From the sequence record PP989839.1: DNA of 64,000 nt; one strand, written 5' to 3'. Positions within the stretch are counted from its first letter, which is position 1, and every line of letters starts with the position of its first letter. Under the pieces are notes generated by a model. That model was not told where the DNA came from. It searched no databases and was given only the letters and a program-made list of their open reading frames with translations. Of this stretch, positions 1 through 64,000 are shown piece by piece. Both the position numbers and the translations under genes were made by a program. Source of the DNA: Escherichia phage VTCCBPA_322.

Positions 1-30
1 CCGTTACGTGTAGAGAATATAAGTCCCGCT

Positions 31-672
31 ATGACTGACTATGGGAGCATTGGTAACTGGTCTGCTATAAACTATTTAGGGATGGATTTCTATCGGGAAA
101 TCTTTGTTAACCCTACTACCGGTAATGACGAGAACTCCGGATTTGTTTCTGGTAGGGCTGTAGCATCTCTGGAGCGAGCTATAGAAATCATTAATATCAT
201 TCAACAACGTGGCAGTTTCCGGGGCAACTTCGTTATTAACGTAAGTGGAAGTATTGCTTTAACCAGGGTGGTTAGGGCATACAAAGATTTTCGTATAAAT
301 GCTGCGGGTTCTGTTATTACTTCTAGCAGTACCGGACATATAGAAATGAGTGGTATTGATGTAATCCTGGCATCTGGCACGTTTAGTGGTACTGCTGCTC
401 TATTACGCCATGTAGCAGACAACAATAGGGTTTATTTGATAGGTTCCGCTGTTGTAAACACCCCGGCTATAGTTACGGCATCCATAGGTTTGGGCACACT
501 ACATATTAACCAAACAGCTGGTACTAATACGTCTGAAATATCTAAGTATGTAGATGGTGCTGGAGTTGTAATGGTTACTCTTTTAGTAAGAGCAGCTAAT
601 AGAAATACTGCTATTGATTCTGTTCCTGTATCTGCAAATCAGTATGCTGGTATATCAAGTATTACATCTTAA
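31..672 (+). CDS. hypothetical tail-associated protein
   Basis: ATG at 31; 213-aa ORF directly upstream of the tailspike gene; followed by TTCG-tetraloop hairpin 681-698; no recognisable catalytic motif. Confidence 0.5.
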   Translation: MTDYGSIGNWSAINYLGMDFYREIFVNPTTGNDENSGFVSGRAVASLERAIEIINIIQQRGSFRGNFVINVSGSIALTRVVRAYKDFRINAAGSVITSSSTGHIEMSGIDVILASGTFSGTAALLRHVADNNRVYLIGSAVVNTPAIVTASIGLGTLHINQTAGTNTSEISKYVDGAGVVMVTLLVRAANRNTAIDSVPVSANQYAGISSITS

Positions 673-678
673 ACAGTA

Positions 679-703
679 ACACCCCTCTTCGGAGGGGTTT
701 CCT
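679..703 (+). terminator. hairpin (ACCCCTC-TTCG-GAGGGGT) with short T-run; weak intrinsic terminator or attenuator
   Basis: 7-bp GC-rich stem, TTCG loop, followed by TTTCC. Confidence 0.4.
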
Positions 704-723
704 AGAAAAACGAAGAGGTTATT

Positions 724-3021
724 ATGAACGAAATGTTCTCGCAAGGTGGCAAAGGCTCCACTGGTATTCTTACCAATAAGCAAGCTATTGCCCGTCATTT
801 TGGTATTAAGCAATCCGAGGTTCTTTACTTCTCTGTTGGTGCTGTATTAGATGGTTATAAAGTCATTTATGACAAGTCCACTCAAAGGAGTTATTCCTTA
901 CCTGCTGGTATTCCATCTGGCACTACTGCTATTAGTCTAAGCACTGCTGCTGTACTTGTACACTCAGCAGGCAGTGAGGACTTAGGTACTTTGGCTGCTA
1001 CTCGTAAGGAATTTATAACTAAGCAGGAGAACTTTAATACAGGCTTTACTATTAGTACCCATAATGAGCAAGTAGTTACTCCTGGTGGGGTTTACTACTG
1101 GGCAGGGTCTTTACCTAAAGTTGTACCTCCTGGTTCCTCTATTGAGGAAACTGGTGGGGTGAATGCTACTGCATGGGTTAATTCATACTCCAATGCTGTC
1201 TTATGTATTAAGGATTTGCTGACACATCCACAGGGTGGCACAGTTAGTGTGGTTGGTTACATTTCTGGTACGGACTTTGGTGGTGGTGATTTTTACTGGG
1301 ATGCTACTCGTCCACGTAGTAAACATAATGGTATTACAGTATTCAGTCCTACTGTTCCATTTAGTGGTTTATATACGGATATACCGAATTTCCATGCTAA
1401 GGTTGGAGAGACTGCACCTGATGCCAATGGTTGTTGGGTGCGTAAGGACTGTGGTCGTAAAGTTCTAATGTCATGGGGTGGTGTAGATATTTCAGGCACT
1501 CAGCCAATGGATGCCGTAGTAACAAGTATGTGTACTTATGTGCATAATACTCGTCAGATTTTGGATGCTGATGAGAATGCTGTACTTAAGGCAGGGTTTA
1601 CTACCGGTACTCAGACCAAAGATAAGCACAATGTGTTTACCCAAGCTTCTGTAATCTTAGAGGGTAAGTATGTCACCATTCGTGGTAATGGGGCTAAGAT
1701 TGATACATATCACCCTGTCCACAGAGAACGTTCTGTATTTGTTCTTCGTAATGGTGGGTATAACATTTCTGGTTTTAAATGGAATGATGGGTACACTGAC
1801 TTTAGTACTTCCCCTACGGATACCCAGCACAAACAAGGTGAATGGTGGATGGGTATTGTTGCAGATGGTGCAGTTACTTTAGTAGCTGACCACCATGAAG
1901 TAACTGCTTCTCAGGTATTTGTACGAGCAGATGCATTTAATGCTACGGACTGGAATGAAAGAGTAACTGTACGGTATAGTAAGTTTGACTACATTACTAA
2001 CTACTGTTTCCTTAGTCGTAAGCTGAAACATTATGAGTTCAGCTACAATGAGGTTAAACACAATGGCCGTGAGTGGCATACTTATGGGGAAGCATGTGCT
2101 CCAACCACATACACCACACATACTATTATACGTAGTAATAACTTCTTCAATCAGATCGCAGAACAATCCTGTATTACTCCTGGGTCATACCATAAGTCCT
2201 GTCTGATTGTTAATAACCATTGTGAACGCTATCGAGGCATTTTCGTTGAGATTGGTTCTTCCAGTAATATCAGCATTCTGAATAACTACTCTTATTCCAG
2301 TGGTGAAAGGGATAGTTCTCATATCCTACTTGTATCTGGTGGGGTAGATGACGAACCAGAGGGTGGTTTGAATAACTTGTTGATTAACGGTAATGTGTTT
2401 GAGAGTGGACCGTATACGCTGCGGGAGTACAACACTGGTACTCCAGTTCGCAGAGGCATTACATTCTCTAATAACCACATTATTGATTGCCCTATGCCTA
2501 ATATGGGTAATGCTGCTTACCACTCAATGGCATTTACCAATAACTACTGCCAGCCACCAGCAGACTTCCCGTATCTGGTATGGGCAGGTAAGAATCCAAT
2601 TATTGAAGGCAATACTTTTGTTGGTGGGGTTATTCGTGCTAGAGATCTGGGTTATACCATTACTAACCCAATCATTCGTAATAACGTATTCCGTGATGGT
2701 AGTACTGTTCAGACATTCCCTGCATTAATTGATATGACTGACTTTACCCGTTTAGTTGCTGAGGGTAACGATGTAACTAATGCTACCTTTACTCGTGTAA
2801 TTGTTGATCCAGCCAACTGTACTTCGGTCGGGTTTAAACGTATTGGGCAGGCAGAGGGTTTTGAATCTAACCCAGCTACCTTGTATGGTGCTAAACTTAC
2901 GGATGTAATTAATGGTGATATTGTGATGAACAATAACCCAGGTAATGCTGAAGGTGGTTACGCATGGGTATGCGTAAATTCTGGTTCTAAACAATTTGGT
3001 AAAATTGTCGTAGCTGTGTAA
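724..3021 (+). CDS. tailspike / tail fiber with right-handed beta-helix (pectate-lyase-like) domain, putative depolymerase
   Basis: ATG with GAAGAGG RBS; 765 aa; Asn-rich rung segments (NNHCERYRGIFVEIG, NNLLINGNVFESG, FSNNHIIDCP, IRNNVFRDG) typical of parallel beta-helix tailspikes; strong terminator downstream. Confidence 0.65.
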   Translation: MNEMFSQGGKGSTGILTNKQAIARHFGIKQSEVLYFSVGAVLDGYKVIYDKSTQRSYSLPAGIPSGTTAISLSTAAVLVHSAGSEDLGTLAATRKEFITKQENFNTGFTISTHNEQVVTPGGVYYWAGSLPKVVPPGSSIEETGGVNATAWVNSYSNAVLCIKDLLTHPQGGTVSVVGYISGTDFGGGDFYWDATRPRSKHNGITVFSPTVPFSGLYTDIPNFHAKVGETAPDANGCWVRKDCGRKVLMSWGGVDISGTQPMDAVVTSMCTYVHNTRQILDADENAVLKAGFTTGTQTKDKHNVFTQASVILEGKYVTIRGNGAKIDTYHPVHRERSVFVLRNGGYNISGFKWNDGYTDFSTSPTDTQHKQGEWWMGIVADGAVTLVADHHEVTASQVFVRADAFNATDWNERVTVRYSKFDYITNYCFLSRKLKHYEFSYNEVKHNGREWHTYGEACAPTTYTTHTIIRSNNFFNQIAEQSCITPGSYHKSCLIVNNHCERYRGIFVEIGSSSNISILNNYSYSSGERDSSHILLVSGGVDDEPEGGLNNLLINGNVFESGPYTLREYNTGTPVRRGITFSNNHIIDCPMPNMGNAAYHSMAFTNNYCQPPADFPYLVWAGKNPIIEGNTFVGGVIRARDLGYTITNPIIRNNVFRDGSTVQTFPALIDMTDFTRLVAEGNDVTNATFTRVIVDPANCTSVGFKRIGQAEGFESNPATLYGAKLTDVINGDIVMNNNPGNAEGGYAWVCVNSGSKQFGKIVVAV

Positions 3022-3024
3022 ACG

Positions 3025-3050
3025 AAAGCCCCCAATTAAGGGGGCTTTTC
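3025..3050. terminator. intrinsic terminator shared by tailspike gene (+) and opposite-strand ORF (-)
   Basis: AAAGCCCCC-AATTAAG-GGGGGCTTT stem-loop followed by TTTTCC on plus strand; A-run gives U-run on minus strand. Confidence 0.7.
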
Positions 3051-3500
3051 CTATATGGAGTTCACTGTTTGCATTACCCTGACTGACACTGATGTTAGGG
3101 TAATTACTTGACCTGAGATATTGAACATACCCAGCTGGATACCATCTACCATAAACGGGTCTGTTGAACCGAGTGTGTAAGTAGCTAATACATTATCTCT
3201 GTTAGCAATGTCCGTACCTTGTACCTTAACACTAGCGTCTGAACCCACTATCGTAGTTCCATTGGTTCGCCTTGTTTGTGTTCTCCATTCCCTAGCTGTA
3301 CCAGCACCTCCTGCAATAGTTCCTGAGATACGTACACTAAACATTACCTGGGTATTTCTGGTTCTAACAGGAAACTTAAGATTACCCTCTTCAATTGTTA
3401 GTGCTGCTGTACCTCCAGGAGTTTTAGTCATGCCTGGTAAAGCAAAGTAATTGAACCAGGACTGGTCATTTACTGCCTGGTTCCCTGTCCACGTATACAA
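3051..3500 (-). CDS. hypothetical protein encoded opposite to the late module
   Basis: 450-nt stop-free frame (chance unlikely); TTG at 3500 or ATG at 3431 as start, neither with a strong RBS; Gly/Thr-rich product. Confidence 0.35.
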   Translation of the reverse strand: MYTWTGNQAVNDQSWFNYFALPGMTKTPGGTAALTIEEGNLKFPVRTRNTQVMFSVRISGTIAGGAGTAREWRTQTRRTNGTTIVGSDASVKVQGTDIANRDNVLATYTLGSTDPFMVDGIQLGMFNISGQVITLTSVSVRVMQTVNSI

Positions 3501-3520
3501 GTCCAGAAGGAAAGTATCTT

Positions 3521-3676
3521 CTAACTCGGTTGGGGGAAAGGTAGCAGTTCTGGTGGGATCTCTGAGATGTTATTAGCAGAAACTATTCGTTCCCCATAAC
3601 TTCCCACGACCAACAATCCTCCCTTCATTTTGCATACAACATCCTTACCACTTTGGAAAATATCTTTAATAGACAT
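3521..3676 (-). CDS. small hypothetical protein (51 aa)
   Basis: ATG at 3676 preceded by GCGAGGT RBS at 6-nt spacing; directly upstream of ORF 3051-3500 in a different frame. Confidence 0.35.
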   Translation of the reverse strand: MSIKDIFQSGKDVVCKMKGGLLVVGSYGERIVSANNISEIPPELLPFPQPS

Positions 3677-3800
3677 AGTTACCTCGCAGTCGATACCAGA
3701 CACTATGTCTGGATGTATTCCATCATACTAAGTATTATCTAAGAGTCATCTTATGATACGACCCTATTGGGGTTCCTAACTTTACAACTACGGTAATATT

Positions 3801-4130
3801 ATGAATGAATCGGGTGAACTGCTTCTAGTCAGACTGGAGGAACGATTGAAGACTCTGTTTGAGAACCAGACAAGGGACAGGCAGGACCGTGAGAAACTGG
3901 AGGAAACTCTGGGAGAACTACGGGATTCAATCAATGACATAGGCAATAGACTAAAGAATGTGGAGGATAGCTTAGCTAAGAATGAACCTACTATTGAAGA
4001 GTTCATCACCATTAAGCATAAGGTCGTTGGTGCCGGAATTTTTGGTAAGTGGGTATGGGCTGGGGCAGGTGCAATTATCGGGGTACTGGCTGCTGCAAGA
4101 CGGGAGATATTCGCATGGTTCGCAGGCTAA
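3801..4130 (+). CDS. membrane-anchored coiled-coil protein, possibly lysis-associated
   Basis: ATG at 3801; charged coiled-coil N-terminus and C-terminal Gly/Ala-rich hydrophobic segment (VVGAGIFGKWVWAGAGAIIGVLAAA); first gene of lysis cluster. Confidence 0.45.
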   Translation: MNESGELLLVRLEERLKTLFENQTRDRQDREKLEETLGELRDSINDIGNRLKNVEDSLAKNEPTIEEFITIKHKVVGAGIFGKWVWAGAGAIIGVLAAARREIFAWFAG

Positions 4131-4375
4131 AAAGAAAAGTAGAGTTAGTACCTAACTGGAAAAGATGCTGGAAGTGGGCATCAGTTCAAATTAGTACGTT
4201 TGGTTTAATTCTATTCTCTGCTGTAGATATCATCCAACCAATGATGACAGGATTACCTCGCCACATCCTGGATGATATTCCTCATGGTTCCAATATTGCA
4301 ATCGCACTGTTTGCCTTAAACATCATAGGTAGATTAATACGATTCCGTCCAAAGGAAAATTCTCATGAAAGCTAA
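4115..4375 (+). CDS. putative holin (two transmembrane segments)
   Basis: ATG at 4115 with GGGAGA RBS (ORF track used GTG at 4049); basic N-terminus, two hydrophobic helices, charged C-terminus; immediately upstream of endolysin. Confidence 0.5.
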   Translation: MVRRLKRKVELVPNWKRCWKWASVQISTFGLILFSAVDIIQPMMTGLPRHILDDIPHGSNIAIALFALNIIGRLIRFRPKENSHES

Positions 4376-5000
4376 ACAGAAACTTGCTGCGAAAGGTGGT
4401 GCAGTGGGAGGAGTTGTCGCTGCTATTCTGGGGGCAGTGTTCTATATGGAAGGGGGTTATGTAAACAATCCTCGTGACCCAGGTGGGGAAACTAATCATG
4501 GTATTACCCAATCAGTAGCTAAGTCTCACAAAGAAGTTCTGGCTACTGAGTATGGTTGGGATGGTTCTATGAAGGGTTTATCTAAAGAGATGGCTGCTGA
4601 GATATACATTGATGACTACGTACTTAAGCCTAACTTCGTAGCCTTCGCTGATATATCTCCTGCTGTAACACATAAGCTGGTAGATGCTGGTGTTAATACT
4701 GGTGTGACTCGCCCGGCTAAGTGGTTACAGTTATCCCTTAATGAAATGTCCCGTGATGGCAAAGACTACCCTAAAATACAGGTTGATGGTAAAGTCGGTG
4801 TAAGTACTGTTAATGCATATAAAGCATTACAGAAAAAACGAGGCAAAGTTGCAGCATGTCAAGTAATGATTAAGCTGCTTGATGCTAAACAACTGAACCA
4901 CTATACCTCATTAAACATGCCAGACTTTACGTATGGTTGGGTAGCTAACCGAATTGGCAATGTGCCACTGGAGGCATGTAATGAAGACGCTAATCTCTAA
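4365..5000 (+). CDS. endolysin, glycoside hydrolase family 108 N-acetylmuramidase with PG-binding C-terminal domain (N4 gp61-like)
   Basis: ATG with AGGAAA RBS; N-terminal signature EGGYVNNPRDPGGETNHGIT typical of GH108; preceded by Gly/Ala-rich hydrophobic stretch suggestive of a SAR anchor. Confidence 0.8.
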   Translation: MKAKQKLAAKGGAVGGVVAAILGAVFYMEGGYVNNPRDPGGETNHGITQSVAKSHKEVLATEYGWDGSMKGLSKEMAAEIYIDDYVLKPNFVAFADISPAVTHKLVDAGVNTGVTRPAKWLQLSLNEMSRDGKDYPKIQVDGKVGVSTVNAYKALQKKRGKVAACQVMIKLLDAKQLNHYTSLNMPDFTYGWVANRIGNVPLEACNEDANL

Positions 5001-5487
5001 AGGTTGGCCTTATCTTCTGGTGGTGGTCCTTGGGGCCACCATTTACTTTTGGGGCAATTCCAATGGACAGTCTACTGTTCAAAAGAAATGGGATGCCCAA
5101 AAGGTTGAAGACCAAAAGGCAACACAAAAATTACAGGACAAATACAATGCTCTCCAAAGAAACCATAGTTATGAAGTCGGGTTACTCACTTCCCGGTTGC
5201 AGACGGCTGAGAGTAATTACGCAAGCGAGCTTGCTCGCGTTAGCAGTGATTACGACAGCCGGATGCAACAGTCTGAAAGGCGAGCATCGGTATATAAACG
5301 TCAAGCCGAAGCCGGAACCCTTGAGTGCAGAAGTCTTGCAAGCCATGCAGCCAGACTCGACAATAGTCTTGAAGAAGGCAGACGTTTGGTTGAAGAACTC
5401 CGGGCAACTGTTAGACTCCGTGACAACCAACTAATTGAGTTGGGTAAACAAATTCAGGCTGACCGTAAACTTTTTGAACAGGAATAA
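4981..5487 (+). CDS. i-spanin (Rz-like)
   Basis: ATG at 4981 overlapping endolysin stop; N-terminal TM ([16 protein letters not shown]) then long charged coiled-coil periplasmic domain; contains embedded lipoprotein ORF. Confidence 0.65.
5171..5434 (+). CDS. o-spanin (Rz1-like outer-membrane lipoprotein) embedded in +1 frame of i-spanin gene
   Basis: ATG at 5171; signal peptide with lipobox-like ITTAGC; mature part short and Pro-rich (KPKPEPL); fully nested in 4981-5487. Confidence 0.6.
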   Translation: MKSGYSLPGCRRLRVITQASLLALAVITTAGCNSLKGEHRYINVKPKPEPLSAEVLQAMQPDSTIVLKKADVWLKNSGQLLDSVTTN

Positions 5488-5489
5488 CT

Positions 5490-7760
5490 ATGGAACACCA
5501 AGACACTTTTAAGCCTTTACCAGACCCGGCTCAATCAGAGAAGTTAACGGACTGGAAGAAGGAACCAAGTATCCAATTACTGAAAGGTGATCTGGAATCT
5601 GCTAAACCTGCTCACGATGCAATCATGGCACAAATTCGTGAGTGGAATGACTTAATGGAAGTCAAGGGTAAGGCTAAACCCCCAAAGGTAAAAGGGCGTT
5701 CACAGGTCCAACCTAGACTGGTTCGCCGTCAGGCAGAGTGGCGTTATGCTCCATTGTCTGAACCATTCCTTTCTTCTAATAAACTCTTTAAAGTAACCCC
5801 AGTTACTTTTGAAGATGAGTTAGCTGCTCGTCAGAATGAACTAGTTCTTAACTACCAATTCCGTACTCAGCTTAATAAAGTAAAATTGGTAGATGATTAT
5901 GTGCATAGTGTCGTAGATGACGGTACTGGTATTGCTCGTATCGGTTGGGAACGTAAGACTGTTAAGATTAAGACAGAAACCCCAGTCTTCCAGTTGTATC
6001 CAATTGAGAACCAGGAACAAGCAGATGTTCTTCAACAGGCTTTGCAGCTTCAGGCAGAGAATCCCCGTGAGTATGACGAAACAATGCCGGAAGATATCAA
6101 GGAAGCTGTTAACTACTTCAACGAAACTGGAGAAGCTACTTATGCAATCCAGACTGGAGTTACTGAAGTAGAGGTAGAGAAAGCACTGGTTAACAGACCT
6201 ACTGTTGAAATGCTTAATCCAAATAACGTAGTTATCGACCCAAGCTGTAATGGTGACTTAGATAAGGCTCTTTATGCAGTTATCTCCTTTGAGACTTGCA
6301 AAGCAGACCTTATGAAAAACAAAGACCGTTATCACAACCTGGATAAAATTGACTGGGAAAGTTCCAGCCCCATTACTGACCCAGACCATGAAAGTAAAAC
6401 CCCTAGCGATTTCCAGTTTAAGGATGCACTTCGTAAGAAGGTAGTTGCTTATGAGTACTGGGGATTCTACGACATCAATGATGATGGTTCATTGGAACCA
6501 ATTGTTGCTACATGGATTGGCTCTACTCTTATTCGTATGGAGAAGAACCCATTCCCTGATGGCAAGTTACCATTGGTAGTTGTTCCTTACATGCCACGTA
6601 AACGTGAACTCTATGGTGAAGCTGATGCTGAATTGTTAGGCGACAACCAGGCAATTCTTGGTGCAACTATACGTGGGATGATTGACCTGTTGGGTCGAAG
6701 TGCAAATGGTCAACGTGGTTATCCTAAAGGGATGTTAGATACCCTGAACCGTCGTCGATATGATGATGGGCAAGACTATGAATATAACCCAATGCAAGGT
6801 AATCCCAGTCAGTCCATTATGGAACATAAGTTCCCTGAGTTGCCTCAGTCTGCAATAGTAATGACTCAGATGCAAAACCAGGAAGCAGAAGCATTAACAG
6901 GTGTTAAGGCATTTTCTGGTGGTGTAACTGGTTCAGCTTACGGTGATGTTGCTGCCGGTATTCGTGGTGCACTCGATGCAGCATCCAAACGTGAGATGGC
7001 AATCCTACGTCGATTAGCTAAAGGCATGGCAGACATTGGTACTAAGATTTGTGCAATGAATGCTGTGTTCTTATCTGAGAAAGAAGTAGTACGTATTACT
7101 AATGAACAGTACGTGGAAATTAACCGTGAAGACCTTAAAGGTAACTTCGACATTGAGGTTGATATTAATACTGCTGAAATTGATAACCAGAAATCCCAGG
7201 ACTTGAGCTTCATGGTTCAAACATTAGGTAATACAGTTGACCAGACTATTACGTTATCTCTTGTAGCAAAAATTGCAGAACTTAAACGTATGCCTGACCT
7301 TGCACATGAGTTACGTACCTGGCAACCACAACCAGACCCTATGGAAGAACAGCTTAAGCAATTGGCAATTCAGAAAGCACAGCTTGAGAATGAAGAGTTG
7401 CAAAGTAAAATTGCACTCAATATGGCTAAGGCTAAAGAGGCTGCTTCTAGCGGTGACCTTAAAGACCTGGATTATCTGGAGCAGGAATCTGGTACTAAAC
7501 ATGCTCGTGATATGGAGAAACAAAAAGCACAATCCCAAGGAAACCAGAACCTTCAGATAACTAAGGCGTTGACAACACCTACTAAAGAAGGTGAAACTAC
7601 CCCCAACATATCTGCTGCTGTTGGATATAACGCTTTGACTAACGGGAACTCTATACCAGAACGTGACTTAGCTGCACAACAAGACCCAGCTTATTCACTT
7701 AGTTCCCAATTTTATGACCCTAGCCAAGACCCAGCATCGGCTCTTGGCATGAACTTGTAA
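5490..7760 (+). CDS. portal protein (N4 gp59-like)
   Basis: 756 aa; position between lysis cassette and scaffold/capsid genes; size matches N4-type portal; assignment by synteny. Confidence 0.6.
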
Positions 7761-7773
7761 GGCAGACCTTCAC

Positions 7774-8118
7774 ATGAGTAAAGAATCAACAATCGCTGGA
7801 CTGGAACATCGACTGGAAGCTGCTAAAGGTGCAGTTGCACATGCAGAAGATGTACGTAAACTTCTGGAGAATCCACTGTTCCGTAAAGTAATTCTTCGCC
7901 AGTTCTGTGTGGAAGATTGTGCACGTTACGTGCAGGAGTCTGGTGACCCACTGCTTGAACCTAATAACCGTGCAGATGCACTGAATATGGCTCAAGCTGC
8001 TGGTCACTTACGTCGTTGGCTCGACCTCGCCATTCGTATGGGCGAAAACGAAGCTGATGTTATTCTTCAGGTAGAAGAAGAACTCGATGCAGTTCGTGCT
8101 GAACCTGAAGACGAATAA
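7774..8118 (+). CDS. hypothetical head-module protein
   Basis: ATG at 7774; 114 aa acidic protein between portal and scaffold-like genes. Confidence 0.5.
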   Translation: MSKESTIAGLEHRLEAAKGAVAHAEDVRKLLENPLFRKVILRQFCVEDCARYVQESGDPLLEPNNRADALNMAQAAGHLRRWLDLAIRMGENEADVILQVEEELDAVRAEPEDE

Positions 8119-8137
8119 TTAACCGGAGATATTTCCT

Positions 8138-9358
8138 ATGACTACGGAAGCTGCAACCACAGCTTCCGACATTCTCGCAATGTCGGATGATGAGATTCTG
8201 AATATGGAAGCCCCAGCAGTTATTGCTGAGGAAGATACTTCCACTCAGAACAACCCTGAAACCAACGGCGTACAGACTCCTGATGAAGAAGTTGATCCCT
8301 CTGCTGTTGAAGACCTACCAACCGAAGAAACCTCCCCTGAAACCGAACCAGTTGAAGAAGATGCAGCAAATTCTTTAACTTCTGATAAAGTTGATGATAA
8401 AGTTGTTGACACAGAAGTTGATAGTAACGGTAAGCCGATTACTAAAGCTGAACCTTCTACTACTGAACCAGGCCAGGAACAGAAAGAAGAAGGCAAACAG
8501 TCTGAAGGTCTGCCTGCTGACTTCAACTATAAGGAAGGTTACGAGAAGTTGATGGCTCCTTTTAAAGCTAACGGCAAAATGATTACTCCCCGTTCACCGG
8601 AGGAGGCCATTAGCCTGATGCAGATGGGTGCTAACTATACTCGCAAGATGCAAGAACTTCAGCCGTACCGTAAGGTAATGCTGATGCTACAGAACAACGG
8701 TTTAATGGATGAGGAAAAACTTTCTTTCCTGATTGACCTGGATAAGAAGAATCCTGAAGCCATTAAGAAGTTGCTCAAAGACTCTGGTACAGACCCTCTG
8801 GACTTTAATCCAGATGAGGAAATTAACTACCAGGGTGGCAATTACCGTGTTACCGACACCGAAGCAGATTTTGCAACCGAAATTGACGACTTAAAGTCTA
8901 CTCAAGAAGGACAAGCTACATTAGGTGTTATTGGCTCGACATGGGATGCTGCCAGTAAAGATGCTCTTTATCAGAATCGTGGCTTACTCCACACTATTCA
9001 CGAACAACGTGAGAATGGTATTTATGACACCATTGCTAACGAAGTGAATCGTCTTCAGATGTTAGGCCAGATTCCGGTAGGTACTCCGTTTATTCAGGCT
9101 TATAACTACGTTGGTAATCTCCTTGCACAACAGGGAGCATTTAACCAAGTAGCTAAGCCTGAACCGGTACAAGCAGTTAAACCAGCGGTTCAGCCGGTAG
9201 TGCGTGTAGCACAGCCTAAGCAGACTCTGGCTAACAGTGAGCAAGCTAAAGCAGCTTCCCTTAATCGGGCTGCTACACGCAAAGCAACACCTATTGTAAA
9301 CCCACTCGCCATGAGTGATGAAGATTTCGCTAAACTCCCAGTACCGGGTAGTCTTTAA
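8138..9358 (+). CDS. scaffolding-like protein
   Basis: ATG with GGAGA RBS; 406 aa, very acidic Glu/Asp/Thr/Pro-rich N-terminal half; immediately upstream of major capsid gene. Confidence 0.45.
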   Translation: MTTEAATTASDILAMSDDEILNMEAPAVIAEEDTSTQNNPETNGVQTPDEEVDPSAVEDLPTEETSPETEPVEEDAANSLTSDKVDDKVVDTEVDSNGKPITKAEPSTTEPGQEQKEEGKQSEGLPADFNYKEGYEKLMAPFKANGKMITPRSPEEAISLMQMGANYTRKMQELQPYRKVMLMLQNNGLMDEEKLSFLIDLDKKNPEAIKKLLKDSGTDPLDFNPDEEINYQGGNYRVTDTEADFATEIDDLKSTQEGQATLGVIGSTWDAASKDALYQNRGLLHTIHEQRENGIYDTIANEVNRLQMLGQIPVGTPFIQAYNYVGNLLAQQGAFNQVAKPEPVQAVKPAVQPVVRVAQPKQTLANSEQAKAASLNRAATRKATPIVNPLAMSDEDFAKLPVPGSL

Positions 9359-9374
9359 ACAGGAATAATACGAT

Positions 9375-10577
9375 ATGTTAAACTATAACGCTCCAATTGA
9401 CGGTCAGAAATCTAGCATTGATGGTGCTGGTTCCGACCAGATGAATACCTTTTACTGGCTGAAGAAAGCTATTATTCAGTCTCGTAAAGACCAGTACTTC
9501 ATGCCACTGGCTAACACCATTAACATGCCGAAGAACTACGGTAAGACTGTTAAGGTGTATGAGTACGTTCCTCTGCTCGATGACAAGAACATTAACGATC
9601 AGGGTATTGATGCTAACGGTGCTACCATTGTTAACGGTAACCTGTATGGTTCTTCTAAAGACGTAGGTAACATCACCTCTAAACTGCCTCTTCTGACAGA
9701 GAACGGTGGTCGTGTTAACCGTGTAGGATTTACTCGTCTGTCCCGTGAAGGCTCCATCCATAAATTTGGTTTCTTCTACGAATTTACCCAAGAGTCCCTG
9801 GACTTTGATTCTGATGACCAGCTGAAAGAACACCTGTCTCGTGAACTGATGAACGGTGCTGTACAGCTGACCGAAGCTGTTCTCCAGAAAGACTTGTTGG
9901 CTGCTGCTGGTACTGTACTGTATGCAGGTGCTGCTACCTCCGATGCTACCATCACTGGTGAAGGTTCTACTCCGTCTGTAGTTTCTTATAAGAACCTGAT
10001 GCGTCTTGACCAGATTCTTACTGAGAACCGTACTCCGACTCAGACCACTATTATCACTGGTTCTAAACTGACTGATACCAAAGTATTGGGTGGTACTCGT
10101 GTAATGTACGTTGGTTCTGAACTGGTTCCAGAACTGAAAGCGATGAAAGACCTGTTCGGTAATAAAGCATTCATCGAAATTCAGCACTATGCTGATGCTG
10201 GTACACTGATGAATGGTGAAATCGGTTGTATTGATAAGTTCCGTATTATCCAGGTTCCTGAGATGCTGCATTGGGCAGGTGCTGGTGCTCAAGTTTCTTC
10301 TAACCCGGGTTACCGTACTTCTATGGTATCAGGTCAGGAACACTATGATGTGTTCCCGATGCTGGTAGTTGGTGATGACTCCTTCTCTACCATTGGATTC
10401 CAGACTGATGGTAAGTCTGTTAAGTTCTCCATCATGACTAAGATGCCTGGTAAAGAAACTGCTGACCGTAATGATCCGTATGGCGAGACTGGCTTCAGTT
10501 CTATCAAGTGGTACTACGGTATCCTGGTTAAACGTCCAGAACGTCTGGCTCTGATTAAGACTGTTGCTCCTCTGTAA
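9375..10577 (+). CDS. major capsid protein (N4 gp56-like)
   Basis: ATG with AGGAA RBS; 400 aa; optimal-looking codon usage (ctg/cgt/ggt-rich); follows scaffold-like gene; followed by hairpin terminator. Confidence 0.65.
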
Positions 10578-10594
10578 TAGTCCGAAATAAAACA

Positions 10595-10620
10595 AGGGGG
10601 ACATTAGTCCCCCTCTTAAT
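10595..10620 (+). terminator. hairpin terminator after capsid gene
   Basis: AGGGGGAC-ATTA-GTCCCCCT 8-bp stem followed by CTT; weak T-run. Confidence 0.4.
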
Positions 10621-10644
10621 AAAACTGAATGAACCACAGGAAAT

Positions 10645-11286
10645 ATGAACATGAGCATTAACGATAAACCGACCACTGACGTAGAAGTGAACGTACAGGG
10701 CAACGAAGATACCGTTAACGATATTGCAATGCCTAGCGAACTTGAAGTTCTTAAGCAACGTGCAACGTTGATGAATATCAAGTTCTCTAACAACATCTCC
10801 GTTGAAAAACTTCGTGAGAAAATTGAAGCAGCACAAGTAAAAGATGAACCAGTAGTAGAAGAAGCTGCTGTTAATCCTCTGGGTGAAAAACAGGAAGCTG
10901 GCGTTAAGAAGATGACTCTGGGTCAGAAGATTCGTGCAGAACAGACTCGACTGATTCGTGTACGTATCCAGAACCTTGACCCTAAGAAGAAAGACCTGCC
11001 TGGTGAGATTATCACCGTAGCTAACGAATATATGGGTACTGTACGTAAGTTTGTTCCATTCGGTGAAGTAACTGACAATGGTTATCACATTCCGTACTGT
11101 ATCTACGAGTTCCTTAAAGAGCGTAAGTTCATCAACATTACAACCCGTAAGGGTAAGAATGGCTTACCGGATATTCGTGCAACTGAAGCACGAGAGTTCT
11201 CCATTGAGGTACTGCCTCCGTTGACTGAAGCAGAATTGGCTCAACTGGCTCAGGCACAGATTGCTGCTGGTAGCCTGAACGATTAA
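10645..11286 (+). CDS. hypothetical virion protein
   Basis: ATG with AGGAAA RBS; 213 aa; followed by terminator. Confidence 0.5.
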   Translation: MNMSINDKPTTDVEVNVQGNEDTVNDIAMPSELEVLKQRATLMNIKFSNNISVEKLREKIEAAQVKDEPVVEEAAVNPLGEKQEAGVKKMTLGQKIRAEQTRLIRVRIQNLDPKKKDLPGEIITVANEYMGTVRKFVPFGEVTDNGYHIPYCIYEFLKERKFINITTRKGKNGLPDIRATEAREFSIEVLPPLTEAELAQLAQAQIAAGSLND

Positions 11287-11305
11287 CGTATAAGCTACAG
11301 TTCAA

Positions 11306-11345
11306 CACGGCTCACTGGGGTAACTCCGTGGGCCGTTTCTTTTTG
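11306..11345 (+). terminator. intrinsic terminator
   Basis: ACGGC...GCCGT stem enclosing CACGG/CCGTG followed by TTTCTTTTTG. Confidence 0.5.
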
Positions 11346-11362
11346 AACCAAGAGGAATGATT

Positions 11363-12199
11363 ATGTCTTGTTCTGCTGAGGTAGAAGCTAACCGACTCCT
11401 AGAAGAGTTAACTAAGGGTGACGACTTTACCCTTCCTGATATTGATATGTCCGGTCCTGAATGGGATATCCCTGGTGGAGATGATTCTCCAATCTTTGGT
11501 GCTATTGATAAAATATCCAACGAATCTCTTACTACCCGAGAAGTGGGTGGTAGTGGTACGTTTGATGCATTAATGGAATCTGCTCACAATCACCTTAAAG
11601 CTGAGTTTAAAGCTAACCGTATTACCGGTGGTGAATATACCAAAGCATACATTGCTATGATGGAATCTTGCATGAGCAATGCTGTTCAGTTCTTACTTGG
11701 TCGTGACCAGGCATACTGGGCTGCTGCTATGGCACAGATTCAGGCAGTTACTGCTCGTGTTCAACTGGCAACTTCTAAAGCACAGTTTGTACTGGCTAAG
11801 ATTCAGGCACTGTCTGCTAAGAGTGAATATGCTCTTACTAAGATGAAGATTGCTACTGAGTCTGAAACGTACTGTGCTGCACTGTTTAATGCTAACCAGA
11901 TGCTACCTCAACAGCTTAAATTGCTTACTGAGCAGACTGAAGCACAACGTGCACAGACACTGGATACTCGTACCGATGGTGCAGTAGTTAAGGGTTCTGT
12001 AGGTAAACAGAAAGAGTTGTACTCTCAACAGATTACCTCTTACCAACGTGATGCAGAAGTTAAAGCATCTAAGCTGTTTACTGATGCATGGATTACACAG
12101 AAGACTATTGATGAAGGCTTGAACCCACCGAATGGTTTCACTAATGCAAGTATTGATACCATTCTGACCAAGCTGAAGTCTAACAACGGGCTGAACTAA
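11363..12199 (+). CDS. hypothetical structural protein
   Basis: ATG at 11363 has AGAGGA RBS at 7-nt spacing (track start 11357 is too close to RBS); coiled-coil-like Ala/Gln-rich sequence. Confidence 0.5.
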
Positions 12200-12200
12200 T

Positions 12201-14855
12201 ATGGGCTTATTCAGTGGGAAGACTAAAGTATACGTAGCATCCTCTGTCTATAACATGGCAGGGGATATACACAAACGTCCTAACTATATGAAGACTGTAG
12301 TTATCGGTAATATTGTTTCCAATACAGGATTCACTATGGCAGATACTATCTCTGATAGTTATCTGAATGGGCCAGGCATTCGTATGCGACTGTTCTCCAG
12401 CTGGAGTAAGAACCACTATGATTCAGTAGTTGGTATGGCTGGTTCTTCATTAGGTGTATTGGCTAAGATTGACCCTACTGTTATAGAAGGGCAAATTACA
12501 CCACCTGCTGGAGAGTCAGTCTATGTTCAGGCAGCAGAGATAGGCTTTGCTGACTTTGAGCAATGGTGTGACCAGTATCTTTATGAAAATGCTCCAAGTC
12601 GAATCATGGAACGATTCGACATAGACATTGACGAAGATACTAATGAAATCACTATGACCTCCTTAGATGGAGGCTCTACTATTACATTCACACCTACTAA
12701 CTTTGAACCAGGTGCTTTATATCTCTATGCTGATTACTCATTCTATAAGTCCCCTACCACCAATCCACCAGTAGTAGGACCGACTACCGTTTATGATGAT
12801 GAGGATGACTTACCATCTACTTTGTTATGGACTACTGTCTCTAGTGATACGACTGCTAACACAACCAATCTTACTAAGACTATACATACTCATTCTGTTT
12901 ACTCTGATGGTAGACCAGATGAGGACAGTACTGTTACTGAGCCAAGTGTGGATAACTGGAACTCTTACATTAAAGTTTACCGTAGAGGATTTACTGAGAA
13001 ACCTGATGATGTGACTGTAGTTGTATCTGACAGGGTAATGACTCATACAAAGTTTGGAGAGATTCAGTCCAGTACTTCTGTAACTACTAATGTAGTTGAT
13101 ATAGGTGGTGGTGTTACTCGTACAGATACAATCACTACAACCACAGAGACACTGGTTCGTAAGTATTCATCCCAGACTACTCGTACTGATACTGAGATGA
13201 CTGCTGTTGGTACACCTAAGATGCTTATCTATAAGCAGAACTCCGGTAATGTTGTACTGGATTCACTGTTTGAAACTGAGGCTACTGATAACCGATTCTA
13301 CCCATTTATTCCAATCAGGAATGATAAACAATGGGTAGAGAATGACCCAATCTACCCCCACTGTAAGAAAGCTCTTTATAAAGCTACTGGTGGGAAAATT
13401 GATAAAGTAGTCACAGAGCTTAAGAAGAATGATGACATAGGAGATATTCAGTACATCTATGGTTCATTCGGTGTATCCCTTAATACTCCTGAGGATACTG
13501 CTAAAGAATACATCTACCGTTTCTTTCAGATGGCTACTGAAGCATTTCCACCTGACCCAACTTATCCAACACTGGAGGCAGTAATTGCAGGTTATCAGGC
13601 AGCAAATGATGCAGTTGATGCATACGTGGAATGGTGGAACAGGCAGGAAGGTCAGATTGTTGGAACACCTCCTCCATTGCCAGAATACCCAGTCATACCT
13701 AAGCGAGAGTTTAGGGTACATAGTAATAAGCAGTACAAGTACGACATGACTATTGGCTGGAACTATGTATCTGAAACTACCCATTCAGGACAAGCATGGT
13801 CTGGTGCTAAGCAAGGACAACTTCGAGCCAGATATGCTGGAGATATAACGCTTACTCGTAAGAACATACGTACTGCTAGTAACTCTGGTTCAGTTAAGAA
13901 GTTGGAAGTTACTACTACATTTTACTCTATGCAGGAGTATGAGTTACTTTGGCAGGATGGTAATGACACTTACCGTAAACTTAGGGTATTAGGTCTAAAC
14001 CACAATAACAGGGTATATAAGAACAAGTCAGTGCACATTGATGTTGCCGAAGCAATGGGAGATGCAGAGGAGAGCGGATTCATTATTCCACTGCACACTA
14101 ATATCTACCGTTCAATGTCACTGGTTCGTAGTACACAGCTGTCTACTGCCTGTTCCTACTTAGTAATGAACTCATATAAGAAAGTTAAGCAGAAGTGGTA
14201 CACAACATCTGCCTTTAAGATTGTGGTTGTTGTAGTTGCTGTCGTTGTATCTGTATTTACTATGGGTGCTGGTGGTGCAGGTATTCTTGGGGCATACGGT
14301 GCAGTTGGTGCATCCCTGGGTTTTGTTGGATTAGCTGCTGTAATAGTTGGTGCTGTAGCAAACGCAATTGCTGCAATGATTCTGGTATCTATTATTACTA
14401 AAGTATCTACTTCACTGTTCGGTGATAAGCTAGGTTTTATCATTGCTGCTATTGCCTCAATGGTAGCCATGAACGTTGGTACTGCTTTGTCTACTGGTAC
14501 ATCCTTATCTTCCCTAGCCGGTGAAATGATGAATGCCCAAAACATCATGCAGCTTACCAGTTCAGTTGGCAATGGTATTAGTCAGTATATTAATGCATCC
14601 ACGGCTGCTACTATTCAGAAAGCAGAGAATATAATGCAGCAGTACAATACTGATATGATGGCAATCAATAAGCAGTATGAAGAAATGTTCGGTACTGCTG
14701 GACAGGGTGTGATTGACCCCATGCAATTCGTGTCAATGGAGTCGTTGGATTCGTTCCTATCACGTACTCTCATGAATGGTTCAGATATAGCTGACTTGTC
14801 CTTAGACATGGTTGGCAACTACTCTGATATGACTCTTAATACTGACCTTATTTAA
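12201..14855 (+). CDS. large virion protein with C-terminal Gly/Ala-rich multi-helix hydrophobic region
   Basis: 884 aa; Thr/Ser-rich central region; about 110 aa Gly/Ala/Val-rich hydrophobic stretch (VVVVVAVVVSVFTMGAGGAGILGAYGAVGASLGFVGLAAVIVGAVANAIAAMILV). Confidence 0.6.
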   Translation: MGLFSGKTKVYVASSVYNMAGDIHKRPNYMKTVVIGNIVSNTGFTMADTISDSYLNGPGIRMRLFSSWSKNHYDSVVGMAGSSLGVLAKIDPTVIEGQITPPAGESVYVQAAEIGFADFEQWCDQYLYENAPSRIMERFDIDIDEDTNEITMTSLDGGSTITFTPTNFEPGALYLYADYSFYKSPTTNPPVVGPTTVYDDEDDLPSTLLWTTVSSDTTANTTNLTKTIHTHSVYSDGRPDEDSTVTEPSVDNWNSYIKVYRRGFTEKPDDVTVVVSDRVMTHTKFGEIQSSTSVTTNVVDIGGGVTRTDTITTTTETLVRKYSSQTTRTDTEMTAVGTPKMLIYKQNSGNVVLDSLFETEATDNRFYPFIPIRNDKQWVENDPIYPHCKKALYKATGGKIDKVVTELKKNDDIGDIQYIYGSFGVSLNTPEDTAKEYIYRFFQMATEAFPPDPTYPTLEAVIAGYQAANDAVDAYVEWWNRQEGQIVGTPPPLPEYPVIPKREFRVHSNKQYKYDMTIGWNYVSETTHSGQAWSGAKQGQLRARYAGDITLTRKNIRTASNSGSVKKLEVTTTFYSMQEYELLWQDGNDTYRKLRVLGLNHNNRVYKNKSVHIDVAEAMGDAEESGFIIPLHTNIYRSMSLVRSTQLSTACSYLVMNSYKKVKQKWYTTSAFKIVVVVVAVVVSVFTMGAGGAGILGAYGAVGASLGFVGLAAVIVGAVANAIAAMILVSIITKVSTSLFGDKLGFIIAAIASMVAMNVGTALSTGTSLSSLAGEMMNAQNIMQLTSSVGNGISQYINASTAATIQKAENIMQQYNTDMMAINKQYEEMFGTAGQGVIDPMQFVSMESLDSFLSRTLMNGSDIADLSLDMVGNYSDMTLNTDLI

Positions 14856-14868
14856 CAGGAGAATCCCC

Positions 14869-15312
14869 ATGGATTTGTCATTCTTAACAGGCAACCAAAC
14901 TCCACAGCCAGCTGCTATGTCTTGGATGTCTAATAACAATCAGAACTTTAATACCCCGGCTATGAACTATGTACCTGGTGCAACTATTGGTATGGGAGCA
15001 AATACAGGAGTAGCTTCTCCTACCTCTTTCCTGTCTGGTTCAGCTAATCAGTTGGGTTTGAATGTACCCACCTTCCAACTAGGCTTAGGTGCACTTGGTT
15101 CATTAGCGAATATCTATAGTGGTTTCCAGGCTAATAAGTTAGCCAAAGACCAGTTGAACTTTACCAAGAGTGTTACTAACACTAACCTGAATAATCAGAT
15201 TAAGTCTTATAACACTGCACTGGAAGACCGTGCTCGTAGTCGTGCTACAGCAGAGAACCGTGACCAGTCTACTGCTGATGCTTATATTGCAGCTAATAAA
15301 TTAACCCGTTAA
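14869..15312 (+). CDS. hypothetical virion protein
   Basis: ATG with AGGAG RBS; 147 aa Asn/Gly-rich. Confidence 0.5.
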   Translation: MDLSFLTGNQTPQPAAMSWMSNNNQNFNTPAMNYVPGATIGMGANTGVASPTSFLSGSANQLGLNVPTFQLGLGALGSLANIYSGFQANKLAKDQLNFTKSVTNTNLNNQIKSYNTALEDRARSRATAENRDQSTADAYIAANKLTR

Positions 15313-15324
15313 TAGGAAACCATC

Positions 15325-17289
15325 ATGGCTCAAATTACATGGCGTAATGTTGATGCACCCAACTTCTCTGGGGTTGGTGACAGCATTCGCACATTTGGCA
15401 ACATGATTGGTAACGCCACCTCCGGCTTAAGTGATGCACTGGGTAATTTCCAGAACGCTGCCAAGCAGGAGGCTGGCAATGCCGTCATGATGAATGCTAT
15501 GCAGTATCAAGACCCTACTGAGTATCGCAATGCTTTAGCATCCGGTGCACTGTTTCAGGGGGTTGACCCTTCACTGGTAAACCAACGTACTCTCCAGAAT
15601 CTGGATGAGCGAGCAGGCACACTTCTGACCCAACAAGGTCAGCAGGGAACCAATGACTATAATGCTTATCGCTTTGGTCGTTTACAGGATACTAATGCTG
15701 CATTAGATAGTGCTTCCCCAGCTATTCGTTTACTGTCTGAGGCTTATCAGTCTGGTGACCAGAATCGTATTAATGCTGCATTGGGTCAGACGCGTGAAGC
15801 GTTATCTGCACTACCTGCTGACCAACAACTGGATATGTTGAGTCGTCTACAAGGACAAGGTGGTCAGGCTATCAATCAAGCACAGAACCGTTTTGATTTA
15901 GGCGTGGCTCAACGTAATGATGCAGATAGTCAGGCAGCTATGGGTGTAATGTCTCAAATTACCCGTGGTGCTGAGAACCCCAATGATGCTCGTTTGCTGG
16001 CAGAAGCATATAGTAAAAACCTGTCCCCTGTTGCACAGGCACGTTTACAGGAAATGCTCGCTCGTGCATACCCGGGTGTCTATGGCAATAATGTTGGTGC
16101 TACATCTGCTCCCGGTACTGCTGGTACTCGTCAGGGTTCCCCTTATGATGTTACTTATCAGTTTGCTGGTACATCTACTCCTATTACTCAAATGAGTATT
16201 GGTGATGTAATTAAACACCAGGATGTTATGAAGACTAATCAGGGTGCTTCCCCTGTTGGTGCATTCCAGATTAACCAAGCTACCTTGAAAGACTTTGCCC
16301 CCAAAGTTCTTGGTTCAGATTGGCAGAACCAACCTCTTTCTCCTGAGAACCAGGAGAAGATTGGTAAGGCTATTTTTGAGGCTCGTAAGAATGGTAACCT
16401 TAAAGATACCTGGGCTGCTTTACCTAACTCTACCCCTGGTGCTTATAAGGATATGACTTGGGAACAGATTAAACCTGTTATTGCCCAAGCTGAAGTAGGG
16501 GCTGACCCATTCGCTCTGATTCAGAATAATCAAGGAAATCAGGCAGTATCTACCTTGGCTCAGGGTATGATTGGTACACGTTCTATGCAGGATAACACCG
16601 GTAGTCTTAATACCGATTTCCTGGGTACTGTCACCGATAATACTCCAGTAGGTGAGATTGCTAATCGTCTACTGGATGGTGACTTTAAGGGTGCTGACCG
16701 TAACTGGGTACTTAACCGATTAACTGATATTTCTCAACGTGGGAATATGTCTCCAGCTATGGCTGCTGCTGTTATGCAACGTGCACAGACTGGTGTACCG
16801 GAAGGTTATATTAGTCGTGCTATTGATGCGGTTAACCCATTCATTACCAACGAAGCCGGTAATGGTATGCGTCTTAATGACCGTCTGGTAGATCAGTTAA
16901 TTGAGGGTGTACAACGTGGTGAACCACTGGAAGGCAGTGTGCGAAACCTTGGTCGTGCTCAAGCTATGCAGAATATTCAGGCAGCACAGACTGCTTATGA
17001 TGCTGCTGTAGCTGCACTGACAAATACCCAGAACAAGATTAACACCGGACAAACCGGTCTTACTGCATTGTTACCCGCACGTCAGGAAGCTGTTACTAAA
17101 GCTGCTGCAATGCTTCAAGCTGCACAAGCCCAAGTACAAGCAGACCCAGCTAACCTGGCTCCAAGAGGTTTTCGGTCACAGGCTAGTGTGGACAGAGCAC
17201 GAGCCAAGGAAGATGAAGAACGTGCTGCACGTTACCTACGTCAGGCACAAGGTTTGCCTGAGTATATGCAACCAAGACAAAATCGGTAA
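15325..17289 (+). CDS. virion protein (N4 gp51-like position), Gln/Ala-rich
   Basis: ATG with AGGAAA RBS; 654 aa; directly upstream of vRNAP gene; strong terminator downstream. Confidence 0.55.
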   Translation: MAQITWRNVDAPNFSGVGDSIRTFGNMIGNATSGLSDALGNFQNAAKQEAGNAVMMNAMQYQDPTEYRNALASGALFQGVDPSLVNQRTLQNLDERAGTLLTQQGQQGTNDYNAYRFGRLQDTNAALDSASPAIRLLSEAYQSGDQNRINAALGQTREALSALPADQQLDMLSRLQGQGGQAINQAQNRFDLGVAQRNDADSQAAMGVMSQITRGAENPNDARLLAEAYSKNLSPVAQARLQEMLARAYPGVYGNNVGATSAPGTAGTRQGSPYDVTYQFAGTSTPITQMSIGDVIKHQDVMKTNQGASPVGAFQINQATLKDFAPKVLGSDWQNQPLSPENQEKIGKAIFEARKNGNLKDTWAALPNSTPGAYKDMTWEQIKPVIAQAEVGADPFALIQNNQGNQAVSTLAQGMIGTRSMQDNTGSLNTDFLGTVTDNTPVGEIANRLLDGDFKGADRNWVLNRLTDISQRGNMSPAMAAAVMQRAQTGVPEGYISRAIDAVNPFITNEAGNGMRLNDRLVDQLIEGVQRGEPLEGSVRNLGRAQAMQNIQAAQTAYDAAVAALTNTQNKINTGQTGLTALLPARQEAVTKAAAMLQAAQAQVQADPANLAPRGFRSQASVDRARAKEDEERAARYLRQAQGLPEYMQPRQNR

Positions 17290-17296
17290 TACTAAT

Positions 17297-17320
17297 AAAA
17301 GCCCTTCGGGGCTTTTTTCT
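17297..17320 (+). terminator. strong intrinsic terminator
   Basis: AAAGCCC-TTCG-GGGCTTT hairpin followed by TTTTTCTT. Confidence 0.8.
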
Positions 17321-17327
17321 TACACAG

Positions 17328-17345
17328 GCTTACTGTAGAGTAAGC
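17328..17345 (+). promoter_or_regulatory. perfect inverted repeat (GCTTACT-GTAG-AGTAAGC) in leader of vRNAP gene; possible regulatory hairpin or operator
   Basis: 7-bp perfect stem with 4-nt loop between terminator and vRNAP RBS. Confidence 0.3.
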
Positions 17346-17383
17346 TTCCTATATACGATATAAGTTTGAACAGGAAACATGCT

Positions 17384-20300
17384 ATGTCAACATTTGACCG
17401 TCTGGCAGGTTTCGCAGACAGCATCACTAATGCCAAGCAAGTCGATGTCTCTACTGCAACCTCTCAGAAGCAAGCTGCACAAGGGCAAAGCCCTTTCCAA
17501 TTAACCCCAGAGAATGCTTACAATCTCCAAACTGGTCGTGTAGGTAATCTTGGAATCGGTGCATTCGAACCAGGTTCACTTCAGGCAGATTTCACTCAAG
17601 CCTCTCCATTAGAAATTCTTAATAAATACGGTAATGAGCAAGGTCTACAGATTCTTAATAGCCGAGCTAATGCTGCTGATGTTGTACGTCAGGACTTATC
17701 TAAGCAACGTACTAACGCAGAAGCATTTGGTGATACTCTTTCTGGTGTTGGTCTTGGTGTTGCTAATACCCTTGGGGGCATTGCTGCTCTTGGCACAGGT
17801 CTGGTCAATGATAATGCCGGGGCATCCATTGCTTCCGGGATGGATTGGTTGAATGAAGGTGTACACAATCTACAGTCTGATGCACTGAATGCTACCCGTA
17901 AGGTTGTTCAGAATCAGAACCTGATTTCTGCACAAAAGAACCAGAAACTTTATGAAGAAGACATTAAGAATGGGGAGAGCAGTTTGGTTGCCTCCTTGTC
18001 TCGCATTGGTCGTGACGCTTTTGATTCCGTTGCTAATACACTTGATAATGGTATGGCTGCCACCGATGGACTGAGTGAAGGTGTTGGTTCCCTCTTTACT
18101 GGTGGTCCACTTATCCGTGGTGTATCTGCACTTGGTAAAGTAATGGTAGGTGGTGATAAAGCTATTAAAGGTATTACCTTAGCTGCTGAGTTAGGTTCAC
18201 GCCCTGCACAGGTTGCATTGTCTGCTGGTCGTGTTGCTGCACCTGCTATAGCAATTGGTGGTATGGAAGCTGGTGGTGCATACCAACAGACTGCTTCTGA
18301 AATCATGAAGATGTCCCATCAAGAATTAGCAAGTAAGTCTCCTGTTTATCAACAACATATTGCTGATGGTTTATCCCCTGATGAAGCTCGTCGTCAGACT
18401 GCATCTGAAACAGGTATCGTTGCTGCTGGCTTAACTGCTCCGGTTGCTGCTGCTACTGGTCCACTGGTATCCAAATTTGAACTCAACCCCCTTAAAGTAG
18501 GTTCACTGGCTGGTGCTGGCTCTAACATGCTACGTGAGACTGTAGAAGAAGGTATCCAGTCCGGTACTAGTCAGTTTGCACAGAACAAAGCAATTCAGGG
18601 TAATGTAGATGCTAAGCGTGATTTGCTTAAAGGTGTCGGTGAACAAGCAGGTCTTGGTGCACTTTATGGCTTCGGTAGTGCTGGTGTTGCTCAGGCTCCA
18701 GGTGCAACTGTTAAAGCTGTTGGTGCTTCTGCTGGGCCTGCTTTACGTACTACTCTGGCTGGTGCTTCTCTGGTTGGTAGTGCATTAGCAAAAGCTGCCT
18801 CTCCTATTACTAACATCCTGGTTCAACGTGGGGAAGAAGTTGCTAAGCGTAATGAACAAGCATCTCCTGTATCAGACGCTACAGTTAACGCTGCTGCACA
18901 AGAAGCTACTGCTCAGGCAGAACAAGCACAAGCAACTGTACAGGAAGCAGTAGATGCAATGGATATTTCTCCTGAAGAGAAAGCTGCTGCTACTCAGTAT
19001 GCTGCTGACTTAACTCAGGCAATGAAGTTTGACCCAGTAGAGTTAGAGCAAGCTAATCCAGCAATCCGTGAAGCTGTTTCTGGTTCCACTAACCGTGTAG
19101 AAGCTATTCAGAAGATGGCTGACCTGGTTAATACTGCTGAAGACCCTAACGTTCAAATGGAAGCTGCAATCCAGATGTATGACAACATCATGTCTATGGA
19201 TAGCTTCATTAATCGTGACCCGGGTGCTTTGGCTAATCTGGAACAGGGTTCTCCTGCTGCTAATATTGTTGACCAGTTCTCCGGTCTGATGGCTAACGTA
19301 CAGAATACTCCAAAGGTACTTCGTGCATTCCGTGCCATCCATTCTATGATTCAGGAACAGGCTGAAGCAGGTAAGTTAAAAGCTACTGAAGAAGCTAATC
19401 AAGCCCAAGCAAACAACATTGCTATGGCTGCTGATATGTCTCCAGAAGTATTGGATGCAGATTCAGTGAACATGGTTCTGAAACATGCAAGTGAAGGTAA
19501 GATTACACTGGGTAATCGTCAGCGTGCTGCCTTGCAATCTGCTGCTGCTTTATTACAAGGAGCACGGGAATTTGACGCTAAAGCAGAAGAACTGGGCTTA
19601 CGTCCTCAGGACATTGTTAGTAAACAGATTAAAACCGACGAATCTCGTTCTAATGAAGGTCAGTACTCTGCGTTGCAACATGCTAAACGCATTCGTTCTG
19701 CGTACAACTCTGGTAACTTCGATTTGGCTTCCGCTTATCTCGACGACTTTATGAAGTTCGCCCAGCACATGCAGAATAAGGTCGGAGCGTTGAATGAGCA
19801 TCTGATTTCTGGGAATGCGGATAAGAATAAGTCTGTCCATTATCAGGCTCTTACTCCCTCCCGTGAATGGGTACGTAGTCGTACTGGCCTCGGTGTCAAT
19901 CCGTATGATACCAAGTCGGTTAAGTTTGCCCAGCAAGTAGGACTGGAGGCCAAAACCGTAGCTGATATTGCTAATGCACTTGCTACGGCTTACCCGGAGC
20001 TTAATGTTTCTCATGTGAAGGTTACCCCATTAGATTCACGTCTGGACAAGCCTGCTGCCCAGGTGGTTAAAGAGTTCCGTCAGGGCAATCTTGACGCTGC
20101 TCAATCCCAACAGACCAATGAACCAGTGAATCAGGTTGATAAATCTCCTGCACCTGTGCAAGAGGCCACTACTACTGTACAGCCTAAAGCTAAACTAGTG
20201 GTAGAAAATAAGACTGTTCCTGTTAAGGAGACTAGTTCAAAAGCAGAAGAAGTCTCTACTACCGAATCCGAAAGGGATGCTTATGTGAAAGAAAATACTA

Positions 20301-23300
20301 TTTCACAGGACATCCTCAATAAGAGCGGTGATCGTAGAGAGAGTCCTTGGCTCTTTGCTGATGGTACTGTTGTTGGTTCTAACGGCGATCACATTAGCCT
20401 GTCCGATGTATTTGGTCACGATGGCTATCGTGATATGTCTTTGGATACTGGTGCTGTACGTTCTACTTTCTATAAAGGCAGTGAGCAACCATTCGTATCT
20501 TTGCAACTTTTTGATAATCAGAAGCTAACTACTGAACAATTCAATACTGTTCAATCATTCGTAGAAGCAAACAATGCACTGATTCAGATTGGTGTAGATA
20601 CGTCTGGGCGTAACACCAATAACGTTGAGAAGATAGAAGTATCACTGGCCCAACTGAAAGCAGACTATACCGTTGGTGGTAAACCCCTGTCTGAGATGGA
20701 AACAGTGTTCCCTGTCTATAACAATGACAAGACACCGAACCAGTTCCTGAAAGCATTTACCCTGCCGGAAGAACCTAAGTCTCGCACCATTGGTTCTGAA
20801 TCCCCTTTGACTGATGTTAAGCAAGCACTGTCTTCTGCTGCTCGCTTTGAAGCATTCACTCAAAAAGAAAATAACGCTCTCACAAGTGATGTGATTAAGC
20901 GTTATCAGGACTTAATGGACTTTGGTGAAACTCTGAAGACTACTTTGTCTGACCGTCTGACTAAGTTTCTTGCTAATAAGAATGTTGGTAAACGTTTTGC
21001 AGAAGGTACTGAGGCTAACCGTTGGGTAGGTGGTAAGTTACTTAACATCGTAGAGAAAGATGGGGATACCTTTAAGTTCAATGACCAGTTGTTAGAGACT
21101 GCTGTACTTGCTGGTCTGCAATGGCGACTTACTGCTACACAAAATGCTGCTGTTAAAGATATGAAAGACGTAGCTGCTATTACTGGAGTAGAAGCATCCT
21201 TGTTACCTGAAGGTATCCTGGCTGAATTTGAGAATGCTCAGACTCTGGTTGAAGCTACTAACTCACTGGCTCAAAAGATTGAATCTTACTGGGGTCTGAA
21301 TCGTAATCCTAATGCACCTCTGGGTTATACCAAAGGTATCCCAATGGCAATGGCTACAGAGATTCTGTCTTCTTTCATTGAGATGGGTGAAGTTAAAGAA
21401 TCTATGCTGGATGTGTCTGAGTTTGACCCAGCTTCTAATAAGACTGTTGGTCTGTATACTATTGAGAAACTGGATGATAATGATGCCATTAACAAATTCC
21501 CTACTGCTATTGAGGAAGCTGTCCTCGTAGAACCAGAAGAGAAAATGTACTTTGGTGATGATATTCCTTCCGTGGCTCAAACACAGTTACGTAATCCTGC
21601 TGTTAAGAATACCCCAGAGCAGAAAGCTGCTCTTAAAGCAGAACAGGCTACCGAGTTCCGTGTACACATGCCTATGGTTAACTTCTATGAAGCATTAGGT
21701 CGTGACAACATTCTGGAACTGATGGGTGCTGGTACTCTTAATCCTGAACTGCTGAACGTGAATACTGCTAAATCATTGGAAGGTAAAAACCTGTCCGTGT
21801 CCATGGCATATGATTCCTTGTTTGGTGTAATCAATCAATTACAGGAACAGGAGAATGGTCTGGATACGCCTATTCACTATGGTTACAACATGACCCGTGT
21901 AGGTCGTATGCAGATGCTTGGTAAGAACAACCCACAATCCAGCAAGCTGGTTCGTGAAGCAATTCTGCCAACCTTCTCTACTATTGACTTAAGTAATGAA
22001 AATAGCCAAACGTTCTCTGACTTCCAGTTAGGTCTGGCTCAGGCATTGGGCATCAAGGTTCATAATATGTCCCGTGAAGCTATGTCTGAAAAACTGACCA
22101 AAGCTCTGGAAGGTAATTTGAAACCTGCTGTTGATATGATGGTTGAGTTTGATAAGTCCGGTCACTTACCTGCTGATGCAGTAGATATTCTGAAGACATC
22201 TCTGGGTGGTGATAAATCATTCGTAGCTCTTATGGCTCTTATGGAATATGCCCGTTACCTTAACAGTACTGACCGTGCTAACTTTAATACCCCACTGTAC
22301 GTTGAAGCCGATGGTGTAACCAACGGGCCAATCAATGCAATGGTATTAATGACCGGTGGTAAGTTCACTTCGGATTGGATTAAGAATACTGCTAAAGGTG
22401 GTTTGTTCTTCGGTAAAGCTGGTAAGACTATGAACGAACACCGTTCACAGGATGACAGTGTTGACTTGTATGAAGCATCTACTAATGGTCTGCAACAAGC
22501 ACTAAATGAGTTACGTACTACTTACCGTAATAATGTTCCGGTCATGAACCAGATGAATCATCTTCAGAAGTTAATGGACCTGTTCATTAAAGACTTTAAC
22601 CTGAACGAAGACGGTACTTTGGACCTGAAACGTGGTATCGCTAAAAACCCACTGACTATTACCATCTATGGTTCTGGTGCTCGTGGTATTGCTGGCAAGA
22701 TGGTTAGTGCAATTACTGACACCATCTATGAACGCTTCAGTGATGTTCTGCAAGCTCGTGCTGCTGACCCTAGCATTTCCCCAGCTATGGCAATGTTTGG
22801 TAAGGAGGCTGCGTCTGAGGCTAATGCTCAGGCTATGCTGGATACTTTCCTTACATCTATGGAAGCACTGACTGGTAATGTTCCAGTTATGCGTAAAGGT
22901 CAACTGTCTATTCAACAGGTAGAAGGTGCTCTGACTGGTAAGTTAGACCCACAGAAATTTACTGTATCTGGTAATGCCCTGAAGAACTTACAAGAGAACA
23001 TGCTTCACCTGTTCGTTGAACCAATGCGTACTGGTATCCGTAATACTGTTGGTGAAGGTCTTATGCATTCTACTGAGAACTTGCAGAAGGCTACCCAGAT
23101 TCAGTCTTTGGTTCTGCAAGACATGTTCCAACAAGCAGTACAGGCTAAGCTGGCAGAAAAAGAAAAAGACCCAACATGGAAGAAGGGTGATTTCTTAACA
23201 CAGAAAGAACTTAATGAAATCCAGGAATCATTATCTCCACTGGCTCCAATGATTGAGACTGGTTCACAGACTTTCTACATTGCTGGTAGTGAGAATACTG

Positions 23301-26300
23301 ACGTTGCTAACCAAGTTCTGGCTACCAACTTAGATGATCGTATGCGTGTGCCAATGAGCATCTATGCTCCTTCACAGGCAGGCGTTGCAGGTATTCCATT
23401 TATGACCATTGGTACTGGCGATGGCATGATGATGCAGACCCTTTCTACTATGAAAGGTGCTCCGAAGAATACCCTGAAAATCTTTGATGGTATGAACATT
23501 GGTATCGACAACATCACTGATGCAAGTCGTAAAGCTAACGAGGCTGTATACACTTCCTGGCAGGGTAACCCTATCAAGAATGTCTACGACTCCTTCTCTA
23601 AGTTCATGAAGAATGTAGACTTCAGCAAACTGTCTGATGAAACCAAACAGGCTATCGCTAAATCTGCTCTGGAATATGACCAGCGTGAAGGTGCTACCGA
23701 TGACCTGTTACGTGTTGGTGCTGAACAGATTGAACGTAATCTGCGCAACATTGCTCTGGGTGTGGATATTCGCCACAAAGTAATGAACCAGGTACAGACT
23801 ACTGTTGACCAGATGGCTGCTGTAGGTGCTCCTTATGTGAACAACGGTAAAATCTCTCTGGAAGGTCTGACTGTAGACCAGCAAGTAGCTAAGCTGAACG
23901 AACTGTTTGATGCTGAGTTAAACAAGCGTCGTGATGCAGTACGTGCTGCTAAAGCAGAACCAGTGAAAGAAGTACCAGCAATGGAACAGGTTGGTCGTGT
24001 ACTGAAGTCTGGTGTACGTCTGCTGTCTAATACTGCTATCTCTAAGCTGGCTAAAGAGATGTCTCCGGAACAGCAAGCGGTACTGAAAGAAGTACAGAAA
24101 TCCCTTGCTGCTAAAGACTACAAAGTTGTTTATGGTACTCCTGCTCAATTAGATGCTTATGCTATTGAGAAGAATATTACTCGCCCAGCACCAGAAGATA
24201 TTGAAGCTGCTGAAGCAGGTAATGCATACGGCTGGACTAACTTTGATGATAAGACTATCTACTTAGTTACCCCTTCCTTGGAGACTCTGGTTCATGAATT
24301 GGTACATGCTTCTACTTTCGAATCTGTACTGGCTCATTATGAAGGTACTCCAAATGAAGCAGTCCAAAATATTGAAGACTTAATGAATCAGTTCCGTACT
24401 CTGGATGTTAAGGATGAATCTCCGGCAGTACGCGAAGCATATGCAGATGCTCTTAATACCATTAATGGTCATTTGTCTAATGGCTTCATTGAACCAGCAA
24501 TGGCTAAAGCTGCTGCACTTAACGAGTACATGGCATGGGGTTTAACTAACCGTGAACTAATTAGCAAGCAGAAGAAAACTACTGCACTGAAGACTATGGT
24601 TCAGGCTGTGTATGAAGCAATCAAGCGTCTGGTATTCGGACGTAAGAAAGCTCCCGCTAATGCAGATGATATGTTCTCTGGTTTACTATTTAACTCTGCT
24701 GTAGTTATGCGAGGACAAGCTCCTACTGCTGCTGTAGCCAAGGATACTACTCTGTTCCATAACAAAGCATACGGTGACAATACTCGTCTGGAAGAGCTAG
24801 GGAAAACCTTCGATAAACTGATTACAGACTACATTGGTTCAGAACCAGTACAACAAGTAATTCGTAAGGGTAAATTCTCTGATGCAGTAGTGAATGCAAC
24901 TAAAGTAACCCGTGATGTTCAGGCTCATGGCTTCACTATGAATATGCAGGAACAGCGTCTATTCACTAACATCGTTGCTGCTCTGGCTACTGAAGCTGCC
25001 ATTAGTCCTGCTGCCCTGGCTCGTGCACAGGAATACTATACGCATGTTACTAAGAACCTGACCGTTGAATCGTTCATGGCTGACCCGGATAGTACTAACC
25101 CTGCTGACCGTTACTATGCTCAACAGAAGTTCGATACCATTATGGGTGCTAACAATATTGAGTTTGATGCACAGGGCCGTTCTTCCTTACTGCCTACCTT
25201 TGTTGGTCTGGCAATGGTAAGTGAAGAGGTACGTAAAGTACTGGCAGACATTCCTGTTATGAAAGCAGATAAGCAATCCGGTAATACAGTTGATGCAATG
25301 CTGACTAACATTGGTACTGCTGCAATGGCTAGTCTGAATGCTCGTGTAGCGGGTGATACTAAGGCTACCAATGTACAGGAAGGTATGGATGCACTGGCTC
25401 AGACAATCATGCAGACGAGTCTCAATGCACAGTCCTTCTATGATTCCGTTGCTACTCCTAGTGGTAATGCTATTGACCGTGCTAACCAGTATCTGGTGGA
25501 TTCTATTGATGCATTGTCTACCCGTGCTTTAGAAGGTGCTCGTGAAGTTGCAGCTAATACCAAGAACCCGTTGGTTAAAGGTGCTGCTCATGCTGCACAA
25601 CTAATAGCTGCTATTGCTACAGAGAAGAATGGTGAAATCGTAGCTGAAGGCGTTATGGCTGCAATGAACCAGGGTAAAGTGTGGCAACCTTTCCATGACC
25701 TGGTTAATGACTTAACAGGCCGTACTAAGAGCAATGCTTCTGTATACGATTTGATTAAGGCAGTACGTGCACAGGTACAAGCTGACCGTCAACAGTTCCG
25801 TGAACATTTGCCTACCACTATCGCATCTAAGTTCAGCCGTAAGCTGACTAATGATGAATGGAAAGCAATGCATACTGGTATGGGTAAAACTGACTTAGCT
25901 GTTTTACGTGACACTATGTCTCTGGCTGAAATTCGTGACTTGCTGACTGACCAAAAGATTGTTGACCGTGAAGTGAATAAGCTGGAAGCAGACTTACAGA
26001 AACAAGCTGGTCGTAACTGGCCTCTGATTAGCCGTAAATCTAAGCAACTAGCTCAGTACATGATTAACGGTACAGTTGGTAATAACCTGCTGCGTAATGC
26101 TACAGCAATCTCTCGTATGCTGGGTGAACGTCAGGCTGCACGTTCTACTGTAGATGTAGCTCAACTGGATAAACTGATTACTCTGTATGCACTGGAAGCA
26201 ATGAGTAAGACTGACCGTGAGATGTTATCTTCACTGGCTCAATCAGAAGTTGATGGAATTGATTTTGCTACTTCTTACCTGGTTGGTCAGCGTAAAGATG

Positions 26301-28096
26301 AAATGGCTAAAGCCAAGTCTGACATGCGTGCAACCCTGAACCAGTACAAAGGTTATATCCCAAGTGAGACTAAGCAAGGTGTTAACCTGATTGTTGCTGA
26401 AGACAGTCAATTTGCTGATTTGATTGAGAAGTCTTATGTACGTCTGGGTACTTATCAAGGTAGTTCTGCTAATCGTGGTTCAGCACGTAGCTACTACTTC
26501 GCACCGGTACAGGCACAGGCTCCATTCTCACAGGGTATTCTACAGAACGTTCGTAATACTGCTGGTGGTGTAGACCTTGGTACAGGATTTACGATGGGAA
26601 CCATGGTGGCTGGTCGTATTACTGACAAGCCTTCTGTAGACCGTATCACTAAAGCACTGGCTCGTGGTGAACGAGGTAATGAGCCACTGATGCCTGTATA
26701 TGATGACAAAGGTAATGTAGTTGCTTATGAACAATCTATTGACCCTAACATGCTGAAGCACATTGAGGGTGAGAACCATCTTGCTCGTGCAATCGGTGTA
26801 TGGCGTGGTCGTCAGGTGGAAGAAGCTAAGGCTCAGCGTTTCAACGATATGCTAATTGAGAATCTGCATAGCATGTATGAGAACGACATTAAGATGTCTG
26901 CCTCTAATAAGTCCCAGTACGTTAACCTTCTTGGTTCTAAGCTGGACCCAGTAACTGCTGATGCCCTTAAGCTGATGAACAGTGAAACACGTCAGAAAGC
27001 AGAAAGCCTGTTTGGCGAAGGTGAACTGTGGGTTCGTCGTGACATGCTGAATGATGCACTAGGCTATCGTGCAGCTTCCGTTGGTGATGCCTGGTCTGGT
27101 AATTCTCGTTGGTCCCCGGAAACACTGGATACCTTTAAGAAAGCTATGCTTGGTGTGTTCGGCAACCGTGCCTACAAGTATGTAATGGGTGGTGAGAACC
27201 TGGTTCAGAACTTAGTTAAAGAAGCTAAGACTCTGATTGTAGTTAAATCAGTGGTTGTACCTGCTGTTAACTTCCTGGCTAACCTTTACCAGATGGTTGG
27301 TCGTGGTGTACCCGTTAAGAACATTGCTAAAAGCATTCCACAGAAGACTGCTGAGATTAACCAGTACCTGAAATCTCGTCTGCGTCAGGTAGACGCAGAA
27401 GCAGAATTACGTGCAGCCACTAACCCGAACCAGATTCGTAAACTTAAGGCTGAGATTCAGTCTATTACTGACAGCCATAAGCGTATGAGTATCTGGCCTC
27501 TGTTAGAAGCTGGTGAGTTCTCTTCAATTGCAGATGCTGGTATTGGGCGTGATGATATCCTGATTACTGAGGGTAAACTCCATGAATACATGGATAAACT
27601 GGCTGATAAGTTACCTAAGTCTGTACGCAACGCTGGACGTTATGCACTTATCACCAAAGATACTGCTCTCTTCCAGGGTATCCAGAAGACGGTTGAGTAC
27701 TCTGACTTTATCGCTAAAGCAATCATCTATGATGATTTGACTCAGCGTAAAGGTAAGACTCGTGAAGAAGCACTAGGACGTGTAACGGAGGAGTTCATTA
27801 ACTATGACCGTTTGCCTGGTCGCTTCCGTGGGTATATGGAAAGTGTTGGTTTAATGTGGTTCTACAACTTTAAGATTCGTTCTGCGAAAATTGCAGTATC
27901 CATGATTCGTAACAACCCGGTACATGCAGCTATGGCTATGTTGGCTCCAACTCCTACCATGTTTGGTAACGTTGGTTTACCTATTCAGGACAACATCTTC
28001 AGTATTGCTGCACAAGGTAATCTTGGTTACTCCTGGGGCTTCGGTCAGGGCTTACGTGCCCATAACCTTAACCCTTGGCTCAACCTCACTAACTAA
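17384..28096 (+). CDS. virion-encapsidated giant RNA polymerase (N4 gp50-like vRNAP)
   Basis: 3570-aa ORF (ATG 17384 with AGGAAA RBS; track start 17366 is TTG); central region has T7-like polymerase motifs: DG near PLYVEADGVTNGPINA, motif B-like KNPLTITIYGSGARG, motif C-like KIFDGMNIG; hallmark of N4-like phages. Confidence 0.9.
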   Translation: MSTFDRLAGFADSITNAKQVDVSTATSQKQAAQGQSPFQLTPENAYNLQTGRVGNLGIGAFEPGSLQADFTQASPLEILNKYGNEQGLQILNSRANAADVVRQDLSKQRTNAEAFGDTLSGVGLGVANTLGGIAALGTGLVNDNAGASIASGMDWLNEGVHNLQSDALNATRKVVQNQNLISAQKNQKLYEEDIKNGESSLVASLSRIGRDAFDSVANTLDNGMAATDGLSEGVGSLFTGGPLIRGVSALGKVMVGGDKAIKGITLAAELGSRPAQVALSAGRVAAPAIAIGGMEAGGAYQQTASEIMKMSHQELASKSPVYQQHIADGLSPDEARRQTASETGIVAAGLTAPVAAATGPLVSKFELNPLKVGSLAGAGSNMLRETVEEGIQSGTSQFAQNKAIQGNVDAKRDLLKGVGEQAGLGALYGFGSAGVAQAPGATVKAVGASAGPALRTTLAGASLVGSALAKAASPITNILVQRGEEVAKRNEQASPVSDATVNAAAQEATAQAEQAQATVQEAVDAMDISPEEKAAATQYAADLTQAMKFDPVELEQANPAIREAVSGSTNRVEAIQKMADLVNTAEDPNVQMEAAIQMYDNIMSMDSFINRDPGALANLEQGSPAANIVDQFSGLMANVQNTPKVLRAFRAIHSMIQEQAEAGKLKATEEANQAQANNIAMAADMSPEVLDADSVNMVLKHASEGKITLGNRQRAALQSAAALLQGAREFDAKAEELGLRPQDIVSKQIKTDESRSNEGQYSALQHAKRIRSAYNSGNFDLASAYLDDFMKFAQHMQNKVGALNEHLISGNADKNKSVHYQALTPSREWVRSRTGLGVNPYDTKSVKFAQQVGLEAKTVADIANALATAYPELNVSHVKVTPLDSRLDKPAAQVVKEFRQGNLDAAQSQQTNEPVNQVDKSPAPVQEATTTVQPKAKLVVENKTVPVKETSSKAEEVSTTESERDAYVKENTISQDILNKSGDRRESPWLFADGTVVGSNGDHISLSDVFGHDGYRDMSLDTGAVRSTFYKGSEQPFVSLQLFDNQKLTTEQFNTVQSFVEANNALIQIGVDTSGRNTNNVEKIEVSLAQLKADYTVGGKPLSEMETVFPVYNNDKTPNQFLKAFTLPEEPKSRTIGSESPLTDVKQALSSAARFEAFTQKENNALTSDVIKRYQDLMDFGETLKTTLSDRLTKFLANKNVGKRFAEGTEANRWVGGKLLNIVEKDGDTFKFNDQLLETAVLAGLQWRLTATQNAAVKDMKDVAAITGVEASLLPEGILAEFENAQTLVEATNSLAQKIESYWGLNRNPNAPLGYTKGIPMAMATEILSSFIEMGEVKESMLDVSEFDPASNKTVGLYTIEKLDDNDAINKFPTAIEEAVLVEPEEKMYFGDDIPSVAQTQLRNPAVKNTPEQKAALKAEQATEFRVHMPMVNFYEALGRDNILELMGAGTLNPELLNVNTAKSLEGKNLSVSMAYDSLFGVINQLQEQENGLDTPIHYGYNMTRVGRMQMLGKNNPQSSKLVREAILPTFSTIDLSNENSQTFSDFQLGLAQALGIKVHNMSREAMSEKLTKALEGNLKPAVDMMVEFDKSGHLPADAVDILKTSLGGDKSFVALMALMEYARYLNSTDRANFNTPLYVEADGVTNGPINAMVLMTGGKFTSDWIKNTAKGGLFFGKAGKTMNEHRSQDDSVDLYEASTNGLQQALNELRTTYRNNVPVMNQMNHLQKLMDLFIKDFNLNEDGTLDLKRGIAKNPLTITIYGSGARGIAGKMVSAITDTIYERFSDVLQARAADPSISPAMAMFGKEAASEANAQAMLDTFLTSMEALTGNVPVMRKGQLSIQQVEGALTGKLDPQKFTVSGNALKNLQENMLHLFVEPMRTGIRNTVGEGLMHSTENLQKATQIQSLVLQDMFQQAVQAKLAEKEKDPTWKKGDFLTQKELNEIQESLSPLAPMIETGSQTFYIAGSENTDVANQVLATNLDDRMRVPMSIYAPSQAGVAGIPFMTIGTGDGMMMQTLSTMKGAPKNTLKIFDGMNIGIDNITDASRKANEAVYTSWQGNPIKNVYDSFSKFMKNVDFSKLSDETKQAIAKSALEYDQREGATDDLLRVGAEQIERNLRNIALGVDIRHKVMNQVQTTVDQMAAVGAPYVNNGKISLEGLTVDQQVAKLNELFDAELNKRRDAVRAAKAEPVKEVPAMEQVGRVLKSGVRLLSNTAISKLAKEMSPEQQAVLKEVQKSLAAKDYKVVYGTPAQLDAYAIEKNITRPAPEDIEAAEAGNAYGWTNFDDKTIYLVTPSLETLVHELVHASTFESVLAHYEGTPNEAVQNIEDLMNQFRTLDVKDESPAVREAYADALNTINGHLSNGFIEPAMAKAAALNEYMAWGLTNRELISKQKKTTALKTMVQAVYEAIKRLVFGRKKAPANADDMFSGLLFNSAVVMRGQAPTAAVAKDTTLFHNKAYGDNTRLEELGKTFDKLITDYIGSEPVQQVIRKGKFSDAVVNATKVTRDVQAHGFTMNMQEQRLFTNIVAALATEAAISPAALARAQEYYTHVTKNLTVESFMADPDSTNPADRYYAQQKFDTIMGANNIEFDAQGRSSLLPTFVGLAMVSEEVRKVLADIPVMKADKQSGNTVDAMLTNIGTAAMASLNARVAGDTKATNVQEGMDALAQTIMQTSLNAQSFYDSVATPSGNAIDRANQYLVDSIDALSTRALEGAREVAANTKNPLVKGAAHAAQLIAAIATEKNGEIVAEGVMAAMNQGKVWQPFHDLVNDLTGRTKSNASVYDLIKAVRAQVQADRQQFREHLPTTIASKFSRKLTNDEWKAMHTGMGKTDLAVLRDTMSLAEIRDLLTDQKIVDREVNKLEADLQKQAGRNWPLISRKSKQLAQYMINGTVGNNLLRNATAISRMLGERQAARSTVDVAQLDKLITLYALEAMSKTDREMLSSLAQSEVDGIDFATSYLVGQRKDEMAKAKSDMRATLNQYKGYIPSETKQGVNLIVAEDSQFADLIEKSYVRLGTYQGSSANRGSARSYYFAPVQAQAPFSQGILQNVRNTAGGVDLGTGFTMGTMVAGRITDKPSVDRITKALARGERGNEPLMPVYDDKGNVVAYEQSIDPNMLKHIEGENHLARAIGVWRGRQVEEAKAQRFNDMLIENLHSMYENDIKMSASNKSQYVNLLGSKLDPVTADALKLMNSETRQKAESLFGEGELWVRRDMLNDALGYRAASVGDAWSGNSRWSPETLDTFKKAMLGVFGNRAYKYVMGGENLVQNLVKEAKTLIVVKSVVVPAVNFLANLYQMVGRGVPVKNIAKSIPQKTAEINQYLKSRLRQVDAEAELRAATNPNQIRKLKAEIQSITDSHKRMSIWPLLEAGEFSSIADAGIGRDDILITEGKLHEYMDKLADKLPKSVRNAGRYALITKDTALFQGIQKTVEYSDFIAKAIIYDDLTQRKGKTREEALGRVTEEFINYDRLPGRFRGYMESVGLMWFYNFKIRSAKIAVSMIRNNPVHAAMAMLAPTPTMFGNVGLPIQDNIFSIAAQGNLGYSWGFGQGLRAHNLNPWLNLTN

Positions 28097-28097
28097 A

Positions 28098-28128
28098 TGA
28101 AAAAGCCCCTCTAATGAGGGGCTTTACT
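28098..28128. terminator. bidirectional intrinsic terminator at convergence of late (+) and early/middle (-) transcription
   Basis: AAAGCCCCTC-TAAT-GAGGGGCTTT 10-bp stem; U-run on minus strand (TTTTTCATTT), weaker on plus. Confidence 0.75.
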
Positions 28129-28136
28129 CTTAGAAG

Positions 28137-28367
28137 TTAAGGTGTTTTCCACATTTTAGGCTTACGCCCTTCACTTGGAAATTTACCAGTCTCCTTAATC
28201 TTTCGTAGTGTTTCTTCAGATGGGAACCACAGGAATGTGAAGTAAAGCTTCTTAGCTACGTAACGAGTTACTCCTAGTTTCTCTGCGATTTCATCGAATG
28301 AATATGTACGAACGGTATTGTTGAGAATGGCTTCACGAACAACAGAGGTAATAGATACTTGTGTCAT
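28137..28367 (-). CDS. small protein with HTH-like segment
   Basis: ATG at 28367 with AGGAAA RBS; 76 aa; SFDEIAEKLGVTRYVAKK resembles helix-turn-helix. Confidence 0.5.
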   Translation of the reverse strand: MTQVSITSVVREAILNNTVRTYSFDEIAEKLGVTRYVAKKLYFTFLWFPSEETLRKIKETGKFPSEGRKPKMWKTP

Positions 28368-28386
28368 GCTATTTTCCTATAAATGA

Positions 28387-28420
28387 GAAAGCCCTCACTA
28401 GGAGGGCTTGTTTTGTTTTG
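28387..28420 (+). terminator. hairpin with plus-strand T-run inside minus-strand module (antisense-blocking or bidirectional terminator)
   Basis: GAAAGCCCTC-ACTA-GGAGGGCTT followed by GTTTTGTTTT on plus strand. Confidence 0.4.
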
Positions 28421-28489
28421 GCTTCTTGAGCCTTACCACTTGTCTGGTAGTTCAGTACCTTTCGGTAAAAACTACCTTACATCTTTGAA

Positions 28490-28870
28490 TCAGATTGTAC
28501 AACCACCACCATCACAGGTGTTGTTTTCTGCAAAGGAAGCTAGAGCCTTAGCTGTCTCCTCTTTCTCATGCAGTGCCTGACGTAGCAGGTAACCCTCTAA
28601 TTCCCAAATCTTATTGAATGCATTTTCATATGCATACTGACGGCCTTTCTTCTCATCATAGATAGTTGGGTCTACACAGGCAGATACACCTTCAACTTTG
28701 AAGCCGTTTTCTAGGATGATAATGCAATGAGTTGTCAGACCCAGGTTAGCTAAATCATCTGCCGGGAGTGCAGATGGATCAACGAATGCAGACTTCACTG
28801 CATCAGCACCATTGAAATAGTAGACGCTCTTAATCTTAGCTTCGATTGCTTCTTTACTTACTGTTGCCAT
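28490..28870 (-). CDS. hypothetical protein
   Basis: ATG at 28870 with GAGG RBS (track start 28882 also ATG); 126 aa; preceded by terminator 28931-28968. Confidence 0.5.
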   Translation of the reverse strand: MATVSKEAIEAKIKSVYYFNGADAVKSAFVDPSALPADDLANLGLTTHCIIILENGFKVEGVSACVDPTIYDEKKGRQYAYENAFNKIWELEGYLLRQALHEKEETAKALASFAENNTCDGGGCTI

Positions 28871-28930
28871 TATTAGCCTCATAGAGTGGTTTTAGTGTGT
28901 GCTTAAACATGATTACGTTTATTAATACTC

Positions 28931-28968
28931 AAATAAAAAAGTCCCCCAGAGTGACGGCTCCAGGGGAC
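28931..28968 (-). terminator. intrinsic terminator ending the non-coding / tRNA-like transcription unit
   Basis: minus strand AAGTCCCC...GGGGACTT stem followed by TTTTTTATTT. Confidence 0.65.
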
Positions 28969-29752
28969 TTAGTACTATTTACCCATAGCTGGGAGGCTTT
29001 TGGTTCTTACCACGAAGACAGTCCACGCTGACTAGGCTTGGGATTGATAGTCCCGTTCCTGTGGTAATTACTCAGGCTAGGATTTAAGGAGTTCCTATTC
29101 TCCAGCGAAATTCCCGTCGAGGGGAATAACAATACAATAGCAGCCACTGGACTGTCTTACCAGTGTTGTCTTTAGAGTGCTGTGCAATCAGGACTATGTT
29201 ACTGCTAAATAGGTGAGTCATGCCAGGCTCTAACTGGCTCCTTCTTCGCAATCCTTACATACCCCTACATAATTATTGCGTTAAGCTTTTTTGTTTAAGT
29301 TTAAGTGAAGGCGTTCTTGCTGACTCATAATTAGGTTGGGCGTTTGACGAATGACTAGTTCGTTACTACCCGTTTGCCATAAGTACCTGGCGACTTTGGT
29401 TTGAGGTGGGAGTCCGAGTCCTGTACAGCCTTACCGTTCACACATTGGCAGCGTATCTAGAATAGCACTTCCGGCAACTGGATTTAACTGTTACACCTCA
29501 AATCTGGTAGGGGCGTCCAGAAGTCTCATCTGGTACTTACGCCGTCGTATGGTTACGACTTACCCCCATTGTTAGTTGCTCGGCTCACCCCCTCGACTAA
29601 AGTGACCTTTGAGGGGCTACGCTACACTATGTGTTTCATCCCATTACAGAGAATCATCAGGCGTATTAGTTGGTCACCCCGGATACCTACTTACCGAGCA
29701 TTGGTATCGTATGACTCTTCCAATTAGAAGTAGCACTGTTGCAGTCGTCACT

Positions 29753-29826
29753 GCCCATAGGTAAGGACTCGAACCTTACAATACCATTGGTTTACAATGT
29801 CGCTGTACCATTTCGCGTTCTATGCA
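29753..29826 (-). tRNA. tRNA-sized tRNA-like element (degenerate or unusual tRNA)
   Basis: minus strand: canonical T-arm TAAGG-TTCGAGT-CCTTA, D-loop-like AAATGGTACA flanked by CGC/GCG, anticodon-like arm CATTG-TAAAC-CAATG; acceptor pairs only 5-6 of 7; no encoded CCA. Confidence 0.3.
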
Positions 29827-29840
29827 ATGCTACTTTGAAT

Positions 29841-29964
29841 TGGTTATCAGTGAAGGATTCGAACCTCCGGTTGGAGTCTATAGCTTACCGCAGCAGCCCT
29901 CCAATCTAGCGGTGTCACACTTAGTCCAAACTTGAACATGTCAAGCCATCTCGTGCAACTGATA
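29841..29964 (-). ncRNA. tRNA-like RNA, about 124 nt, with perfect acceptor stem, canonical T-arm and encoded CCA
   Basis: minus strand 5'-TATCAGT...GGAGG-TTCGAAT-CCTTC-ACTGATA-A-CCA-3'; 7/7 acceptor pairing; long internal stem TTGGAG/CTCCAA abutting T-arm; too long for a canonical tRNA. Confidence 0.45.
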
Positions 29965-29966
29965 AT

Positions 29967-30094
29967 TGGTTCCAGGAGAAGGAATCGAACCTCCAAGTCA
30001 GGCCGTGAACCCTGACTATATCACCTACACTTAGTAGGCTTACTCTAACTGCTGCGCATTACATTAAAGCTATACCTAGTGTTGATATCCTGGA
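29967..30094 (-). ncRNA. tRNA-like RNA, about 128 nt, with perfect acceptor stem, canonical T-arm and encoded CCA
   Basis: minus strand 5'-TCCAGGA...GGAGG-TTCGATT-CCTTC-TCCTGGA-A-CCA-3'; 7/7 acceptor pairing; 7-bp variable-arm-like hairpin AGTCAGG/CCTGACT abutting T-arm; separated from next element by AT. Confidence 0.45.
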
Positions 30095-31130
30095 ATTGGA
30101 GTTGCCAGGGATTCCACCTGGCTCCATCTGTTTTTATAGTCACTCAGATATCGTCTGGACTCTTTACTGTGGGCTGTACCGACTACTTAGAATAACTACG
30201 GCAAAGATTATTCCACAGCTTACATTGATGGTACAACCCATCAAAGAGTACACTAGCACTGGGCCACGCATAAGTGGGCATCGGCCTTCCTCCCACAGCT
30301 AATCTACTAATGTACTCATTGATAGGATGTCATAATAGGAGGGAGGGGACGAATCCTCCCTTTATACCCTATGTTGCATGTAAGACCTAACATCTCGATG
30401 TTGTATAAATAGCGTAATGAACTATCCGACATTATTGGTTAATGTTGTGCTCAACATGAGCGTTAGTTGATAAGGGATCTGAAGCCTTATCCTAAAGATT
30501 CTAACCTTTGGGATATAGCCTAAGATTCAGAAATGGCCCCTATAGGGAGAGGCCATTGATTAACCCGAATGTTGCTTTACATTTTCTGTAATAACCAATT
30601 CTTAAAATAGTCTGTCTGACGGATGGGGGGCCACCCCTAGCGTCAGTGCCATACGGCAAAGATTAAGTTAAGAAAGGTTATGATAGGAGTTCCTATCTCA
30701 AAGGATTCTAACAGAACCCTTCACGATATTAACTACTCTTTTTTAATGCCTTTACTTCACCATCTTTATACCAAGCATACGGTATTAAGATTTTGCATCC
30801 TTCCGAATCAATGTGGAATGCTTTTTTTCCTTCAGCAGGTTCTCCACCCACGAAAGAACTAACCTTTCCATTGAGCCAGTGAATAGTAAATTTGTTCATG
30901 CTAACCCCGTTTGAACCAATCCCCTTCGGAGAGTATTAAAGGGGACTGGTTCGGTTGTTGTTATTCTGGCGGCTTGTCACCACCGTGTTTACCACTGCAT
31001 TTCCACAGGATAATGACAGTGATGATAAAAGCTATGTATGGAGCCGACACGTCTATAATTCTGACCAGTAGTAGCATCAGGACTATAAACACTACCACAC
31101 CTAGCAGCAGCTTCTGAGCCACCTACCAGA

Positions 31131-31574
31131 TTAACTACGTTTAAGGCCAGCGAACAGTGAAGGCTTAGTAGCAGGTTTCTCTGCCGGTTCTTCAGCCTTA
31201 ACTTCTTCCTGCACAACTTCTTCTTGTGCTTCTGGTTCAGCTACTGCTTCTTCTTCAGGTTCCGGCGTAGAACTCTCGTTCTGACCACCAGTAGAGGTCT
31301 GGATTTCTTCTTCCTTTACCTCTTCAACCACTTCTTCCGGTTCCGGTTCTACCGGACGGTGTTTGGCTTCCTGCGGGTTCTTACGAGAACGACGTGTCTT
31401 CTTCTCTACCAAGGGTGGAGTATCATCGTTATGACTTACCTCTTCGTTAATACCAATGGAGGCTGTGCCATCTGCATTTACAACAATGCTGGCTTCCCCT
31501 GGATAATTAACTTGTTCATCTACGTATGCCTGAATAGCTGCTTCTACTTCAGCTTGGTTCAAAGTGATTTGCAT
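31131..31574 (-). CDS. highly acidic protein with SSB-like C-terminal tail motif
   Basis: ATG at 31574; 147 aa, Glu/Pro-rich; C-terminus KPSLFAGLKRS resembles C-terminus of adjacent SSB-like protein (KSLFGKR). Confidence 0.5.
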   Translation of the reverse strand: MQITLNQAEVEAAIQAYVDEQVNYPGEASIVVNADGTASIGINEEVSHNDDTPPLVEKKTRRSRKNPQEAKHRPVEPEPEEVVEEVKEEEIQTSTGGQNESSTPEPEEEAVAEPEAQEEVVQEEVKAEEPAEKPATKPSLFAGLKRS

Positions 31575-31575
31575 G

Positions 31576-32130
31576 TTACGCCTTTATTAAATTAAGAAGG
31601 TTTTGGAAAGCTGGGAGATTTACACCAGCATGGATTGCACCGATTGCATCTGCTAAGTGCTCATTCTTATTCAGAAGTTTGCCTTTCTTATCAGTGAGCC
31701 AGTTGGCTTCAGGATAGATAGCATGAGCAGCACGAATCATCGTGTCCTTAGATGCAGTTTTATCACCGACCAGTGCAAGTTTGTTTTCAATTGGGGATAC
31801 TTCAAAGATTGGACAACCCAACGCACGAAATGCACCAATTAATCCTACGCATACGCCATAGGATTTCATACCGTTAGCAGACTGAGAGCCTACCGGTACT
31901 TCTACGAATACTGCTTTAGCAGACCGTAACCATTCCTCACAACCAAGAAACAAATCGTGAGCGGCTTGTATATCTTTGGAGTTGGTTCGAACTTGTTTGT
32001 TGTGGTCAACTTCAGTTTGAACCAGTTTAAGTTCGACCTGCTCGAAGACGCCGGAATCAATGTCCAGCATCCCACGAGCTAAACCCCAATTGCGGAGACT
32101 AATATCTGCACCAACAATTGGGATTTTCAT
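31576..32130 (-). CDS. RuvC-like Holliday junction resolvase
   Basis: 184 aa; N-terminal IVGADIS (RuvC-type first acidic motif) and C-terminal HLADAIGAIHAG; start overlaps SSB stop (TAATG). Confidence 0.5.
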   Translation of the reverse strand: MKIPIVGADISLRNWGLARGMLDIDSGVFEQVELKLVQTEVDHNKQVRTNSKDIQAAHDLFLGCEEWLRSAKAVFVEVPVGSQSANGMKSYGVCVGLIGAFRALGCPIFEVSPIENKLALVGDKTASKDTMIRAAHAIYPEANWLTDKKGKLLNKNEHLADAIGAIHAGVNLPAFQNLLNLIKA

Positions 32131-32927
32131 TAACGTTTACCGAACAGTGATTTACCACCAGCAGGAGCAGTACCCGTGCCAGCACCCGGTTTAGGAGGCA
32201 AGCCTGATTTACCAGTACCACCGGCAGAACTCTTAGTCTTGTCACGAGTTTTGCCTTTGTTCTTTTCCAACCATGCTGCATAGAATACAGCCAGTTCCGG
32301 GGTCAGTTCTTTCTCAGCCTTCTCTGCTTCCTGAGCCTCGACGACTGTGACCAGCAGTTCCGGGTGAAACACTTTCTGAATCTCGTTTACTTCACGAGTT
32401 TCGCCAGAGTCAACGTAACCGTTGTCTCCTTTGACTTGTTTGGATTCCAGAACTTTTTCCAGAGCGAAGGTAACAGTCTGACCAACCAGCTCAACTGGAA
32501 CCATGACAGACTTATTGACTTCTGCTTTAGCATCGAAGTCATAGACTTTGACAATCTTCTCTTCGAAGTCTGCTTCAGGCAGTTCAGTACCGGTTGCCAT
32601 CAGCATCATGTCATTAATGACGGTATAACCAGGCAAGAAGTATTCTTTACCATTCTTCTCGTAAGTAGGCTTATTGCCTTTAGCATTACCAGAAGTGAAG
32701 TACACCTGAGCACGGAACTCACCAGCAGGCACACCATCTGAGTTTTTCAGGTCTTCAATAATTAACTGCATCCAGTCTGCACCGGAGTCAGCTTTACCTA
32801 CGTAAGCTACTTTGACATCGCCCGTGTAGATATCAGTCTCTTTTGCACCGAATCCACCACCACCAAGGGTGTCTTTTACAGCTTCAACGTTTTTGGTTTT
32901 TTCTTTCAAGTTACTGAACAGTGACAT
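32130..32927 (-). CDS. single-stranded DNA-binding protein (N4 gp45-like)
   Basis: 265 aa with AGGAAA RBS; Gly-rich flexible C-terminal tail ending SLFGKR; size and position match N4-type SSB; assignment by synteny. Confidence 0.55.
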   Translation of the reverse strand: MSLFSNLKEKTKNVEAVKDTLGGGGFGAKETDIYTGDVKVAYVGKADSGADWMQLIIEDLKNSDGVPAGEFRAQVYFTSGNAKGNKPTYEKNGKEYFLPGYTVINDMMLMATGTELPEADFEEKIVKVYDFDAKAEVNKSVMVPVELVGQTVTFALEKVLESKQVKGDNGYVDSGETREVNEIQKVFHPELLVTVVEAQEAEKAEKELTPELAVFYAAWLEKNKGKTRDKTKSSAGGTGKSGLPPKPGAGTGTAPAGGKSLFGKR

Positions 32928-32967
32928 AATATTTTTCCTAATAAGTGATTAACAACCAGGCAAACGC

Positions 32968-33720
32968 TTAAGCGTAGTATTCAGCCAGATGGTCTAAGAG
33001 TTTCTGGGCATCGTTATCAATGTAAGTCTCGGACTTATCGAACATACCCATTGGAGAACGTAGACGTTTACCAACAGACTTCTTAGTTGGGCGAGTCTGG
33101 AATACGTGCTTATACCCTAAGTCACGTTCTTCTTCGGTAATTTCAAGCATCTTGTTGCCATATTTCTCCAGTTCTTTAATGTCTACACGCTCTGCGTAAA
33201 CCACTGTAGAGAAGTAAGCCTCAAGACCATTGTTCTTCAGAGAGCCTTTCACTGGGATGAATGTTTTGATCACACCAGCAGCTTCGTCGAGTTCATCTTT
33301 GGCATGAGCAGTAATGATTACTGGCTTACCAAACTTAACAACTTTCTGTTGCAGCAGTATTTTAAAGAACTGTGCAAAATCCCCCCATGCCTTCTGAGTA
33401 TTAGCAGACGGCAGTACATACTGGGATTCCAGCATATCCATCATGAAGGTAGCGGAGTCGATAATGATACCATCAACATCGTCTGCCATTTCTCCACCTG
33501 GAGATGCAACATCAAATGCTTCCCAAATCTGGTATGGGTCTTCAATGTTGTAGGTATTAAACTTGTTACGGAAAGGTAGACGTTTACCTGCTTCTGTATT
33601 CAGATAGAGCCAGCGTTCCTGGTTCCGGATGTTACGCAGTGATGCTGATTTACCACTCGCTGAGAATCCTGCAATCAGGATTAGCTGAGTGTTCATATCA
33701 TTGGAGATTTCTTCGGACAT
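32968..33720 (-). CDS. P-loop NTPase (RecA-like / AAA_24-type ATPase)
   Basis: Walker A GFSASGKS near N-terminus, Walker B-like GIIIDSA; 250 aa; GAGGAAA RBS. Confidence 0.55.
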   Translation of the reverse strand: MSEEISNDMNTQLILIAGFSASGKSASLRNIRNQERWLYLNTEAGKRLPFRNKFNTYNIEDPYQIWEAFDVASPGGEMADDVDGIIIDSATFMMDMLESQYVLPSANTQKAWGDFAQFFKILLQQKVVKFGKPVIITAHAKDELDEAAGVIKTFIPVKGSLKNNGLEAYFSTVVYAERVDIKELEKYGNKMLEITEEERDLGYKHVFQTRPTKKSVGKRLRSPMGMFDKSETYIDNDAQKLLDHLAEYYA

Positions 33721-33776
33721 TATTTTTCCTCGTTTAATTTAGGAGTCCTTCAAACCAAAGAAAGACTCCTGTTTAC

Positions 33777-35930
33777 TTATTTACCAGCGTAGCGTTTAGC
33801 CACGGTGACCATTACGGTTGCATTCAATTCATCATCTGGTAATGGATTAGCCAGTTTCTTATTGAATGTGTGGACGGCTTGCTGTACTTGAGCAAAGTCC
33901 CAACCACTATCAACCAATGCCAGTGCGTACTTAATCATTTGATTATTACGATTACCGGAGGCAATACGACTAGCGAACCAACGCTCCAGATTATCCAACG
34001 ACTGTACTTCCTTCATCTGGTTCTGGAACTGCTCGTTCTTACTAGTACGAGGAATAAAGTCACGCACATCTAACAGATTCGCATCGAGATTATAATGATA
34101 AGAACCAGTCTCGCAGGACATCCACTTCTTGGCTCGTTGATTAGCTGACTCATCCGTTTCGAATGGTAGCCAAGCCATAACATTATTCATGAACTCTTTA
34201 TATTCCTCAGTATCGAGGTGTAACTCATAGTTCATTGGAATAATCAGACGGAAGCGGTTCTCTTCATCAGTATGACGCTTGGTGGTATAGGTCATGAACT
34301 TATATTCCTTCATCAGTTCATGGCACGTATGCAGTGGTACTCCACCATCACAATCAATAACAATCATGTTAAATCCTGGAATAACGTTCTCTTCAGAACG
34401 ATGCCCATTCTTCATGTGATGGTTTACCCAGTGCATACCGGGAGCTTGGGTTAATACATGCAACTGGTCGAACGGTACACGCTCACCAATGTAGTCATAA
34501 GCAAAGCTATCACTATACGCCACAATCATCTCATTGATGTCTGTCTCTTTAAGAGTTTCACCACGGAAGAACTCAATACCCTCATTGAAGGTCTTCTTAA
34601 TGATGATGTGCTGTTTGTAACCCCATGCAGTAGCAAGAGTCATCATCTCATTACGAGCTGCATTGCCACTCTTATAGAATGGCAAAGACTCCAGTAAGTC
34701 AGCATGAGTTACTTCTTTACCTACAGAGGCAATGTACTTAGCCAGCTTCACATAGGCTTTTTCACGATTGAGGATTGTCTGGAATGCTGCTCCAGATTCC
34801 TCTACAAGCAGAATTGCTTGTTTAAGGTGAGCCATCTCAATGAATGAACTCTGGTCAACAAACGCCAGTGCACCTGCCAGCTTAAGAGCTTTGAAGTAGC
34901 GGTGGGAGATTTCAGCCTTACGAATTTCTTCGTGGTCAGCCATAGCCTCTGCTTGTTTCTCACAATCAATCTTGTAAGTAATAAGAGCAATGCCCACAGC
35001 ATCTTCCACAATCATCTTAAAGCCAAACAAGTTTGGGTCAGCCAGACTATGGAAGTGGTTAGCCCATTTACCAAGAGACTGTACGTTATCCTGTTTAATC
35101 AGGTTACGGTAGATTTCTTCCGGAGTCAGTGTTGCATGTGCTCGTTTGTCTAAATGCCCTATGGCAAACAGACAACGACGTGCATACCCTGTATCAAGGA
35201 AATCATAGAACTGGTCTTCAGTCTGTCCACCATCCAGCAGCTTACTCGGAGTACCGAACAGCAGCAGGTTAGTTGGAGTCTTACCATCCAGTTCTTCGCC
35301 ACGAACGCTTTCAGCAGTATTCTTGGTCAGCTTCTGCTTAACCTTGCCCTGGTCATATAGCTCCAGGAACAAGGTTAATACATCAGAGTTAGCCAGCAGA
35401 TTTGAACCAATTTCATCAATCTGAAGGTTAATAGAACCACAGCCAGCCATTAACAGCTTATGGCGTAGTTGTTTAACTGCTGGTGGAGTACCTGAGTCAA
35501 ACGTAAACGGATATGCTCCAGCACGTTTATATTCTGCTTCAACTTTATCAAACTCTTCCTGCTGGTCAGTGCCCTGACGTGCAGAACGTTCGTTAGCAAT
35601 CTTCCATAGACGGTCATTTGCAATGACGGGCATGGTGTCTTCCATAAAACGCTTACGGAAGCCAGTCATGAACCCGTCTTCGATGATATTTACTGAGTGA
35701 CCTTTACCGAAACCAGATGTAGCCAACGCTATAGCGTAGATGTTTACCGGCAGGTCACCACGGTCTTTAGTTACGATGGTTGCACCCATGCAGGATGCCA
35801 TTTTAGCCAAGAAGTAGGCTACTTCGACACGGAAGAATCCCCGGTCATTGTTCTGGGTTTTATTGCAGAGCACATCTACGATTTCTTCAATCGCCGGATG
35901 ATGCACTACTCCGGTAAGGTCAATACTCAT
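33777..35930 (-). CDS. DNA primase, primase-polymerase (AEP)-like (N4 gp43-like)
   Basis: 717 aa from ATG 35930 (track start 35987 is TTG); hhhDxD-type motif NMIVIDCDGG; degenerate P-loop SGFGKGHS; start overlaps upstream stop (ATGA). Confidence 0.5.
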   Translation of the reverse strand: MSIDLTGVVHHPAIEEIVDVLCNKTQNNDRGFFRVEVAYFLAKMASCMGATIVTKDRGDLPVNIYAIALATSGFGKGHSVNIIEDGFMTGFRKRFMEDTMPVIANDRLWKIANERSARQGTDQQEEFDKVEAEYKRAGAYPFTFDSGTPPAVKQLRHKLLMAGCGSINLQIDEIGSNLLANSDVLTLFLELYDQGKVKQKLTKNTAESVRGEELDGKTPTNLLLFGTPSKLLDGGQTEDQFYDFLDTGYARRCLFAIGHLDKRAHATLTPEEIYRNLIKQDNVQSLGKWANHFHSLADPNLFGFKMIVEDAVGIALITYKIDCEKQAEAMADHEEIRKAEISHRYFKALKLAGALAFVDQSSFIEMAHLKQAILLVEESGAAFQTILNREKAYVKLAKYIASVGKEVTHADLLESLPFYKSGNAARNEMMTLATAWGYKQHIIIKKTFNEGIEFFRGETLKETDINEMIVAYSDSFAYDYIGERVPFDQLHVLTQAPGMHWVNHHMKNGHRSEENVIPGFNMIVIDCDGGVPLHTCHELMKEYKFMTYTTKRHTDEENRFRLIIPMNYELHLDTEEYKEFMNNVMAWLPFETDESANQRAKKWMSCETGSYHYNLDANLLDVRDFIPRTSKNEQFQNQMKEVQSLDNLERWFASRIASGNRNNQMIKYALALVDSGWDFAQVQQAVHTFNKKLANPLPDDELNATVMVTVAKRYAGK

Positions 35931-36907
35931 GATGGAAAATATCTCTCTCTTTGTTTGCAAATGGTAGCGACAGGGCAGTATAAACAACGCTTAACCTGCC
36001 CCTCCACGACCTTGATAGCACCTTTGCCACCTTTTTCAGCCATGAAGATACGAGCAGATGCCATATCGTCAAAGTTTTTGGTACTTCTGGCTCCGGGTAC
36101 ATCTACCTTAGAAGCGTCAGAGAAGTATTTGAACTGTGGCTCTGTTCGCCACAACTCCTCATCAGTACATTCAGGAATTTCCTCTTCAGGAGCATCCCAG
36201 TACTTTTCAATGAGGTGAATCTTCTCTTCTACCCAACGTTCAGTCTTCTCGACAGATAGCAGCGGAATATCCTTATGCATAATACGATTAGCAGGATAGT
36301 TCGGGTTGCTACTAGCCATGTGCTTCATGAAGTCAGTGAAGATGTAGTTAATACGAATTACATCCTCAGTAATGATGTCGTTGTGAATCCAACGGTACAA
36401 GCTGCCTTGCATCTTGTGTTCATCATCACGGGAACCAGCAACCCAAGAATAGGTTGAGGTAGACTTAAAGTCTTGCAACAGACCTTCAGTTACGATGTCG
36501 AACTTACCACCGATAGTCCAACCCTTAACTACTCTGGTTCCACGTTGTTCAATGTAGATTGGGATAAGGTCAGGGTTAGCATCAAAGTCTGCTTTGGTTG
36601 GGTTAATGACTACTGCATCAATTACTCGCTGAGGATAACCCAACTTTTTCAATGCAGTCTTATGGCCTAACTTCCAGGCTTTCTCAATAGAATCGTGTAA
36701 GCCAGTACCCATTGATGTGGAGACGAAATCCATAACATCAATGGATTGTTCACTGAGATCTACGCGATGCTTCATGACGATTTGCTTAATGGGTTTAAGC
36801 AATGTAGTAGCAGACAAGTACTTAGGATTGTCTACATAATCATACTCGTCATGCAATAGCCATACAGCCAAAGCCAGCGAGACATCATGGTTGTTGGTTA
36901 TCTTCAT
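35927..36907 (-). CDS. PD-(D/E)xK family nuclease with C-terminal Cys cluster (RecB/Cas4-like exonuclease)
   Basis: 326 aa; C-terminal KRCLYCPVATICKQRERY with three Cys; overlapping start/stop with flanking genes. Confidence 0.45.
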   Translation of the reverse strand: MKITNNHDVSLALAVWLLHDEYDYVDNPKYLSATTLLKPIKQIVMKHRVDLSEQSIDVMDFVSTSMGTGLHDSIEKAWKLGHKTALKKLGYPQRVIDAVVINPTKADFDANPDLIPIYIEQRGTRVVKGWTIGGKFDIVTEGLLQDFKSTSTYSWVAGSRDDEHKMQGSLYRWIHNDIITEDVIRINYIFTDFMKHMASSNPNYPANRIMHKDIPLLSVEKTERWVEEKIHLIEKYWDAPEEEIPECTDEELWRTEPQFKYFSDASKVDVPGARSTKNFDDMASARIFMAEKGGKGAIKVVEGQVKRCLYCPVATICKQRERYFPS

Positions 36908-37407
36908 CAGTAGTTAATCCTGTATTTAAGTACACGGTTCCACTGTATTTCACGTAAATTTGAATAGGAGTAAATATACTTCCTATCCAGTTCCGTCTTA
37001 TAAACAACTTCAATGGAAGTAAACTTTTTGGTGAAGTACGGATGGCCACTACCTAAGTAATGCCAGCATCCACCAATAGTAGATATGTCTGGCGGAGTCT
37101 CTGTACCTTTTTCTTTAGCTACTTCTTCACTCTCCTTAGCAAATAAAAGCGCTTTAGCTAATAGTCGGTTTGAGTAGTGAACTAACTTCTCGCAGTCATA
37201 CACTGGAGTATTTCCAGGTTTACCATTACCCATACGGGCAGCAGCATTTCGCCATAGAGCTTTAAAGGCACAACCTTCATCGAAGGTCATGCCCAGTGCC
37301 TGGATAATATCCTCGCACTCTGCTTGGTATGGCTCTTGCTCTTTCCGTTGGGGGTTCTTAACTGGTACTACATACCAGTTATTCAATCCACCGGAGAGCT
37401 TAGTCAT
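36907..37407 (-). CDS. hypothetical protein
   Basis: 166 aa; ATGA overlap with upstream gene. Confidence 0.5.
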   Translation of the reverse strand: MTKLSGGLNNWYVVPVKNPQRKEQEPYQAECEDIIQALGMTFDEGCAFKALWRNAAARMGNGKPGNTPVYDCEKLVHYSNRLLAKALLFAKESEEVAKEKGTETPPDISTIGGCWHYLGSGHPYFTKKFTSIEVVYKTELDRKYIYSYSNLREIQWNRVLKYRINY

Positions 37408-37712
37408 TATTCCCCCTTGGGAATCATGTTTGCCTGGAACTCTGGTTCAGACATCAGACCCAGGTTGTTAATAGACAGATAAACGATGTCTTTCAAATCA
37501 ACCGAAGTGTCGAAACGCTGGTCCAGACTAATCTTCAGGGAGTGATTGGCACGGGCCAAGTCTTTATAGGTCACATGAGGCTCGTCAGTGAGCAGCATTG
37601 TGTTCATGGTAAGCAGGGAGCCATCATCAGCTTTGGGAAGCTGGAAAATTACCTGTGCTGCCACCATCCAATGATATTTTCTGACAACGGTTTCTTTAGT
37701 ACTTTTAGTCAT
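37407..37712 (-). CDS. hypothetical protein
   Basis: 101 aa; ATGA overlap with DNA polymerase gene. Confidence 0.5.
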   Translation of the reverse strand: MTKSTKETVVRKYHWMVAAQVIFQLPKADDGSLLTMNTMLLTDEPHVTYKDLARANHSLKISLDQRFDTSVDLKDIVYLSINNLGLMSEPEFQANMIPKGE

Positions 37713-40288
37713 GCGAATGCCTTTTGAATTATTTGATGAACTTCATCTGGGGTAGCGTGATTTGGAATTTCAATCTCGTTAGCCCACGTTGGGTAAAACA
37801 AGGATAGTTCCCCACCCAAACCAACTTCTGGATGAGCAATATCAGGATGGTCTTGCCAGTTAACGGCTTCAACCAGATGCTTGTTCGTATACTGCAAGGT
37901 GTCCATGTTGTCGCGAATCATGAAGTATTGGGCATCATGAATGTGAATACAAGGGCGTATATCTAACCTGAACTCACTGGTTCTGACTTTACGCATAAAT
38001 TCTGAGCCAGCACGGTTATTCAGTAGACACCAGCTTTGACCTAATGCATTACCAGCAGTCCTGCCTTCAGCCTCTGCTTCATATGGAGTCTTACATGTCC
38101 CACGTAAAACCTGAGCCAGTAAAGGAGTACGCACTCTCAAACCAAATGCAGCAGTTACATAACCAGTCTTAGCAGCTTCATCTAGCTTAGCTTGAACCCA
38201 CGCATCACTAACTACATAGAGGTCGTGATAACGTTTCTCTGTGAGTTTTGCCTTCTCTTCGGAGAAGCCACAGTTTTTCATTAAGCCCATATATGTACCA
38301 CCATAGGTAAGCAGGAAGGTTGGAGCCTTCGAGTCACTACGTAATGATTTGTACTTATGCTGAATGGAGTTAATAGATTCTACAGTGTCTTCTATGTCTG
38401 GCATCTGCTCGCCGAAGTAAGCATATGCACGGAGACTATGTCCATCATAGCCATCGGTATATACCTTAAGCTTCTGAGGGTCTTTAGTAGTTAGTGCAGA
38501 GATACGGTCTTCAAGGCTTGCAAAGTCCAGTCCACAAAATATCCAACCTGGTGGTGCTTCGAAGCATTTCTTAATCTTCTTGGCATATTTGGAACCACTG
38601 GGGATGGTCTGTAGATTAGGCTCGGACGCTGAGAGACGTCCTGATACTGTGCCTCCAAGATTGAGGTTACCGAACAGGTAGTGCCATCCATCTGGTCCAG
38701 GCTGTGCATTACGGAAAGCTGGTATGAATGAAGTGATAATCTTATCCACGAGCTTATAGTCGATAAGTGCATTGAGCAGTTCCTTAACATCTTCACTCTG
38801 CGTATGTGTACGCAGTGCTTTAATAGTGTCACCGTCAGTAGCAGGTTGCTTGCTCTTAGTAAGACCAAGAACCGGTAAGCCGATATAATCAAATAACAGC
38901 TTCTGTAGTTGTGGCCCAGAGTTAGGATTAAACTCAATGTCACAATCAGCTAGTGTTACCTGTTTCTTTTTCAACTTAGCATTCTTATCGTCTACCCATT
39001 CCTGACGAAGCATCAGGGTGAAGTTCTTCATGAGATTAGACTCACGAATAGTTTTCAGAGCCTGGTTCCTGTCAGTTTCCATTTCCTCAGCTACCTGGTT
39101 AACGGTTTCCATATTCATGGGCATACCGGTTAACTGCATTTGAATAATGTCTTCACATGCTGGTTTAAAGATGTTGTTGTAAACATCCAGTTGGTCATCA
39201 GTTACCAGGGTATCCCAGTGCTTCTCATAGGTGTACCACGTACACAAACCATCAATGAGGTTGTAGCGTAACAGTTGCTCATTAGGAATAAGACGAATGT
39301 CTTTAATATCATCCTGAGCATAGTTACCAGCATACTCCTGAGCCTGCTCTTTTAGACTAAGGTGATTACCAGCACAGCTGTTAGTAGCCAGATAGGTAAT
39401 TAATTTAGTACAGTCCCAGTTACGCAGCATGATGTCCATGCCATGTAGTAACCCTTCTGTATCAATCAGGTTATCCATGAATAACTGATAGATAAGTATG
39501 TATACGTCATAGCTAATGTTGTGATACATCTGCCGTTGGGTGTACTTAATGAAGAACTCGCGTAACAGGTTTCGAACAATATCATTTCTGTTGATACGCC
39601 CGTAAGGTGCTTCAGTAGCTCCAGGAATCGGCTCATAGTCCACGTTAAAGGCTATGCCTTGTGTCTTACTCCAACAGAATGTAATTGTCCCTATACCGGC
39701 GTTATAGTGCTTTAAACCGAATGCTTCGATGTCTATAGCCAGAGGCTTATTCATCTCAAGCAACTGGTCTAGCCAGGCTTTAATCTTTTCGGGTGTATCT
39801 GGGTAGGCTTCAAACTCAATGATTCCTTGACCTGGTTCAGCATACTGTCCACGTATGTGGTTGAGTAATGCATCCATACCCTGAGCAATCTTGGATTTCA
39901 CTACGGGTGGGTCATAAAATACCTGCCTGTAGCTAGGCGTATAGATAACCTTCTGCTTACCCCATACTGAGTCACAAACATAGCCGAGGTTAGCCTCTGC
40001 TTTAGCTTCTTTAGTCAGTATTTTGAAGTAGTCAGAATCGGTACAGATAATGTACTGAGTTTCTGCATCATCCAGTACTTGTTGCAATTCCTGCTGTATG
40101 AACTCCTTAATCTCCCTTGCTGGAGTCTTCTTCTTGCCGGGGGCAGAATGAAGTTCAATAAAGATGAAATCTTCCATGCTTAGGTCATAAGGTAGCAGGT
40201 AGGTTTTAATCATCTCCTCCCTTCGGATTTGATGACCGAGGATAGCAATAGGATACTTACCAGTATCCTGAGAGGTGATGTAACGCAT
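37709..40288 (-). CDS. family A DNA polymerase with 3'-5' exonuclease domain (N4 gp39-like)
   Basis: 859 aa; Exo I-like LAIDIEAFGL; Pol I motifs RLSASEPNLQTIP, KAPTFLLTYGGTYMGL (K...YG), CIHIHDAQYF (HD). Confidence 0.85.
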   Translation of the reverse strand: MRYITSQDTGKYPIAILGHQIRREEMIKTYLLPYDLSMEDFIFIELHSAPGKKKTPAREIKEFIQQELQQVLDDAETQYIICTDSDYFKILTKEAKAEANLGYVCDSVWGKQKVIYTPSYRQVFYDPPVVKSKIAQGMDALLNHIRGQYAEPGQGIIEFEAYPDTPEKIKAWLDQLLEMNKPLAIDIEAFGLKHYNAGIGTITFCWSKTQGIAFNVDYEPIPGATEAPYGRINRNDIVRNLLREFFIKYTQRQMYHNISYDVYILIYQLFMDNLIDTEGLLHGMDIMLRNWDCTKLITYLATNSCAGNHLSLKEQAQEYAGNYAQDDIKDIRLIPNEQLLRYNLIDGLCTWYTYEKHWDTLVTDDQLDVYNNIFKPACEDIIQMQLTGMPMNMETVNQVAEEMETDRNQALKTIRESNLMKNFTLMLRQEWVDDKNAKLKKKQVTLADCDIEFNPNSGPQLQKLLFDYIGLPVLGLTKSKQPATDGDTIKALRTHTQSEDVKELLNALIDYKLVDKIITSFIPAFRNAQPGPDGWHYLFGNLNLGGTVSGRLSASEPNLQTIPSGSKYAKKIKKCFEAPPGWIFCGLDFASLEDRISALTTKDPQKLKVYTDGYDGHSLRAYAYFGEQMPDIEDTVESINSIQHKYKSLRSDSKAPTFLLTYGGTYMGLMKNCGFSEEKAKLTEKRYHDLYVVSDAWVQAKLDEAAKTGYVTAAFGLRVRTPLLAQVLRGTCKTPYEAEAEGRTAGNALGQSWCLLNNRAGSEFMRKVRTSEFRLDIRPCIHIHDAQYFMIRDNMDTLQYTNKHLVEAVNWQDHPDIAHPEVGLGGELSLFYPTWANEIEIPNHATPDEVHQIIQKAFA

Positions 40289-40297
40289 AGCTTTACC

Positions 40298-40828
40298 TTA
40301 GAAAATCAGATGGGAAGCTGCATAGTACTCAATAGAGGGCAGAATCTTCTCATACTGTTTTATTGCCATAGCATCGCCAGCGAGTGTCCAGGCTGCTTCA
40401 CGAGTACGTGGCAGACCTTTGTACTGACCCGTCTGGTCTTGTGCTACCAGACACTCAGGCAGAGCATCACGTACATCCTGATAAGACATACAACCGCGAA
40501 CCAGGCGATATACAGTCTGGTTCACAAGGTGTACTTCCATAATCAGACGACTGGAGGCTTTCAGATACTTGTCCATTGCAGGCCATAGTTCTGGATTAAG
40601 GGTTAATCGTTCACCGTAGGTTGGGGGTCTGGTAGCGTTAGAACGCTGATAGAACTCCCCCTGATAAAGGAATCCAGCTGATACATCAATACCATTGATA
40701 CGGTCATTCTTATCAATGATGCTGTTTAACACACCATCAAGACGAACCAGTTCTGCTAAGAACAGGTGCTTGACTATCTCGCTGCTATTGGCAACCTGAC
40801 CAATAGTTGCTGAACCAATCTGAGGCAT
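40298..40828 (-). CDS. hypothetical protein
   Basis: 176 aa; strong AAGGGAGGG RBS. Confidence 0.55.
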   Translation of the reverse strand: MPQIGSATIGQVANSSEIVKHLFLAELVRLDGVLNSIIDKNDRINGIDVSAGFLYQGEFYQRSNATRPPTYGERLTLNPELWPAMDKYLKASSRLIMEVHLVNQTVYRLVRGCMSYQDVRDALPECLVAQDQTGQYKGLPRTREAAWTLAGDAMAIKQYEKILPSIEYYAASHLIF

Positions 40829-40838
40829 ATACCCTCCC

Positions 40839-42149
40839 TTAGAAAGTTAGACCACCGTACTTACTGGCAAGATTGCCATAGAACACTACACGCTTACGAG
40901 CACGAGACACAGCGACGTAAAGCAGACGGGCAACCATATCTGGTTGGCGACAGCTTGAGAGGTCATTTGCGTCAATAAAGATTGTGTCGTAAGTAGAGCC
41001 TTGCGATTTATGAACAGTACATGCGTGAGTAGCACGTAGGTCTGGAATGGTTTCTTTAAGACGGAAGTAAGGTTCCCAGTTCTTCTCTTTACCTAACCAC
41101 TTAACTAAACGGTTGAAGTAGTCTGGGTCGGTAGGTACTGGAACTTCACTAACAATACCACCATAACCAAGGTCAAGAGTACTATCACGGACTTCCAGTT
41201 CCAGGTCACCTGTAACTTTAACCATTCGAGTACTACTATCCTGGTCGATGAGTTTTACGTCTTGCTCGATAGACAGACGATCATCCACACCTAAGCGAAC
41301 AGCAGAGTTAGATACCAGCTGCTCGCCGATGGAGTACTCACCTACGTAGCCATTAGCCTCACGAATGTAGTTATTGTAATTAATAACCTGGTCATTTGTG
41401 TAAGCAACAATACGGCTGTTGGTAGGTTGAGTGAAGTGACTGAGAACCAGTCTCTCCATCTCTTCTTCCTGTACCCAGTCAATAATGCCTGGAATACATT
41501 TAATAGGCAGGAAGCCTGTCTTACCTTCCACCGTGTCACGCAATTGCTGGTGCAATGCCTTAAGTTCCGGTGCGTCAGTACGCATCTGTTCAGTCAGATA
41601 GTGTGTTGGGATATTACCTGCGTATACCGGAGACTTATTCTCTTTAACGGGCAGAAGCTGGGAAGCATCTCCTACAAATACCAGTTTGCACTGGTGAGTA
41701 CCTTCACGAGCATACTTAAGTAACTGACGGTCAATCATGGATGCTTCATCTACGAAGATGATTTTGTTCTTCTTAATATTGAATGACTTAGAAGGTACGA
41801 CATTAGCCTCACCAGTCTTAAAATCATTTTTAACAATCAGTCCCTGGAAGGAATGATAGGTAGATGTTGGACGTCCGGTAGCCTGAGCCAGAACTTCAGC
41901 AGCTTTGTTCGTGGTCGCAGTCATAACAACCTCGTTATACAGAGGCTTGGTTCCCATAAGGGAGCAAGTTTCCATATATGCAGGCATAGTGTCATCAATG
42001 AGGTGCGACATCAGGAATGTCTTACCAGTTCCCCCAGGTCCACTAATATTGAATTCTGAGGCATTAGGGTCGAGCAGGAAGTCGAAGAACTCCTTCGCAA
42101 CCGCTTCTTGCCCCTTGTTCAGTGGGGCTTTGGTAGGTTTGGAAAACAT
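40839..42149 (-). CDS. SF1 DNA helicase (Dda/RecD-like)
   Basis: 436 aa; Walker A GPGGTGKTF, Walker B FVDEASMI, motifs VHKSQGSTYD and LYVAVSRARK. Confidence 0.8.
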   Translation of the reverse strand: MFSKPTKAPLNKGQEAVAKEFFDFLLDPNASEFNISGPGGTGKTFLMSHLIDDTMPAYMETCSLMGTKPLYNEVVMTATTNKAAEVLAQATGRPTSTYHSFQGLIVKNDFKTGEANVVPSKSFNIKKNKIIFVDEASMIDRQLLKYAREGTHQCKLVFVGDASQLLPVKENKSPVYAGNIPTHYLTEQMRTDAPELKALHQQLRDTVEGKTGFLPIKCIPGIIDWVQEEEMERLVLSHFTQPTNSRIVAYTNDQVINYNNYIREANGYVGEYSIGEQLVSNSAVRLGVDDRLSIEQDVKLIDQDSSTRMVKVTGDLELEVRDSTLDLGYGGIVSEVPVPTDPDYFNRLVKWLGKEKNWEPYFRLKETIPDLRATHACTVHKSQGSTYDTIFIDANDLSSCRQPDMVARLLYVAVSRARKRVVFYGNLASKYGGLTF

Positions 42150-42161
42150 TAAAATCTCCAG

Positions 42162-42185
42162 TAAAAAACCCTCCGTAGAGGGTTA
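42162..42185 (-). terminator. intrinsic terminator after MazG-like gene
   Basis: minus strand AACCCTC-TACG-GAGGGTT followed by TTTTTTAC. Confidence 0.6.
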
Positions 42186-42644
42186 GATGTAAGGGGTTAA
42201 ATCTGGGGGAGTGTAGTCTTTCCCCTTCATAACTTTCTTATTCTCATTGAAGACTGGTTCCCCATCTTCAAACTTAGAATAGTTAGAGCGATTGACTTCA
42301 GCCAATGCTCCAGGGACATTCATCCCAAGGAAAGTACCGACGCCAGTTGCTGTAACAATCTGGTCTGCCAGTGCATCCAGTAGTTCTTTACGGTCTTCTT
42401 CTTTAATGAAGAAGCTACCCTCTTCTTGCTTAAGCAAGTTGGATACAAATCGTAAGTGTTTACGTGCATCATCTAACTTGTTTTTATAGCCAGGATACTT
42501 AGTCTGGAGCACATCTAGCATCTCCACTACTTCTTCCAGATGACAACCAATCTGGGTACTAATGTTCTTACTCGTCGGATTTGGTACTGCTTTCCGGAAC
42601 CAGGCTTCCGTATTTGCCAGCGTACAAACGGATGAACTTGTCAT
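42183..42644 (-). CDS. MazG-like nucleoside triphosphate pyrophosphohydrolase
   Basis: ATG at 42644 (track start 42650 is GTG); EExxExxD-type motif HLEEVVEMLD and second acidic helix ELLDALADQ. Confidence 0.55.
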   Translation of the reverse strand: MTSSSVCTLANTEAWFRKAVPNPTSKNISTQIGCHLEEVVEMLDVLQTKYPGYKNKLDDARKHLRFVSNLLKQEEGSFFIKEEDRKELLDALADQIVTATGVGTFLGMNVPGALAEVNRSNYSKFEDGEPVFNENKKVMKGKDYTPPDLTPYI

Positions 42645-42963
42645 ACTCACTCTCTTGGTTAAGGTGGCGATTATTATATGCCTCCAGAATCAAGTCCCTT
42701 ACATATGAGCGAATTTCATAAGCAGGACCAACTTGTTCTGACAGCCAATCTGCCACATGGGTTGGTAAAGGACGTAATACGTTTTCCATGAACGTGCGAC
42801 GTGTGTCGGCTGGTTCAATGTTTAAAGAACGCAATCGCAAAGTAACCGTAGTGGGGTGAACCCCCAACGTCTTAGCGATAGTTGCGAGGGACAGACCAAC
42901 AGCATTCATACGAATGATGTCTTCATCAGTTGCTTTGCGATTACTTCTGAATACTTTACTCAT
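42568..42963 (-). CDS. HTH DNA-binding protein
   Basis: ATG at 42963 with GAGGAGG RBS; helix-turn-helix GLSLATIAKTLGVHPTTVTLRL; 3' end overlaps MazG-like gene by 77 nt in another frame. Confidence 0.5.
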   Translation of the reverse strand: MSKVFRSNRKATDEDIIRMNAVGLSLATIAKTLGVHPTTVTLRLRSLNIEPADTRRTFMENVLRPLPTHVADWLSEQVGPAYEIRSYVRDLILEAYNNRHLNQESEYDKFIRLYAGKYGSLVPESSTKSDE

Positions 42964-43025
42964 AGTACAATTCCTCCTCAAAATTACCCTCACTTTATTA
43001 CAAGTGAGGGCATTTGAACAGGCTA

Positions 43026-45077
43026 TTACTTAACTGCTTTGACTAGCTTGGTAGCTAATTTAGCTTCTTCTTCAGTCAGACCCATTGCAGTGAATGACTT
43101 CTTAGCATGACGCTTATAGTCTTGCAGGGCATGACCCTTCTGATAGTCAGAGTATGACGTATCGTTCAGGATGCTACGCAGATTATCAGCGTGTTTACCA
43201 GAAGGAGCTACTTTAGTAGCAGCAGCAGAACGGTGAGCCTTAGCTTGCTTCACTGGTTTAGGTTTACCGATTGGTTTAGCTGTGTAAGTTGTACGTACAT
43301 CAGCAATCTTAGCCACCACATCGCTACCTACGCCCAAAGCAGCCCATGGCTTACGAGCCTTGCCTCGCATTTCCACAAGCAAATCAGCAGCAGCTAACTT
43401 ATCTTCTGGGGTTGTTGCATTAAGTAACTCTTTAACCAGTTCCTGGATTTGTTCTTTCACAGTAGGAGCCTTCTTAATAACAGGTTTGAGGTCAGTAGCT
43501 TTCACTGGTTCAGCAGCTACAGCTTCATTTAGTGACTCTTCCATATTCAGTGCTTCCTTACTAGCAACTGTACGGAATTGTTCTACAGAACCAGATGTGA
43601 GATTAGTGTATTTGAGGTTAGTACCACGATGCCCACCAACCATAACAAGTGTGGTAGGGGAACTGTGGTTCCCAACGATGGCATCATTAAGCAACTTCTT
43701 GCCCACTTCCGTCTTAGACAGATAGATACCATTGTTAACGTTGCAACGTTCCTCTTCCGGCAGTTCAGCAATAATGTGATATGCAGATACACGCATCTTA
43801 TTAGTGTTGTACTGAGGAACAGCAAATACATCTTCTGGTGCTACTTTACCAAGGATAGTTACGTTACCACCGAAGCTACGAATGTAGCTCATGGATGCTA
43901 CGTGTAGGCCATTAGAACAGTCCTGACGACGGTCAGGGTCTACCAGGTCTTCACGTACCTGCACTTTACAGCCTACCCATTGACGAATGTTGCCTGAGTG
44001 ACAGTCAACGAATACACGTTTACCATCTTCTTTCTCTTTATACTGAAGACGTTTCAGGAACAAGATAGAACCATCATCAGCAATAGGCAGTTCAGCAGTT
44101 TCCATGAACTTCATCAGGTCTTCTACTGAGTGCAGACGGTCTTTAATAACCGGAGCCAGACGCTCAAGGAACTTAGTAAAGCCCTTGTAGTCTTTCAGCT
44201 TGGCAGACTGACGCAAGTGACGTTGTAGGTTCTCAACTCCAGGGATAACCCCATTGTTGGTAACAGCAACAACCACTTCATCTTCCTTCACATCAGTGTG
44301 GAAGTTAGCGTCATCAGTACTAATGGCACCTAATGCAGCTAACTTCTCAGAAGCAGCAGCCAGCTTATCCTGGTTCGAAGTTTTAGTTACTTCAATGTAA
44401 GGCAGTGGTGTCTGTTCACGGTTGGTAAATACAACATGTACGCCTTTTATGTGCTTAGCTTGTTTAGCAAACTCACCCATTTCATCATCAGATACTGCAC
44501 GAATTGCAACAGGCCATTCTTGTCTGAGCATGGTGTTGGTATGTTCATACCCCCAACCCATTACGTCGTTAATAAAGCGAACCAGTGCAGGATGGTTATG
44601 GTCTTTGTCCCAACCAGTAACCCACATCAGATTGTCACGCTTGTCATAACAACCATCTGATACTGTTACTTCTGGTTCATTAGCCTGTACAGCCAGGAAG
44701 GTATCCATAGCTTTAGATACTAATGTCTTAGTGGGATTGCCCAGCTTAATATCAGCAACGTTACGGGCTGGTGGAACATCAGTATCATCATGGAAGAACT
44801 CTTTAAGCTTAGCTTTAGCTACCTTGAAGAAACGAACGAATCCGTTAGTGTTCTTCTCTGCTTCCAGATACTCAGTACGTAGTGATACCTCTGGTGCAAT
44901 GTTTACTTCTATCAGGTCTTTGGTAATTCCCAGACCTTTGGTTTGTGCTTCAGATACAATACGAGCAACCCGTGGGTCGCTCTGAGGATACACAATTGTG
45001 GAGCCATCTGGCTTCCACAATGTTAGGTTTCGACTGTCAACTGCCAGTGCGATGATAGAAATCAGTTCGATTTTCAT
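43026..45077 (-). CDS. rIIB: rIIB-like protein
   Basis: 683 aa directly downstream of rIIA-like gene; assignment by synteny with rIIA-like partner, no motif. Confidence 0.4.
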   Translation of the reverse strand: MKIELISIIALAVDSRNLTLWKPDGSTIVYPQSDPRVARIVSEAQTKGLGITKDLIEVNIAPEVSLRTEYLEAEKNTNGFVRFFKVAKAKLKEFFHDDTDVPPARNVADIKLGNPTKTLVSKAMDTFLAVQANEPEVTVSDGCYDKRDNLMWVTGWDKDHNHPALVRFINDVMGWGYEHTNTMLRQEWPVAIRAVSDDEMGEFAKQAKHIKGVHVVFTNREQTPLPYIEVTKTSNQDKLAAASEKLAALGAISTDDANFHTDVKEDEVVVAVTNNGVIPGVENLQRHLRQSAKLKDYKGFTKFLERLAPVIKDRLHSVEDLMKFMETAELPIADDGSILFLKRLQYKEKEDGKRVFVDCHSGNIRQWVGCKVQVREDLVDPDRRQDCSNGLHVASMSYIRSFGGNVTILGKVAPEDVFAVPQYNTNKMRVSAYHIIAELPEEERCNVNNGIYLSKTEVGKKLLNDAIVGNHSSPTTLVMVGGHRGTNLKYTNLTSGSVEQFRTVASKEALNMEESLNEAVAAEPVKATDLKPVIKKAPTVKEQIQELVKELLNATTPEDKLAAADLLVEMRGKARKPWAALGVGSDVVAKIADVRTTYTAKPIGKPKPVKQAKAHRSAAATKVAPSGKHADNLRSILNDTSYSDYQKGHALQDYKRHAKKSFTAMGLTEEEAKLATKLVKAVK

Positions 45078-45081
45078 CAGA

Positions 45082-47646
45082 TTAGTTACCTTTCAGTTTA
45101 TTTAGACGATTACGGTAGAGGGATTTAAACCCAGGAATATCCTCTGGATTCCTCTTGAGATGTTTAACTAAACTATCTAAGTCCAGATTTTGAAGGATGT
45201 CACTATCACTCCAGCTATAATGGAATAATCCTTTGTACTGATTAAGTATTTCAAAGTATTTATGATTACGTGGGCTGGTCATTTGTATGTAAGGTAATAA
45301 GTCTTCCCTTGACTTAATGTAACCCATTTCAATGAGCTTCTCCTCTTTACTCCGATGATTTCTTAGGAAATCATACGCCCATTCATACTCTGGTTTAAAA
45401 ATCAGATTCTGTAATGGTTTGAATGTTAGACCCAGTATGTCGAGGATTTCCCAGTATTCCCTGTCATCTAATCCTACATATTCCAGAATACCAATACGGT
45501 GTTCAGTGACATACTTCTTAAATCCCTTACTGGTAATGACAGGCATCAGTTCCTTAAAACGAACATCGTCAATGTGAATAGCACCACGTCGTTTAGCCTT
45601 GTTAGCTTCTATTTGATTACGGCAGACAACAGTCTCTGCCTTCATCTCATCAGATAACTCATACCATTTCCACATGGTTCCAATCCGGGCAATTACTGGA
45701 CTACCAGAAGCAACCTGATTGGCTAGTACGTAGTACTTAGGTTGTTCCACTTCAACAAAACCATATTTCTCATGGCGGCTTGGGTCAGCAAACTCCTTCT
45801 GGATGTATGGTTTATATACCCAATCACCACTTTTATCTCGTACAGGAGTAGTACCAAGAACTGCATTCAATGAAACCAATGCATTAGTTTTACCAGTTGC
45901 TTTGGTTTTATTGGCAGCTATTGTCTTAGCCCGTCTTTCAGCAGCTATCTTAGCTTGCTCTCTGCGATAGTTAGTTGGTTTGTCCCACTCATTATATTGA
46001 GTGAGGTCAATTACCCGATAACCCATAGCAGTGAACTTAGCTACAGCTTCCTCTGCTGCACCCTTCTTAGGACCAACGACGTGAACAAAAGCTGTACGCT
46101 CCAGGTCATCTCGGTTGTACTCTGGGAAATATGAGAAAGAGTCCGCACAATCAGATAAACGTCGAGTAACTACAACGTTCTTGGTAGTGAAAATACCAAT
46201 ACCCAAATGGCAGTTATAGCCCATCTTAAAGTAATCAGTAAGTTTACCTTTCACCAGATCAACACGGTTACCCTGGTTCATTATGTAACCAGACCATTTA
46301 ACACCAGTTGCTTTTAAAGCAGCAAGCTGAGGTAAATGTAGATGGCGATATACCAATTCCTGGAATGGATAGCTTGTACCATCTGCACGAGTATCTTTAA
46401 GAGCACTCATAGCCTTACTATACAGTTTCTTAAGACCTGCATATTCAGGACGAGCTAGTAGTGCTTTATTAGATAAGTTACGCCAATGCTTGATGTGATG
46501 TTTGCGTTGTTTAGCCCATAAGCTAGAGGACATATAGCGTTGAACAGTTCTGTCTGTAACTGCAAGTAAGAAAGATGGATATTCCCAATAACGGGTAGAT
46601 GATTTAGAGGCGTATTCTTCAATCTGCTTAATAGCTTCAGGAATTTTAGCCTTAATCTCCTTCTCCATACGGTCTACTAAATCTACACATAGAGTAGTAA
46701 TACCATCGTCGGTTAACTTCTGGTTAGACAGTGTTTCTCGACTAGGAGCAATAGCTAGAGTATCCGGTGCAGCCTGAACTACTAAATTGTCAGCACCAAT
46801 AATGTTCATAAAGTTGAGAATAAGACCTACAGCCTCTTCACTAGCAGGGCTGGATACTATTGGGTACATTACATTACCGTAACGAACAAATAGATTACTG
46901 TTACCCATATAGCCTTGATACCAGCTATCAGACATATTATAGGAACCAGGTTCAAATGACATGCCTAGTGTATTCAGTAAAGTGTAGTCGCCCTGCTGAA
47001 TACTATTACCTTCTTCTGTTTTAACGAGTTTAGGGATACTAAGTTCAGCTTTAATTTCACCGTTAAATACAATAGATGTAATGTAATGCACAAAGGTATT
47101 TAAATCATGCTTGCCTAACTGGAATTTAACTTCCAGGCCAGATTCCTCAGTAGGAATGTTAGTAACGATAGGAACAATTCCGGGTTTACCGTCATTCTCA
47201 ATCGCAGCTTTAGCTACGTTATATACAGACATCTTTCCCTGGTTCCATGAAGTAACCTGAAAGCTATCTGTATAAGCGAACGGGGATTTACATCCCAGAC
47301 CAAAGCCACCAGTAACACTACTGTTGGCTTTCTTAGTAGATGCACCATAGACACCATAAATGGAACCAATGAGTTCATCAGGGATACCATTACCGTAGTC
47401 ACGGAATGTAATAAAGTTGTCTGTATCAATAGTGATACGAATAGGAGTATCAGTCTTACCTGCTTCAATATGAGCATCCCAACTGTTACAGATAGTCTCA
47501 CGAACTACTGCTAAAGTAGGATTGTTATATAAGGAAGTACTTAATACATGAAAGAATGCCGGGTCATCAGAGATGCCAAAGGCAATTGTTTCTTTGCCAC
47601 CCAGTGTCGCTGAGGTAGCTACTTCATTGGTATCTGCAACTAACAT
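45082..47646 (-). CDS. rIIA: rIIA-like protein with N-terminal GHKL (Bergerat-fold) ATPase domain
   Basis: 854 aa; GHKL motifs ETICNSWDA (N-box), RDYGNGIP (G1), GGFGLGCKS (G2). Confidence 0.6.
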   Translation of the reverse strand: MLVADTNEVATSATLGGKETIAFGISDDPAFFHVLSTSLYNNPTLAVVRETICNSWDAHIEAGKTDTPIRITIDTDNFITFRDYGNGIPDELIGSIYGVYGASTKKANSSVTGGFGLGCKSPFAYTDSFQVTSWNQGKMSVYNVAKAAIENDGKPGIVPIVTNIPTEESGLEVKFQLGKHDLNTFVHYITSIVFNGEIKAELSIPKLVKTEEGNSIQQGDYTLLNTLGMSFEPGSYNMSDSWYQGYMGNSNLFVRYGNVMYPIVSSPASEEAVGLILNFMNIIGADNLVVQAAPDTLAIAPSRETLSNQKLTDDGITTLCVDLVDRMEKEIKAKIPEAIKQIEEYASKSSTRYWEYPSFLLAVTDRTVQRYMSSSLWAKQRKHHIKHWRNLSNKALLARPEYAGLKKLYSKAMSALKDTRADGTSYPFQELVYRHLHLPQLAALKATGVKWSGYIMNQGNRVDLVKGKLTDYFKMGYNCHLGIGIFTTKNVVVTRRLSDCADSFSYFPEYNRDDLERTAFVHVVGPKKGAAEEAVAKFTAMGYRVIDLTQYNEWDKPTNYRREQAKIAAERRAKTIAANKTKATGKTNALVSLNAVLGTTPVRDKSGDWVYKPYIQKEFADPSRHEKYGFVEVEQPKYYVLANQVASGSPVIARIGTMWKWYELSDEMKAETVVCRNQIEANKAKRRGAIHIDDVRFKELMPVITSKGFKKYVTEHRIGILEYVGLDDREYWEILDILGLTFKPLQNLIFKPEYEWAYDFLRNHRSKEEKLIEMGYIKSREDLLPYIQMTSPRNHKYFEILNQYKGLFHYSWSDSDILQNLDLDSLVKHLKRNPEDIPGFKSLYRNRLNKLKGN

Positions 47647-47689
47647 TTATTTACTCTCCAGATTAAATGTTGCTTCCTGGTTATGACTA

Positions 47690-47884
47690 TTAAGAATTTA
47701 ATGCTGATTTACAGGCTTCAAAGATTTCTTTACGCAATTCCCGTTCTTTTTCTGGTTCTTCATGAGGATTGTAACCAAAAGGACTGTTTTGCATAAAACT
47801 AGCTAGAATTAGTAAATCTTCTTTAGATAGACCATCAATAGTGATGGAGTATTGGTTTTTGCTTTTTACTGTAGCGTTAGCCAT
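47690..47884 (-). CDS. small hypothetical protein
   Basis: ATG at 47884 with GGAG RBS (track start 47914 is TTG). Confidence 0.45.
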   Translation of the reverse strand: MANATVKSKNQYSITIDGLSKEDLLILASFMQNSPFGYNPHEEPEKERELRKEIFEACKSALNS

Positions 47885-48191
47885 TTCGTTTCTCCGCCAT
47901 TGCTTGTAGTACAAATACTACAGTGTCTGAAATCTGGTCATCAGTAGGCTCAACTAATTGACCATCCTTGTCATACATTTCTTTCAGAAGTGCATTAAGT
48001 TCAGCCATACCAGCCAATACCATTTCTTTGCTTGGCTCCAACCATAACTTACGTTCCTCTGCTAGTGCAGCAATGCACATACACAGAGAGGCAATGTTTG
48101 CAGGACATGCAAGAATATCTCCAGTAAGAGCTACTTCACTTAGGGGTACTGCTTTGCCTGTTTCAGACAAAATTACTTCAGGATTAATCAT
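47877..48191 (-). CDS. hypothetical protein
   Basis: ATG at 48191 with GGAG RBS; track start 48239 would overlap upstream gene by 56 nt. Confidence 0.45.
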   Translation of the reverse strand: MINPEVILSETGKAVPLSEVALTGDILACPANIASLCMCIAALAEERKLWLEPSKEMVLAGMAELNALLKEMYDKDGQLVEPTDDQISDTVVFVLQAMAEKRNG

Positions 48192-48426
48192 GTATTTGCT
48201 CCAGGTTATGGGCAGGAATAGGGAAGCATGGATAGTCACCAGTAGGGTCCAGTGTCACTGATACATGTAGTGTATTTGTCATTTGGGTTAACATAAGAGC
48301 AGCATTGAAATCATCCTGAATACAGGCATATACAATGTCACCCTTCTCACCTTCACACATTAGTGGGGTGTCTTTAATGCGGTATTTAGCAGGCATATGT
48401 CCTCCTAAAAGAGTTAATAGAATCAA
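48184..48426 (-). CDS. small hypothetical protein
   Basis: 80 aa; follows terminator 48424-48450. Confidence 0.45.
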   Translation of the reverse strand: MILLTLLGGHMPAKYRIKDTPLMCEGEKGDIVYACIQDDFNAALMLTQMTNTLHVSVTLDPTGDYPCFPIPAHNLEQIHD

Positions 48427-48450
48427 AAAAAGACCTCCCGGAGGAGGTCT
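48424..48450 (-). terminator. intrinsic terminator
   Basis: minus strand AAGACCTCC-TCCG-GGAGGTCTT followed by TTTTTTTGA. Confidence 0.7.
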
Positions 48451-48455
48451 TAGGT

Positions 48456-48692
48456 TTACTTACTATTTTCTTCAATGAAACGTCTCATACGCTCCTTTGC
48501 TTCATCATGCTCCTTAATGGCTACATAGTCTCGTGCATAATAATATGCACACCATAAGCCAAGAACGCATGCAGAGAAGCGAGCCACTACGAAGAACATT
48601 TCCTCCAGGCTTTGAGCATTGTGCAATGAAAATACAAATTCCAGAACCAGGATGATACTTATAATCATTGCTTGTATAGCTAGTCGTCTCAT
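48456..48692 (-). CDS. small membrane protein (two predicted TM helices)
   Basis: 78 aa; hydrophobic segments IISIILVLEFVF and ACVLGLWCAYYYA. Confidence 0.5.
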   Translation of the reverse strand: MRRLAIQAMIISIILVLEFVFSLHNAQSLEEMFFVVARFSACVLGLWCAYYYARDYVAIKEHDEAKERMRRFIEENSK

Positions 48693-49633
48693 TCAGTAAT
48701 AGTCTCACCGGGGATTAACTTACGGAATTGGATAAAGTGAAGTAGGTTACCTGAGTACAGATTCCCTTCTTTATCCATGGATGTAACACCTTGTTCCCAT
48801 GTAGCCGGGTTCATGTTATTCACACACTTTTCACCAAGATTCATAGGTGTAGCCTGATGTTCAGTAGGTGAAGCATGAATAGGCTGTTTCTCTACCAACT
48901 TAGCAAACAGGTCAAGGTCATCGCTGATAGTGGATGGCTTACCTTCGAAGTTGTTATAAGAAGCACGGGCACAACGAGCAGCAGAGACTTTAAGCAGCAA
49001 GCCTAAAATTTCTTCATTACTTGGTTCATCACGAGTAATTCGCTGATATTTGCAATGATTGTAAGCATTAGCACAATCAACACTGCGAATATAAGGCAGA
49101 TGCCAGTCACCTTTCTTGAGCTTTTGCGGAACAGATTCTTCATGAGCCTTCTTCATGGCCTGGGCCAGTAAACGAATTTCTGGTTGGGCATCCTCATGGT
49201 CACGTAAGCCATAAAAGTTAGCCCAACTTGTTGAAGTTACCACGACACGGATATGTGTGAATGGTTCCAAGATACGGTTAACAATCTGCTTATGTACTTG
49301 CCCACGTCGTAACTGTTCAGCATACACAGCAGCAGCAGATGCAGCGTTATCCCAGATAAACTTAGCATCCTCAATTTCCATAGGAGTGAGTTCTTCTTCT
49401 GCTTGCATACCCTTCTGGTTCTTGCCCCAGTGACTGGGCATCACTGGTTCATTACGAACTTGTTCGATGAACTTAGCTGTTGGAATAGCACGACTGCTTG
49501 AAGCATTACGGTTAAATACACGGTGGGTCATAAACTCACTGTGGATGAATCGGGGATAAACCAATTCAAAGGTAGTAATACGAGTTCCTGTTTCTGGGTG
49601 AACGGAATCTGCAATGACAGTTGCCTTAATCAT
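48689..49633 (-). CDS. thyX: FAD-dependent thymidylate synthase (ThyX)-like
   Basis: 314 aa; ThyX-like signature THRVFNRNASSSR (RHR-x7-S type); overlapping start/stop with neighbours. Confidence 0.5.
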   Translation of the reverse strand: MIKATVIADSVHPETGTRITTFELVYPRFIHSEFMTHRVFNRNASSSRAIPTAKFIEQVRNEPVMPSHWGKNQKGMQAEEELTPMEIEDAKFIWDNAASAAAVYAEQLRRGQVHKQIVNRILEPFTHIRVVVTSTSWANFYGLRDHEDAQPEIRLLAQAMKKAHEESVPQKLKKGDWHLPYIRSVDCANAYNHCKYQRITRDEPSNEEILGLLLKVSAARCARASYNNFEGKPSTISDDLDLFAKLVEKQPIHASPTEHQATPMNLGEKCVNNMNPATWEQGVTSMDKEGNLYSGNLLHFIQFRKLIPGETITE

Positions 49634-50076
49634 TAGAATGACCTTAGATAGTTGGTAATACCACTACGGTTTTCTGTAATTTTCTTAACCTGAACGTATA
49701 CCAGTTTAAACTCACTACGAGGTAGTTCCTGTAATACTGCTATACCTTCAGTAAGAGCCACAGAACACGCTACAGCGGTTTCTTTTTTAAAGGAGTACAA
49801 GTCTTCGTACATGATGGCTTCATACTCCCTGCGGAGCATACAGAGAGCATCTCTTGCCTTATCACTTACTTCTTGTGAACCAGCAGACATAGCTAAACTG
49901 TATATGATAAAGACTTGTTCAAAAACAAAGTCCAATAATCTATCAGGATTGTTAGTCCCCATGAATAATTTTGTTGTGTAGGAACGAGCTTTACGGTTGA
50001 GTTCGTACTCATTCTCTATACCTTTATTATAAAGAACCGGATTTCGTTCCCTTTTCCGTAGGAATGGGATACGCAT
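49633..50076 (-). CDS. hypothetical protein
   Basis: 147 aa. Confidence 0.5.
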   Translation of the reverse strand: MRIPFLRKRERNPVLYNKGIENEYELNRKARSYTTKLFMGTNNPDRLLDFVFEQVFIIYSLAMSAGSQEVSDKARDALCMLRREYEAIMYEDLYSFKKETAVACSVALTEGIAVLQELPRSEFKLVYVQVKKITENRSGITNYLRSF

Positions 50077-50456
50077 TAGTATTTACTACCTCTTCTATAC
50101 CAAGGGTAATGATGGGTAGTACTTTTACCTTTGAATACATCCTTAGTACGTGGATTCTTTTGTATTTGAGCCAGGTAAAGATGCATATCATCTCCACACG
50201 GGCTAAGCCAGAACTTATCTATGATTCGGTCTACCTTAGATTTCAGATGAGGTTCCGGAGGAATGTATGAAGGGAAAGGTCTGCTAATAGTCCATCCTTT
50301 CTGAACAAGAGCCTGCATTGTCGTGTAAAGATCTAATGCAATATCATTATCTACTTGATCATGGATAGTTTTACCTAAAGTAAGCATTGCAGTTTGTTCC
50401 AGCTTACCGAAGTCCAGTCCTTGCAGGATAGACTTACCATTTCGTCTGTTTGACAT
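50076..50456 (-). CDS. hypothetical protein
   Basis: ATG at 50456; track start 50558 would read through terminator 50470-50499. Confidence 0.45.
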   Translation of the reverse strand: MSNRRNGKSILQGLDFGKLEQTAMLTLGKTIHDQVDNDIALDLYTTMQALVQKGWTISRPFPSYIPPEPHLKSKVDRIIDKFWLSPCGDDMHLYLAQIQKNPRTKDVFKGKSTTHHYPWYRRGSKY

Positions 50457-50469
50457 AAGAGTACCTGTA

Positions 50470-50499
50470 AATAAAAAAGCCCACGGGTTAAGTGGGCTT
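50470..50499 (-). terminator. intrinsic terminator
   Basis: minus strand AAGCCCAC-loop-GTGGGCTT followed by TTTTTTATTT. Confidence 0.7.
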
Positions 50500-50573
50500 G
50501 GGTTAGGAGATGGATAAGCAATGAGCTGGAAGTAACTTCCACAAGCACCACTATGCAATGATGCTTAGGTTAG

Positions 50574-50816
50574 TTACTCTGCTTTACTACCACCATTGGT
50601 TTGAACAACAGTTACGTTTGTAACTTGGTTCTGACCTTTGTTGGACAGTGACCAAATCAGTGCTACTACCCAGAAGACTAAAGACCAGCCTAATACAATA
50701 TTGAGCACACCAATACCCCACTTGGAGGCATGGCCTCGTGCAAAAGCAATGATAGTAGGGATAAGGTATACAGCTAGTATGAATAAGAAAACAAGGATTG
50801 CTGCTAAAGATTCCAT
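50574..50816 (-). CDS. superinfection-immunity (Imm-like) small membrane protein
   Basis: ATG at 50816 with AGGAA RBS (track start 50852 is GTG); motif PTIIAFARGHASKWGIGVLNIVLGWSLVFWVVALIWS matches Imm-family pattern. Confidence 0.6.
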   Translation of the reverse strand: MESLAAILVFLFILAVYLIPTIIAFARGHASKWGIGVLNIVLGWSLVFWVVALIWSLSNKGQNQVTNVTVVQTNGGSKAE

Positions 50817-50889
50817 GATGGTTCCTATGTGAGGTTGAGTTAGTTTCTTCACAAATAGCCCAACTATGCTGGGCTATTTAGGCAGCTAC

Positions 50890-51090
50890 TTACTCTGCGT
50901 CAGAGACAGCAGTCAAAGCTTTACGGATGTAACCACGCACAGAACGGTAACTTTCTTTTACAGATACTGTTCGCCCATCAATCAGATGAATTACAGCACC
51001 GACTGATGTCTCATCTACGTCTACTACGTTAGTTGCAACAATAGTTTTACGCACGGTACTTCCAACAGGAGTTACTTGAAATACTGACAT
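50890..51090 (-). CDS. small hypothetical protein
   Basis: 66 aa. Confidence 0.4.
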   Translation of the reverse strand: MSVFQVTPVGSTVRKTIVATNVVDVDETSVGAVIHLIDGRTVSVKESYRSVRGYIRKALTAVSDAE

Positions 51091-51120
51091 GTTGTTTCCT
51101 TAATTAAGCTGGATAGCCTT

Positions 51121-51627
51121 TTATTTTGAAGGTCTAGCAGCTACTGGTTGGTTTTCCTGGTTCTGATACTTGCCATTGTAATTAGCAGGTTCCTGAACCA
51201 GATGAAATAATACTTGAGCTATCCCAGCACCAGCCGGGATATGTAGTTTTTTACGACCATGATAGACCAGTTCAAGGGTAAGATACCCTTTCCATCCTGG
51301 TTCTATTACGGTATTAAACACTGATAATGCACGTCTTGCCCACGTAGACTTATCGTGAACGATAGCTACACAGGAAGGAGACATGTTGAACTTCTCAATT
51401 GCTGAAGCCAAGGTGAACTTACCGAGATGGTGTGATACTTGATTCCCATCAACGACTTTCACCATTGGAATCAACCCAAATAAGCGATAGAAGGTAATAT
51501 CTTGTTTGATACGAATATCGTAACCAGCTTCACCCAATCCATAGCTTACACCATGCTCGGATACCTTGCGGTCTGGGATATCCAGCAACTGAGATGAACG
51601 GTATAGAGAATTACCATTAACAACCAT
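51121..51627 (-). CDS. dCTP deaminase / dUTPase-family protein
   Basis: 168 aa; trimeric dUTPase-superfamily-like motifs VIEPGWKGYLTLEL and GAGIAQVLF. Confidence 0.5.
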   Translation of the reverse strand: MVVNGNSLYRSSQLLDIPDRKVSEHGVSYGLGEAGYDIRIKQDITFYRLFGLIPMVKVVDGNQVSHHLGKFTLASAIEKFNMSPSCVAIVHDKSTWARRALSVFNTVIEPGWKGYLTLELVYHGRKKLHIPAGAGIAQVLFHLVQEPANYNGKYQNQENQPVAARPSK

Positions 51628-52802
51628 TATTTCATTCCTTTAGGGATATGAACTACCTCCCCAAAAGGTACGGTAGCATTGGGATTATTCAGAACACACC
51701 AGATGATAGGAATATCAAATGGTAATTCTTCCATAGGATGAACATACATATCGGAGAATATGATTGCAGCAGTTGGTTTATTCTTAATAATCCAATCACG
51801 TACTGGCACAAGGCTTGTACCACCACGACCAGTAATCTTAATCTCTTCAAAAGTATCTTCTTCAGTGATGTCTATTTCTTCTTGGATAATATCGTCGAAG
51901 GTAATTAGGGACATCTTCTTAGGATTGAACTGGCTCTTAACGTAGGCAACCTCTGAGTTAAATCGCAGAGAGTCTGCACTACTAATAGAACCAGATACAT
52001 CCTCAAAGTAGGCCAAGTGTCGTAAACGTCCTTCATCATCTTCCAGTGAAGGTAGATAAATGTCAGTGTAACGACGGTTAGGTCTGGCCCACGTATAATG
52101 AGTATCATCAATGTCGGTAAAGAAGTTCATCAGAACTTCCTGCCATGGAACCACTGGTTTGAGGAATTGGGTAATAACCTCTTCCATACGACCAGCACCT
52201 TTACCAGGCAATGTTCCACCAGCCATTTTCTGGCTCTGCATTGCACGTACTACGTTGTTGACGACAGCACCCTGGGACTGCCCCGAAGTGGGGGATTTCA
52301 TGTCGCCAGCAAGACCTGCTCCAGCACCCCCTGACGGCTTCTGCCTTTTCTGAGGGTTCTTCATCAAGTCATCGTAGATGTCTTCTTCGACCCACCCTTT
52401 GTATTGTGGGTCTTTGCAAATACCTTCATCAATGCCAGTGAACTTGTAACCATCTTCTTCTAACTGAAGGTTAATGAAGTGGTCACATGCCTGGTTCCAG
52501 ATTTCTGGGTCACGGCTTCCACGACGAATATCGTGTAGGTATGCCACATGCCAAAGTTCATGCATTAATACTGTTTTTCTTGCATCTGGGCACATCCAGA
52601 TGAAGAAATCAGGATTGAAATGGAGTTCTATCCCATCAGTACATGCAGTGGGACAATCCTCACGTTTCCATGAGAACTTAAGACTACATAGTAATGAACC
52701 AAAGAACGCAGCAGACTTGCCTAGGAAAGCCTGAGCTTGAATACGGTCATACTCACGCATGAGTTGTTCATCACTAAGGGAGTGCTGAGGAAATTGGTTC
52801 AT
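51627..52802 (-). CDS. VWA-domain protein with N-terminal HExxH metallopeptidase-like motif (N4 gp25-like)
   Basis: 391 aa; HELWH motif; C-terminal region consistent with von Willebrand A fold; immediately downstream of MoxR-like ATPase. Confidence 0.5.
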   Translation of the reverse strand: MNQFPQHSLSDEQLMREYDRIQAQAFLGKSAAFFGSLLCSLKFSWKREDCPTACTDGIELHFNPDFFIWMCPDARKTVLMHELWHVAYLHDIRRGSRDPEIWNQACDHFINLQLEEDGYKFTGIDEGICKDPQYKGWVEEDIYDDLMKNPQKRQKPSGGAGAGLAGDMKSPTSGQSQGAVVNNVVRAMQSQKMAGGTLPGKGAGRMEEVITQFLKPVVPWQEVLMNFFTDIDDTHYTWARPNRRYTDIYLPSLEDDEGRLRHLAYFEDVSGSISSADSLRFNSEVAYVKSQFNPKKMSLITFDDIIQEEIDITEEDTFEEIKITGRGGTSLVPVRDWIIKNKPTAAIIFSDMYVHPMEELPFDIPIIWCVLNNPNATVPFGEVVHIPKGMK

Positions 52803-52806
52803 TGTT

Positions 52807-53859
52807 TTATCCGTGAAGGTAACGAGAGATATTAGCAGCAGCCTTACGCCATTCAGGGGTAGCCTGAAGTTCTGGCAATGCTCTACCTACTGTACGGAAG
52901 TACAGAATCTTATGAGTGAACGTTTTAAATCGTTCAATGTACTGAAGAACATCAGCGAAGTTCTCTTCAGTAGTTTTGTTAGCCAGATGGTTAACGGTAG
53001 CCCAGCACAGGTTGTTATCTTCTGGTAGTGCACAGCCCAAGGGGTCTTTTACTACCTTTTCAATCGTAATCATACGATTGTATACCTGAGTAAATTGAAC
53101 AAACTCTGTAGCCTTACCAGCAGTAACGTGCCCTGCATAGTAGATAGAATCTTCGTCAGGCAGAGCACCTTCAGGGCGGTTCTTAAGGTCTTTGTTAACA
53201 AAGTCCCAGGTACGAGGGCAACAGAACGTTTTATTCTTATGTGCTGGGTCAAAGTCATGCAGATAACCGGGGTTAGCATGTAAGAATGCAACCAGACGTT
53301 CATCCCATTCTTGAGGAATCATTACGTCTTCAACAAAAATGTCGAAGTTGAGTTCCATTTCGAAGTGGACAACACGAGACTGCATTGCAGTACCCAGTGG
53401 GTTAACGATGGCACGGTCAGTAGCTTTGTTACCTGCACATATAATCATCACATTAGGATGAAGTTTTTTCTGACCAGTCATACGGTCTAAAATCAGTTTA
53501 TATGCAGCAGCTACTACTTCTTTTCTGGCTGAGTTGAACTCATCAAGGAACAGGAGCCAACCATTATATCCTTCCGGTACTTTATCTCCCTCAATAGGGA
53601 ATAAGTCAGCGAATGGGATAAACTCTGCACGGTCACCATTACGGAATGGTAGGCCAGACAAGTCTTCCGGGGCAGAAGTAGACAGACGATGGTCTATCAG
53701 CTTCATACCAAATTCTTCTGCAACAGAGCGAATGATTGCAGATTTACCCATACCTGGTGATGAAGTCAGGAACGGTACGTTACCTGCTTGCAGGGCACGG
53801 ATAATAAAGTTACGGGCCTGACGTGTATTACATACGGTCAGTGAGTCAATGCTCGCCAT
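52807..53859 (-). CDS. MoxR-like AAA+ ATPase (N4 gp24-like)
   Basis: 350 aa; Walker A SPGMGKS, Walker B LLFLDEFN, sensor region ICAGN. Confidence 0.75.
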   Translation of the reverse strand: MASIDSLTVCNTRQARNFIIRALQAGNVPFLTSSPGMGKSAIIRSVAEEFGMKLIDHRLSTSAPEDLSGLPFRNGDRAEFIPFADLFPIEGDKVPEGYNGWLLFLDEFNSARKEVVAAAYKLILDRMTGQKKLHPNVMIICAGNKATDRAIVNPLGTAMQSRVVHFEMELNFDIFVEDVMIPQEWDERLVAFLHANPGYLHDFDPAHKNKTFCCPRTWDFVNKDLKNRPEGALPDEDSIYYAGHVTAGKATEFVQFTQVYNRMITIEKVVKDPLGCALPEDNNLCWATVNHLANKTTEENFADVLQYIERFKTFTHKILYFRTVGRALPELQATPEWRKAAANISRYLHG

Positions 53860-53893
53860 TTACTTACTCTCCTAAAGTTAATGGAATTACTAA

Positions 53894-54220
53894 TTAAGAT
53901 TTAATACAAGGGTATGCTGTATCAATTGCCAGCAGAACCATGTCTGATGGTACTTTTACTGCATTAACCTTTCGGTCGTACAGAATAATAGTGGCTACTT
54001 TGTCAAAGACATTTCCTAACTTTAAACTATCTGGTACGCAGTTTTTGCCTGCTTCTACACCCATAGTAACCATGCCCATGAAGTAACCTTGGTTCACAAA
54101 GCTATCATTCCCGGCCTTATAAGCAGCAGCAGCTTCCAATAAGGTTTCACGGCTGGATGCTTGAGCATTGAATGACAGAGCTGATAAAGCTACTACAGCA
54201 ACAGCAATTAAAGTTTTCAT
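53894..54220 (-). CDS. secreted / periplasmic small protein
   Basis: N-terminal signal peptide MKTLIAVAVVALSALSFNAQA. Confidence 0.5.
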   Translation of the reverse strand: MKTLIAVAVVALSALSFNAQASSRETLLEAAAAYKAGNDSFVNQGYFMGMVTMGVEAGKNCVPDSLKLGNVFDKVATIILYDRKVNAVKVPSDMVLLAIDTAYPCIKS

Positions 54221-54406
54221 TTAGTTACCTTTTAACTCGTTGAGTTGAAGTACTCCGGTAGGGGTTAATGACCACCCAAGACCAGCGTTGAACTGTACTA
54301 GGCCCAGTTTCTTAAGAGACTGTGCGGTTTTGTTATTACGGTTGCTGGTGGCAGAGCCACCTTGAACCATACGAAGGAAGATTGCTTGGGACTGAGTTAA
54401 TTTCAA
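54221..54406 (-). CDS. small hypothetical protein
   Basis: 61 aa. Confidence 0.4.
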   Translation of the reverse strand: MKLTQSQAIFLRMVQGGSATSNRNNKTAQSLKKLGLVQFNAGLGWSLTPTGVLQLNELKGN

Positions 54407-54612
54407 AGGTAATATCCTTCCAGGTTTATTGGTGTTACAAATGTACTAGCTGATAGACAGAAAGACTTACCAGTTTCTACAGCAACAGCAGCAGGCTTAC
54501 CATCGGGTAAGTGAATCTTTAAACATACTGACTGGTTATATATAAAACCACAGGCAGGTTGCACATCACCGAAGGTCACTTCATTGCTTTCAGAACGATT
54601 CGTTACTTTCAT
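54403..54612 (-). CDS. small hypothetical protein
   Basis: 69 aa; ATGA overlap. Confidence 0.4.
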   Translation of the reverse strand: MKVTNRSESNEVTFGDVQPACGFIYNQSVCLKIHLPDGKPAAVAVETGKSFCLSASTFVTPINLEGYYL

Positions 54613-54797
54613 TTCTTCTCCGGTACGAACTGCATTACACAGTTTTGATTACGAGGGATATTCAATTCACATTCATGCTTGAGGGTTTGCGTTACAGAAT
54701 TTGGAGTAGAACCAAAGTAGGTATTAGAAATAGCTACGAATCCTGCACCTATCAAACCACCTAGTAAGAATGAGAAAAATGCAATCTCTTTATACAT
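54609..54797 (-). CDS. small membrane protein
   Basis: 62 aa with one TM (FFSFLLGGLIGAGFVAI). Confidence 0.4.
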   Translation of the reverse strand: MYKEIAFFSFLLGGLIGAGFVAISNTYFGSTPNSVTQTLKHECELNIPRNQNCVMQFVPEKK

Positions 54798-54821
54798 TTC
54801 CTGGCTCCAGGATGTTTAAGT

Positions 54822-54853
54822 CAAAAAAAGACCTCCCTTCAATAGGGAGGTCA
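54822..54853 (-). terminator. intrinsic terminator
   Basis: minus strand GACCTCCC-TATTGAA-GGGAGGTC followed by TTTTTTTGA. Confidence 0.7.
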
Positions 54854-54902
54854 AACTTGAGGGTTTCATTTCAGGGTTTATAACCCCAAACAAAGGATAC
54901 CC

Positions 54903-55736
54903 TTATTCTGCAACAGTAACAGCGATGGTTACATCGACCGTACCGTTGGTAACTACTACAGAAGTATCTTCGCCAGCAGCTACCGGTTTAACCGTCAGTA
55001 CGTTACCAGCAATGGTAGCTGTAGCACGAGCAGAATCTGGGGCAGTTTTAATAGACAATGTACCAGCAGAAGAACCAACAGGCATAGCAGCAATGGTTAC
55101 AGTCTTACCGGCAGCAGTATCATCAGCAACAGACAGAGCCAGTGAATCAGGAGTAGCTACCAGTGAGCTTGCTTCGTAGTAGCCTACAGCCAGCAGAGAC
55201 TCATCTTCTACAGTGGTTCCATTAGCATCAGTAACAATTACTTTATAAGTACCGGCAGAAGCAGCTGTTACGTTGTTAAGGGTCAACGTTGCAGTAGCAG
55301 CGGATGCGTTATCACCAGAATCAATATCGGCGAATACTGCACCGGCAGTATCGGCTTTAAATTGCCATTTATAAGTAAATGGTGCTTTACCACCTGCTAC
55401 ATCAACATGCCAGTTAATGTCTTCGCCTTCGATAGCAGAGACTACACGAGGCAGTTTAGTAGCAATAGTCAGTCGTGGAGTAGCTTTCATATCAATAGAG
55501 ATGGCTTGCATATCCACAATGTTGTTAGGCCAGAAGCCTTCTTCAGCAGGGTTTTTAGCAGAACGTTTATACAGCAGATCACGTACACCGTGAAAGATAA
55601 CTAAGCTATCTGGGTAGGTAGCATCTGGATGTACAAAAGTACCTACTTCTACTGAACCACCCGGGATAGAACCACTGGCATCTAGTACAGTTGCAACATT
55701 GGTGGTTTTGTTAAAACCTACTTTTAAAGTTGGCAT
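54903..55736 (-). CDS. Ig-like domain capsid decoration protein (N4 gp17-like)
   Basis: ATG at 55736 with GAGGAAA RBS, downstream of terminator 55784-55813 (track start 55865 reads through it); Ala/Thr/Val-rich beta-strand repeats. Confidence 0.5.
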   Translation of the reverse strand: MPTLKVGFNKTTNVATVLDASGSIPGGSVEVGTFVHPDATYPDSLVIFHGVRDLLYKRSAKNPAEEGFWPNNIVDMQAISIDMKATPRLTIATKLPRVVSAIEGEDINWHVDVAGGKAPFTYKWQFKADTAGAVFADIDSGDNASAATATLTLNNVTAASAGTYKVIVTDANGTTVEDESLLAVGYYEASSLVATPDSLALSVADDTAAGKTVTIAAMPVGSSAGTLSIKTAPDSARATATIAGNVLTVKPVAAGEDTSVVVTNGTVDVTIAVTVAE

Positions 55737-55783
55737 ATGAATTTCCTCATAAGTAAATAGCAGGATTAGTATACATGACATGT

Positions 55784-55813
55784 AAAAAAATAAACCCTCC
55801 GTTAAGAGGGTTA
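55784..55813 (-). terminator. intrinsic terminator
   Basis: minus strand AACCCTC-loop-GAGGGTT followed by TATTTTTTTAC. Confidence 0.65.
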
Positions 55814-56008
55814 GTTGTTTACACAGTAGATAGCAAAAGCTATCCATCCTGCCATTACAAAGCATCCTAGTGAATATGCCCCATAGTAGCAGTAAGCAAA
55901 CTTAGACTTGTGAGCACGAACTATCGTAGCCAGAACCAGTACAGATAAAACTATCAGTATCAGCTGAAAGATTACTTCAAAATTGATAAGCATAGTTGCT
56001 ACCTCCAA
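55811..56008 (-). CDS. small membrane protein
   Basis: 65 aa, two hydrophobic helices. Confidence 0.45.
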   Translation of the reverse strand: MEVATMLINFEVIFQLILIVLSVLVLATIVRAHKSKFAYCYYGAYSLGCFVMAGWIAFAIYCVNN

Positions 56009-56009
56009 G

Positions 56010-56046
56010 CAAAAAATAAAGCCCCACTCCCGAAGGAATGAGGCTA
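56010..56046 (-). terminator. intrinsic terminator after RNAPII operon
   Basis: imperfect hairpin AGCCTCATTCC-TTCG-GGAGTGGGGCT followed by TTTATTTTTTG. Confidence 0.5.
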
Positions 56047-56051
56047 GTTTA

Positions 56052-57269
56052 TTAACTTAATGCATAATCTGTTTCAAGGATGTCCTGCCAGAGGCTGTCA
56101 TCCAGCTTACCAGCAGAGAACTCTTGTCCCAGTACCTGAGACAGGATGAAGCCCAGTAGGTCACTCTTCGCAATGTCAGACAGAATCTGATTGTACTGAC
56201 GACGCAAGTCATTACCGTAGTTAGGATGGCAACGGAAGCAGTCATGTACAGTCATTACAGGGAATGGTTTCTTAGGCATGGTATTGAGCATAGTCATGAT
56301 TACATCTGTATCAACCAATGCAATCGTTTCTGAGTCCAGATAGTCAAAGATACGAGTAGACAGGAAGCCCGACTTCTCATAGCTGGTCCACAGTGTATTA
56401 ACCATTTCATAGTTATCATCAGAGCCTACCATGTAGTCACTGGTTCCCTCACAAAGGGACTTAACATAATTCACCTGGTTCATGTCGAAGTTGCAACGAC
56501 GCAGCATCTCACGTACCACCATTCCATCAATAGAGTGAGTGATGTTAGCAGAGAGCATACGGGTCTTCTCTTCAGTACCCTGAACCATACGAGTGATATC
56601 GAAGGGTTTACCTAAGAAGTTAATAGTCTGTACTTCTTGAACCATGACCTTAATGACAGCATGGAAGTTGTCAGGCAATACCCATATGTAACGGTTAGCA
56701 TCCGGGTTACCACATTGCAGTAAGAACTTGTTAAGTGCCCAAGGACCACTTGCAACTGTTTCCATTACATTCTCAAAAGTCTTGAGACGAATACCTTCAC
56801 CGAATACTTCTTTAGGCTTGGCTTCTGAACCGTAGAATGCGGTCATAACTGCCTGCTTGGTATCACTACGTTTAATACGAGATGCTTCACCAAGGATGTC
56901 CAGCATCTTGTGATAGATAACTGTATAAGCATCACGACGTAATGGCTTACCATTCTCACCCATGTAGTTAACTACGTTACATAGTTCAGCAGCAGAACGG
57001 TCACCAGTCAGGCAGGCCAGTAACTGCAAGCCGGATGATGTAGCATCCAGAGCTACGGCATAACCGATAGGCTTACCTGCTTTCATATCTTTCCATGCGT
57101 TTATACCAGCATAGAACAGTGCAGATTCTTCAGCTTCATCTACCAGATTAAGCAGGTTAGCTTCGTTCTCATCGAACCAGGCAATACGTTCATCCCAGGT
57201 CTTTTTATCCAGACCATAGTTATTGGCAATATCTACTTTCAGGTATTCTTTAGCAGTTAACAGTTGCAT
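56052..57269 (-). CDS. phage RNA polymerase II, catalytic (large) subunit, T7-like (N4 gp16-like)
   Basis: 405 aa; T7 RNAP motif A-like GYAVALDATSSGLQ and motif C-like VMTVHDCFRC. Confidence 0.8.
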   Translation of the reverse strand: MQLLTAKEYLKVDIANNYGLDKKTWDERIAWFDENEANLLNLVDEAEESALFYAGINAWKDMKAGKPIGYAVALDATSSGLQLLACLTGDRSAAELCNVVNYMGENGKPLRRDAYTVIYHKMLDILGEASRIKRSDTKQAVMTAFYGSEAKPKEVFGEGIRLKTFENVMETVASGPWALNKFLLQCGNPDANRYIWVLPDNFHAVIKVMVQEVQTINFLGKPFDITRMVQGTEEKTRMLSANITHSIDGMVVREMLRRCNFDMNQVNYVKSLCEGTSDYMVGSDDNYEMVNTLWTSYEKSGFLSTRIFDYLDSETIALVDTDVIMTMLNTMPKKPFPVMTVHDCFRCHPNYGNDLRRQYNQILSDIAKSDLLGFILSQVLGQEFSAGKLDDSLWQDILETDYALS

Positions 57270-57326
57270 TTTATGTTCCTTTTGCTTCTTGGCTCTCCAC
57301 TATGGGGAGCCTGCTTATTGGATGGA

Positions 57327-57566
57327 TTAGCCAGCATTAAATGATGACAATACTATTCCTGGTTCCACACCTTCTGTGGCAATACCCAGGTACTCGACAT
57401 GTACTTTATCTGGGGAAGAACACCAAGCGGAGTATGTACTCCATTCTCCGTCTGGGCTAATAAGACGAGCCTCTTCTGCGGTTTTAGCTGCTACCACAGC
57501 AGAATCATATGTATCCCAATCCGTATTTTCTTCTTGGCTAATAAGCCATAGTTTTAATCTACTCAT
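57327..57566 (-). CDS. small hypothetical protein
   Basis: 79 aa between the two RNAPII subunit genes. Confidence 0.4.
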   Translation of the reverse strand: MSRLKLWLISQEENTDWDTYDSAVVAAKTAEEARLISPDGEWSTYSAWCSSPDKVHVEYLGIATEGVEPGIVLSSFNAG

Positions 57567-58377
57567 CGTTTACTAACTCCTTATCAGCGAACTCCAGTAC
57601 AGCTTTGTTGTAACTGGTTCCCTGATAGTTAATGTGATAGCCCTGAGCATAAGTACGCCCACGTTTGTCATATTTGTGACCCAGTGAGAAGTTATTACCC
57701 TCTTTGGTCACTAACTCCATTACTTCCTTAGCGGTACGGCTGTACTTCTCAAAGGCTTTAACACGTTTCTCGTATTCCTGTCGGGTTTCACCCTCTTTGG
57801 GCTTATCCATATTAGGGCGAGAGTCTTTTACATAATTAGCAACATCCCAGTTGATACTTAGACGTTGATTATTCATACGGTTAATATGGTCAAGACAGAC
57901 ATCCATCTCATGATGGTTCTTCTTGAGGATGATACTGCCCCTGCTCTCGTAGTAACCTGTATCACGGTTACACAGAACAGGCTTAGGAGCACTTACGATA
58001 GGTAATGGATACTGGAATGCTTCCAGTTCCATCTGAACATCTTCACTAATCTCATAGATAACACCGAACTTGTCGATGGTAGGGTCATAGTTGAAGCAGT
58101 CATTCTCTGCCATCTTATACAGACAGTCAGCGATGTACTGAGCGTCATCTGAGTGGCTCATGAGAGAGCCAATCATAGTCTGGATGTCGGCTCGTTTATG
58201 TAGGGCAATCTGCACCATTGCATCAATGAGCAGCTTATAATCAATTTCCAAATAGGCAGCGAATGCCCTAAAGTCAATTTCTTCGGAGTCCTCAAATTCC
58301 TTCCTCATGCGAGGGAGTAATTGATTTTTGTTGAAAAGAATTTCGAGTTGCTTCTGATGTTCAATAGATGAGTACAT
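57559..58377 (-). CDS. phage RNA polymerase II, small subunit (N4 gp15-like)
   Basis: 272 aa immediately upstream of catalytic subunit gene; assignment by synteny and size. Confidence 0.6.
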   Translation of the reverse strand: MYSSIEHQKQLEILFNKNQLLPRMRKEFEDSEEIDFRAFAAYLEIDYKLLIDAMVQIALHKRADIQTMIGSLMSHSDDAQYIADCLYKMAENDCFNYDPTIDKFGVIYEISEDVQMELEAFQYPLPIVSAPKPVLCNRDTGYYESRGSIILKKNHHEMDVCLDHINRMNNQRLSINWDVANYVKDSRPNMDKPKEGETRQEYEKRVKAFEKYSRTAKEVMELVTKEGNNFSLGHKYDKRGRTYAQGYHINYQGTSYNKAVLEFADKELVNDE

Positions 58378-58397
58378 CGCATATTCTCCTAACTAAT

Positions 58398-58631
58398 TTA
58401 AATAATACTTGCTATTAGAGTCCTGGTTTTATGCTCACTAGCACATCGGTAATACATTCTTATGTGGTTTCCATGGAAGTTATGTCTCCATGCCCACGGG
58501 AAGGATAATTCTACTTCACACCAGTTATTAGGGCTTTCATATGCCCCTTTAACTGCTTCTTTAATCTTTGGGTAATTACCCCATTTATGCTTATGTTTCT
58601 TAGCTATGATCTGCTGAATTGATACTGACAT
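58398..58631 (-). CDS. small hypothetical protein
   Basis: ATG at 58631 with AAGGA RBS; directly downstream of conserved hairpin motif. Confidence 0.45.
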   Translation of the reverse strand: MSVSIQQIIAKKHKHKWGNYPKIKEAVKGAYESPNNWCEVELSFPWAWRHNFHGNHIRMYYRCASEHKTRTLIASII

Positions 58632-58637
58632 TTCATA

Positions 58638-58659
58638 TCCTTAAGCTGCGGAGCAGCTT
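58638..58659 (-). promoter_or_regulatory. conserved hairpin motif TCCTTAA-GCT-GCGGAGC-AGC; candidate virion-RNAP early promoter upstream of RNAPII operon
   Basis: 7-bp stem AAGCTGC/GCAGCTT with 3-nt purine loop GGA on plus (template) strand; shares core with sites at 63123 and 63897. Confidence 0.45.
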
Positions 58660-59009
58660 TAACTCCAGTAGTTGTAAGCATCGCCTAAATGTTTACGCCA
58701 TGCTTCGGGTAACAGTACATTACCTGTTACATTAATGAACTGGTATGGGTCCAGGTAGTCATTACTCATGACTTTGAAATTCCACTGTGGATTAGAGGAG
58801 GCATAGGCAATGAAGCCTTCAATGAAGCCATAAATAGCACCCTCTTTGATACGGTTACCATTGCCATCTCTTACTGGAATAGCAAAGCTATTACCATAAT
58901 GACCATAGGCCATACCCCAGCGAGCACCATGTTTTTTATAAGCTAATTTGGCAGAAGCATTAGTATGCTGTCCAAGTGTATTAGTAGTGAATACGAAGAT
59001 TTCTTTCAT
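58659..59009 (-). CDS. hypothetical protein
   Basis: 116 aa. Confidence 0.5.
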   Translation of the reverse strand: MKEIFVFTTNTLGQHTNASAKLAYKKHGARWGMAYGHYGNSFAIPVRDGNGNRIKEGAIYGFIEGFIAYASSNPQWNFKVMSNDYLDPYQFINVTGNVLLPEAWRKHLGDAYNYWS

Positions 59010-59215
59010 TTGAGTAGTTTCCTTAAGCCTTTATAGGCTTCTTGGGAAGTCATGTTAAATTCGGGACGACCTGCAATATAAAGGTCTAATTCTTTTAGAG
59101 CCAACTCATGGTCATGCTGTTCCTTCTTGGTTCTACAATGACCACACTTGCCATCCCATTGGGATACATGACCTTTACCACATTTGCATTGTTTACCCAT
59201 TAGGATTCTCCACAA
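59006..59215 (-). CDS. small zinc-ribbon protein
   Basis: CKCGKG...CGHC four-Cys pattern. Confidence 0.45.
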   Translation of the reverse strand: MWRILMGKQCKCGKGHVSQWDGKCGHCRTKKEQHDHELALKELDLYIAGRPEFNMTSQEAYKGLRKLLK

Positions 59216-59573
59216 AGTAGTTATACATAGCTTTTACTAGCTTCTCTTTAATAACCTCACCATGACATGGTTTCGGATAACAGAAGCACTGTAAGGTCAG
59301 CCCTTTCTCGTCAATGGCTTTATTACCAAGACGATTAAGTTCATCCAGTACAACTGGATTCTTTCTCATGATTTGTTCATGAAGCCATGCTCGATATTTG
59401 GCTATAACCTGTTCTCTTGAACCGTCTTTACCAATAACGAATGGATTGCCTAATGGTGAGCCACGCCCGATATACTCTCCGGATTTACCATGATGTTTAT
59501 TAACAATGATAATTGGACGTGCATATACACCAAGCAAAGCATTAGTGTCATCACCTAATGTAATAGTCTTCAT
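59193..59573 (-). CDS. DUF4326-like protein
   Basis: motifs GRGSPLGNPF, AKYRAWL, LQCFCYPKPCHG. Confidence 0.45.
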   Translation of the reverse strand: MKTITLGDDTNALLGVYARPIIIVNKHHGKSGEYIGRGSPLGNPFVIGKDGSREQVIAKYRAWLHEQIMRKNPVVLDELNRLGNKAIDEKGLTLQCFCYPKPCHGEVIKEKLVKAMYNYFVENPNG

Positions 59574-59576
59574 TTT

Positions 59577-59801
59577 TTATTTACCTTGAATTACTAAGTG
59601 AGATTCATATAGGTCAACCTTTGCAGAACTTACTACAGGAATTATTTCATCTGTCTTGCTAATACGCATAGCAGAGCAACCAACTTTCATCCATAAGTAG
59701 GTATCAGAATCTTCATTCAGGAAACGAAATACATCACCATTTGATAAGTCTTTAAATTGAAGTACAGGTAAGGGCTTCTTCTTAATTACTTCTACTTTCA
59801 T
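59577..59801 (-). CDS. small hypothetical protein
   Basis: 74 aa. Confidence 0.45.
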   Translation of the reverse strand: MKVEVIKKKPLPVLQFKDLSNGDVFRFLNEDSDTYLWMKVGCSAMRISKTDEIIPVVSSAKVDLYESHLVIQGK

Positions 59802-59802
59802 A

Positions 59803-60126
59803 TTACTGACCTTTGGGGTTAAGTACCTGGAAAGCGAACACAGGGCGTTTACTACGCCACTGGTTCATAGCTAGTTCACTGGTTTCAGAACCATCATGTA
59901 AGTCATAAATAAATGAGATTACATAGTCTGGTTCTTCTGGGAAATTCTCTGTAGAGAATGGTAAACCTGATTCCTTAAGAATAGGAACCAGTGGAGATTC
60001 TGCATTGCAGTAGAGGGTAAACTCTTCATTGAATGCCTGGCTTGTTTGAGATACATAATCAATATTACGCATCATTTTATCTACATCTGTAAATGTAGAA
60101 TCATGAACTACTAGAATAGTTTTCAT
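59803..60126 (-). CDS. hypothetical protein
   Basis: 107 aa. Confidence 0.45.
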   Translation of the reverse strand: MKTILVVHDSTFTDVDKMMRNIDYVSQTSQAFNEEFTLYCNAESPLVPILKESGLPFSTENFPEEPDYVISFIYDLHDGSETSELAMNQWRSKRPVFAFQVLNPKGQ

Positions 60127-60377
60127 ACCTTTCTTAATGTCCCATAAATGTTATTATCGACAATACTCAAATCACAAAAACCAATCTCTTCTTGTCTCCC
60201 AGAGGATACCCAGATATTGTTTTCTGTTAGCTTAGGCTTCTTAGAGAAGCCTATTAAGGAGGTATTAGCACTCTTATATTGTCGAGTATATAGAGCTATA
60301 TACTTAACCCAGTGAGGCACTTGGATAGTATGTCCCATATATTCCACAGTCTTACCTGTAGGGTATGTAATAATCAT
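60123..60377 (-). CDS. small hypothetical protein
   Basis: 84 aa; ATGA overlap. Confidence 0.45.
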   Translation of the reverse strand: MIITYPTGKTVEYMGHTIQVPHWVKYIALYTRQYKSANTSLIGFSKKPKLTENNIWVSSGRQEEIGFCDLSIVDNNIYGTLRKV

Positions 60378-60686
60378 TTAGTACCTCACAATATATACAG
60401 GTTTATTAAGCTTATTCATGATATCAATCATGTGCTTGGTTCCTTTGGAATTACCATCCCAGAAGCATACAGCAGCATCTGCAAATTCACCCATTTCCTG
60501 GTTACGTATATAACCAGCACGTTTACCTAGTCTGACCCAGTCAGCAGGAAATTTATTTATTACCATTCCTGTTCCACCCCAAAGGTTATATGCTGTAAGG
60601 TCTGCTCCATAAGCCATACCACATACTAATTCTGGACATTCAGGTATATTTCCTGAATTTACTAACTTCTGTAGTTCAGCAATCAT
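60378..60686 (-). CDS. SLOG-family (DUF2493-like) Rossmann-fold protein
   Basis: motifs GMAYGADLTAYNLW, RNQEM, CFWDGNSKGTKHMI. Confidence 0.45.
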   Translation of the reverse strand: MIAELQKLVNSGNIPECPELVCGMAYGADLTAYNLWGGTGMVINKFPADWVRLGKRAGYIRNQEMGEFADAAVCFWDGNSKGTKHMIDIMNKLNKPVYIVRY

Positions 60687-60724
60687 AAGATTAGTGTCAG
60701 TGAAGTCACGTCCACCAGCTACAA

Positions 60725-60952
60725 TCAGTTTCGTTTTTGATATCCTTGCATATAGTTAATACGGCGAATACGTTGAGTAGATGCCTTAACAGCCATCTGT
60801 TGATTTTCTTGTTTATGCTGATTAGTCAGTATCTTATCCCATTCTTTCTGGTTCCTTTGTTTCTGTAATATACGACTACAACGCTTATGATTGGCAACTC
60901 CACGTCCTTTTTTACAGACTGGGCAAATACCATAATCGTTTGAGTACATCAT
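60725..60952 (-). CDS. small zinc-ribbon protein
   Basis: CPVCKK...HKRC pattern. Confidence 0.4.
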   Translation of the reverse strand: MMYSNDYGICPVCKKGRGVANHKRCSRILQKQRNQKEWDKILTNQHKQENQQMAVKASTQRIRRINYMQGYQKRN

Positions 60953-61257
60953 TGGCTTAAAGCCTCCATTAATATTTTACGAATAACGTTAACATCAGAT
61001 TCAGTACCAATTAAACCAACAGGTTTACCTGTACTATCTGTTACAAAACCAGCAATCCTTTCCATTTCTGCTGTAATTAGTTTGTCACCACTAATAAGAC
61101 GATTACGAAGGTAAGCCTCATAAGCTACCTCTATATCTTCTACTGTGGTTCTTTCATTACGAGCGAATGGATTACTTAATGGGAAGGGTAAATGTACCCG
61201 TATATTCCTGTCAGCTACTTTAGCTTGGTGAGGAAGTATACATACTATTTCATTCAA
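60949..61257 (-). CDS. hypothetical protein, possible DUF4326-like paralogue
   Basis: 102 aa; LSNPFARNERTTVEDIEVAYEAYL resembles N-terminal motif of 59193-59573 product. Confidence 0.45.
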   Translation of the reverse strand: MNEIVCILPHQAKVADRNIRVHLPFPLSNPFARNERTTVEDIEVAYEAYLRNRLISGDKLITAEMERIAGFVTDSTGKPVGLIGTESDVNVIRKILMEALSQ

Positions 61258-61298
61258 GGTTATTTCTCCTATTTAAATACATATCTAACTATTCAAGA

Positions 61299-61332
61299 AT
61301 AAAAAATAGGAGCCTCCTAATGGAGGACTCCT
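61299..61332 (-). terminator. intrinsic terminator
   Basis: minus strand AGGAGTCCTCC-ATTA-GGAGGCTCCT followed by ATTTTTTATTCTT. Confidence 0.65.
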
Positions 61333-61334
61333 TA

Positions 61335-61523
61335 TTATTTAATACACGGATGATTGAAAGTTACGATGATATCGTCTTTAATCTTCATATTAGTAACTGG
61401 ATTGAGTTGACCAGGTGCACCAACATAAGCAACAGTGTCGTTACCCTTACTTAATGCTGACTTATTACGTTTACGCATACGAACAACATCTTCTTTGGTT
61501 CCCATGATTAATGACTTACGCAT
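61335..61523 (-). CDS. small basic hypothetical protein
   Basis: ATG at 61523 with GGAG RBS (track start 61568 lacks RBS). Confidence 0.4.
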   Translation of the reverse strand: MRKSLIMGTKEDVVRMRKRNKSALSKGNDTVAYVGAPGQLNPVTNMKIKDDIIVTFNHPCIK

Positions 61524-61890
61524 GTTTAGTACTCCACATAAAGTTAAAAGGTTTATTGTTACGTACAATTCTTACAACCATTTGATAGCCATTGAGCTGC
61601 ACAACACCATAGTGTCGTTTCTGTACACCAGTGTGATATCTACGAAAGATACATTCTTCAATGGCATCTTCTATGTTAGTGAATATCACTGGTTCTCCCG
61701 TAATATCGACAACTAAGCACAGGTGAATAACGTTTACACATCGCCACCTGGCTCATCTCTGCCACGAGCATTACTTGCTACGGAAGTGAACATACCAATA
61801 ACTATGCCTACTGCTAATAACCACGGGAATGCAGCTACCAGCAGTATCATTAATAAAGTACACAGAATCTCTGCCAGCAGCTTCATAGCA

Positions 61891-62295
61891 TTATCCTTCC
61901 AGTTGTTTAGGCAACATTGCCATTAGTTGTTTAGCCATAGACTCACACTCATCGGTGCAATATTGCTCATCTCGCCATACACCCTCTGAGTACATGTGCA
62001 AGCCTTCCAACGGAGTACCCTTGTACTTCTCTGGGCATTTCATGAGGTCACCATAATGAGCACAATCAAAACCAATAACAATTTTGTCCTCTAATTGAGG
62101 AAGTGCATCCTGATAAGTAACACCACCATGAACTGAGATGCATACTTCTGAGTCATAATTCATGAAGTCTTTGTCTACTAAGTCAGCAGGTAATGCTACG
62201 TAACCACAATGGTGAGAACCATCATTCACTAACAGGATTACAGCAGGTAAGACAGCTTCAGTAGTCCAGCTTTTTACGATTTTATGAGTAGTCAT
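61891..62295 (-). CDS. hypothetical protein
   Basis: 134 aa; conserved-looking His/Cys positions (SHHCGY, GFDCAH). Confidence 0.5.
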   Translation of the reverse strand: MTTHKIVKSWTTEAVLPAVILLVNDGSHHCGYVALPADLVDKDFMNYDSEVCISVHGGVTYQDALPQLEDKIVIGFDCAHYGDLMKCPEKYKGTPLEGLHMYSEGVWRDEQYCTDECESMAKQLMAMLPKQLEG

Positions 62296-62296
62296 C

Positions 62297-62488
62297 TTAT
62301 TTATTTCCTTTGTGAAGTTTACGGATTTGTTTACGAGTAGGTTTAGCTACAAAGAAGTGGTCATAATGCTGACCATTCTTGTCTTCTACAGATACCTGCC
62401 AACGAGCATTAAGTGACATCTTGCCACCATAACACTGTACCATCTTAATCAGCTTCTGAGAGTTATAACGGTTACATACTGTACGCAT
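62297..62488 (-). CDS. small hypothetical protein
   Basis: 63 aa. Confidence 0.4.
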   Translation of the reverse strand: MRTVCNRYNSQKLIKMVQCYGGKMSLNARWQVSVEDKNGQHYDHFFVAKPTRKQIRKLHKGNK

Positions 62489-62592
62489 AATGGTTACTCC
62501 TTCATCTAATATAAATCTATATCTATCTGGTTACTGTTTCAGTACCCTTCGTCTAAAGATACTCAAAAAGTAGAAATAGCTTATCGTCTAGT

Positions 62593-62624
62593 TAAAAATA
62601 AAAGACTCCCCAAAGGGAGTCTTA
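62593..62624 (-). terminator. intrinsic terminator
   Basis: minus strand AAGACTCCC-TTTG-GGGAGTCTT followed by TTATTTTTAAC. Confidence 0.7.
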
Positions 62625-62631
62625 TGGTTGA

Positions 62632-63114
62632 TTAGAAAGTCAGTTTACGAGCATATTTATTCTCGTCTGCTGGGATGTCAGCAGCCTCTGCTTTCACACG
62701 GCGAAGTTGAACTTGCAGGTTAATGATACCTTCTTCACCTGGTTCCAGGTTCTGAGCATATTCGATTAACTGTTCCAGTAAGTCGTTCTGTGCACAACGC
62801 ATAGCACGGAAGTCAGCATTGCTGCTATTAGTAGGCAGCGGTTCCTGAGTATCCAGTGGAATACCTGTAGGCAGTGAGATGAATTTCTCATCATCAGAAC
62901 CTTCATTAGCTACATAACCAATGTTCAGCCAGAACTGAGCTTTTGGTTTATCAGCTTTAGCAGTAGAAGTAGCAGCAGCGTTAGATTGACCGAAAGTGAA
63001 TTTTTGAATAGACATTTTGTACTCTCCAGATAAATGATTGTTTGATTTATGGGTTTGTCCGTCGGTGACTAAACCCAAGAAAAGACTTAAGATTTCAATG
63101 ATTAGTGGATGCAT
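62632..63114 (-). CDS. acidic hypothetical early protein
   Basis: ATG at 63114 lies about 9 nt downstream of candidate promoter hairpin; alternative start at 63015 has GGAGAG RBS. Confidence 0.45.
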
Positions 63115-63122
63115 TTAAATCA

Positions 63123-63144
63123 TCCATAAGACGCGGAGCGTCTT
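63123..63144 (-). promoter_or_regulatory. conserved hairpin motif TCCATAA-GAC-GCGGAGC-GTC; candidate virion-RNAP early promoter
   Basis: 7-bp stem AAGACGC/GCGTCTT with GGA loop on plus strand; same core as 58638 and 63897. Confidence 0.45.
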
Positions 63145-63149
63145 GGTTT

Positions 63150-63449
63150 TTAAGACAAACGTTTAAGCAATTCTGCCTTAGCAGATTTGTAGTCAGAACT
63201 ATCTTGTCTTACTGCATCTTCGAAGCGAGCCAGTAGTTCTTCCTTATCTGGTTCTCCTTCACAGGATTCCCATTGCCATACATAACCAGTTAGTGGAACT
63301 AGTTCTCCTTCCACAAAGTAAGGATTGTTGTCAGAATCTCTAACAGTAGACTCTTCGGTAAGACGGATACGTTTCCCTTCTAATTCTCCTACGATAATTG
63401 TTCCAACAGGAACATCAACAGAACCTTTGATACAACGGAATTTAGCCAT
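63150..63449 (-). CDS. hypothetical early protein
   Basis: 99 aa. Confidence 0.5.
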   Translation of the reverse strand: MAKFRCIKGSVDVPVGTIIVGELEGKRIRLTEESTVRDSDNNPYFVEGELVPLTGYVWQWESCEGEPDKEELLARFEDAVRQDSSDYKSAKAELLKRLS

Positions 63450-63499
63450 TATCTATCTCCAAAGTAGATAGTTATCTACTTTTGACTATCTATCTAATG

Positions 63500-63530
63500 T
63501 TTATAAAAGGAGACTCCGAAGAGCCTCCTA
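63500..63530 (-). terminator. intrinsic terminator
   Basis: minus strand AGGAGGCTC-TTCG-GAGTCTCCT followed by TTTATAAAC. Confidence 0.6.
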
Positions 63531-63536
63531 TGTGAC

Positions 63537-63860
63537 TTAGTCTTTAGTCAGGATGTCAATTACTTTTGAATATTCTGCGTTATAGATACGAGCGTTCTCA
63601 GAATCCTTACAGAATTCCTCAATACTTTTCTTACGCAGAGTCTCAGTCATAGCTGTTTCCTCTGCCAGTTTATTAACGAATGTATGCATTTCTAATTTAG
63701 TACGAATGGCTTGTTTCTCTGCCATAGTACTTACATATGAATTAAGCATACCTACTGCTTTAGTTGCTGTACCGAATGTATCTGCAACAGTAGTAGCAGC
63801 TGAGTTAACAGTACCAAGTAAAGTTCCTGCGGTCATACGTACAGTAGCTTGAGTAGTCAT
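63537..63860 (-). CDS. hypothetical first early protein
   Basis: ATG at 63860 with GGAG RBS; 107 aa. Confidence 0.5.
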   Translation of the reverse strand: MTTQATVRMTAGTLLGTVNSAATTVADTFGTATKAVGMLNSYVSTMAEKQAIRTKLEMHTFVNKLAEETAMTETLRKKSIEEFCKDSENARIYNAEYSKVIDILTKD

Positions 63861-63896
63861 GATGATAGCTCCAATAGTTGATGATAGGACGACATG

Positions 63897-63916
63897 TCCA
63901 TAACATGCGGAGCATG
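63897..63916 (-). promoter_or_regulatory. conserved hairpin motif TCCATAA-CAT-GCGGAGC-ATG; candidate virion-RNAP early promoter for leftmost early gene
   Basis: 5-bp stem CATGC/GCATG with GGA loop on plus strand, about 40 nt upstream of start codon at 63860. Confidence 0.45.
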
Positions 63917-64000
63917 TGTAACGTGTAAGGTGGGGTAGGGTAGTGGCTACACCGTCAACATACCGGGGGGCTAGTTGAGTGTAAGGGTGTAGCCCCAGCC

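Follow-up and report, generated by a model that had tools for sequence, protein, structure and literature searches.

The closest described counterpart of the locus reported here is found in Shigella phage B2, whose gp45 is a 99-aa homotrimeric capsid decoration ('head fiber') protein that cryo-EM placed at the hexamer centres (PMC11654681). In Moo19, a phage close to N4 whose structure has been determined, the Hoc-like protein occupies the hexamer-centre site (PMC11654681). The neighbouring gene of B2 on the same strand, gp46, is the orthologue of the gene described below; gp45 appears in the published mass-spectrometry table of the B2 virion and gp46 does not (PMC11654681), and capsid binding has been shown for gp45 only. 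Together with Bp4 orf14, pSb-1 gp17 and WIC41543 of SP154, gp46 belongs to the protein family PHROG 17779, whose members are variously annotated as 'hypothetical', 'protease' or 'tail needle knob'. The literature on Gamaleyavirus tailspike loci (PMC11990801) makes no mention of the gene.

Here we analyse a member of this family in Escherichia phage VTCCBPA_322 (PP989839.1). The window, that is, the whole stretch of 64,000 nucleotides under analysis, derives from a Gamaleyavirus (G7C-like, N4-related, Schitoviridae) whose best matches in the phage collection are about 94-95% identical. Between the tailspike and lysis genes the initial annotation had described two minus-strand ORFs in different frames (3676-3521 and 3500/3431-3051), the first with a good ribosome-binding site and the second with no clear one, and both are present as described (Table 1). 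ORF A is preceded by a GAGG motif that is conserved in relatives, whilst no Shine-Dalgarno sequence was found for ORF B. The frame of ORF B is open for 169 codons, upstream as far as 3557, and ORF B therefore overlaps ORF A. The same annotation had the ORF pair and the tailspike gene share a terminator, and a stem-loop GCCCCC-AATTAA-GGGGGC with A/T runs on each side does lie at 3028-3045, between the two stop codons. A terminator scan assigned it to the minus strand. St11Ph5 has conserved it, and EC1-UPM carries a compensated variant of the stem (GGCCC/GGGCC). Likewise, the perfect hairpin noted at 3696-3712 is there and is unique in the window.

Table 1. Features of the split accessory gene and its surroundings in the window.
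Feature	Positions	Strand	Remarks
Tailspike gene	724-3021	+	Convergent with the minus-strand gene; stop at 3019-3021
Intrinsic terminator, bidirectional	3025-3049		AAA-GCCCCC-AATTAA-GGGGGC-TTTT; common to the convergent tailspike gene
ORF B (3' fragment)	3500-3051	-	Different frame; TTG 3500 or ATG 3431; stop 3053-3051
3' fragment, full open frame	3051-3557	-	Residues 49-208: linker and predicted TNF/C1q-like jelly-roll knob
ORF A (5' fragment)	3676-3521	-	ATG at 3676, TAG stop 3523-3521, 51 codons
Frameshift site	3532-3536	-	C5 run on coding strand; G5 on plus strand
U_UUC_CCC heptamer	3539-3533	-	In the frame of ORF A
Shine-Dalgarno GAGG	3685-3682	-	5 nt 5' of ATG 3676; conserved in relatives
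Hairpin CCAGACA-CTA-TGTCTGG	3696-3712		Perfect 7-bp stem, 3-nt loop, 20 nt upstream of ATG 3676
Sigma-70-like promoter candidate ATGACT-16-TATGAT	3749-3722	-	9/12 positions match
Downstream plus-strand genes	from 3801	+	gp63-like gene, holin, muramidase, spanin, portal

Comparison with relatives shows positions 3051-3676 of the minus strand to be, by homology, a single conserved 208-codon accessory gene of G7C-like coliphages in two halves. A tblastn search of the window with the 208-aa protein of phage nithesis matched both ORFs in two frames (joint E = 1.7e-111), residues 1-48 falling at 3676-3533 in frame -1 and residues 41-208 at 3557-3054 in frame -3. Since one nithesis protein matches both ORFs at this E value, the pair is far beyond chance. 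At the same position nithesis, UE-S5b, Bp4 and pSb-1 each have one annotated minus-strand CDS of 627-654 nt, 88-90% identical to the window, and the DNA alignment with these four contains exactly one gap, inside ...TCCC-CCAAC.... Moreover, an uninterrupted gene of 204-212 codons occupies this position in at least 11 Gamaleyavirus genomes and about 45 protein clusters, and the ORF was contiguous in every relative that we examined (5 phage records, 10 metagenomic loci and about 45 protein clusters). When the missing base is restored, residues 1-207 of the translation align with positions 4-207 of the PHROG 17779 profile (E = 4e-115), and the protein matches 45 protein clusters, down to E = 9e-39, most of them 204-212 aa in length and most from contigs of about 71-74 kb. 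With the members of PHROG 17779 the repaired gene shares full-length collinear homology (54-95% amino acid identity), position, orientation and a two-module architecture; those members are intact, whereas the frame of the window is broken by a 1-nt deletion. An uninterrupted ORF of about 204-212 codons is lacking in the window, which has this deletion and the stop at 3523-3521.

At the site of the break, intact alleles read CCCACC, CCCTCC or, in the closest relatives, CCCCCC, the others having CCA or CCT at the proline codon. The closest intact alleles, taken from metagenome assemblies (L023, with 93% nucleotide identity, and L024-L026), have six Cs, TTC CCC CCA. These six-C alleles read CCTTTCCCCCCAAC where the window reads CCTTTCCCCCAAC, with five Cs at 3532-3536. 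In the allele table L023-L026 are entered as CCTTTCCCCCCAACT and the window as CCTTTCCCCCAACC, and the nearest intact alleles as fetched, again L023-L026, read CTGCTACCTTTCCCCCCAACT against CTGCTACCTTTCCCCCAACC in the window. Because the nearest intact alleles carry C6 and the window C5, the lesion is a one-base contraction of a C6 homopolymer; judging from the codons of the other alleles, the C6 run had itself arisen by synonymous change. The initial annotation had offered, as one of its readings, a single gene split by a real or programmed frameshift near 3500-3520, and had suggested a comparison with related N4-like genomes. That comparison, in which the gene was conserved and uninterrupted in the relatives, bears out the split: both ORFs are collinear with one protein of the relatives, and one base is missing. 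The break lies close to the region named, slightly outside it at 3532-3536. Its programmed nature is what did not hold up, as every relative examined is contiguous and the closest have one more C.

We then considered what the repaired protein may be. It had no matches in Pfam, NCBIfam or PADLOC, and therefore neither the 'protease' label nor a defence role has support. Its N-terminal 45 residues match chain J of PDB entry 9d82 ('B2 Dec gp45'), with E = 0.009 by phmmer from the single sequence, E = 8e-4 for the family profile and E = 3e-8 by pairwise BLASTP, at 43% identity to the window protein. Within B2 itself, gp45 and gp46 are adjacent and show 49% identity over 45 aa (E = 1e-14). The homology to gp45 covers these N-terminal ~45 residues; beyond them gp45 has a module of the phi29-head-fibre type (PF11133, E = 3e-10), where the window protein has a TNF-like knob, and neither PF11133 nor any other Pfam match was found in the window protein or in gp46.

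An AlphaFold2 model of the monomer was made on P0001, a protein 94% identical to the repaired one. It has a pLDDT of 86.6; residues 1-45 form a small alpha/beta module, and a linker modelled with low confidence connects this to a beta-sandwich that starts at about residue 55. The top Foldseek matches were the tail-needle knobs of Sf6 and HS1 (3rwn, 4k6b; E 7e-6 to 3e-5, probability 1.0), and others included the exosporium proteins ExsFA/BxpB, the TNF-like lectins PLTL and BC2L-C (BC2L-C-Nt) and TNF ligands; in BFVD, an Sf6-type knob, C1q and collagen-tailed viral proteins were matched. Residues ~55-208 are thus predicted to be a TNF/C1q-like jelly-roll knob, for which the Sf6 tail-needle knob is the nearest solved fold. 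The Sf6 and HS1 knobs and the TNF/C1q-like lectins have the same jelly-roll (Foldseek E ~7e-6, TM up to 0.60-0.66 on the target), although their sequence identity to the knob of the window family is only 10-18%. Unlike a needle of the P22 gp26 type, the family has no coiled-coil N-terminal to the knob; the N-terminus is the 45-aa alpha/beta module, with no long helix. To our knowledge, N4-like phages have no P22-type tail needle, and the annotation 'tail needle knob' therefore describes a fold and not a role. In two distant homologues (P0041, P0042) the same domain is fused to collagen GXY repeats, which lends indirect support, by analogy, to the idea that the knob is presumably trimeric. Other distant homologues are located in tail-fibre or head-gene clusters of other phage families.

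On the simplest reading of these similarities, the intact gene product would be an accessory, capsid-anchored head fibre or knob on the virion surface. It would consist of a capsid-anchor module (residues 1-45), a short Pro-rich linker and the knob (~55-208), so that gp45 and gp46 types would have a capsid-anchoring module in common that carries alternative trimeric distal parts. The knob may possibly bind glycans. The minus-strand orientation is not odd for a head fibre, because these phages encode their Hoc-like decoration protein on the minus strand too. In the window, ORF A codes for residues 1-48 of the ancestral protein, and thus for the entire Dec/head-fibre-like N-terminal module, before 3 out-of-frame codons lead into TAG. 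Since the break falls in the interdomain linker, ORF A still encodes a complete anchor module. The proposed course of events is that the six-C run in the linker codons (TTC CCC CCA) contracted to five, and because of this contraction translation from GAGG and the ATG at 3676 would end after 51 codons, with no knob made except through trace -1 slippage.

The gene is found well beyond the closest relatives of the window. It is syntenic in the distant subfamily Humphriesvirinae (Ithacavirus B2, SP154), where the orthologue is 54-69% identical and convergent with the tail-fibre or tailspike gene. The same tail-to-tail arrangement with a tailspike or tail-fibre gene was seen in the window, nithesis, UE-S5b, Bp4, pSb-1, B2 and SP154 and also in contigs L009, L017, L018, L019, L020 and L022-26. 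The GC content of the gene is 0.43 vs 0.42-0.44 in its flanks. However, only 11 of the 33 matching phage records cover the gene, and relatives without it retain its traces. In St11Ph5 the terminator, ~45 nt from the 3' end of the gene and most of the hairpin survive; in EC1-UPM, ~80 nt from the 3' end survive together with a degenerate 5' end. This neighbour-like composition, the synteny in Humphriesvirinae and the remnants in gene-less Gamaleyaviruses together indicate that the gene is ancestral and has been repeatedly lost, rather than newly inserted. Moreover, decay could be seen in several forms: L008 has a TCA-to-TAA nonsense codon and a replaced 3' end, L009 and 10 similar contigs of ~71 kb have the 3' third replaced after CGAACCCATGG, the 90% cluster includes truncations of 136 and 191 aa, and internal deletions of the gene also occur in relatives. 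As far as genome comparison goes, the gene is thereby shown to be dispensable and to decay recurrently in relatives. Its last ~240 nt (95% amino acid identity) are also found, unannotated, directly after the tailspike genes of Ackermannviridae phages such as fGh-Ecl02, A221 and SKML-39. Because these 3' remnants adjoin tailspike genes, we conclude that the 3' end of the gene travels as a flank of exchanged tailspike cassettes.

This history bears on how the two ORFs are to be explained. The initial annotation had given a moron-type insertion as its other reading, and the accessory character, the opposite strand, the terminator and the promoter-like site of the locus do fit such a cassette superficially, as does its patchy distribution in the genus; the promoter-like site is a 9/12 match of a kind no more frequent in the window than in shuffles. 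The atypical composition and recent insertion of a moron cassette are not seen here, given the GC of the gene, its synteny in Ithacavirus and remnants that point to loss rather than gain. Nor do the halves behave as two independent small genes, for in all relatives a single protein is collinear with both, ORF B lacks a Shine-Dalgarno sequence, and its TTG start cuts the first beta-strand of the AlphaFold2 model. We find either explanation, a recently acquired moron cassette or a pair of separate genes, scarcely credible. With one gene and one missing base, the age of the lesion becomes informative. After restoring the base, dN/dS against four relatives was 0.05-0.10 for the whole gene, 0.04-0.11 downstream of the break (dS ~0.5) and 0-0.13 upstream, and no second lesion was found in the downstream frame. 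Since dN/dS is low on both sides and a second lesion is lacking, the break is either very recent or a base-calling error; as a mutation, the lesion is shown to be recent. The pattern is equally that of an intact gene, and the phage might truly have six Cs and all 208 codons, with one C under-called during sequencing or assembly. Measured against the closest alleles, the change is exactly one from C6 to C5, as in the classic homopolymer error, and the C5 allele was seen nowhere else: the exact frameshifted ORFs were not found in a collection of 15 billion proteins, and the frameshifted DNA pattern gave 0 matches in IMG/VR and 0 in JGI metagenomes; a search with the in-frame DNA pattern returned a pSb-1-like contig only. 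Yet of 63 nithesis proteins mapped to the window, among them the 3,584-codon virion RNA polymerase, none but that of the broken accessory gene changes frame, and 73 homopolymer runs of at least 5 nt sit inside uninterrupted matches, so that the assembly shows no systematic homopolymer errors. The gene is, moreover, demonstrably dispensable and broken in other natural genomes. An artefact thus seems to us possible and rather unlikely, and we favour, with a probability of roughly 0.6, a genuine loss-of-function mutation in a non-essential gene. It resembles other frameshift-inactivated accessory genes of phages in the single-base contraction of a short homopolymer, the premature stop and the intact downstream frame, and differs from ordinary homopolymer indels only in that the new sequence forms a -1 slippery heptamer.

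That heptamer raises the further question of functional recoding or phase variation, in which the C run would serve as a -1 slip site or as a slipped-strand ON/OFF switch, and the main product of the phage would be a 51-aa peptide with the anchor only, alongside some full-length knob protein, mirroring the short/long pair gp45/gp46 of B2, which have their N-terminal module in common. In the frame of ORF A, U_UUC_CCC formally fits the X_XXY_YYZ pattern perfectly, and a -1 slip on it would yield the ancestral 208-aa protein exactly. The two-frame arrangement was nonetheless found in none of the relatives, all intact ones being in frame at the site, and because no relative has it we regard the frameshift as not programmed. 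A stem-loop does begin about 5 nt past the heptamer. Its fold is not significant (z = -1.9), 8 of 200 shuffles giving one as good, and genomes that are in frame conserve the sequence to the same degree, since it codes for TELEDTFLLDL. In E. coli, strong stimulators bring slippage on C_CC.C-type motifs to a measurable level, whereas about 0.1-0.5% frameshifting is reported without a strong pseudoknot (PMC4066793). As for phase variation, the C tract, at 5-6 nt, is short by the standards of contingency loci. We judge U_UUC_CCC to be a by-product of the deletion with no programmed signal, and the C5 allele to give a trace of full-length protein at most; recoding or a switch is in our view improbable. 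A bolder version, which we consider very improbable, is a second type of Schitoviridae head fibre, with a gp45-type anchor and a probably glycan-binding TNF-like knob, whose expression can be switched by the C tract. Were it true, the C5 state would give the anchor peptide plus trace full-length protein via -1 slippage on U_UUC_CCC and would be revertible to C6, and a lytic phage would possess a phase-variable or leaky surface adhesin.

Overall, the recent inactivation that we favour is an ordinary event: the locus is a conserved, dispensable gene just after a one-base homopolymer contraction, or else a homopolymer mis-call. For annotation, this means that the two ORFs should be entered as one disrupted gene (a pseudogene, or a frameshift to be verified) and not as two hypothetical proteins or a case of recoding. 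PHROG 17779 proteins can now be described as a TNF-like knob joined to the anchor module of a capsid decoration protein that has been visualised, an architecture that predicts a capsid fibre or adhesin. The remaining interest of the locus lies in this domain assignment of the family and in its role as a recombination flank of tailspike cassettes; the 3' remnants of the gene in Gamaleyavirus and Ackermannviridae should be useful in mapping the exchange of host-range modules.

Lastly, we looked at the region upstream of the gene. Promoter-like sites in the window did not exceed the count expected from shuffles, a blastn-short search of the 124-nt upstream region against the window for a repeated promoter motif returned chance words only, and known RNA families gave only sub-threshold chance matches in 2950-3850. 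Of perfect hairpins whose stem is 7 bp or longer and whose loop is 3 nt, the window has 8 vs 4.7 in shuffles, and the hairpin at 3696-3712 is by itself not beyond chance. Close relatives all have it unchanged; in L017 and St11Ph5 its stem is down to 6 bp, in L009 it contains a mismatch, and L018, L020 and EC1-UPM do not have it. Diverged sequences that still have the gene can thus have it degraded or absent, and no covariation or compensatory change was seen in any compared sequence. Hairpin promoters of the N4 virion RNA polymerase have a stem of 5-7 bp and a 3-nt loop. We rejected an early promoter of this kind as the identity of the hairpin, since its loop and flanks differ from those of the early-type hairpins of the window: on the template strand the latter, at 58643, 63128 and 63903, show GGA in the loop and TCCAT or TCCTT ahead of it, whereas the hairpin at 3696-3712, read on the template strand of the minus-strand gene, shows CTA in the loop and is flanked by other sequences. 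Use of the sigma-70-like site at 3749-3722 would put the hairpin at the 5' end of the minus-strand mRNA or close to it, and an mRNA-stabilising role is at most conceivable. A block at 3722-3740, GATAATACTTAGTATGATG, is kept in the diverged contigs L017 and L018 although their flanks have diverged, and this conservation makes it a better candidate than the hairpin for a genuine signal on either of the two strands.

The likeness of the window tailspike to that of nithesis, a related phage with an intact knob gene, is confined to the N-terminal ~138 residues (61% identity); the receptor-binding part gave no alignment to the nithesis protein. Moreover, the last ~110 nt of the window tailspike gene had no megablast match among phage records, and homology to relatives resumes from the terminator shared with the knob gene onward. 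In Ackermannviridae, knob-gene remnants lie directly downstream of tailspike genes. One such 3′ remnant is found, unannotated, in Kuttervirus fGh-Ecl02, and similar unannotated remnants occur in phages A221, RPN242, PC3, PH4, YX22, SKML-39 and CAU_YEP3. They comprise the last 70-80 codons of the knob gene at 89-95% amino acid identity. These remnants mark an exchange of tailspike cassettes between members of the Schitoviridae and the Ackermannviridae.

Some relatives carry an additional small ORF after the knob gene, ahead of the tailspike; the window has none between these two genes. In Shigella phage B2, gp46 (the knob-gene orthologue) and the adjacent decoration protein gene gp45 are each preceded by a near-identical motif, and an intrinsic terminator lies between them. 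The two look like paralogous units, each with a separate promoter. Upstream of the window knob gene, the block GATAATACTTAGTATGATG is invariant even in two contigs with strongly diverged flanks (L017 and L018), and is a candidate promoter element for either the minus-strand knob gene or the plus-strand gp63/lysis genes.

In the gp63-like protein the N-terminal part is a coiled coil, whereas the C-terminus is hydrophobic and rich in Gly and Ala; Pfam searches returned weak coiled-coil noise only. In relatives it is annotated as 'tail length tape-measure protein' or 'tail needle protein gp26'. Both labels look wrong, because the ORF is the first gene of the lysis cassette.

Lastly, three perfect GGA-loop hairpins in the window are each preceded by TCCTT or TCCAT, with minus-strand early ORFs downstream in all three cases. 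These look like N4-type virion-RNA-polymerase early promoters and we regard them as candidates. The longest short-loop hairpin within the window, TAGGCTTCT-TAG-AGAAGCCTA, also lies within the early gene block, adjoining a GGAGG.

Coordinates of features in the window and in compared phage or metagenome loci (L-numbers)
Feature	Position	Strand	Remarks
Tailspike gene	window 724-3021	+	
GATAATACTTAGTATGATG	window 3722-3740	either	divergent intergenic region
gp63-like ORF	window 3801-4130	+	109 aa
AAGCTGC-GGA-GCAGCTT	window 58643-58659	+ (GGA loop)	
TAGGCTTCT-TAG-AGAAGCCTA	window 60233-60253		9 bp stem
AAGACGC-GGA-GCGTCTT	window 63128-63144	+ (GGA loop)	
ACATGC-GGA-GCATGT	window 63903-63917	+ (GGA loop)	
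Knob-gene 3′ remnant	L007 (fGh-Ecl02) 4001-4289		
GTATACT...C(C/T)(A/T)ACTTATA(A)GGAGG	L012 (B2) 5570-5608; 5950-5988		
Additional small ORF	L017 2136-2345; L018 912-1121		69 aa; Gamaleyavirus-like contigs
Additional small ORF	L012 6662-6982 (B2 gp47); L019 2176-2496		106-aa DUF7740 protein; Ithacavirus

Follow-up and report, generated by a model that had tools for sequence, protein, structure and literature searches.

Positions 3801–5487 of the window (the whole stretch of 64,000 nucleotides analyzed here) very probably encode the lysis cassette of a G7C/Bp4-like coliphage of the N4 family: a multigene locus with the predicted organization of a pinholin / SAR-endolysin / two-component-spanin system. 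The cassette is of a known kind, matching the system worked out experimentally in phage N4, for which the main study is a preprint (Awuah et al., bioRxiv 10.1101/2025.11.12.688109). The earlier note had described a compact lysis cassette, and the genes are indeed present where it placed them: five overlapping genes on the + strand, with an ATG at 3801 opening the first and a TAA (5485–5487) closing the last (ORF reading), the portal gene beginning immediately beyond, at 5490. A PHROGs search of the cassette returned endolysin, holin and Rz-like spanin. No tRNAs were found within the window; a promoter/terminator scan of positions 3000–6000 gave counts no higher than those of shuffled sequence and is therefore uninformative.

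The genes of the cassette are one-to-one orthologs of N4 gp63-gp62-gp61-gp60/gp60a (56–68% amino acid identity), and the two phages share the order of the five genes, their overlaps and the adjoining portal gene; they differ upstream, where the neighbors are G7C-type tailspike genes here and gp64/gp65 in N4. The N4 lysis cassette itself reportedly goes back to Stojkovic & Rothman-Denes 2007, J Mol Biol 366:406. Nucleotide comparison shows the cassette to be 94–96% identical to approximately 40 sequenced coliphages: Gamaleyavirus coliphages (G7C, Bp4, UE-M6, St11Ph5, pSb-1 and others) carry the same genes at this level of identity, with point differences only, and their endolysins are 95–99.5% identical over the catalytic part. 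Judged from sequence, the source phage is a G7C/Bp4-like Gamaleyavirus (Schitoviridae), the window matching sequenced coliphages at 95–96% DNA identity. Public annotation of Gamaleyavirus cassettes is inconsistent: the gp63-like gene is often entered as 'tail length tape-measure protein', the Bp4 record has a truncated i-spanin, and the o-spanin is often unannotated.

Table 1. Features of the lysis cassette, in window coordinates.
Feature	Position	Strand	Basis
gp63-like protein, 109 aa, predicted pinholin	3801..4130	+	68% identity to N4 gp63; phrog_5211 (E 2.7e-50)
gp62-like protein, 86 aa, two TMDs	4115..4375	+	62% identity to N4 gp62; PF25612; phrog_1356
gp61-like endolysin, 211 aa (SAR + predicted GH108 N-acetylmuramidase + PG_binding_3)	4365..5000	+	Pfam, orthology, fold
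SAR (signal-anchor-release) domain, aa 1–28	4365..4448	+	composition, homolog conservation
GH108 catalytic domain, aa 24–113	4434..4703	+	Pfam match
Glu29 codon (GAA), EGGY motif	4449..4451	+	invariant GH108 glutamate, directly after SAR helix
PG_binding_3 domain, aa 117–196	4713..4952	+	Pfam match
gp60-like i-spanin, 168 aa	4981..5487	+	phrog_6197; 56% identity to N4 gp60
gp60a-like o-spanin, 87 aa precursor	5171..5434	+	sequence; embedded in i-spanin gene, +1 frame

At the center of the cassette is the endolysin, whose reading frame begins MKAKQKLAAKGGAVGGVVAAILGAVFYMEGGYVNNPRDPGGETNHGIT and whose product is 68% identical to N4 gp61. Both Pfam families named in the earlier note scored above cut-off: PF05838 (Glyco_hydro_108) at E 5.6e-20, with 72.1 bits (cut-off 21.2) and a match spanning profile positions 3–85 of 85, and PF09374 (PG_binding_3) at E 3.4e-7, with 30.8 bits against 24.6. 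The GH108 assignment is borne out by fold: an AlphaFold2 model (pLDDT 93.3) found TtsA (6V40), Sen1395 (6V3Z), SagA (7DNP) and NMB1012 (2IKB) as its best Foldseek matches, with probability 1.00. These soluble proteins of Salmonella, Brucella (SagA) and Neisseria (NMB1012) share with the endolysin the GH108 + PG_binding_3 fold (TM-scores, normalized to target length, reach 0.79; 27–37% identity) and the EGGY...DPGG motif, present here as E29-G-G-Y32 and D38-P-G-G41. In an alignment of 55 homologs, E29, D38, P39, G40 and G41 do not vary. Glu29, placed by alignment at the EGGY motif of the solved structures and present in all of 94 unique N-termini as well, is from family knowledge the presumed catalytic residue. 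The protein is a predicted N-acetylmuramidase, which would cleave the MurNAc-GlcNAc bond. N4 gp61 is the founding member of the GH108 muramidase family, and it is for N4 gp61 only that this activity is documented biochemically (as cited in Awuah et al.). The only NCBIfam hit was below threshold: against NF040573 (holin-associated N-acetylmuramidase, TtsA type) the endolysin scored 56.3 bits, far below the cut-off of 240, and is therefore related in fold without being a member of the equivalog. Cys165 and Cys205 of the endolysin are candidates for a disulfide bond.

The N-terminus of the endolysin has the composition of a SAR domain. A Lys-rich n-region, MKAKQKLAAK (four Lys, zero acidic residues), is followed by 18 uncharged residues, GGAVGGVVAAILGAVFYM (aa 11–28), which end right at Glu29. 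The earlier note had placed the GH108 signature directly after the hydrophobic segment; with the segment at aa 11–26 and the motif at aa 29–48, Y27 and M28 lie between, and the description is nearly exact. The call of a transmembrane segment is based on hydropathy, composition and homology. For aa 11–28 the G+A+S fraction is 0.50 and the Kyte-Doolittle mean 1.87; reference SAR domains give 0.50/2.48 (N4 gp61), 0.61/2.27 (R21) and 0.44/2.21 (P1 Lyz), the R21 and P1 Lyz sequences being verified against PDB 3HDE and 1XJT. The G+A+S fraction thus falls inside the proven SAR range of 0.44–0.61, while the TMDs of the gp62-like protein and the i-spanin, which are not SAR domains, give 0.22–0.33; the Gly-rich TMD of the gp63-like protein gives 0.44. 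The 18-residue stretch is short and, on the Kyte-Doolittle scale, less hydrophobic than that of N4. The summed insertion free energy – a Hessa-scale estimate without position weighting, using values reportedly those of Hessa 2005 – is +2.0 kcal/mol for the core of the endolysin and -0.2 kcal/mol for that of N4 gp61. The two proteins are alike in having an 18-residue uncharged core that abuts EGGY; they differ in the n-region, which is three residues longer here and has four Lys as opposed to three. An internal start at Met28, which would give a soluble isoform, was considered and rejected: homologs have Val, Leu, Met, Ile or His at this position (N4 has Val), and the G-run lies 11 nt upstream, a poor spacing for a start.

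This architecture – basic n-region plus an uncharged stretch ending at the invariant Glu – is kept in 120 of the 120 closest homologs. The uncharged stretch is 14–23 residues long in all but one of them (119/120), and the n-regions of the 102 homologs tabulated contain one to five Lys/Arg and never more than a single acidic residue. Such conservation, together with the sharing of the cassette among coliphages at 94–96% DNA identity, rules out chance. A SAR-type N-terminus, as proposed in the earlier note, is further supported by the identity to N4 gp61, which was already named a SAR endolysin in PMC4319500 and for which release by the gp63 pinholin has been demonstrated experimentally (Awuah et al.). 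The substitution G12E in N4 gp61 causes rapid lysis (Awuah et al.), and the corresponding residue, G15, is conserved here. R21 and P1 Lyz (PDB 3HDE and 1XJT) show the same succession of N-terminal basic residues and a Gly/Ala-rich, weakly hydrophobic helix, and the same pairing with a pinholin-type trigger (predicted here by orthology with N4). They differ in their uncharged run (24 residues as opposed to 18) and in their T4-lysozyme-like GH24 fold, which is unrelated to GH108: Foldseek found no significant similarity between the endolysin model and 1XJT (E 4.7). The SAR domain of the endolysin contains no Cys, so disulfide caging of the P1 type is impossible.

Other accounts of the N-terminus have features in their favor. 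One makes it a signal peptide that is cut off during Sec export, so that the endolysin would reach the periplasm as a processed, soluble enzyme; this is very unlikely. Lys44 of Oenococcus phage fOg44 is an example of an endolysin processed in this manner; the segment has the layout of an n-region plus h-region, and the small residues L-G-A at aa 22–24 are conceivable as a -3/-1 site. However, the residues found across the family at positions -3 (Phe) and -1 (Val/Leu/Met) before the invariant Glu break the -3/-1 rule, and cleavage upstream of this point would take away residues aligned with helix alpha1 of the solved GH108 structures, including the nearly invariant Ile21. Moreover, N4 gp61 is membrane-associated, and inserting charges into its hydrophobic stretch speeds lysis up, rather than abolishing it (Awuah et al.).

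The uncharged stretch ending at Glu in every clade member also argues against a cytoplasmic endolysin, with its N-terminus buried as the first helix of GH108 and the gp62-like protein serving as a canonical large-hole holin. The 'holin' labels of the two-TMD gene (phrog_1356, GenBank) speak for such an arrangement, as do the homology between alpha1 of soluble GH108 proteins and the segment's C-terminal half, and the slow release of lambda R by N4 gp62 (Awuah et al.). Yet in soluble GH108 proteins alpha1 is charged (DEIFAAILSRE in Salmonella TtsA; FAKAMPHVFSDE in SagA) and is preceded by neither a Lys-rich n-region nor a Gly-rich extension; they are enzymes associated with holins or with secretion systems, and are not tethered by a SAR domain. 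Furthermore, N4 gp61 works when paired with the pinholin S21, whose holes are impassable to a folded enzyme, and causes slow lysis alone, while N4 gp62 is non-essential and gp63 is the conditionally essential trigger (Awuah et al.): a cytoplasmic enzyme is thus highly improbable. Least credible of all, to the point of being negligible, is an endolysin that stays anchored for good as a type II membrane protein and digests peptidoglycan from its tether. The TMD-like segment and lack of an evident cleavage site are as expected, but segments such as this one (50% Gly/Ala, 18 residues, positive summed insertion free energy) are typical of SAR domains and not of stable anchors. In such a protein the invariant Glu would be kept at the surface of the membrane, a long way from the murein, and lysis by N4 is release-dependent (Awuah et al.).

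Two membrane proteins are encoded upstream of the endolysin. The earlier note listed these as a 'membrane protein' and a 'two-TM holin candidate': both genes are present, but orthology with N4 assigns them different roles, the first being a predicted pinholin that times lysis and the second a regulator. The gp63-like protein has an N-terminal, presumably cytoplasmic, coiled-coil region and a Gly-rich C-terminal TMD (~aa 75–99). The conserved 'Receiver' motif, PTIEEFITIKHK (aa 63–74), is the same as that of N4 gp63, and from P63 to the C-terminus the two proteins are nearly identical; T64 and T70 correspond to T65 and T71 of N4 gp63, the sites of rapid-lysis mutations (Awuah et al.). N4 gp63 complements the S21 pinholin and not lambda S105, and it is for N4 gp63 only that small lethal holes, freeing SAR but not soluble endolysins, are documented (Awuah et al.). 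The start of the gp63-like gene is ambiguous between ATG 3801, which has no obvious Shine-Dalgarno sequence, and an in-frame TTG at 3846, which has GGAGGA 4 nt upstream and matches the Met17 alternative start of N4; the N4 internal start also follows GGAGGA but is an ATG. The short form is the one annotated in the UE-M6 record.

The gp62-like protein has TMDs at ~aa 21–40 and 58–75 (hydropathy), basic termini, and matches to PF25612 (DUF7940; E 5.9e-14) and the phrog_1356 holin family (E 1.4e-31). Its gene shares 16 nt with the gp63-like gene before it and 11 nt with the endolysin gene after it. We refined its start to ATG 4115, which has GGAG 9 nt upstream. The longer reading from GTG 4049 is not favored, given the placement of GGAG and the short forms used in RefSeq for N4, G7C and Bp4. 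A longer form could nevertheless arise from GTG 4049 or ATG 4055: a 109-aa long form of gp62 is discussed for N4 (Awuah et al.), and both starts may thus be used. By orthology the protein is probably a non-essential lysis regulator with weak, triggerable, late holin activity.

Downstream of the endolysin gene, and overlapping its end by 20 nt, lies the gene for the i-spanin. Its start was refined to ATG 4981 (GGAGG 6 nt upstream) from TTG 4954; the match to the Rz-like spanin family phrog_6197 (E 1.9e-77) begins at aa 10 of the TTG-4954 ORF. The protein has an N-terminal TMD (~aa 8–24, hydropathy), followed by what is probably a periplasmic coiled coil. Embedded in the same gene is the o-spanin, which starts at ATG 5171 and has a lipobox, T-A-G|C, at the end of its signal (...AVITTAG|C; Cys32 = TGC 5264–5266). 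Both spanins of the earlier note are therefore present. The mature o-spanin has 56 aa, with Asn at +2; N4 gp60a is likewise embedded and of equal mature length, but the o-spanin here begins at an upstream MKS start and has a 31-aa signal. The frame is kept at the protein level in 158 phage records, and G7C annotates the embedded gene as gp60'. In N4, gp60/gp60a complement lambda Rz/Rz1 (Awuah et al.).

Orthology with N4 suggests the following course of lysis. The genes, which overlap and are probably coupled in translation, would be expressed late in infection, and Sec would insert the endolysin as a type II membrane protein, with the aa 11–28 helix in the inner membrane and the tethered muramidase body in the periplasm, held inactive against the bilayer. 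The gp63-like protein would build up in the membrane and trigger at a set time, its small holes collapsing the proton-motive force. On depolarization the SAR helix is predicted to exit the bilayer everywhere at once, allowing the GH108 muramidase to degrade the cell wall; the i-spanin/o-spanin complex, once free of the peptidoglycan mesh, would then disrupt the outer membrane. The gp62-like protein would be an accessory to these events, a regulator with slow holin-like activity. The holin-independent export envisaged in the earlier note is thus likely to apply to Sec-mediated insertion and to slow, leaky release, but synchronous release and activation would, by orthology with N4, need the pinholin.

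A further aspect concerns the relationship between the SAR helix and the GH108 fold. HMMER aligns aa 16–28 of the endolysin with the N-terminal segment of the soluble GH108 structures, which is taken to be helix alpha1. The conserved positions -11, -8, -7, -4 and -3 (counted from the Glu) lie on one helical face and are hydrophobic in TtsA and SagA too, a pattern that the endolysin has in common with the soluble proteins. From this alignment and the AlphaFold model we infer that the SAR helix provides, with its C-terminal half, helix alpha1, which may have been made membrane-competent by replacement of solvent-facing polar residues with Ala/Gly and by addition of a Gly-rich extension and Lys-rich tip. 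With part of the SAR helix serving as alpha1, and Glu29 next to it, embedding in the membrane would leave the fold incomplete and the entrance to the active site buried; release would complete the enzyme, much as the SAR helix of phage 21 R is built into the folded protein once it has left the membrane. 'Fold completion on release' in the manner of R21 would then have arisen a second time, independently, in a muramidase of unrelated fold.

Lysis inhibition, a feature of N4, is reportedly absent from G7C-type phages, and regulation may therefore differ between the two. The weaker SAR core could contribute to this absence, despite the conserved Receiver domain. Taken jointly, the two readings – a SAR helix that is also alpha1, with completion of the fold, and a weaker Gamaleyavirus core with leakier release – are put forward tentatively, as somewhat less than an even prospect; both go beyond what is published for N4.

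With the SAR/pinholin mechanism already dissected in N4, and near-identical phages in GenBank, the value of the cassette as a discovery is small. It lies rather in annotation: the pinholin is routinely mislabeled as a tape-measure protein or as 'hypothetical', the non-essential regulator is labeled 'holin', and many records omit the o-spanin. Where endolysins are engineered, deletion of aa 1–28 may remove a structural helix as well as the membrane anchor. Finally, comparison of the non-LIN Gamaleyavirus cassette with that of N4 could help to locate the determinants of lysis inhibition.

The compact lysis cassette proposed in the earlier note is present: five tightly packed plus-strand genes, orthologous to the lysis genes of phage N4 and named here after them, fill positions 3801-5487, with overlaps of 16, 11 and 20 nt between neighbors. 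Alignment of their products with the N4 lysis region (NC_008720) gave identities of 68% for gp63, 62% for gp62, 68% for gp61 and 56% for gp60, and gene order and overlaps are the same in both phages. Megablast with the segment 3500-5800 matched 87 phage records: the best – Escherichia phages UE-M6, UE-S5a/b, Bp4 and PD38, and Shigella phage pSb-1 (94-96% identity, 100% query coverage) – are all members of Gamaleyavirus (Schitoviridae, Enquatrovirinae), the G7C group of N4-like phages. The cassette is already known: at the family level through the N4 experiments, at the sequence level through near-identical genomes.

Features of the lysis cassette and its surroundings
Feature	Position	Strand	Description
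Tailspike gene	724-3021		765-aa ORF, upstream of the cassette
Hypothetical gene	3051-3703	-	broken; ORFs 3703..3521 and 3500..3051 in different frames
gp63-like	3801-4130	+	109 aa; long, polar N-terminal part; Gly-rich C-terminal hydrophobic segment
gp62-like	4115-4375	+	86 aa; two hydrophobic segments
Endolysin (gp61-like)	4365-5000	+	211 aa
i-spanin (gp60-like)	4981-5487	+	168 aa; N-terminal TMD
o-spanin (gp60a-like)	5171-5434	+	87 aa; +1 frame inside the i-spanin gene; lipoprotein signal ...AVITTAG|C
Portal gene	from 5490		directly after the cassette
Large ORF	17366-28096		3576 aa; TTG start

The portal gene matches PF23899 (SU10_portal, E 3.9e-150). The tailspike (PF18668 and PF13229 matches) combines an N-terminal adaptor domain of the TSP1/Gp66 type with a beta-helix; since UE-M6 carries a 'K5 lyase' and G7C carries gp63.1 at this position, it looks like an exchangeable receptor-binding module of the G7C group. 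The hypothetical gene between tailspike and cassette is a homologue of Bp4 orf14 and UE-M6_012 (phrog_17779). Alignment shows the window to be one base short at ~3533/3534 (CCC-CCAAC against CCCACCAAC in UE-M6 and Bp4), which is either a true frameshift, making a pseudogene, or a sequencing or assembly error. The large ORF has the size expected of an N4-type virion-encapsidated RNA polymerase, and is a candidate by size; no tRNA genes were found across the whole 64-kb window.

The gp60-like gene falls in phrog_6197 (Rz-like spanin, E 1.9e-77). The o-spanin corresponds to N4 gp60a, the mature form having 56 residues in both; because the second ATG of N4 is missing in the window, only the upstream MKS can serve as its start, and the signal is then 31 aa long. 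In N4, gp60/gp60a complement lambda Rz/Rz1 (preprint 10.1101/2025.11.12.688109). The o-spanin is unannotated in many Gamaleyavirus records, and the i-spanin is reduced to a 74-aa fragment in the Bp4 annotation.

The endolysin has a GH108 catalytic domain, as had been proposed. Both Pfam families named for checking matched above their gathering scores (PF05838 Glyco_hydro_108, E 5.6e-20; PF09374 PG_binding_3, E 3.4e-7), the gene belongs to phrog_315 (endolysin), and an AlphaFold2 model (55 homologues; pLDDT 93.3) gave significant Foldseek matches in the PDB only to GH108 structures: Salmonella TtsA (6V40), Sen1395 (6V3Z), Brucella SagA (7DNP) and Neisseria NMB1012 (2IKB/2IS5). N4 gp61 is the enzyme by which the family was defined (Stojkovic & Rothman-Denes 2007, as cited in later work). 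In the C-terminal half, Cys165 (4857-4859) and Cys205 (4977-4979) – both outside the signal-anchor-release (SAR) domain – are invariant in the 55 homologues and may form a periplasmic disulfide. A sub-clade of close database homologues (P0002-P0023, 79-89% identity) has EGGE...DPGGHT in place of EGGY...DPGGET: the co-occurrence of Tyr32->Glu with Glu42->His suggests that active-site or structural residues have been rearranged together, one change compensating for the other.

The hydrophobic string and GH108 signature cited in the earlier note match endolysin residues 11-26 (GGAVGGVVAAILGAVF) and 29-48 (EGGYVNNPRDPGGETNHGIT) exactly, and the SAR character of the N-terminus was judged by composition and hydropathy. 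Residues 1-10 include four Lys and are free of acidic side chains; no charge occurs in residues 11-28, which are 50% Gly+Ala and have a mean Kyte-Doolittle value of 1.87. This composition supports the proposed SAR reading, being comparable to that of reference SAR domains (Gly/Ala/Ser fraction and Kyte-Doolittle 0.50 and 2.48 for N4 gp61, 0.61 and 2.27 for phage 21 R, 0.44 and 2.21 for P1 Lyz; R checked against 3HDE/4ZPU, Lyz against 1XJT), although the N4 core is more hydrophobic. Among the other cassette TMDs the Gly/Ala/Ser fraction is much lower in the i-spanin and gp62-like protein (0.22-0.33), and is 0.44 in the Gly-rich gp63-like TMD. All 120 best database homologues (52-96% identity) have a basic n-region and, running right up to the invariant Glu of the E-G-G motif, a stretch without charged residues; it spans 14-23 residues in 119, the exception (P0078) having an Asp two residues ahead of the Glu. 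Since the segment lacks Cys, disulfide caging of the P1 Lyz type is excluded. N4 gp61 was termed a SAR endolysin already in 2015 (PMC4319500), and the Stenotrophomonas phage Philippe homologue carries the name 'SAR endolysin N-acetylmuramidase'.

HMMER alignments with soluble, solved GH108 proteins reach into this hydrophobic segment: residues 19-33 pair with DEIFAAILSREGGYV of TtsA, and 16-33 with GTFAKAMPHVFSDEGGYV of SagA. In the model, residues 12-29 form one unbroken helix. Across 94 unique N-termini the most conserved positions before the Glu are -8 (Ile, 89/94), -4 (Val, 88/94), -7 (Ile/Leu) and -3 (Phe), which share a helical face with -11 (Val/Ala/Ile), while the Gly-rich N-terminal half varies. 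TtsA and SagA are hydrophobic at the same conserved positions but charged in between, where the window clade has Ala/Gly/Ser. From these alignments we infer that the SAR domain may double as alpha1 of the GH108 fold; on the simplest reading, alpha1 would have become a SAR domain when its surface charges were lost and a Gly-rich extension and a Lys tip were added. If so, the endolysin would be incomplete as an enzyme as long as the helix stays in the bilayer.

That the N-terminus is instead a cleavable signal peptide is unlikely: bulky residues occupy the -3 and -1 positions, a cut further upstream would take away residues conserved in alpha1, and findings in N4 speak against it. A cytoplasmic endolysin served by the gp62-like protein as canonical holin is also improbable, being at odds with the uncharged stretch kept across the family and with N4 genetics, and so is a permanent anchor, which fits neither the segment's weak hydrophobicity nor the N4 release data.

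The earlier note's membrane protein and two-TMD gene both exist, the latter in phrog_1356 ('holin') and so labelled in Gamaleyavirus records, but its choice of holin probably needs exchanging. N4 gp63 complements the phage 21 pinholin and not lambda S105, and is therefore a pinholin; N4 gp62 is a dispensable 'lysis regulator' with late triggerable holin activity (both from preprint 10.1101/2025.11.12.688109). By orthology, the single-TMD gp63-like protein (phrog_5211, function unknown in PHROGs), not the two-TMD one, is likely the pinholin. Many GenBank/RefSeq Gamaleyavirus records label this predicted pinholin (2803-3132 and 948-1232 in L001 and L003, loci of sequenced relatives) 'tail length tape-measure protein (T)', and that of G7C 'hypothetical'. 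Its ATG at 3801 has no visible Shine-Dalgarno sequence; GGAGGA (3836-3841) does occur, 4 nt ahead of the in-frame codon TTG 3846, from which UE-M6 is annotated, and N4 has the same GGAGGA and an alternative start, Met17, at the matching position. The gene may have a dual start (holin/antiholin-like), or may be expressed mainly as a short form of 94 aa.

Rapid-lysis mutations in N4 fall in the gp61 SAR domain (e.g. G12E) and the gp63 'Receiver' segment (e.g. T65I, T71A; same preprint), and these sites are conserved in the window as endolysin G15 and as gp63-like T64 and T70 within PTIEEFITIKHK. N4-style lysis inhibition is reported absent in G7C-type phages. N4 gp61 functions with a pinholin or a large-hole holin, and alone gives slow lysis (preprint 10.1101/2025.11.12.688109). 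The holin-independent export foreseen for the endolysin is supported for export itself, whereas its synchronous release would, as in N4, be triggered by the pinholin.

Follow-up and report, generated by a model that had tools for sequence, protein, structure and literature searches.

A predicted N4-family o-spanin gene nested in its partner i-spanin gene within the lysis cassette of Escherichia phage VTCCBPA_322

The DNA analyzed here, referred to below as the window, is a 64,000-nt stretch of Escherichia phage VTCCBPA_322 (sequence record PP989839.1). A 1.9-kb region shares 95 to 97% DNA identity with the Gamaleyavirus genomes of UE-M6, PGN829.1, St11Ph5, Bp4, and G7C, and the phage is a Gamaleyavirus, a G7C-like and N4-like member of the Schitoviridae (Enquatrovirinae). 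Positions 3801 to 5487 of the plus strand form a compact cluster of five genes, with an overlap between every gene and the one after it, and the portal gene lies downstream of the spanin genes that end this cluster. In the N4 phage itself, the products of the corresponding genes have been described as a pinholin (gp63), a non-essential lysis regulator (gp62), and a SAR endolysin (gp61) (PMC12642591, a 2025 preprint).

The first gene of the cassette (3801 to 4130, plus strand) encodes a 109-aa homologue of N4 gp63 with a C-terminal transmembrane domain (TMD), whose hydropathy window is IFGKWVWAGAGAIIGVL. It matches phrog_5211 (E value of 2.7e-50), which is listed in PHROGs with function unknown; annotation notes of the Bp4 and St11Ph5 genomes equate the 109-aa protein with N4 gp63. 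By homology, this product could be expected to act as the pinholin that triggers lysis. It also contains the segment PTIEEFITIKHKV, the same as the N4 gp63 segment found in the T65I/T71A mutagenesis primers (PMC12642591). Many related GenBank records label the gp63 homologue as “tail length tape-measure protein,” which is implausible in view of its length of only 109 aa and its C-terminal TMD.

The second gene (4115 to 4375, plus strand) codes for an 86-aa membrane protein homologous to N4 gp62, with matches to phrog_1356 (holin; E value of 2.9e-30) and to the Pfam family DUF7940; its start is the one annotated in St11Ph5, Bp4, and UE-M6. Databases refer to this protein as a holin, whereas the N4 study considers it a non-essential lysis regulator (PMC12642591). 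The third gene (4365 to 5000, plus strand) encodes the endolysin, a 211-aa homologue of N4 gp61 that combines a GH108 N-acetylmuramidase domain with a PG_binding_3 domain (Pfam matches PF05838, 5.6e-20, and PF09374, 3.4e-07) and belongs to the endolysin family phrog_315. Its N terminus is Gly/Ala-rich and weakly hydrophobic, as in a SAR-type signal-anchor, with the hydropathy window GAVGGVVAAILGAVFYM. The spanin pair thus adjoins a lysis cassette, with the gp63-like, gp62-like, and GH108 endolysin genes just upstream, which is the expected location of spanin genes.

The gene just upstream of the cassette varies among the relatives: it is gp63.1, on the cassette strand, in St11Ph5 and an opposite-strand gene in Bp4 and UE-M6. 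In the window, the homologue of Bp4 orf14 and UE-M6_012 (phrog_17779, ∼208 to 217 aa), located on the minus strand at 3051 to 3703, is split into a 60-aa ORF (3703 to 3521) and a 149-aa ORF (3500 to 3051), both on the minus strand. The split is caused by the loss of 1 nt, compared with UE-M6 and Bp4, from a C run at ∼3533/3534 (TTTCCC-CCAACC versus TTTCCCACCAAC); this could reflect either a sequencing error in the homopolymer or a genuine pseudogene. Farther upstream, positions 724 to 3021 (plus strand) encode a tail fibre/tail spike protein of 765 aa, whose N-terminal ∼155 residues match many PHROG tail-spike families, while the rest matches a single tail-fibre family (phrog_24092). Such a pattern suggests that a conserved adaptor domain is linked to a receptor-binding module that can be exchanged. 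An ORF of 3576 codons (17366 to 28096, plus strand) is as large as would be expected of the virion-encapsidated RNA polymerase, a hallmark of the N4-like phages. No tRNA genes were found within the 64,000-nt window.

The gene at 4981 to 5487 (plus strand; ATG at 4981 and stop codon at 5485 to 5487) codes for the 168-aa homologue of N4 gp60, the i-spanin. Its first 20 nt are shared with the 3′ end of the endolysin gene, and its start is preceded by a Shine-Dalgarno (SD) sequence, GGAGG, at 4970 to 4974. The protein matches the PHROG family phrog_6197 (“Rz-like spanin”) over its full length (residues 1 to 166 of 167; E value of 1.6e-77). The top hydropathy window covers residues 9 to 25 (nt 5005 to 5055) and corresponds to an N-terminal TMD. 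The periplasmic domain is predicted to be ∼94% helical, with two coiled-coil segments, in the published tables for the G7C and EC1-UPM proteins, which are 95 to 99% identical to this one (PMC6139136). With one N-terminal TMD and a helical periplasmic domain, the protein has the type II inner-membrane topology of an i-spanin. The SpaninDB rows for the i-spanins of EC1-UPM and ECBP1 describe the same protein, with the same SD sequence, one periplasmic Cys, and two coiled-coil segments.

The only periplasmic Cys residue in the i-spanin is Cys116 (TGC, 5326 to 5328), and the mature o-spanin has none apart from its lipobox Cys, the same distribution (1 in the i-spanin and 0 in the o-spanin) as in SpaninDB. 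At least one periplasmic Cys, available for a homotypic intermolecular disulfide, is present in ∼96% of two-component spanins (Kongari 2018, PMC6139136), and such a disulfide can be predicted for the pair in the window. Among the relatives, the i-spanin Cys at the Cys116 column is missing in seven lineages: Axy12, JWAlpha, CRC2, Zuri, QDWS595, S6, and RG-2014, with the loss in Axy12, CRC2, Zuri, and QDWS595 judged over the region overlapped by the o-spanin gene only. The full-length JWAlpha i-spanin in SpaninDB contains no Cys at all. In S6 and RG-2014, it is the mature o-spanin that contains a Cys instead (VQCPKP and NVCPKP, respectively), a swap that fits the rule of at least one intermolecular disulfide.

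The sequence-only reading of this DNA had placed an o-spanin lipoprotein gene at 5171 to 5434, in the +1 frame inside the gene at 4981 to 5487, and both the coordinates and the frame are correct. As first reported, this ORF (plus strand) consists of 87 codons. Positions 5171 to 5263 encode a signal peptide that ends in the lipobox TTAG-C, in which the Cys (codon 32; TGC, 5264 to 5266) is the predicted lipoylation site. The 56-aa mature protein is encoded by 5264 to 5431 and is followed by the stop codon TAA at 5432 to 5434. Whether it is counted from 5171 or from an upstream ATG at 5147 (see below), the ORF lies wholly within the i-spanin gene, offset by +1. The conserved core of the mature protein is encoded at 5291 to 5431 (plus strand); read in the i-spanin frame, these nucleotides specify a conserved segment of the i-spanin that starts with YKRQAE.

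Lipoprotein signals were evaluated with an implementation of the PROSITE rule PS51257 that requires the sequence pattern, a Cys within residues 15 to 35, and a Lys or Arg among the first 7 residues. Counted from ATG 5171, the embedded ORF conforms to this rule: its Cys is residue 32, and Lys occupies position 2. In E. coli lipoproteins, Asp at position +2 of the mature protein is the retention signal that leads to Lol avoidance. The mature o-spanin begins with C-N-S and so has Asn, not Asp, at +2, as expected for an outer-membrane lipoprotein. While the signal peptide and lipobox of the sequence-only reading were borne out, its description of the mature region as Pro-rich was overstated: Pro accounts for 4 of the 56 residues (7%), three of them in KPKPEP, and there is no longer Pro run.

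Searches of the o-spanin against the Pfam, PHROGs, and NCBIfam profiles matched no model. Small embedded lipoproteins are poorly covered by such databases, so the absence of profile matches is not evidence against the gene; its family membership accordingly rests on tblastn comparisons and on the curated spanin table. A scan of positions 3400 to 5700 found sigma-70-like promoters and intrinsic terminators no more often than in shuffled sequence, and it revealed no internal promoter from which the embedded gene could be transcribed. Translation of the o-spanin from the same late mRNA as the rest of the cassette is assumed.

An open +1 frame of this kind might be a chance by-product of i-spanin coding that yields no functional protein. 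To gauge this, the i-spanin protein was kept fixed and its synonymous codons were redrawn in 20,000 trials. Of the resampled sequences, 5.4% contained a +1 ORF of at least 87 aa with an ATG start; such an ORF carrying a lipoprotein-type signal was present in 1.0%. Within a single sequence, the embedded ORF is therefore only moderately improbable, and these frequencies, together with a product that the profile databases do not recognize, are what speaks for a chance origin. The comparison with related phages, however, is decisive in showing that the embedded gene is more than chance. In tblastn searches, either frame retrieved 158 phage records, with matching organism counts, from phages of Escherichia, Klebsiella, Shigella, Erwinia, Achromobacter, Pseudomonas, Stenotrophomonas, Burkholderia, Xanthomonas, Delftia, and Alcaligenes. 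Of these relatives, 25 GenBank loci (∼20 genera) were fetched along with 9 IMG/VR loci. In all 34 loci, the +1 frame is open and encodes a hydrophobic segment, a lipobox Cys in the corresponding place, and then a conserved domain of 56 to 63 aa, which answers affirmatively the question, raised in the sequence-only reading, of whether the embedded frame is conserved in relatives. The lipobox itself varies among them (TAGC, IVGC, LLGC, LTAC, LTGC, LSGC, ISGC, LAGC, LYGC, LSAC, ISAC, MTGC, and MAGC).

Given the i-spanin protein of each lineage, the chance that the relevant span of 74 to 83 codons stays open is 0.2 to 6% per lineage; it is open in 19 of the 19 non-redundant lineages, for a summed log10 P of about −32 when the lineages are treated as independent. 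The frame, the lipobox Cys, and the mature domain are all kept in relatives with as little as ∼35 to 40% i-spanin identity. Over the same nucleotides in the 19 lineages, mean pairwise identity is 57% in the o-spanin frame and 58% in the i-spanin frame. The nucleotide entropy of the overlap is 0.65/0.74/0.91 at o-spanin codon positions 1/2/3, compared with 1.43/1.22/1.65 where the i-spanin gene is not overlapped, so that the overlap is about half as variable, and its most variable position is the wobble base of the o-spanin (codon position 3), not position 3 of the i-spanin. The equal conservation of the two frames and this entropy pattern indicate that both are under purifying selection. Only the wobble-position signal favours the o-spanin frame, and it does so slightly. 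A raw tblastn hint that the o-spanin frame is the more conserved of the two was dropped in view of the 57% and 58% identities over identical nucleotides; the seeming excess is due to the N-terminal half of the i-spanin, which varies more. An open frame, lipobox Cys, and mature domain retained in every lineage, variability that tracks the wobble periodicity of the o-spanin frame, SD sequences in front of the embedded start in relatives, and the functional gp60/gp60a pair of N4 (PMC12642591) leave the idea of a chance by-product effectively refuted and its probability close to nil.

The pair was compared with the embedded class of two-component spanins as defined by Summer (2007) and Kongari (2018). 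An embedded “N4” spanin family of 12 phages, delineated by BLASTCLUST, includes G7C, EC1-UPM, ECBP1, Bp4, pSb-1, PhAPEC5, and PhAPEC7 (Kongari et al. 2018, PMC6139136). For EC1-UPM, the o-spanin entry lists an 87-aa precursor, a 56-aa mature protein (CNSLKDEH...), the lipobox TTAG, and 0 and 1 periplasmic Cys residues in the o-spanin and i-spanin, respectively (PMC6139136). The lengths of the precursor (87 aa) and mature protein (56 aa) and the lipobox of the embedded ORF match the SpaninDB entries for G7C, EC1-UPM, PhAPEC5, and PhAPEC7. In tblastn searches, identity was 92 to 99% to G7C, EC1-UPM, ECBP1, Bp4, and pSb-1; to N4, it was 56% for the i-spanin (E value of 3e-39) and 61% for the o-spanin (E value of 2e-23). 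The comparison with curated spanin families that the sequence-only reading had proposed thus found near-identical embedded pairs in the N4 family of Kongari 2018. The N4 gp60 gene and the embedded gp60a complement outer-membrane disruption in spanin-minus (Rz-am Rz1-am) lambda lysogens (PMC12642591), and by analogy the pair in the window can be expected to disrupt the outer membrane as well.

With a match to phrog_6197, a lipoprotein signal, lysis cassette context, a conserved frame, and a functional N4 pair, the nested o-spanin/i-spanin interpretation is upheld. It can be stated with high confidence that the ORF is the o-spanin gene of an N4-family two-component spanin, that it sits in the +1 frame of the gene encoding its i-spanin partner, and that the two form the 3′ end of a Gamaleyavirus lysis cassette. 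Such an embedded gene pair is already known: it has been catalogued, and its N4 prototype has been tested experimentally. The embedded gene is annotated in the GenBank records of G7C (gp60′, “embedded within ORF60”), St11Ph5 (gp60.1), Mimir124, AlfredRasser, Pokken, and Paxi; most other related records annotate the outer gene alone, as “Rz-like spanin.”

The ORF and its mature product at 5171 to 5434 are sound, but the start at 5171 is probably not the one used. The upstream in-frame ATG at 5147 gives an alternative reading of the o-spanin gene (5147 to 5434, plus strand) as a 95-aa precursor with a 39-residue signal peptide; the mature o-spanin is the same from 5147 or 5171, and the signal peptide is unusually long by either start (39 or 31 residues). 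ATG 5147 is preceded by the SD sequence AGGA at 5135 to 5138, with an 8-nt spacer, while a scan upstream of ATG 5171 revealed no SD-like sequence. ATG 5171 is created by the overlapping i-spanin frame, where the Tyr of the conserved motif YEVG is encoded by TAT. Neither ECBP1 (ACG, Thr) nor the metagenomic contig L034 (a Thr codon) nor Klebsiella phage KP8 has the equivalent of ATG 5171, and all three keep the equivalent of ATG 5147. St11Ph5 gp60.1 is annotated from the latter ATG, and SpaninDB uses it for ECBP1, with a comment that the choice is between a good SD with a poor LipoP score and the reverse, the downstream start being better by LipoP. Outside the Enquatrovirinae, most relatives have a strong SD sequence (AGGAG or GGAG, at 7 to 8 nt) before the embedded start, and the signal peptide in most of them has a normal length of 21 to 25 residues. 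Because an SD sequence is found at 5147 but not at 5171 and because the 5171 start is dispensable in three phages, 5147 is favoured, and it is probably the true start of the o-spanin gene, a choice made here with modest confidence.

It is less likely, although by no means negligible, that the o-spanin is made from exactly ATG 5171, as an 87-aa precursor with a 31-residue signal peptide, and that 5147 is not used. Only this start fits the PS51257-type rule; counted from ATG 5147, the Cys is residue 40 and thus beyond the range of 15 to 35. For N4, G7C, PhAPEC5, PhAPEC7, and, in one of its two tables, EC1-UPM, SpaninDB picks the 5171-equivalent, with the remark that the downstream start scores better in LipoP, and the annotation of AlfredRasser uses the 5171-equivalent as well. 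These choices have to be set against the lack of an SD-like sequence, the origin of the ATG in the choice of a Tyr codon, and its loss in ECBP1, L034, and KP8.

The presence of both ATGs in most of the Enquatrovirinae examined (Gamaleyavirus, Moo19, and N4) and of a third in-frame ATG in N4, which leads to a 15-residue signal peptide with the Cys at residue 16, allows for a further possibility, namely, that both starts are used and that the export and processing kinetics of the two precursors tune the build-up of mature o-spanin, loosely like holin dual-start motifs. Given that both precursors end in an identical mature protein, that the downstream ATG is dispensable in three lineages, and that its presence elsewhere is accounted for by the constraint from the i-spanin frame, such double use appears quite improbable. 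A broader form of this proposal, in which the o-spanins of the Enquatrovirinae would start at the SD-led upstream ATG with a signal peptide of 39 to 41 residues and 5171 would serve as a second start, with the differing export kinetics of the two precursors helping to set the rate of build-up, is doubtful, if perhaps marginally less so. With the start at 5147, the ∼20-residue N-terminal extension of the long signal peptide would be dictated by the overlapping i-spanin frame.

Still farther upstream, the +1 frame is free of stop codons for 146 codons from 4994, and a coding extension into this region, as in the 123-aa version of G7C gp60′, was considered and rejected. The extension is closed by stop codons in N4, KP8, Moo19, inbricus, and several IMG/VR relatives, and its likeness between phages mirrors the conserved i-spanin motif VQxKWDAQK (VQKKWDAQK in the window). 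The stop-free +1 stretch at 4994 to 5170 is probably non-coding in that frame.

Work on lambda and N4 suggests how the pair would function in this phage. Both spanins would be produced from the late lysis transcript. The i-spanin would be anchored by its N-terminal TMD in the inner membrane, with a mostly helical coiled-coil domain extending into the periplasm. The o-spanin precursor would be exported, receive lipid on the lipobox Cys, and be cleaved by signal peptidase II; the mature protein, having Asn and not Asp at residue +2, would then be sorted by Lol to the inner leaflet of the outer membrane. Binding between the C-terminal parts of the two proteins would create a periplasm-spanning complex threaded through the murein. 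Once the gp63-like pinholin has depolarized the membrane and the SAR endolysin has degraded the murein, the freed spanin complexes could move, collapse, and fuse the inner and outer membranes, removing the last barrier to release. For the phage in the window, expression, lipidation, sorting, complex formation, and membrane fusion are all projected from these better-studied systems.

The spanin pair represents the final step of lysis, disruption of the outer membrane, and the locus illustrates clearly how one stretch of nucleotides can encode two proteins while selection acts on both reading frames. Automatic gene callers overlook the embedded gene in most related GenBank records, so flagging it, together with the likely start at 5147, improves the annotation. 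Beyond annotation, the case is of little importance and raises no new question, given that the family was defined in 2007 to 2018.

Among the known systems, the closest are the Gamaleyavirus spanins (G7C gp60/gp60′, St11Ph5 gp60.2/gp60.1, and the SpaninDB entries for EC1-UPM, ECBP1, Bp4, pSb-1, PhAPEC5, and PhAPEC7), which are essentially the same genes, with amino acid identities of 92 to 99% for the o-spanin and 95 to 99% for the i-spanin. They share with the window the +1 embedding, the lipobox (T/M)TAG-C, the 56-aa mature protein, the single i-spanin Cys, and the slot between the endolysin and portal genes. The differences are limited to point substitutions, such as G38 in the window (NSLKGEH), where most of the others have D (NSLKDEH). 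Because the start codon is disputed, the length of the o-spanin varies by record: 75, 85, 87, 95, or 123 aa.

The type members of the family, N4 gp60 and gp60a, have the same +1 embedding, a 56-residue mature lipoprotein, and the conserved C-terminal motif, and the genes around them are arranged as in the window (gp63-gp62-gp61-gp60/60a-portal). The N4 lipobox is TIVG-C, compared to TTAG-C in the window, and an extra in-frame ATG in N4 gives a short canonical signal (MKSLLILLLTSTIVG followed by the Cys); this ATG is absent from the window. The N4 pair complements lambda spanin mutants (PMC12642591).

PseT.3/PseT.2 of T4 follow the same two-component logic, and the T4 o-spanin likewise lacks a proline-rich region (PMC6139136). 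However, the T4 genes are separate, not nested, and it is the o-spanin that has two essential Cys residues and the i-spanin that has none (PMC6139136), in contrast to the single Cys in the i-spanin of the window.

The sequence-only reading had called the locus a classic Rz/Rz1 nested architecture. This holds for the architecture: as in lambda, the cassette ends with the gene for a type II inner-membrane protein, whose +1 frame contains the whole of a lipoprotein gene, and functional interchangeability with the lambda pair has been demonstrated for the N4 homologues (PMC12642591). It does not extend to the lambda sequence families. Lambda Rz1 has a mutationally sensitive proline-rich region (PMC6139136), whereas the o-spanin in the window has neither a penta-proline nor a proline-rich region. 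Lambda Rz1 also has a periplasmic Cys, C29, and lambda Rz has two, C99 and C152, compared to none in the o-spanin and one in the i-spanin of the window. The predicted helix content is ∼37% for the G7C o-spanin and ∼5% for lambda Rz1 (Kongari supplement, PMC6139136), and the lambda and N4 spanins are separate families in Kongari 2018 (PMC6139136). At an E value threshold of 0.01, neither the 168-aa nor the 87-aa protein matched any Pfam family. The Pfam families of lambda Rz and lambda Rz1 are Phage_lysis (PF03245) and Rz1 (PF06085), respectively. The pair in the window, in short, is a member of the N4 spanin family that shares with lambda Rz/Rz1 the nested layout of its genes and not their sequence families.

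Follow-up and report, generated by a model that had tools for sequence, protein, structure and literature searches.

Virion RNA polymerase and its conserved zincin-like domain in a G7C-like Gamaleyavirus coliphage

The vRNAP gene and its domain layout

We analysed a window of 64,000 nucleotides from Escherichia phage VTCCBPA_322 (PP989839.1), in which a 10.7-kb plus-strand gene encodes one very long protein (Table 1). The closest phages by nucleotide identity (~93%) are gamaleyaviruses, and the phage is a G7C-like Gamaleyavirus coliphage. PHROG 2206 'virion RNA polymerase' covers aa 25-3569 of the 3570-aa protein, N4 gp50 is collinear with it at 66.5% identity over 3472 aligned positions, and phmmer matches it to the N4 gp50 structures 9PNR and 11GP (full length) and 2PO4. 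By sequence comparison, the gene is thus orthologous over its full length to gp50 of coliphage N4, the virion RNA polymerase (vRNAP) whose gene is a textbook hallmark of N4-like phages. By this orthology with N4 gp50, we infer that virions carry the protein, that it is injected into the host and that it transcribes early genes from hairpin promoters. The open reading frame, its translation and these matches, together with the four N4 vRNAP Pfam domains, bear out a preliminary description of the locus, which had read it as a 3570-aa virion RNA polymerase of the N4 type.

The ATG at 17384 is preceded by AGGAAA and gives the N-terminus MSTFDRLAGF, compared with MSVFDRLAGF in N4 gp50. In the ORF listing the same frame opens further upstream, at an in-frame TTG (17366..28096). 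The gene lies directly 3' of a gp51 homologue, and the order gp52-gp51-gp50 is that of N4. At the other end, a GC-rich hairpin directly follows the stop codon where plus- and minus-strand genes converge, and is a bidirectional terminator-like site. The sign of the GC-skew flips at ~28 kb.

Table 1. Positions of the vRNAP gene, its parts and its neighbours in the window
Feature	Coordinates	Strand	Residues	Remarks
gp52 homologue	14869-15312	+		blastp, 59% identity to N4 gp52
gp51 homologue	15325-17289	+		blastp, 50% identity to N4 gp51
vRNAP gene, gp50 orthologue	17384..28096	+	3570 aa	end coordinate takes in the stop codon
N-terminal domain (NTD)	17384..20098	+	1 to ~905	N4 NTD 1-906; 60% identity to N4 NTD
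Lineage-specific cassette, NTD-polymerase linker	20272..20692	+	964-1103	140 aa, net ~+120 aa
T7-like single-subunit RNA polymerase domain	20693..23947	+	~1104-2188	N4 1007-2101, 'mini-vRNAP'; 71% identity
vRNAP_dom_2		+	1412-1527	Pfam
vRNAP_plug		+	1544-1625	Pfam
N4_RNAP_helical		+	1703-1919	Pfam
vRNAP_dom		+	2001-2145	Pfam
T/DxxGR motif Arg	21905..21907	+	R1508	mini-vRNAP R424; alignment
Motif A Asp	22310..22312	+	D1643	mini-vRNAP D559; alignment
Motif B	22631..22687	+	R1750 x3 K1754 x7 Y1762 G	mini-vRNAP R666, K670, Y678; alignment
Motif C, KIFDGMNIG	23477..23503	+	from 2032; D2035	D2035 = mini-vRNAP D951; alignment
CTD subdomain C1, zincin-like metallopeptidase (MPTase) domain	23990..24721	+	2203-2446	N4 2124-2375
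HELVH	24293..24307	+	2304-2308	H2304 and H2308 predicted to bind zinc, E2305 to be the general base; N4 H2228, E2229, H2232
NEYMAWGLTN helix	24521..24550	+	E2381	predicted third zinc ligand; N4 E2310; conservation, model helix 177-194
CTD subdomain C2	24722..28093	+	2447-3570	71% identity to N4 2376-3500
GC-rich hairpin	28102..28125	.		directly after the stop codon

The domains follow one another as NTD, flexible linker with cassette, T7-like polymerase, a short linker and lastly a C-terminal domain (CTD), which consists of C1 and then the large helical C2. The corresponding linkers of N4 cover 907-1006 and 2104-2123. Pfam scans returned no family for the NTD or for C2. In N4 the NTD binds membranes and is required for injection, and the alpha-helical C2 exerts autoinhibition on the polymerase and is needed for encapsidation (PMC13434306, PMC13492108). 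The cassette is found neither in N4 nor in IME11, although elsewhere the IME11 vRNAP is 95-100% identical, and it occurs only in 28 G7C-like phage records, IME11 differing in this from Bp4 and G7C; it has no match in Pfam, PDB or protein databases. The protein contains no cysteine, as is also true of the N4 and LIT1 proteins and of 132 of the 138 full-length homologues.

Four vRNAP Pfam domains (E-values 1e-29 to 1e-101; PF21624, PF21894, PF21867 and PF21769, among them the N4-specific plug and helical domain) are each far over their gathering thresholds, and matches to the mini-vRNAP crystal structures 2PO4, 3C2P and 3Q0A span aa 1118-2189. Alignment with the mini-vRNAP region of N4 gp50, a check named in the preliminary description, places the two polymerase cores in register. 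It shows that the known catalytic residues of the polymerase, as given after Kazmierczak 2002 in PMC2784036, are all conserved in the window protein. The motif B-like KNPLTITIYGSGARG and the motif C-like KIFDGMNIG singled out earlier both held up: the former lies within motif B, its first residue being K1754 (nt 22643-22687), and supplies the counterparts of mini-vRNAP K670 and Y678, and the latter supplies that of D951.

The HExxH motif and the fold around it

The preliminary description had also pointed to a HELVH sequence at about residue 2300 (nt about 24295-24310), outside the polymerase core. The motif sits essentially there (Table 1), ~115 residues past the end of the core (N4 2101 = window 2188), and therefore does lie outside it. 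HExxH occurs once in the whole protein, whose composition (39 His in 3570 aa) leads one to expect 0.027 occurrences. To judge its conservation we used homologues gathered by tblastn against phages and from a representative library; a protein-database search with the C1 region yielded two fragments only. In all 151 homologues that cover the site, which are representatives of 50%-identity clusters and are 26-65% identical to the window C1, the motif is invariant and is therefore not a chance match. Lack of conservation among homologues, which the description had named as the outcome that would count against the motif, was thus not what we found. HExxH is likewise present in 16/16 sequences of a named-phage (Schitoviridae) alignment that includes N4 together with 14 other named phages and covers at least six subfamilies and several genera without subfamily assignment. 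Exactly one HExxH is found in 129 of the 138 full-length homologues, and the median of its relative position is 0.635.

The pattern extends to gp71 of the very distant Pseudomonas phage LIT1, which has both HExxH and an ELV[AS]WG[LM]T sequence. Our A1 profile does not find this protein under the default bias filter of hmmsearch and matches it only marginally with --max (E = 0.005), and LIT1 is counted as a member because the motifs are collinear, not because of the profile score.

A near-invariant Glu follows HExxH by 60-75 residues, within a helix of the form (N)E-F-M-A-W-x-L-x-N. Across the homologues, conservation reaches 98% for E2381, 94% for N2380, 94% for W2385, 96% for L2387 and 97% for N2389, and we predict that E2381 provides the third zinc ligand. 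We had also considered E2331, 23 residues after H2308 and so at a thermolysin-like spacing; it was dropped in favour of E2381 because it is only 87% conserved, with Q, R or L replacing Glu.

Several shorter homologues have a Met start near domain borders and a normal vRNAP C-terminus; one of them (P0144, 1346 aa) begins ~80 residues ahead of its HExxH. They could reflect a natural splitting of the gene between Pol and CTD, or artefacts of contig edges or gene calling.

An AF2 model of C1 built from a 42-sequence alignment reached a pLDDT of 91.3, compared with 53.5 for single-sequence AlphaFold. It contains strands at model positions 53-56, 89-92 and 97-100, followed by a helix (105-125) that holds HELVH at 110-114 and a second helix (177-194) that holds the Glu. 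The model thus places a beta-sheet ahead of the predicted active-site helix and resembles solved zincins, the two features by which we recognise a zincin fold. Fold searches return lethal-factor- and PPEP-type zincins, lethal factor being the first non-self match in Foldseek. Against the experimental N4 C1 the model has a TM of only 0.55. Among the structural matches in BFVD are internal core proteins, polyvalent proteins and, from crAss, a 'Putative RNAP associated protein fused to zincin protease', and the C1 profile matches an 'internal virion protein' in the PDB (9SFN_G) with both HExxH and ELVAWGLT aligned.

No Pfam family, peptidase or other, reaches threshold over aa 2203-2446, and a scan of individual members found sub-threshold SprT-like matches in 19 of 42, the best E being only 0.034. 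The weak sequence matches of C1 fall among peptidases, in the SprT-like, M91 and aspzincin families. Numerous matches of the A1 profile to RSV fusion glycoproteins (E 1e-5 to 0.2) align through profile positions 18-80 only, upstream of the active site, and we regard them as spurious because they vanish with the HExxH-to-Glu core profile (A2).

Taken from the alignments and the model, the HExxH motif is part of a conserved zincin-like fold, C1. The domain and its motif are real but not new, having been described in the literature from 2017 onward. Iyer et al. 2017 (PMC5512222) described N4 gp50 aa 2130-2448 as a zincin-like MPTase, for which HHpred gave lethal factor 4dv8 (P = 4e-4). A 2021 review repeated the call and reported that Phyre2 matched a related vRNAP to PPEP-2, and Bellis et al. 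2026 (PMC13434306) noted the conserved HExxH in C1 in their N4 cryo-EM work. That and a second 2026 cryo-EM study provide the structure of C1 and show that the polymerase is autoinhibited by the CTD, whose detachment transcription requires.

Possible roles of C1

The overall picture that we favour, and hold to be probable, is that of a virion-packaged N4 gp50-type polymerase along with which C1 travels as a working metal-dependent peptidase. C1 is predicted to give vRNAP a second enzymatic activity, most likely that of such a peptidase, because the predicted zinc ligands H2304, H2308 and E2381 and the general base E2305 come together on a zincin-like fold. H2304 and H2308, with E2381 from the later helix, would hold a zinc ion, and E2305 would serve as the general base. 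Our best guess is that proteolysis would take place during or shortly after ejection; candidate targets are the linkers of the polyprotein itself, partner ejection proteins or a host protein. Full-text literature searches found no published assay of zinc binding or peptide-bond hydrolysis by C1. Constitutive self-processing does not appear to be the role. Recombinant full-length N4 vRNAP from E. coli is intact by mass spectrometry and immunoblot, so self-cleavage of the N4 protein, if any, is not spontaneous.

An unlikely alternative is that C1 is a zincin-derived pseudo-enzyme or a structural metal site that cuts no peptide bond, its fold and motif being kept for folding, for packaging of the polymerase in capsids or for the autoinhibitory contact between CTD and polymerase. 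Arguing for this case, N4 vRNAP is unprocessed and full-length in the virion (PMC5512222) as well as in recombinant form, the roles of the CTD in encapsidation and autoinhibition need no catalysis, and a bound metal in C1 goes unmentioned in the searched text of the two 2026 cryo-EM papers. In addition, the residue 7 positions ahead of the predicted Glu ligand is an Ala (A2374). In lethal factor and PPEP-1, a catalytic Tyr occupies this place. Counter to this, HExxH is gone from dead zincin copies such as LF-N, whereas in C1 the general-base residue E2305, which would be superfluous for a purely structural site, is invariant in 151/151 homologues despite their divergence. LIT1 and an unrelated internal virion protein likewise keep the motif pair intact.

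Within the peptidase reading, we consider it unlikely, though worth stating, that C1 is a latent protease that becomes active only after threading through the tail and refolding, and then cuts its own linkers or a host protein. A cut could fall, for example, at aa 2189-2202, in the Pol-CTD linker immediately upstream of C1, and would free the polymerase from autoinhibition by the CTD or from the membrane-anchored NTD. Alternatively, cleavage of a host protein would favour early transcription. If true, this would add a proteolytic step to the model of N4 ejection and early transcription, which now has none.

There is very little to commend the idea that the motif belongs to a non-peptidase metalloenzyme, such as an iron/alpha-ketoglutarate HExxH hydroxylase. 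HExxH alone leaves the chemistry unspecified, and Bellis et al. cite this class, alongside radical SAM proteins, where they note the motif (PMC13434306). Fold searches point instead to lethal-factor- and PPEP-type zincins, the sheet, HExxH helix and Glu helix form the zincin arrangement of Iyer et al. (PMC5512222), and even the weak sequence matches are to peptidases. The coincidence that the preliminary description had entertained is the least credible reading of all: a five-residue pattern may arise randomly in a very long protein, but the expected number here is far below one, the motif persists in the 151 homologues and LIT1, and the zincin-like fold around it is confidently modelled.

We therefore return to C1 as a probable working peptidase, and to the question that is at stake, whether proteolysis is part of the delivery and activation of a 380-kDa enzyme. 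All known members of a widespread family of phages retain an intact protease-like active site, and a module of the C1 type recurs in the ejection proteins of unrelated podophages.

Relation to known systems

The nearest system is N4 gp50 itself (2PO4, 3C2P, 9PNR with the 2.8 A map EMD-71769, 9PNQ, 11GP), with which the window protein shares length class, domain order, catalytic residues, the absence of cysteine, an equivalently placed HELVH (at 2228 in N4), subdomains C1 and C2 and the upstream gp52 and gp51 genes. It differs in being 70 residues longer and in carrying the 140-aa linker cassette. Divergence from N4 is greater in the NTD (60% identity) and C1 (64%) than in the polymerase and C2 (71% each).

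More broadly, N4 gp50 aa 2130-2448 was placed among the zincin-like MPTases of polyvalent proteins (Iyer, Burroughs, Anand, de Souza, Aravind 2017). These have in common a three-stranded sheet, the HExxH helix, a variable insert and a Glu-bearing helix, and, like vRNAP, they are found on proteins that enter the host together with DNA. The vRNAP version forms a clade of its own, with a long two-helix insert and the Glu 73 residues beyond the second His. P1 DdrB is processed before packaging, whereas N4 vRNAP is not (PMC5512222).

Anthrax lethal factor and PPEP are similar to C1 in structural alignments at 7-14% identity, with no significant sequence match. The spacing to the Glu is longer in C1, and the residue at -7 from E2381 is Ala rather than Tyr. 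Given this low identity and the Ala at -7, we regard C1 as LF/PPEP-like in fold and not as a member of the lethal factor/Pro-Pro endopeptidase family, MEROPS M34.

The internal virion or core proteins of podophages (9SFN chain G; phiKMV-like proteins in BFVD) share the HExxHAAT ... ELVAWGLT module. 9SFN_G aa 420-514 match the core profile at E = 4e-4, and the internal core proteins, also ejected via the tail, are BFVD structural matches to C1 at probability 1.0. They are ~1250-1340 aa long and have no RNA polymerase domain, and their likeness to vRNAP is limited to the active-site core. Finally, in the virion RNA polymerase block of crAss-like phages, a zincin protease domain is likewise associated with an injected RNA polymerase. 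The crAss polymerase belongs to the two-barrel, cellular/RNAi type and is not T7-like (PMC13434306), and the BFVD protein resembles C1 weakly in structure (E = 0.06).

An N4-type virion RNA polymerase gene

The window holds a single very long open reading frame, within which an ATG preceded by AGGAAA opens the virion RNA polymerase (vRNAP) gene. The N terminus of the product, MSTFDRLAGF, is almost identical to that of the N4 orthologue, gp50 (MSVFDRLAGF). All three short strings quoted in the preliminary description are present in the translation, and that observation holds as written.

Features of the vRNAP gene and its surroundings
Feature	Residues	Nucleotides	Strand	Remark
ORF from upstream in-frame TTG		17366-28096	+	
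vRNAP from ATG	3570 aa	17384-28093	+	
Linker cassette, NTD-polymerase	964-1103	20272-20692		140 aa; non-repetitive, non-low-complexity
KNPLTITIYGSGARG	from 1754	22643-22687	+	motif B
KIFDGMNIG	from 2032	23477-23503	+	motif C
C1 (C-terminal subdomain)	2203-2446			aligned with N4 2124-2375
HELVH	2304-2308	24293-24307	+	sole HExxH in protein
GC-rich hairpin		28102-28125		just past vRNAP stop codon; T-runs on both strands
GC-rich hairpin, second		28389-28409		after vRNAP stop codon; T-runs on both strands

PHROG 2206 'virion RNA polymerase' aligns with residues 25 to 3569 of the product, which also contains four N4-polymerase-specific Pfam domains between residues 1412 and 2145 (E-values 1e-29 to 1e-101) and matches all N4 gp50 chains in the PDB, the crystal structures of mini-vRNAP (N4 polymerase fragment) and the 2025-26 full-length cryo-EM entries alike. 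Global alignment with N4 gp50 (NC_008720) gives 66.5% identity over 3472 positions: 60% in the N-terminal domain (NTD), 35% in the NTD-polymerase linker, 71% in the polymerase, and 64% and 71% in the C-terminal domain (CTD) subdomains C1 and C2. The mini-vRNAP catalytic residues R424, D559, K670, Y678 and D951, as listed in PMC2784036 (citing Kazmierczak 2002), align with R1508, D1643, K1754, Y1762 and D2035, and R666 with R1750. Thus, the strings first described as motif B-like and motif C-like are motifs B and C, and the proposal of a giant vRNAP with T7-like motifs is borne out. Judged from these alignments, the enzyme is an injected RNA polymerase of the N4 type, and its active site is intact.

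Cysteine is absent from the window vRNAP, N4 gp50 and LIT1 gp71, and from 132 of the 138 full-length homologues among P0003-P0152, each of the others having one. A lack of cysteine is already known for N4 vRNAP, where a connection with transit through tail and envelope is supposed.

The two reading frames directly upstream encode homologues of the ejection proteins gp52 (59% identity) and gp51 (50%), and the N4 order is kept. Downstream, the two hairpins lie where plus- and minus-strand gene blocks converge and the sign of GC skew flips (about 28 kb); their likely role is bidirectional termination. The closest nucleotide records, at about 93% identity, come from G7C-like gamaleyaviruses that infect E. 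coli and Shigella. Annotation of the gene varies in GenBank: it is mislabelled 'DNA polymerase' in U1G, PD205, PBM-2, PBM-3 and UE-M6 (among phage records L002-L015), 'translation initiation factor 2' in phi G17 and 'gram positive anchor domain protein' in ECBP1 (JX415535), and in pSb-1 (KF620435) it is divided into two hypothetical proteins, with the break within C1.

The linker cassette stands in place of about 20 residues of the IME11 vRNAP, which is otherwise 95-100% identical, and is absent from N4. By tblastn it is confined to 28 phage records, every one of them G7C-like, and it has no match in Pfam, the PDB or a 5.8-billion-protein database. Its GC content is 0.41, compared with 0.445 for the whole gene. 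The surrounding linker is otherwise disordered, and the C-terminal end of the cassette coincides exactly with the start of the resolved N4 polymerase domain. The cassette looks like an orphan domain just ahead of that domain.

Conservation of the HExxH motif

In N4 gp50, HELVH occurs at residue 2228, inside the subdomain named C1 by Bellis et al. (PMC13434306). We translated the C1 region from 14 annotated phages spanning Enquatrovirinae, Humphriesvirinae, Rhodovirinae, Demetervirinae, Erskinevirinae, Rothmandenesvirinae and several genera without a subfamily; in all of them the equivalent alignment position reads HE[LMIV][VIL]H. A phmmer search with C1 against 1.84 billion cluster representatives returned 373 proteins at E <= 0.001, and nearly all of the best 150 are 3300-4200 aa long. 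HExxH is present in 151/151 sequences covering the site; 129 of 138 full-length homologues have exactly one, at a median relative position of 0.635. H2304, E2305, H2308 and G2283 are conserved at 100%, E2300 and E2381 at 98%, and an A-x-x-x-N-E-F-M-A-W-x-L-x-N block (2376-2389) at 91-98%. The H-E-x-x-H plus E constellation is universally conserved. LIT1 gp71 (Migulavirinae), too divergent for a significant HMM score, has one HELLH only, followed 60 residues on by HELVSWGMTN.

Six shorter homologues (P0144, P0146, P0041, P0118, P0142 and P0113) have a Met start near domain borders and end in the canonical vRNAP C-terminus (...NPW.N...). P0144 (1346 aa) begins about 80 residues ahead of its HExxH and on that basis would consist of the CTD alone. 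The six may reflect natural splitting of the gene where polymerase and CTD join, or artefacts of assembly or gene calling.

Predicted activity of C1

Iyer, Burroughs, Anand, de Souza and Aravind (J Bacteriol 2017, PMC5512222) used N4 gp50 as a worked example of a zincin-like metallopeptidase, noted that N4 vRNAP is packaged unprocessed, and suggested that it might process itself within the head or once injected, or might attack proteins of the host. A 2021 review (PMC8472413) gives the same domain map and likens a related vRNAP to the Pro-Pro endopeptidase PPEP-2 by Phyre2. Of the two cryo-EM papers, Bellis et al. (PMC13434306) place the motif in C1 without further follow-up and the J Bacteriol 2026 paper leaves it unmentioned; both report the CTD packed on the polymerase, keeping it inactive, and an intact recombinant full-length protein. 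Full-text literature searches found no experiments on C1 activity. The finding of the preliminary description is genuine, and both its account and its interpretation are right, but it was known before. It adds one further gamaleyavirus orthologue to a well-characterised family, and beyond that it points to a sharply testable question: whether the C1 zincin is active, and on what.

C1 is most likely a conserved and probably active zincin domain, predicted to be a peptidase, in which H2304, H2308 and E2381 would bind zinc and E2305 would activate water. Constitutive self-cleavage is at odds with the protein being whole both in virions and when made recombinantly; we therefore favour an activity that would be conditional on ejection and refolding, or directed at another protein. 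A structural or pseudo-enzyme domain is unlikely. Counter to it, E2305 is invariant, which argues for catalysis, as a purely structural metal site needs no such residue. Dead LF-N copies of the zincin fold have lost HExxH, whereas C1 has not. That C1 is specifically a latent protease relieving CTD autoinhibition, or cutting a host target after ejection, is unlikely. A non-peptidase HExxH enzyme is highly improbable. Least credible is a chance occurrence, which the preliminary description had weighed against a second activity, looking to non-conservation as the sign against function: composition (39 His in 3570 residues) predicts only 0.027 occurrences where one is observed, and conservation in the 14 phages, all 151 homologues and LIT1 refutes coincidence.

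Fold and relatives of C1

Single-sequence AlphaFold prediction of C1 was uninformative (pLDDT 53.5); a 42-sequence alignment (A1) gave a model with pLDDT 91.3 and pTM 0.90. In this model, three strands (53-56, 89-92 and 97-100) come before a long helix (105-125) that carries HExxH at positions 110-114, followed by two more helices and a helix (177-194) with E187 (E2381). The order of elements is that of the zincin arrangement of Iyer et al. (PMC5512222): sheet, HExxH helix, variable insert, Glu helix. The top Foldseek hits are N4 9PNT and 9PNR (E about 1e-14), followed by anthrax lethal factor (LF), which is not significant. Superposition of the model on the experimental N4 chain reaches a TM of only 0.55. 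No Pfam peptidase model reached threshold on C1, with SprT-like matches sub-threshold only, in 19 of 42 members. On the model, the fold resembles LF/PPEP-type gluzincins.

Searching BFVD with the model matched other vRNAPs (Roseobacter, Erwinia S6, Vibrio), 'large polyvalent protein associated domain' proteins, phiKMV-like internal core proteins and a crAss-like 'RNAP associated protein fused to zincin protease'. Profile A2, which spans the core from HExxH to Glu, matches PDB 9SFN chain G (E = 4e-4), an 'internal virion protein' of 1337 aa from another phage; in the alignment TVLHEAVHAAT falls on the HExxH helix and KELVAWGLT on that of the Glu. Residues 420-514 of that chain thus hold the same core as vRNAP C1, HExxHAAT ... 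ELVAWGLT. Together with the phiKMV-like structural matches, this core suggests that the zincin module is common to large ejection proteins of unrelated podophages.
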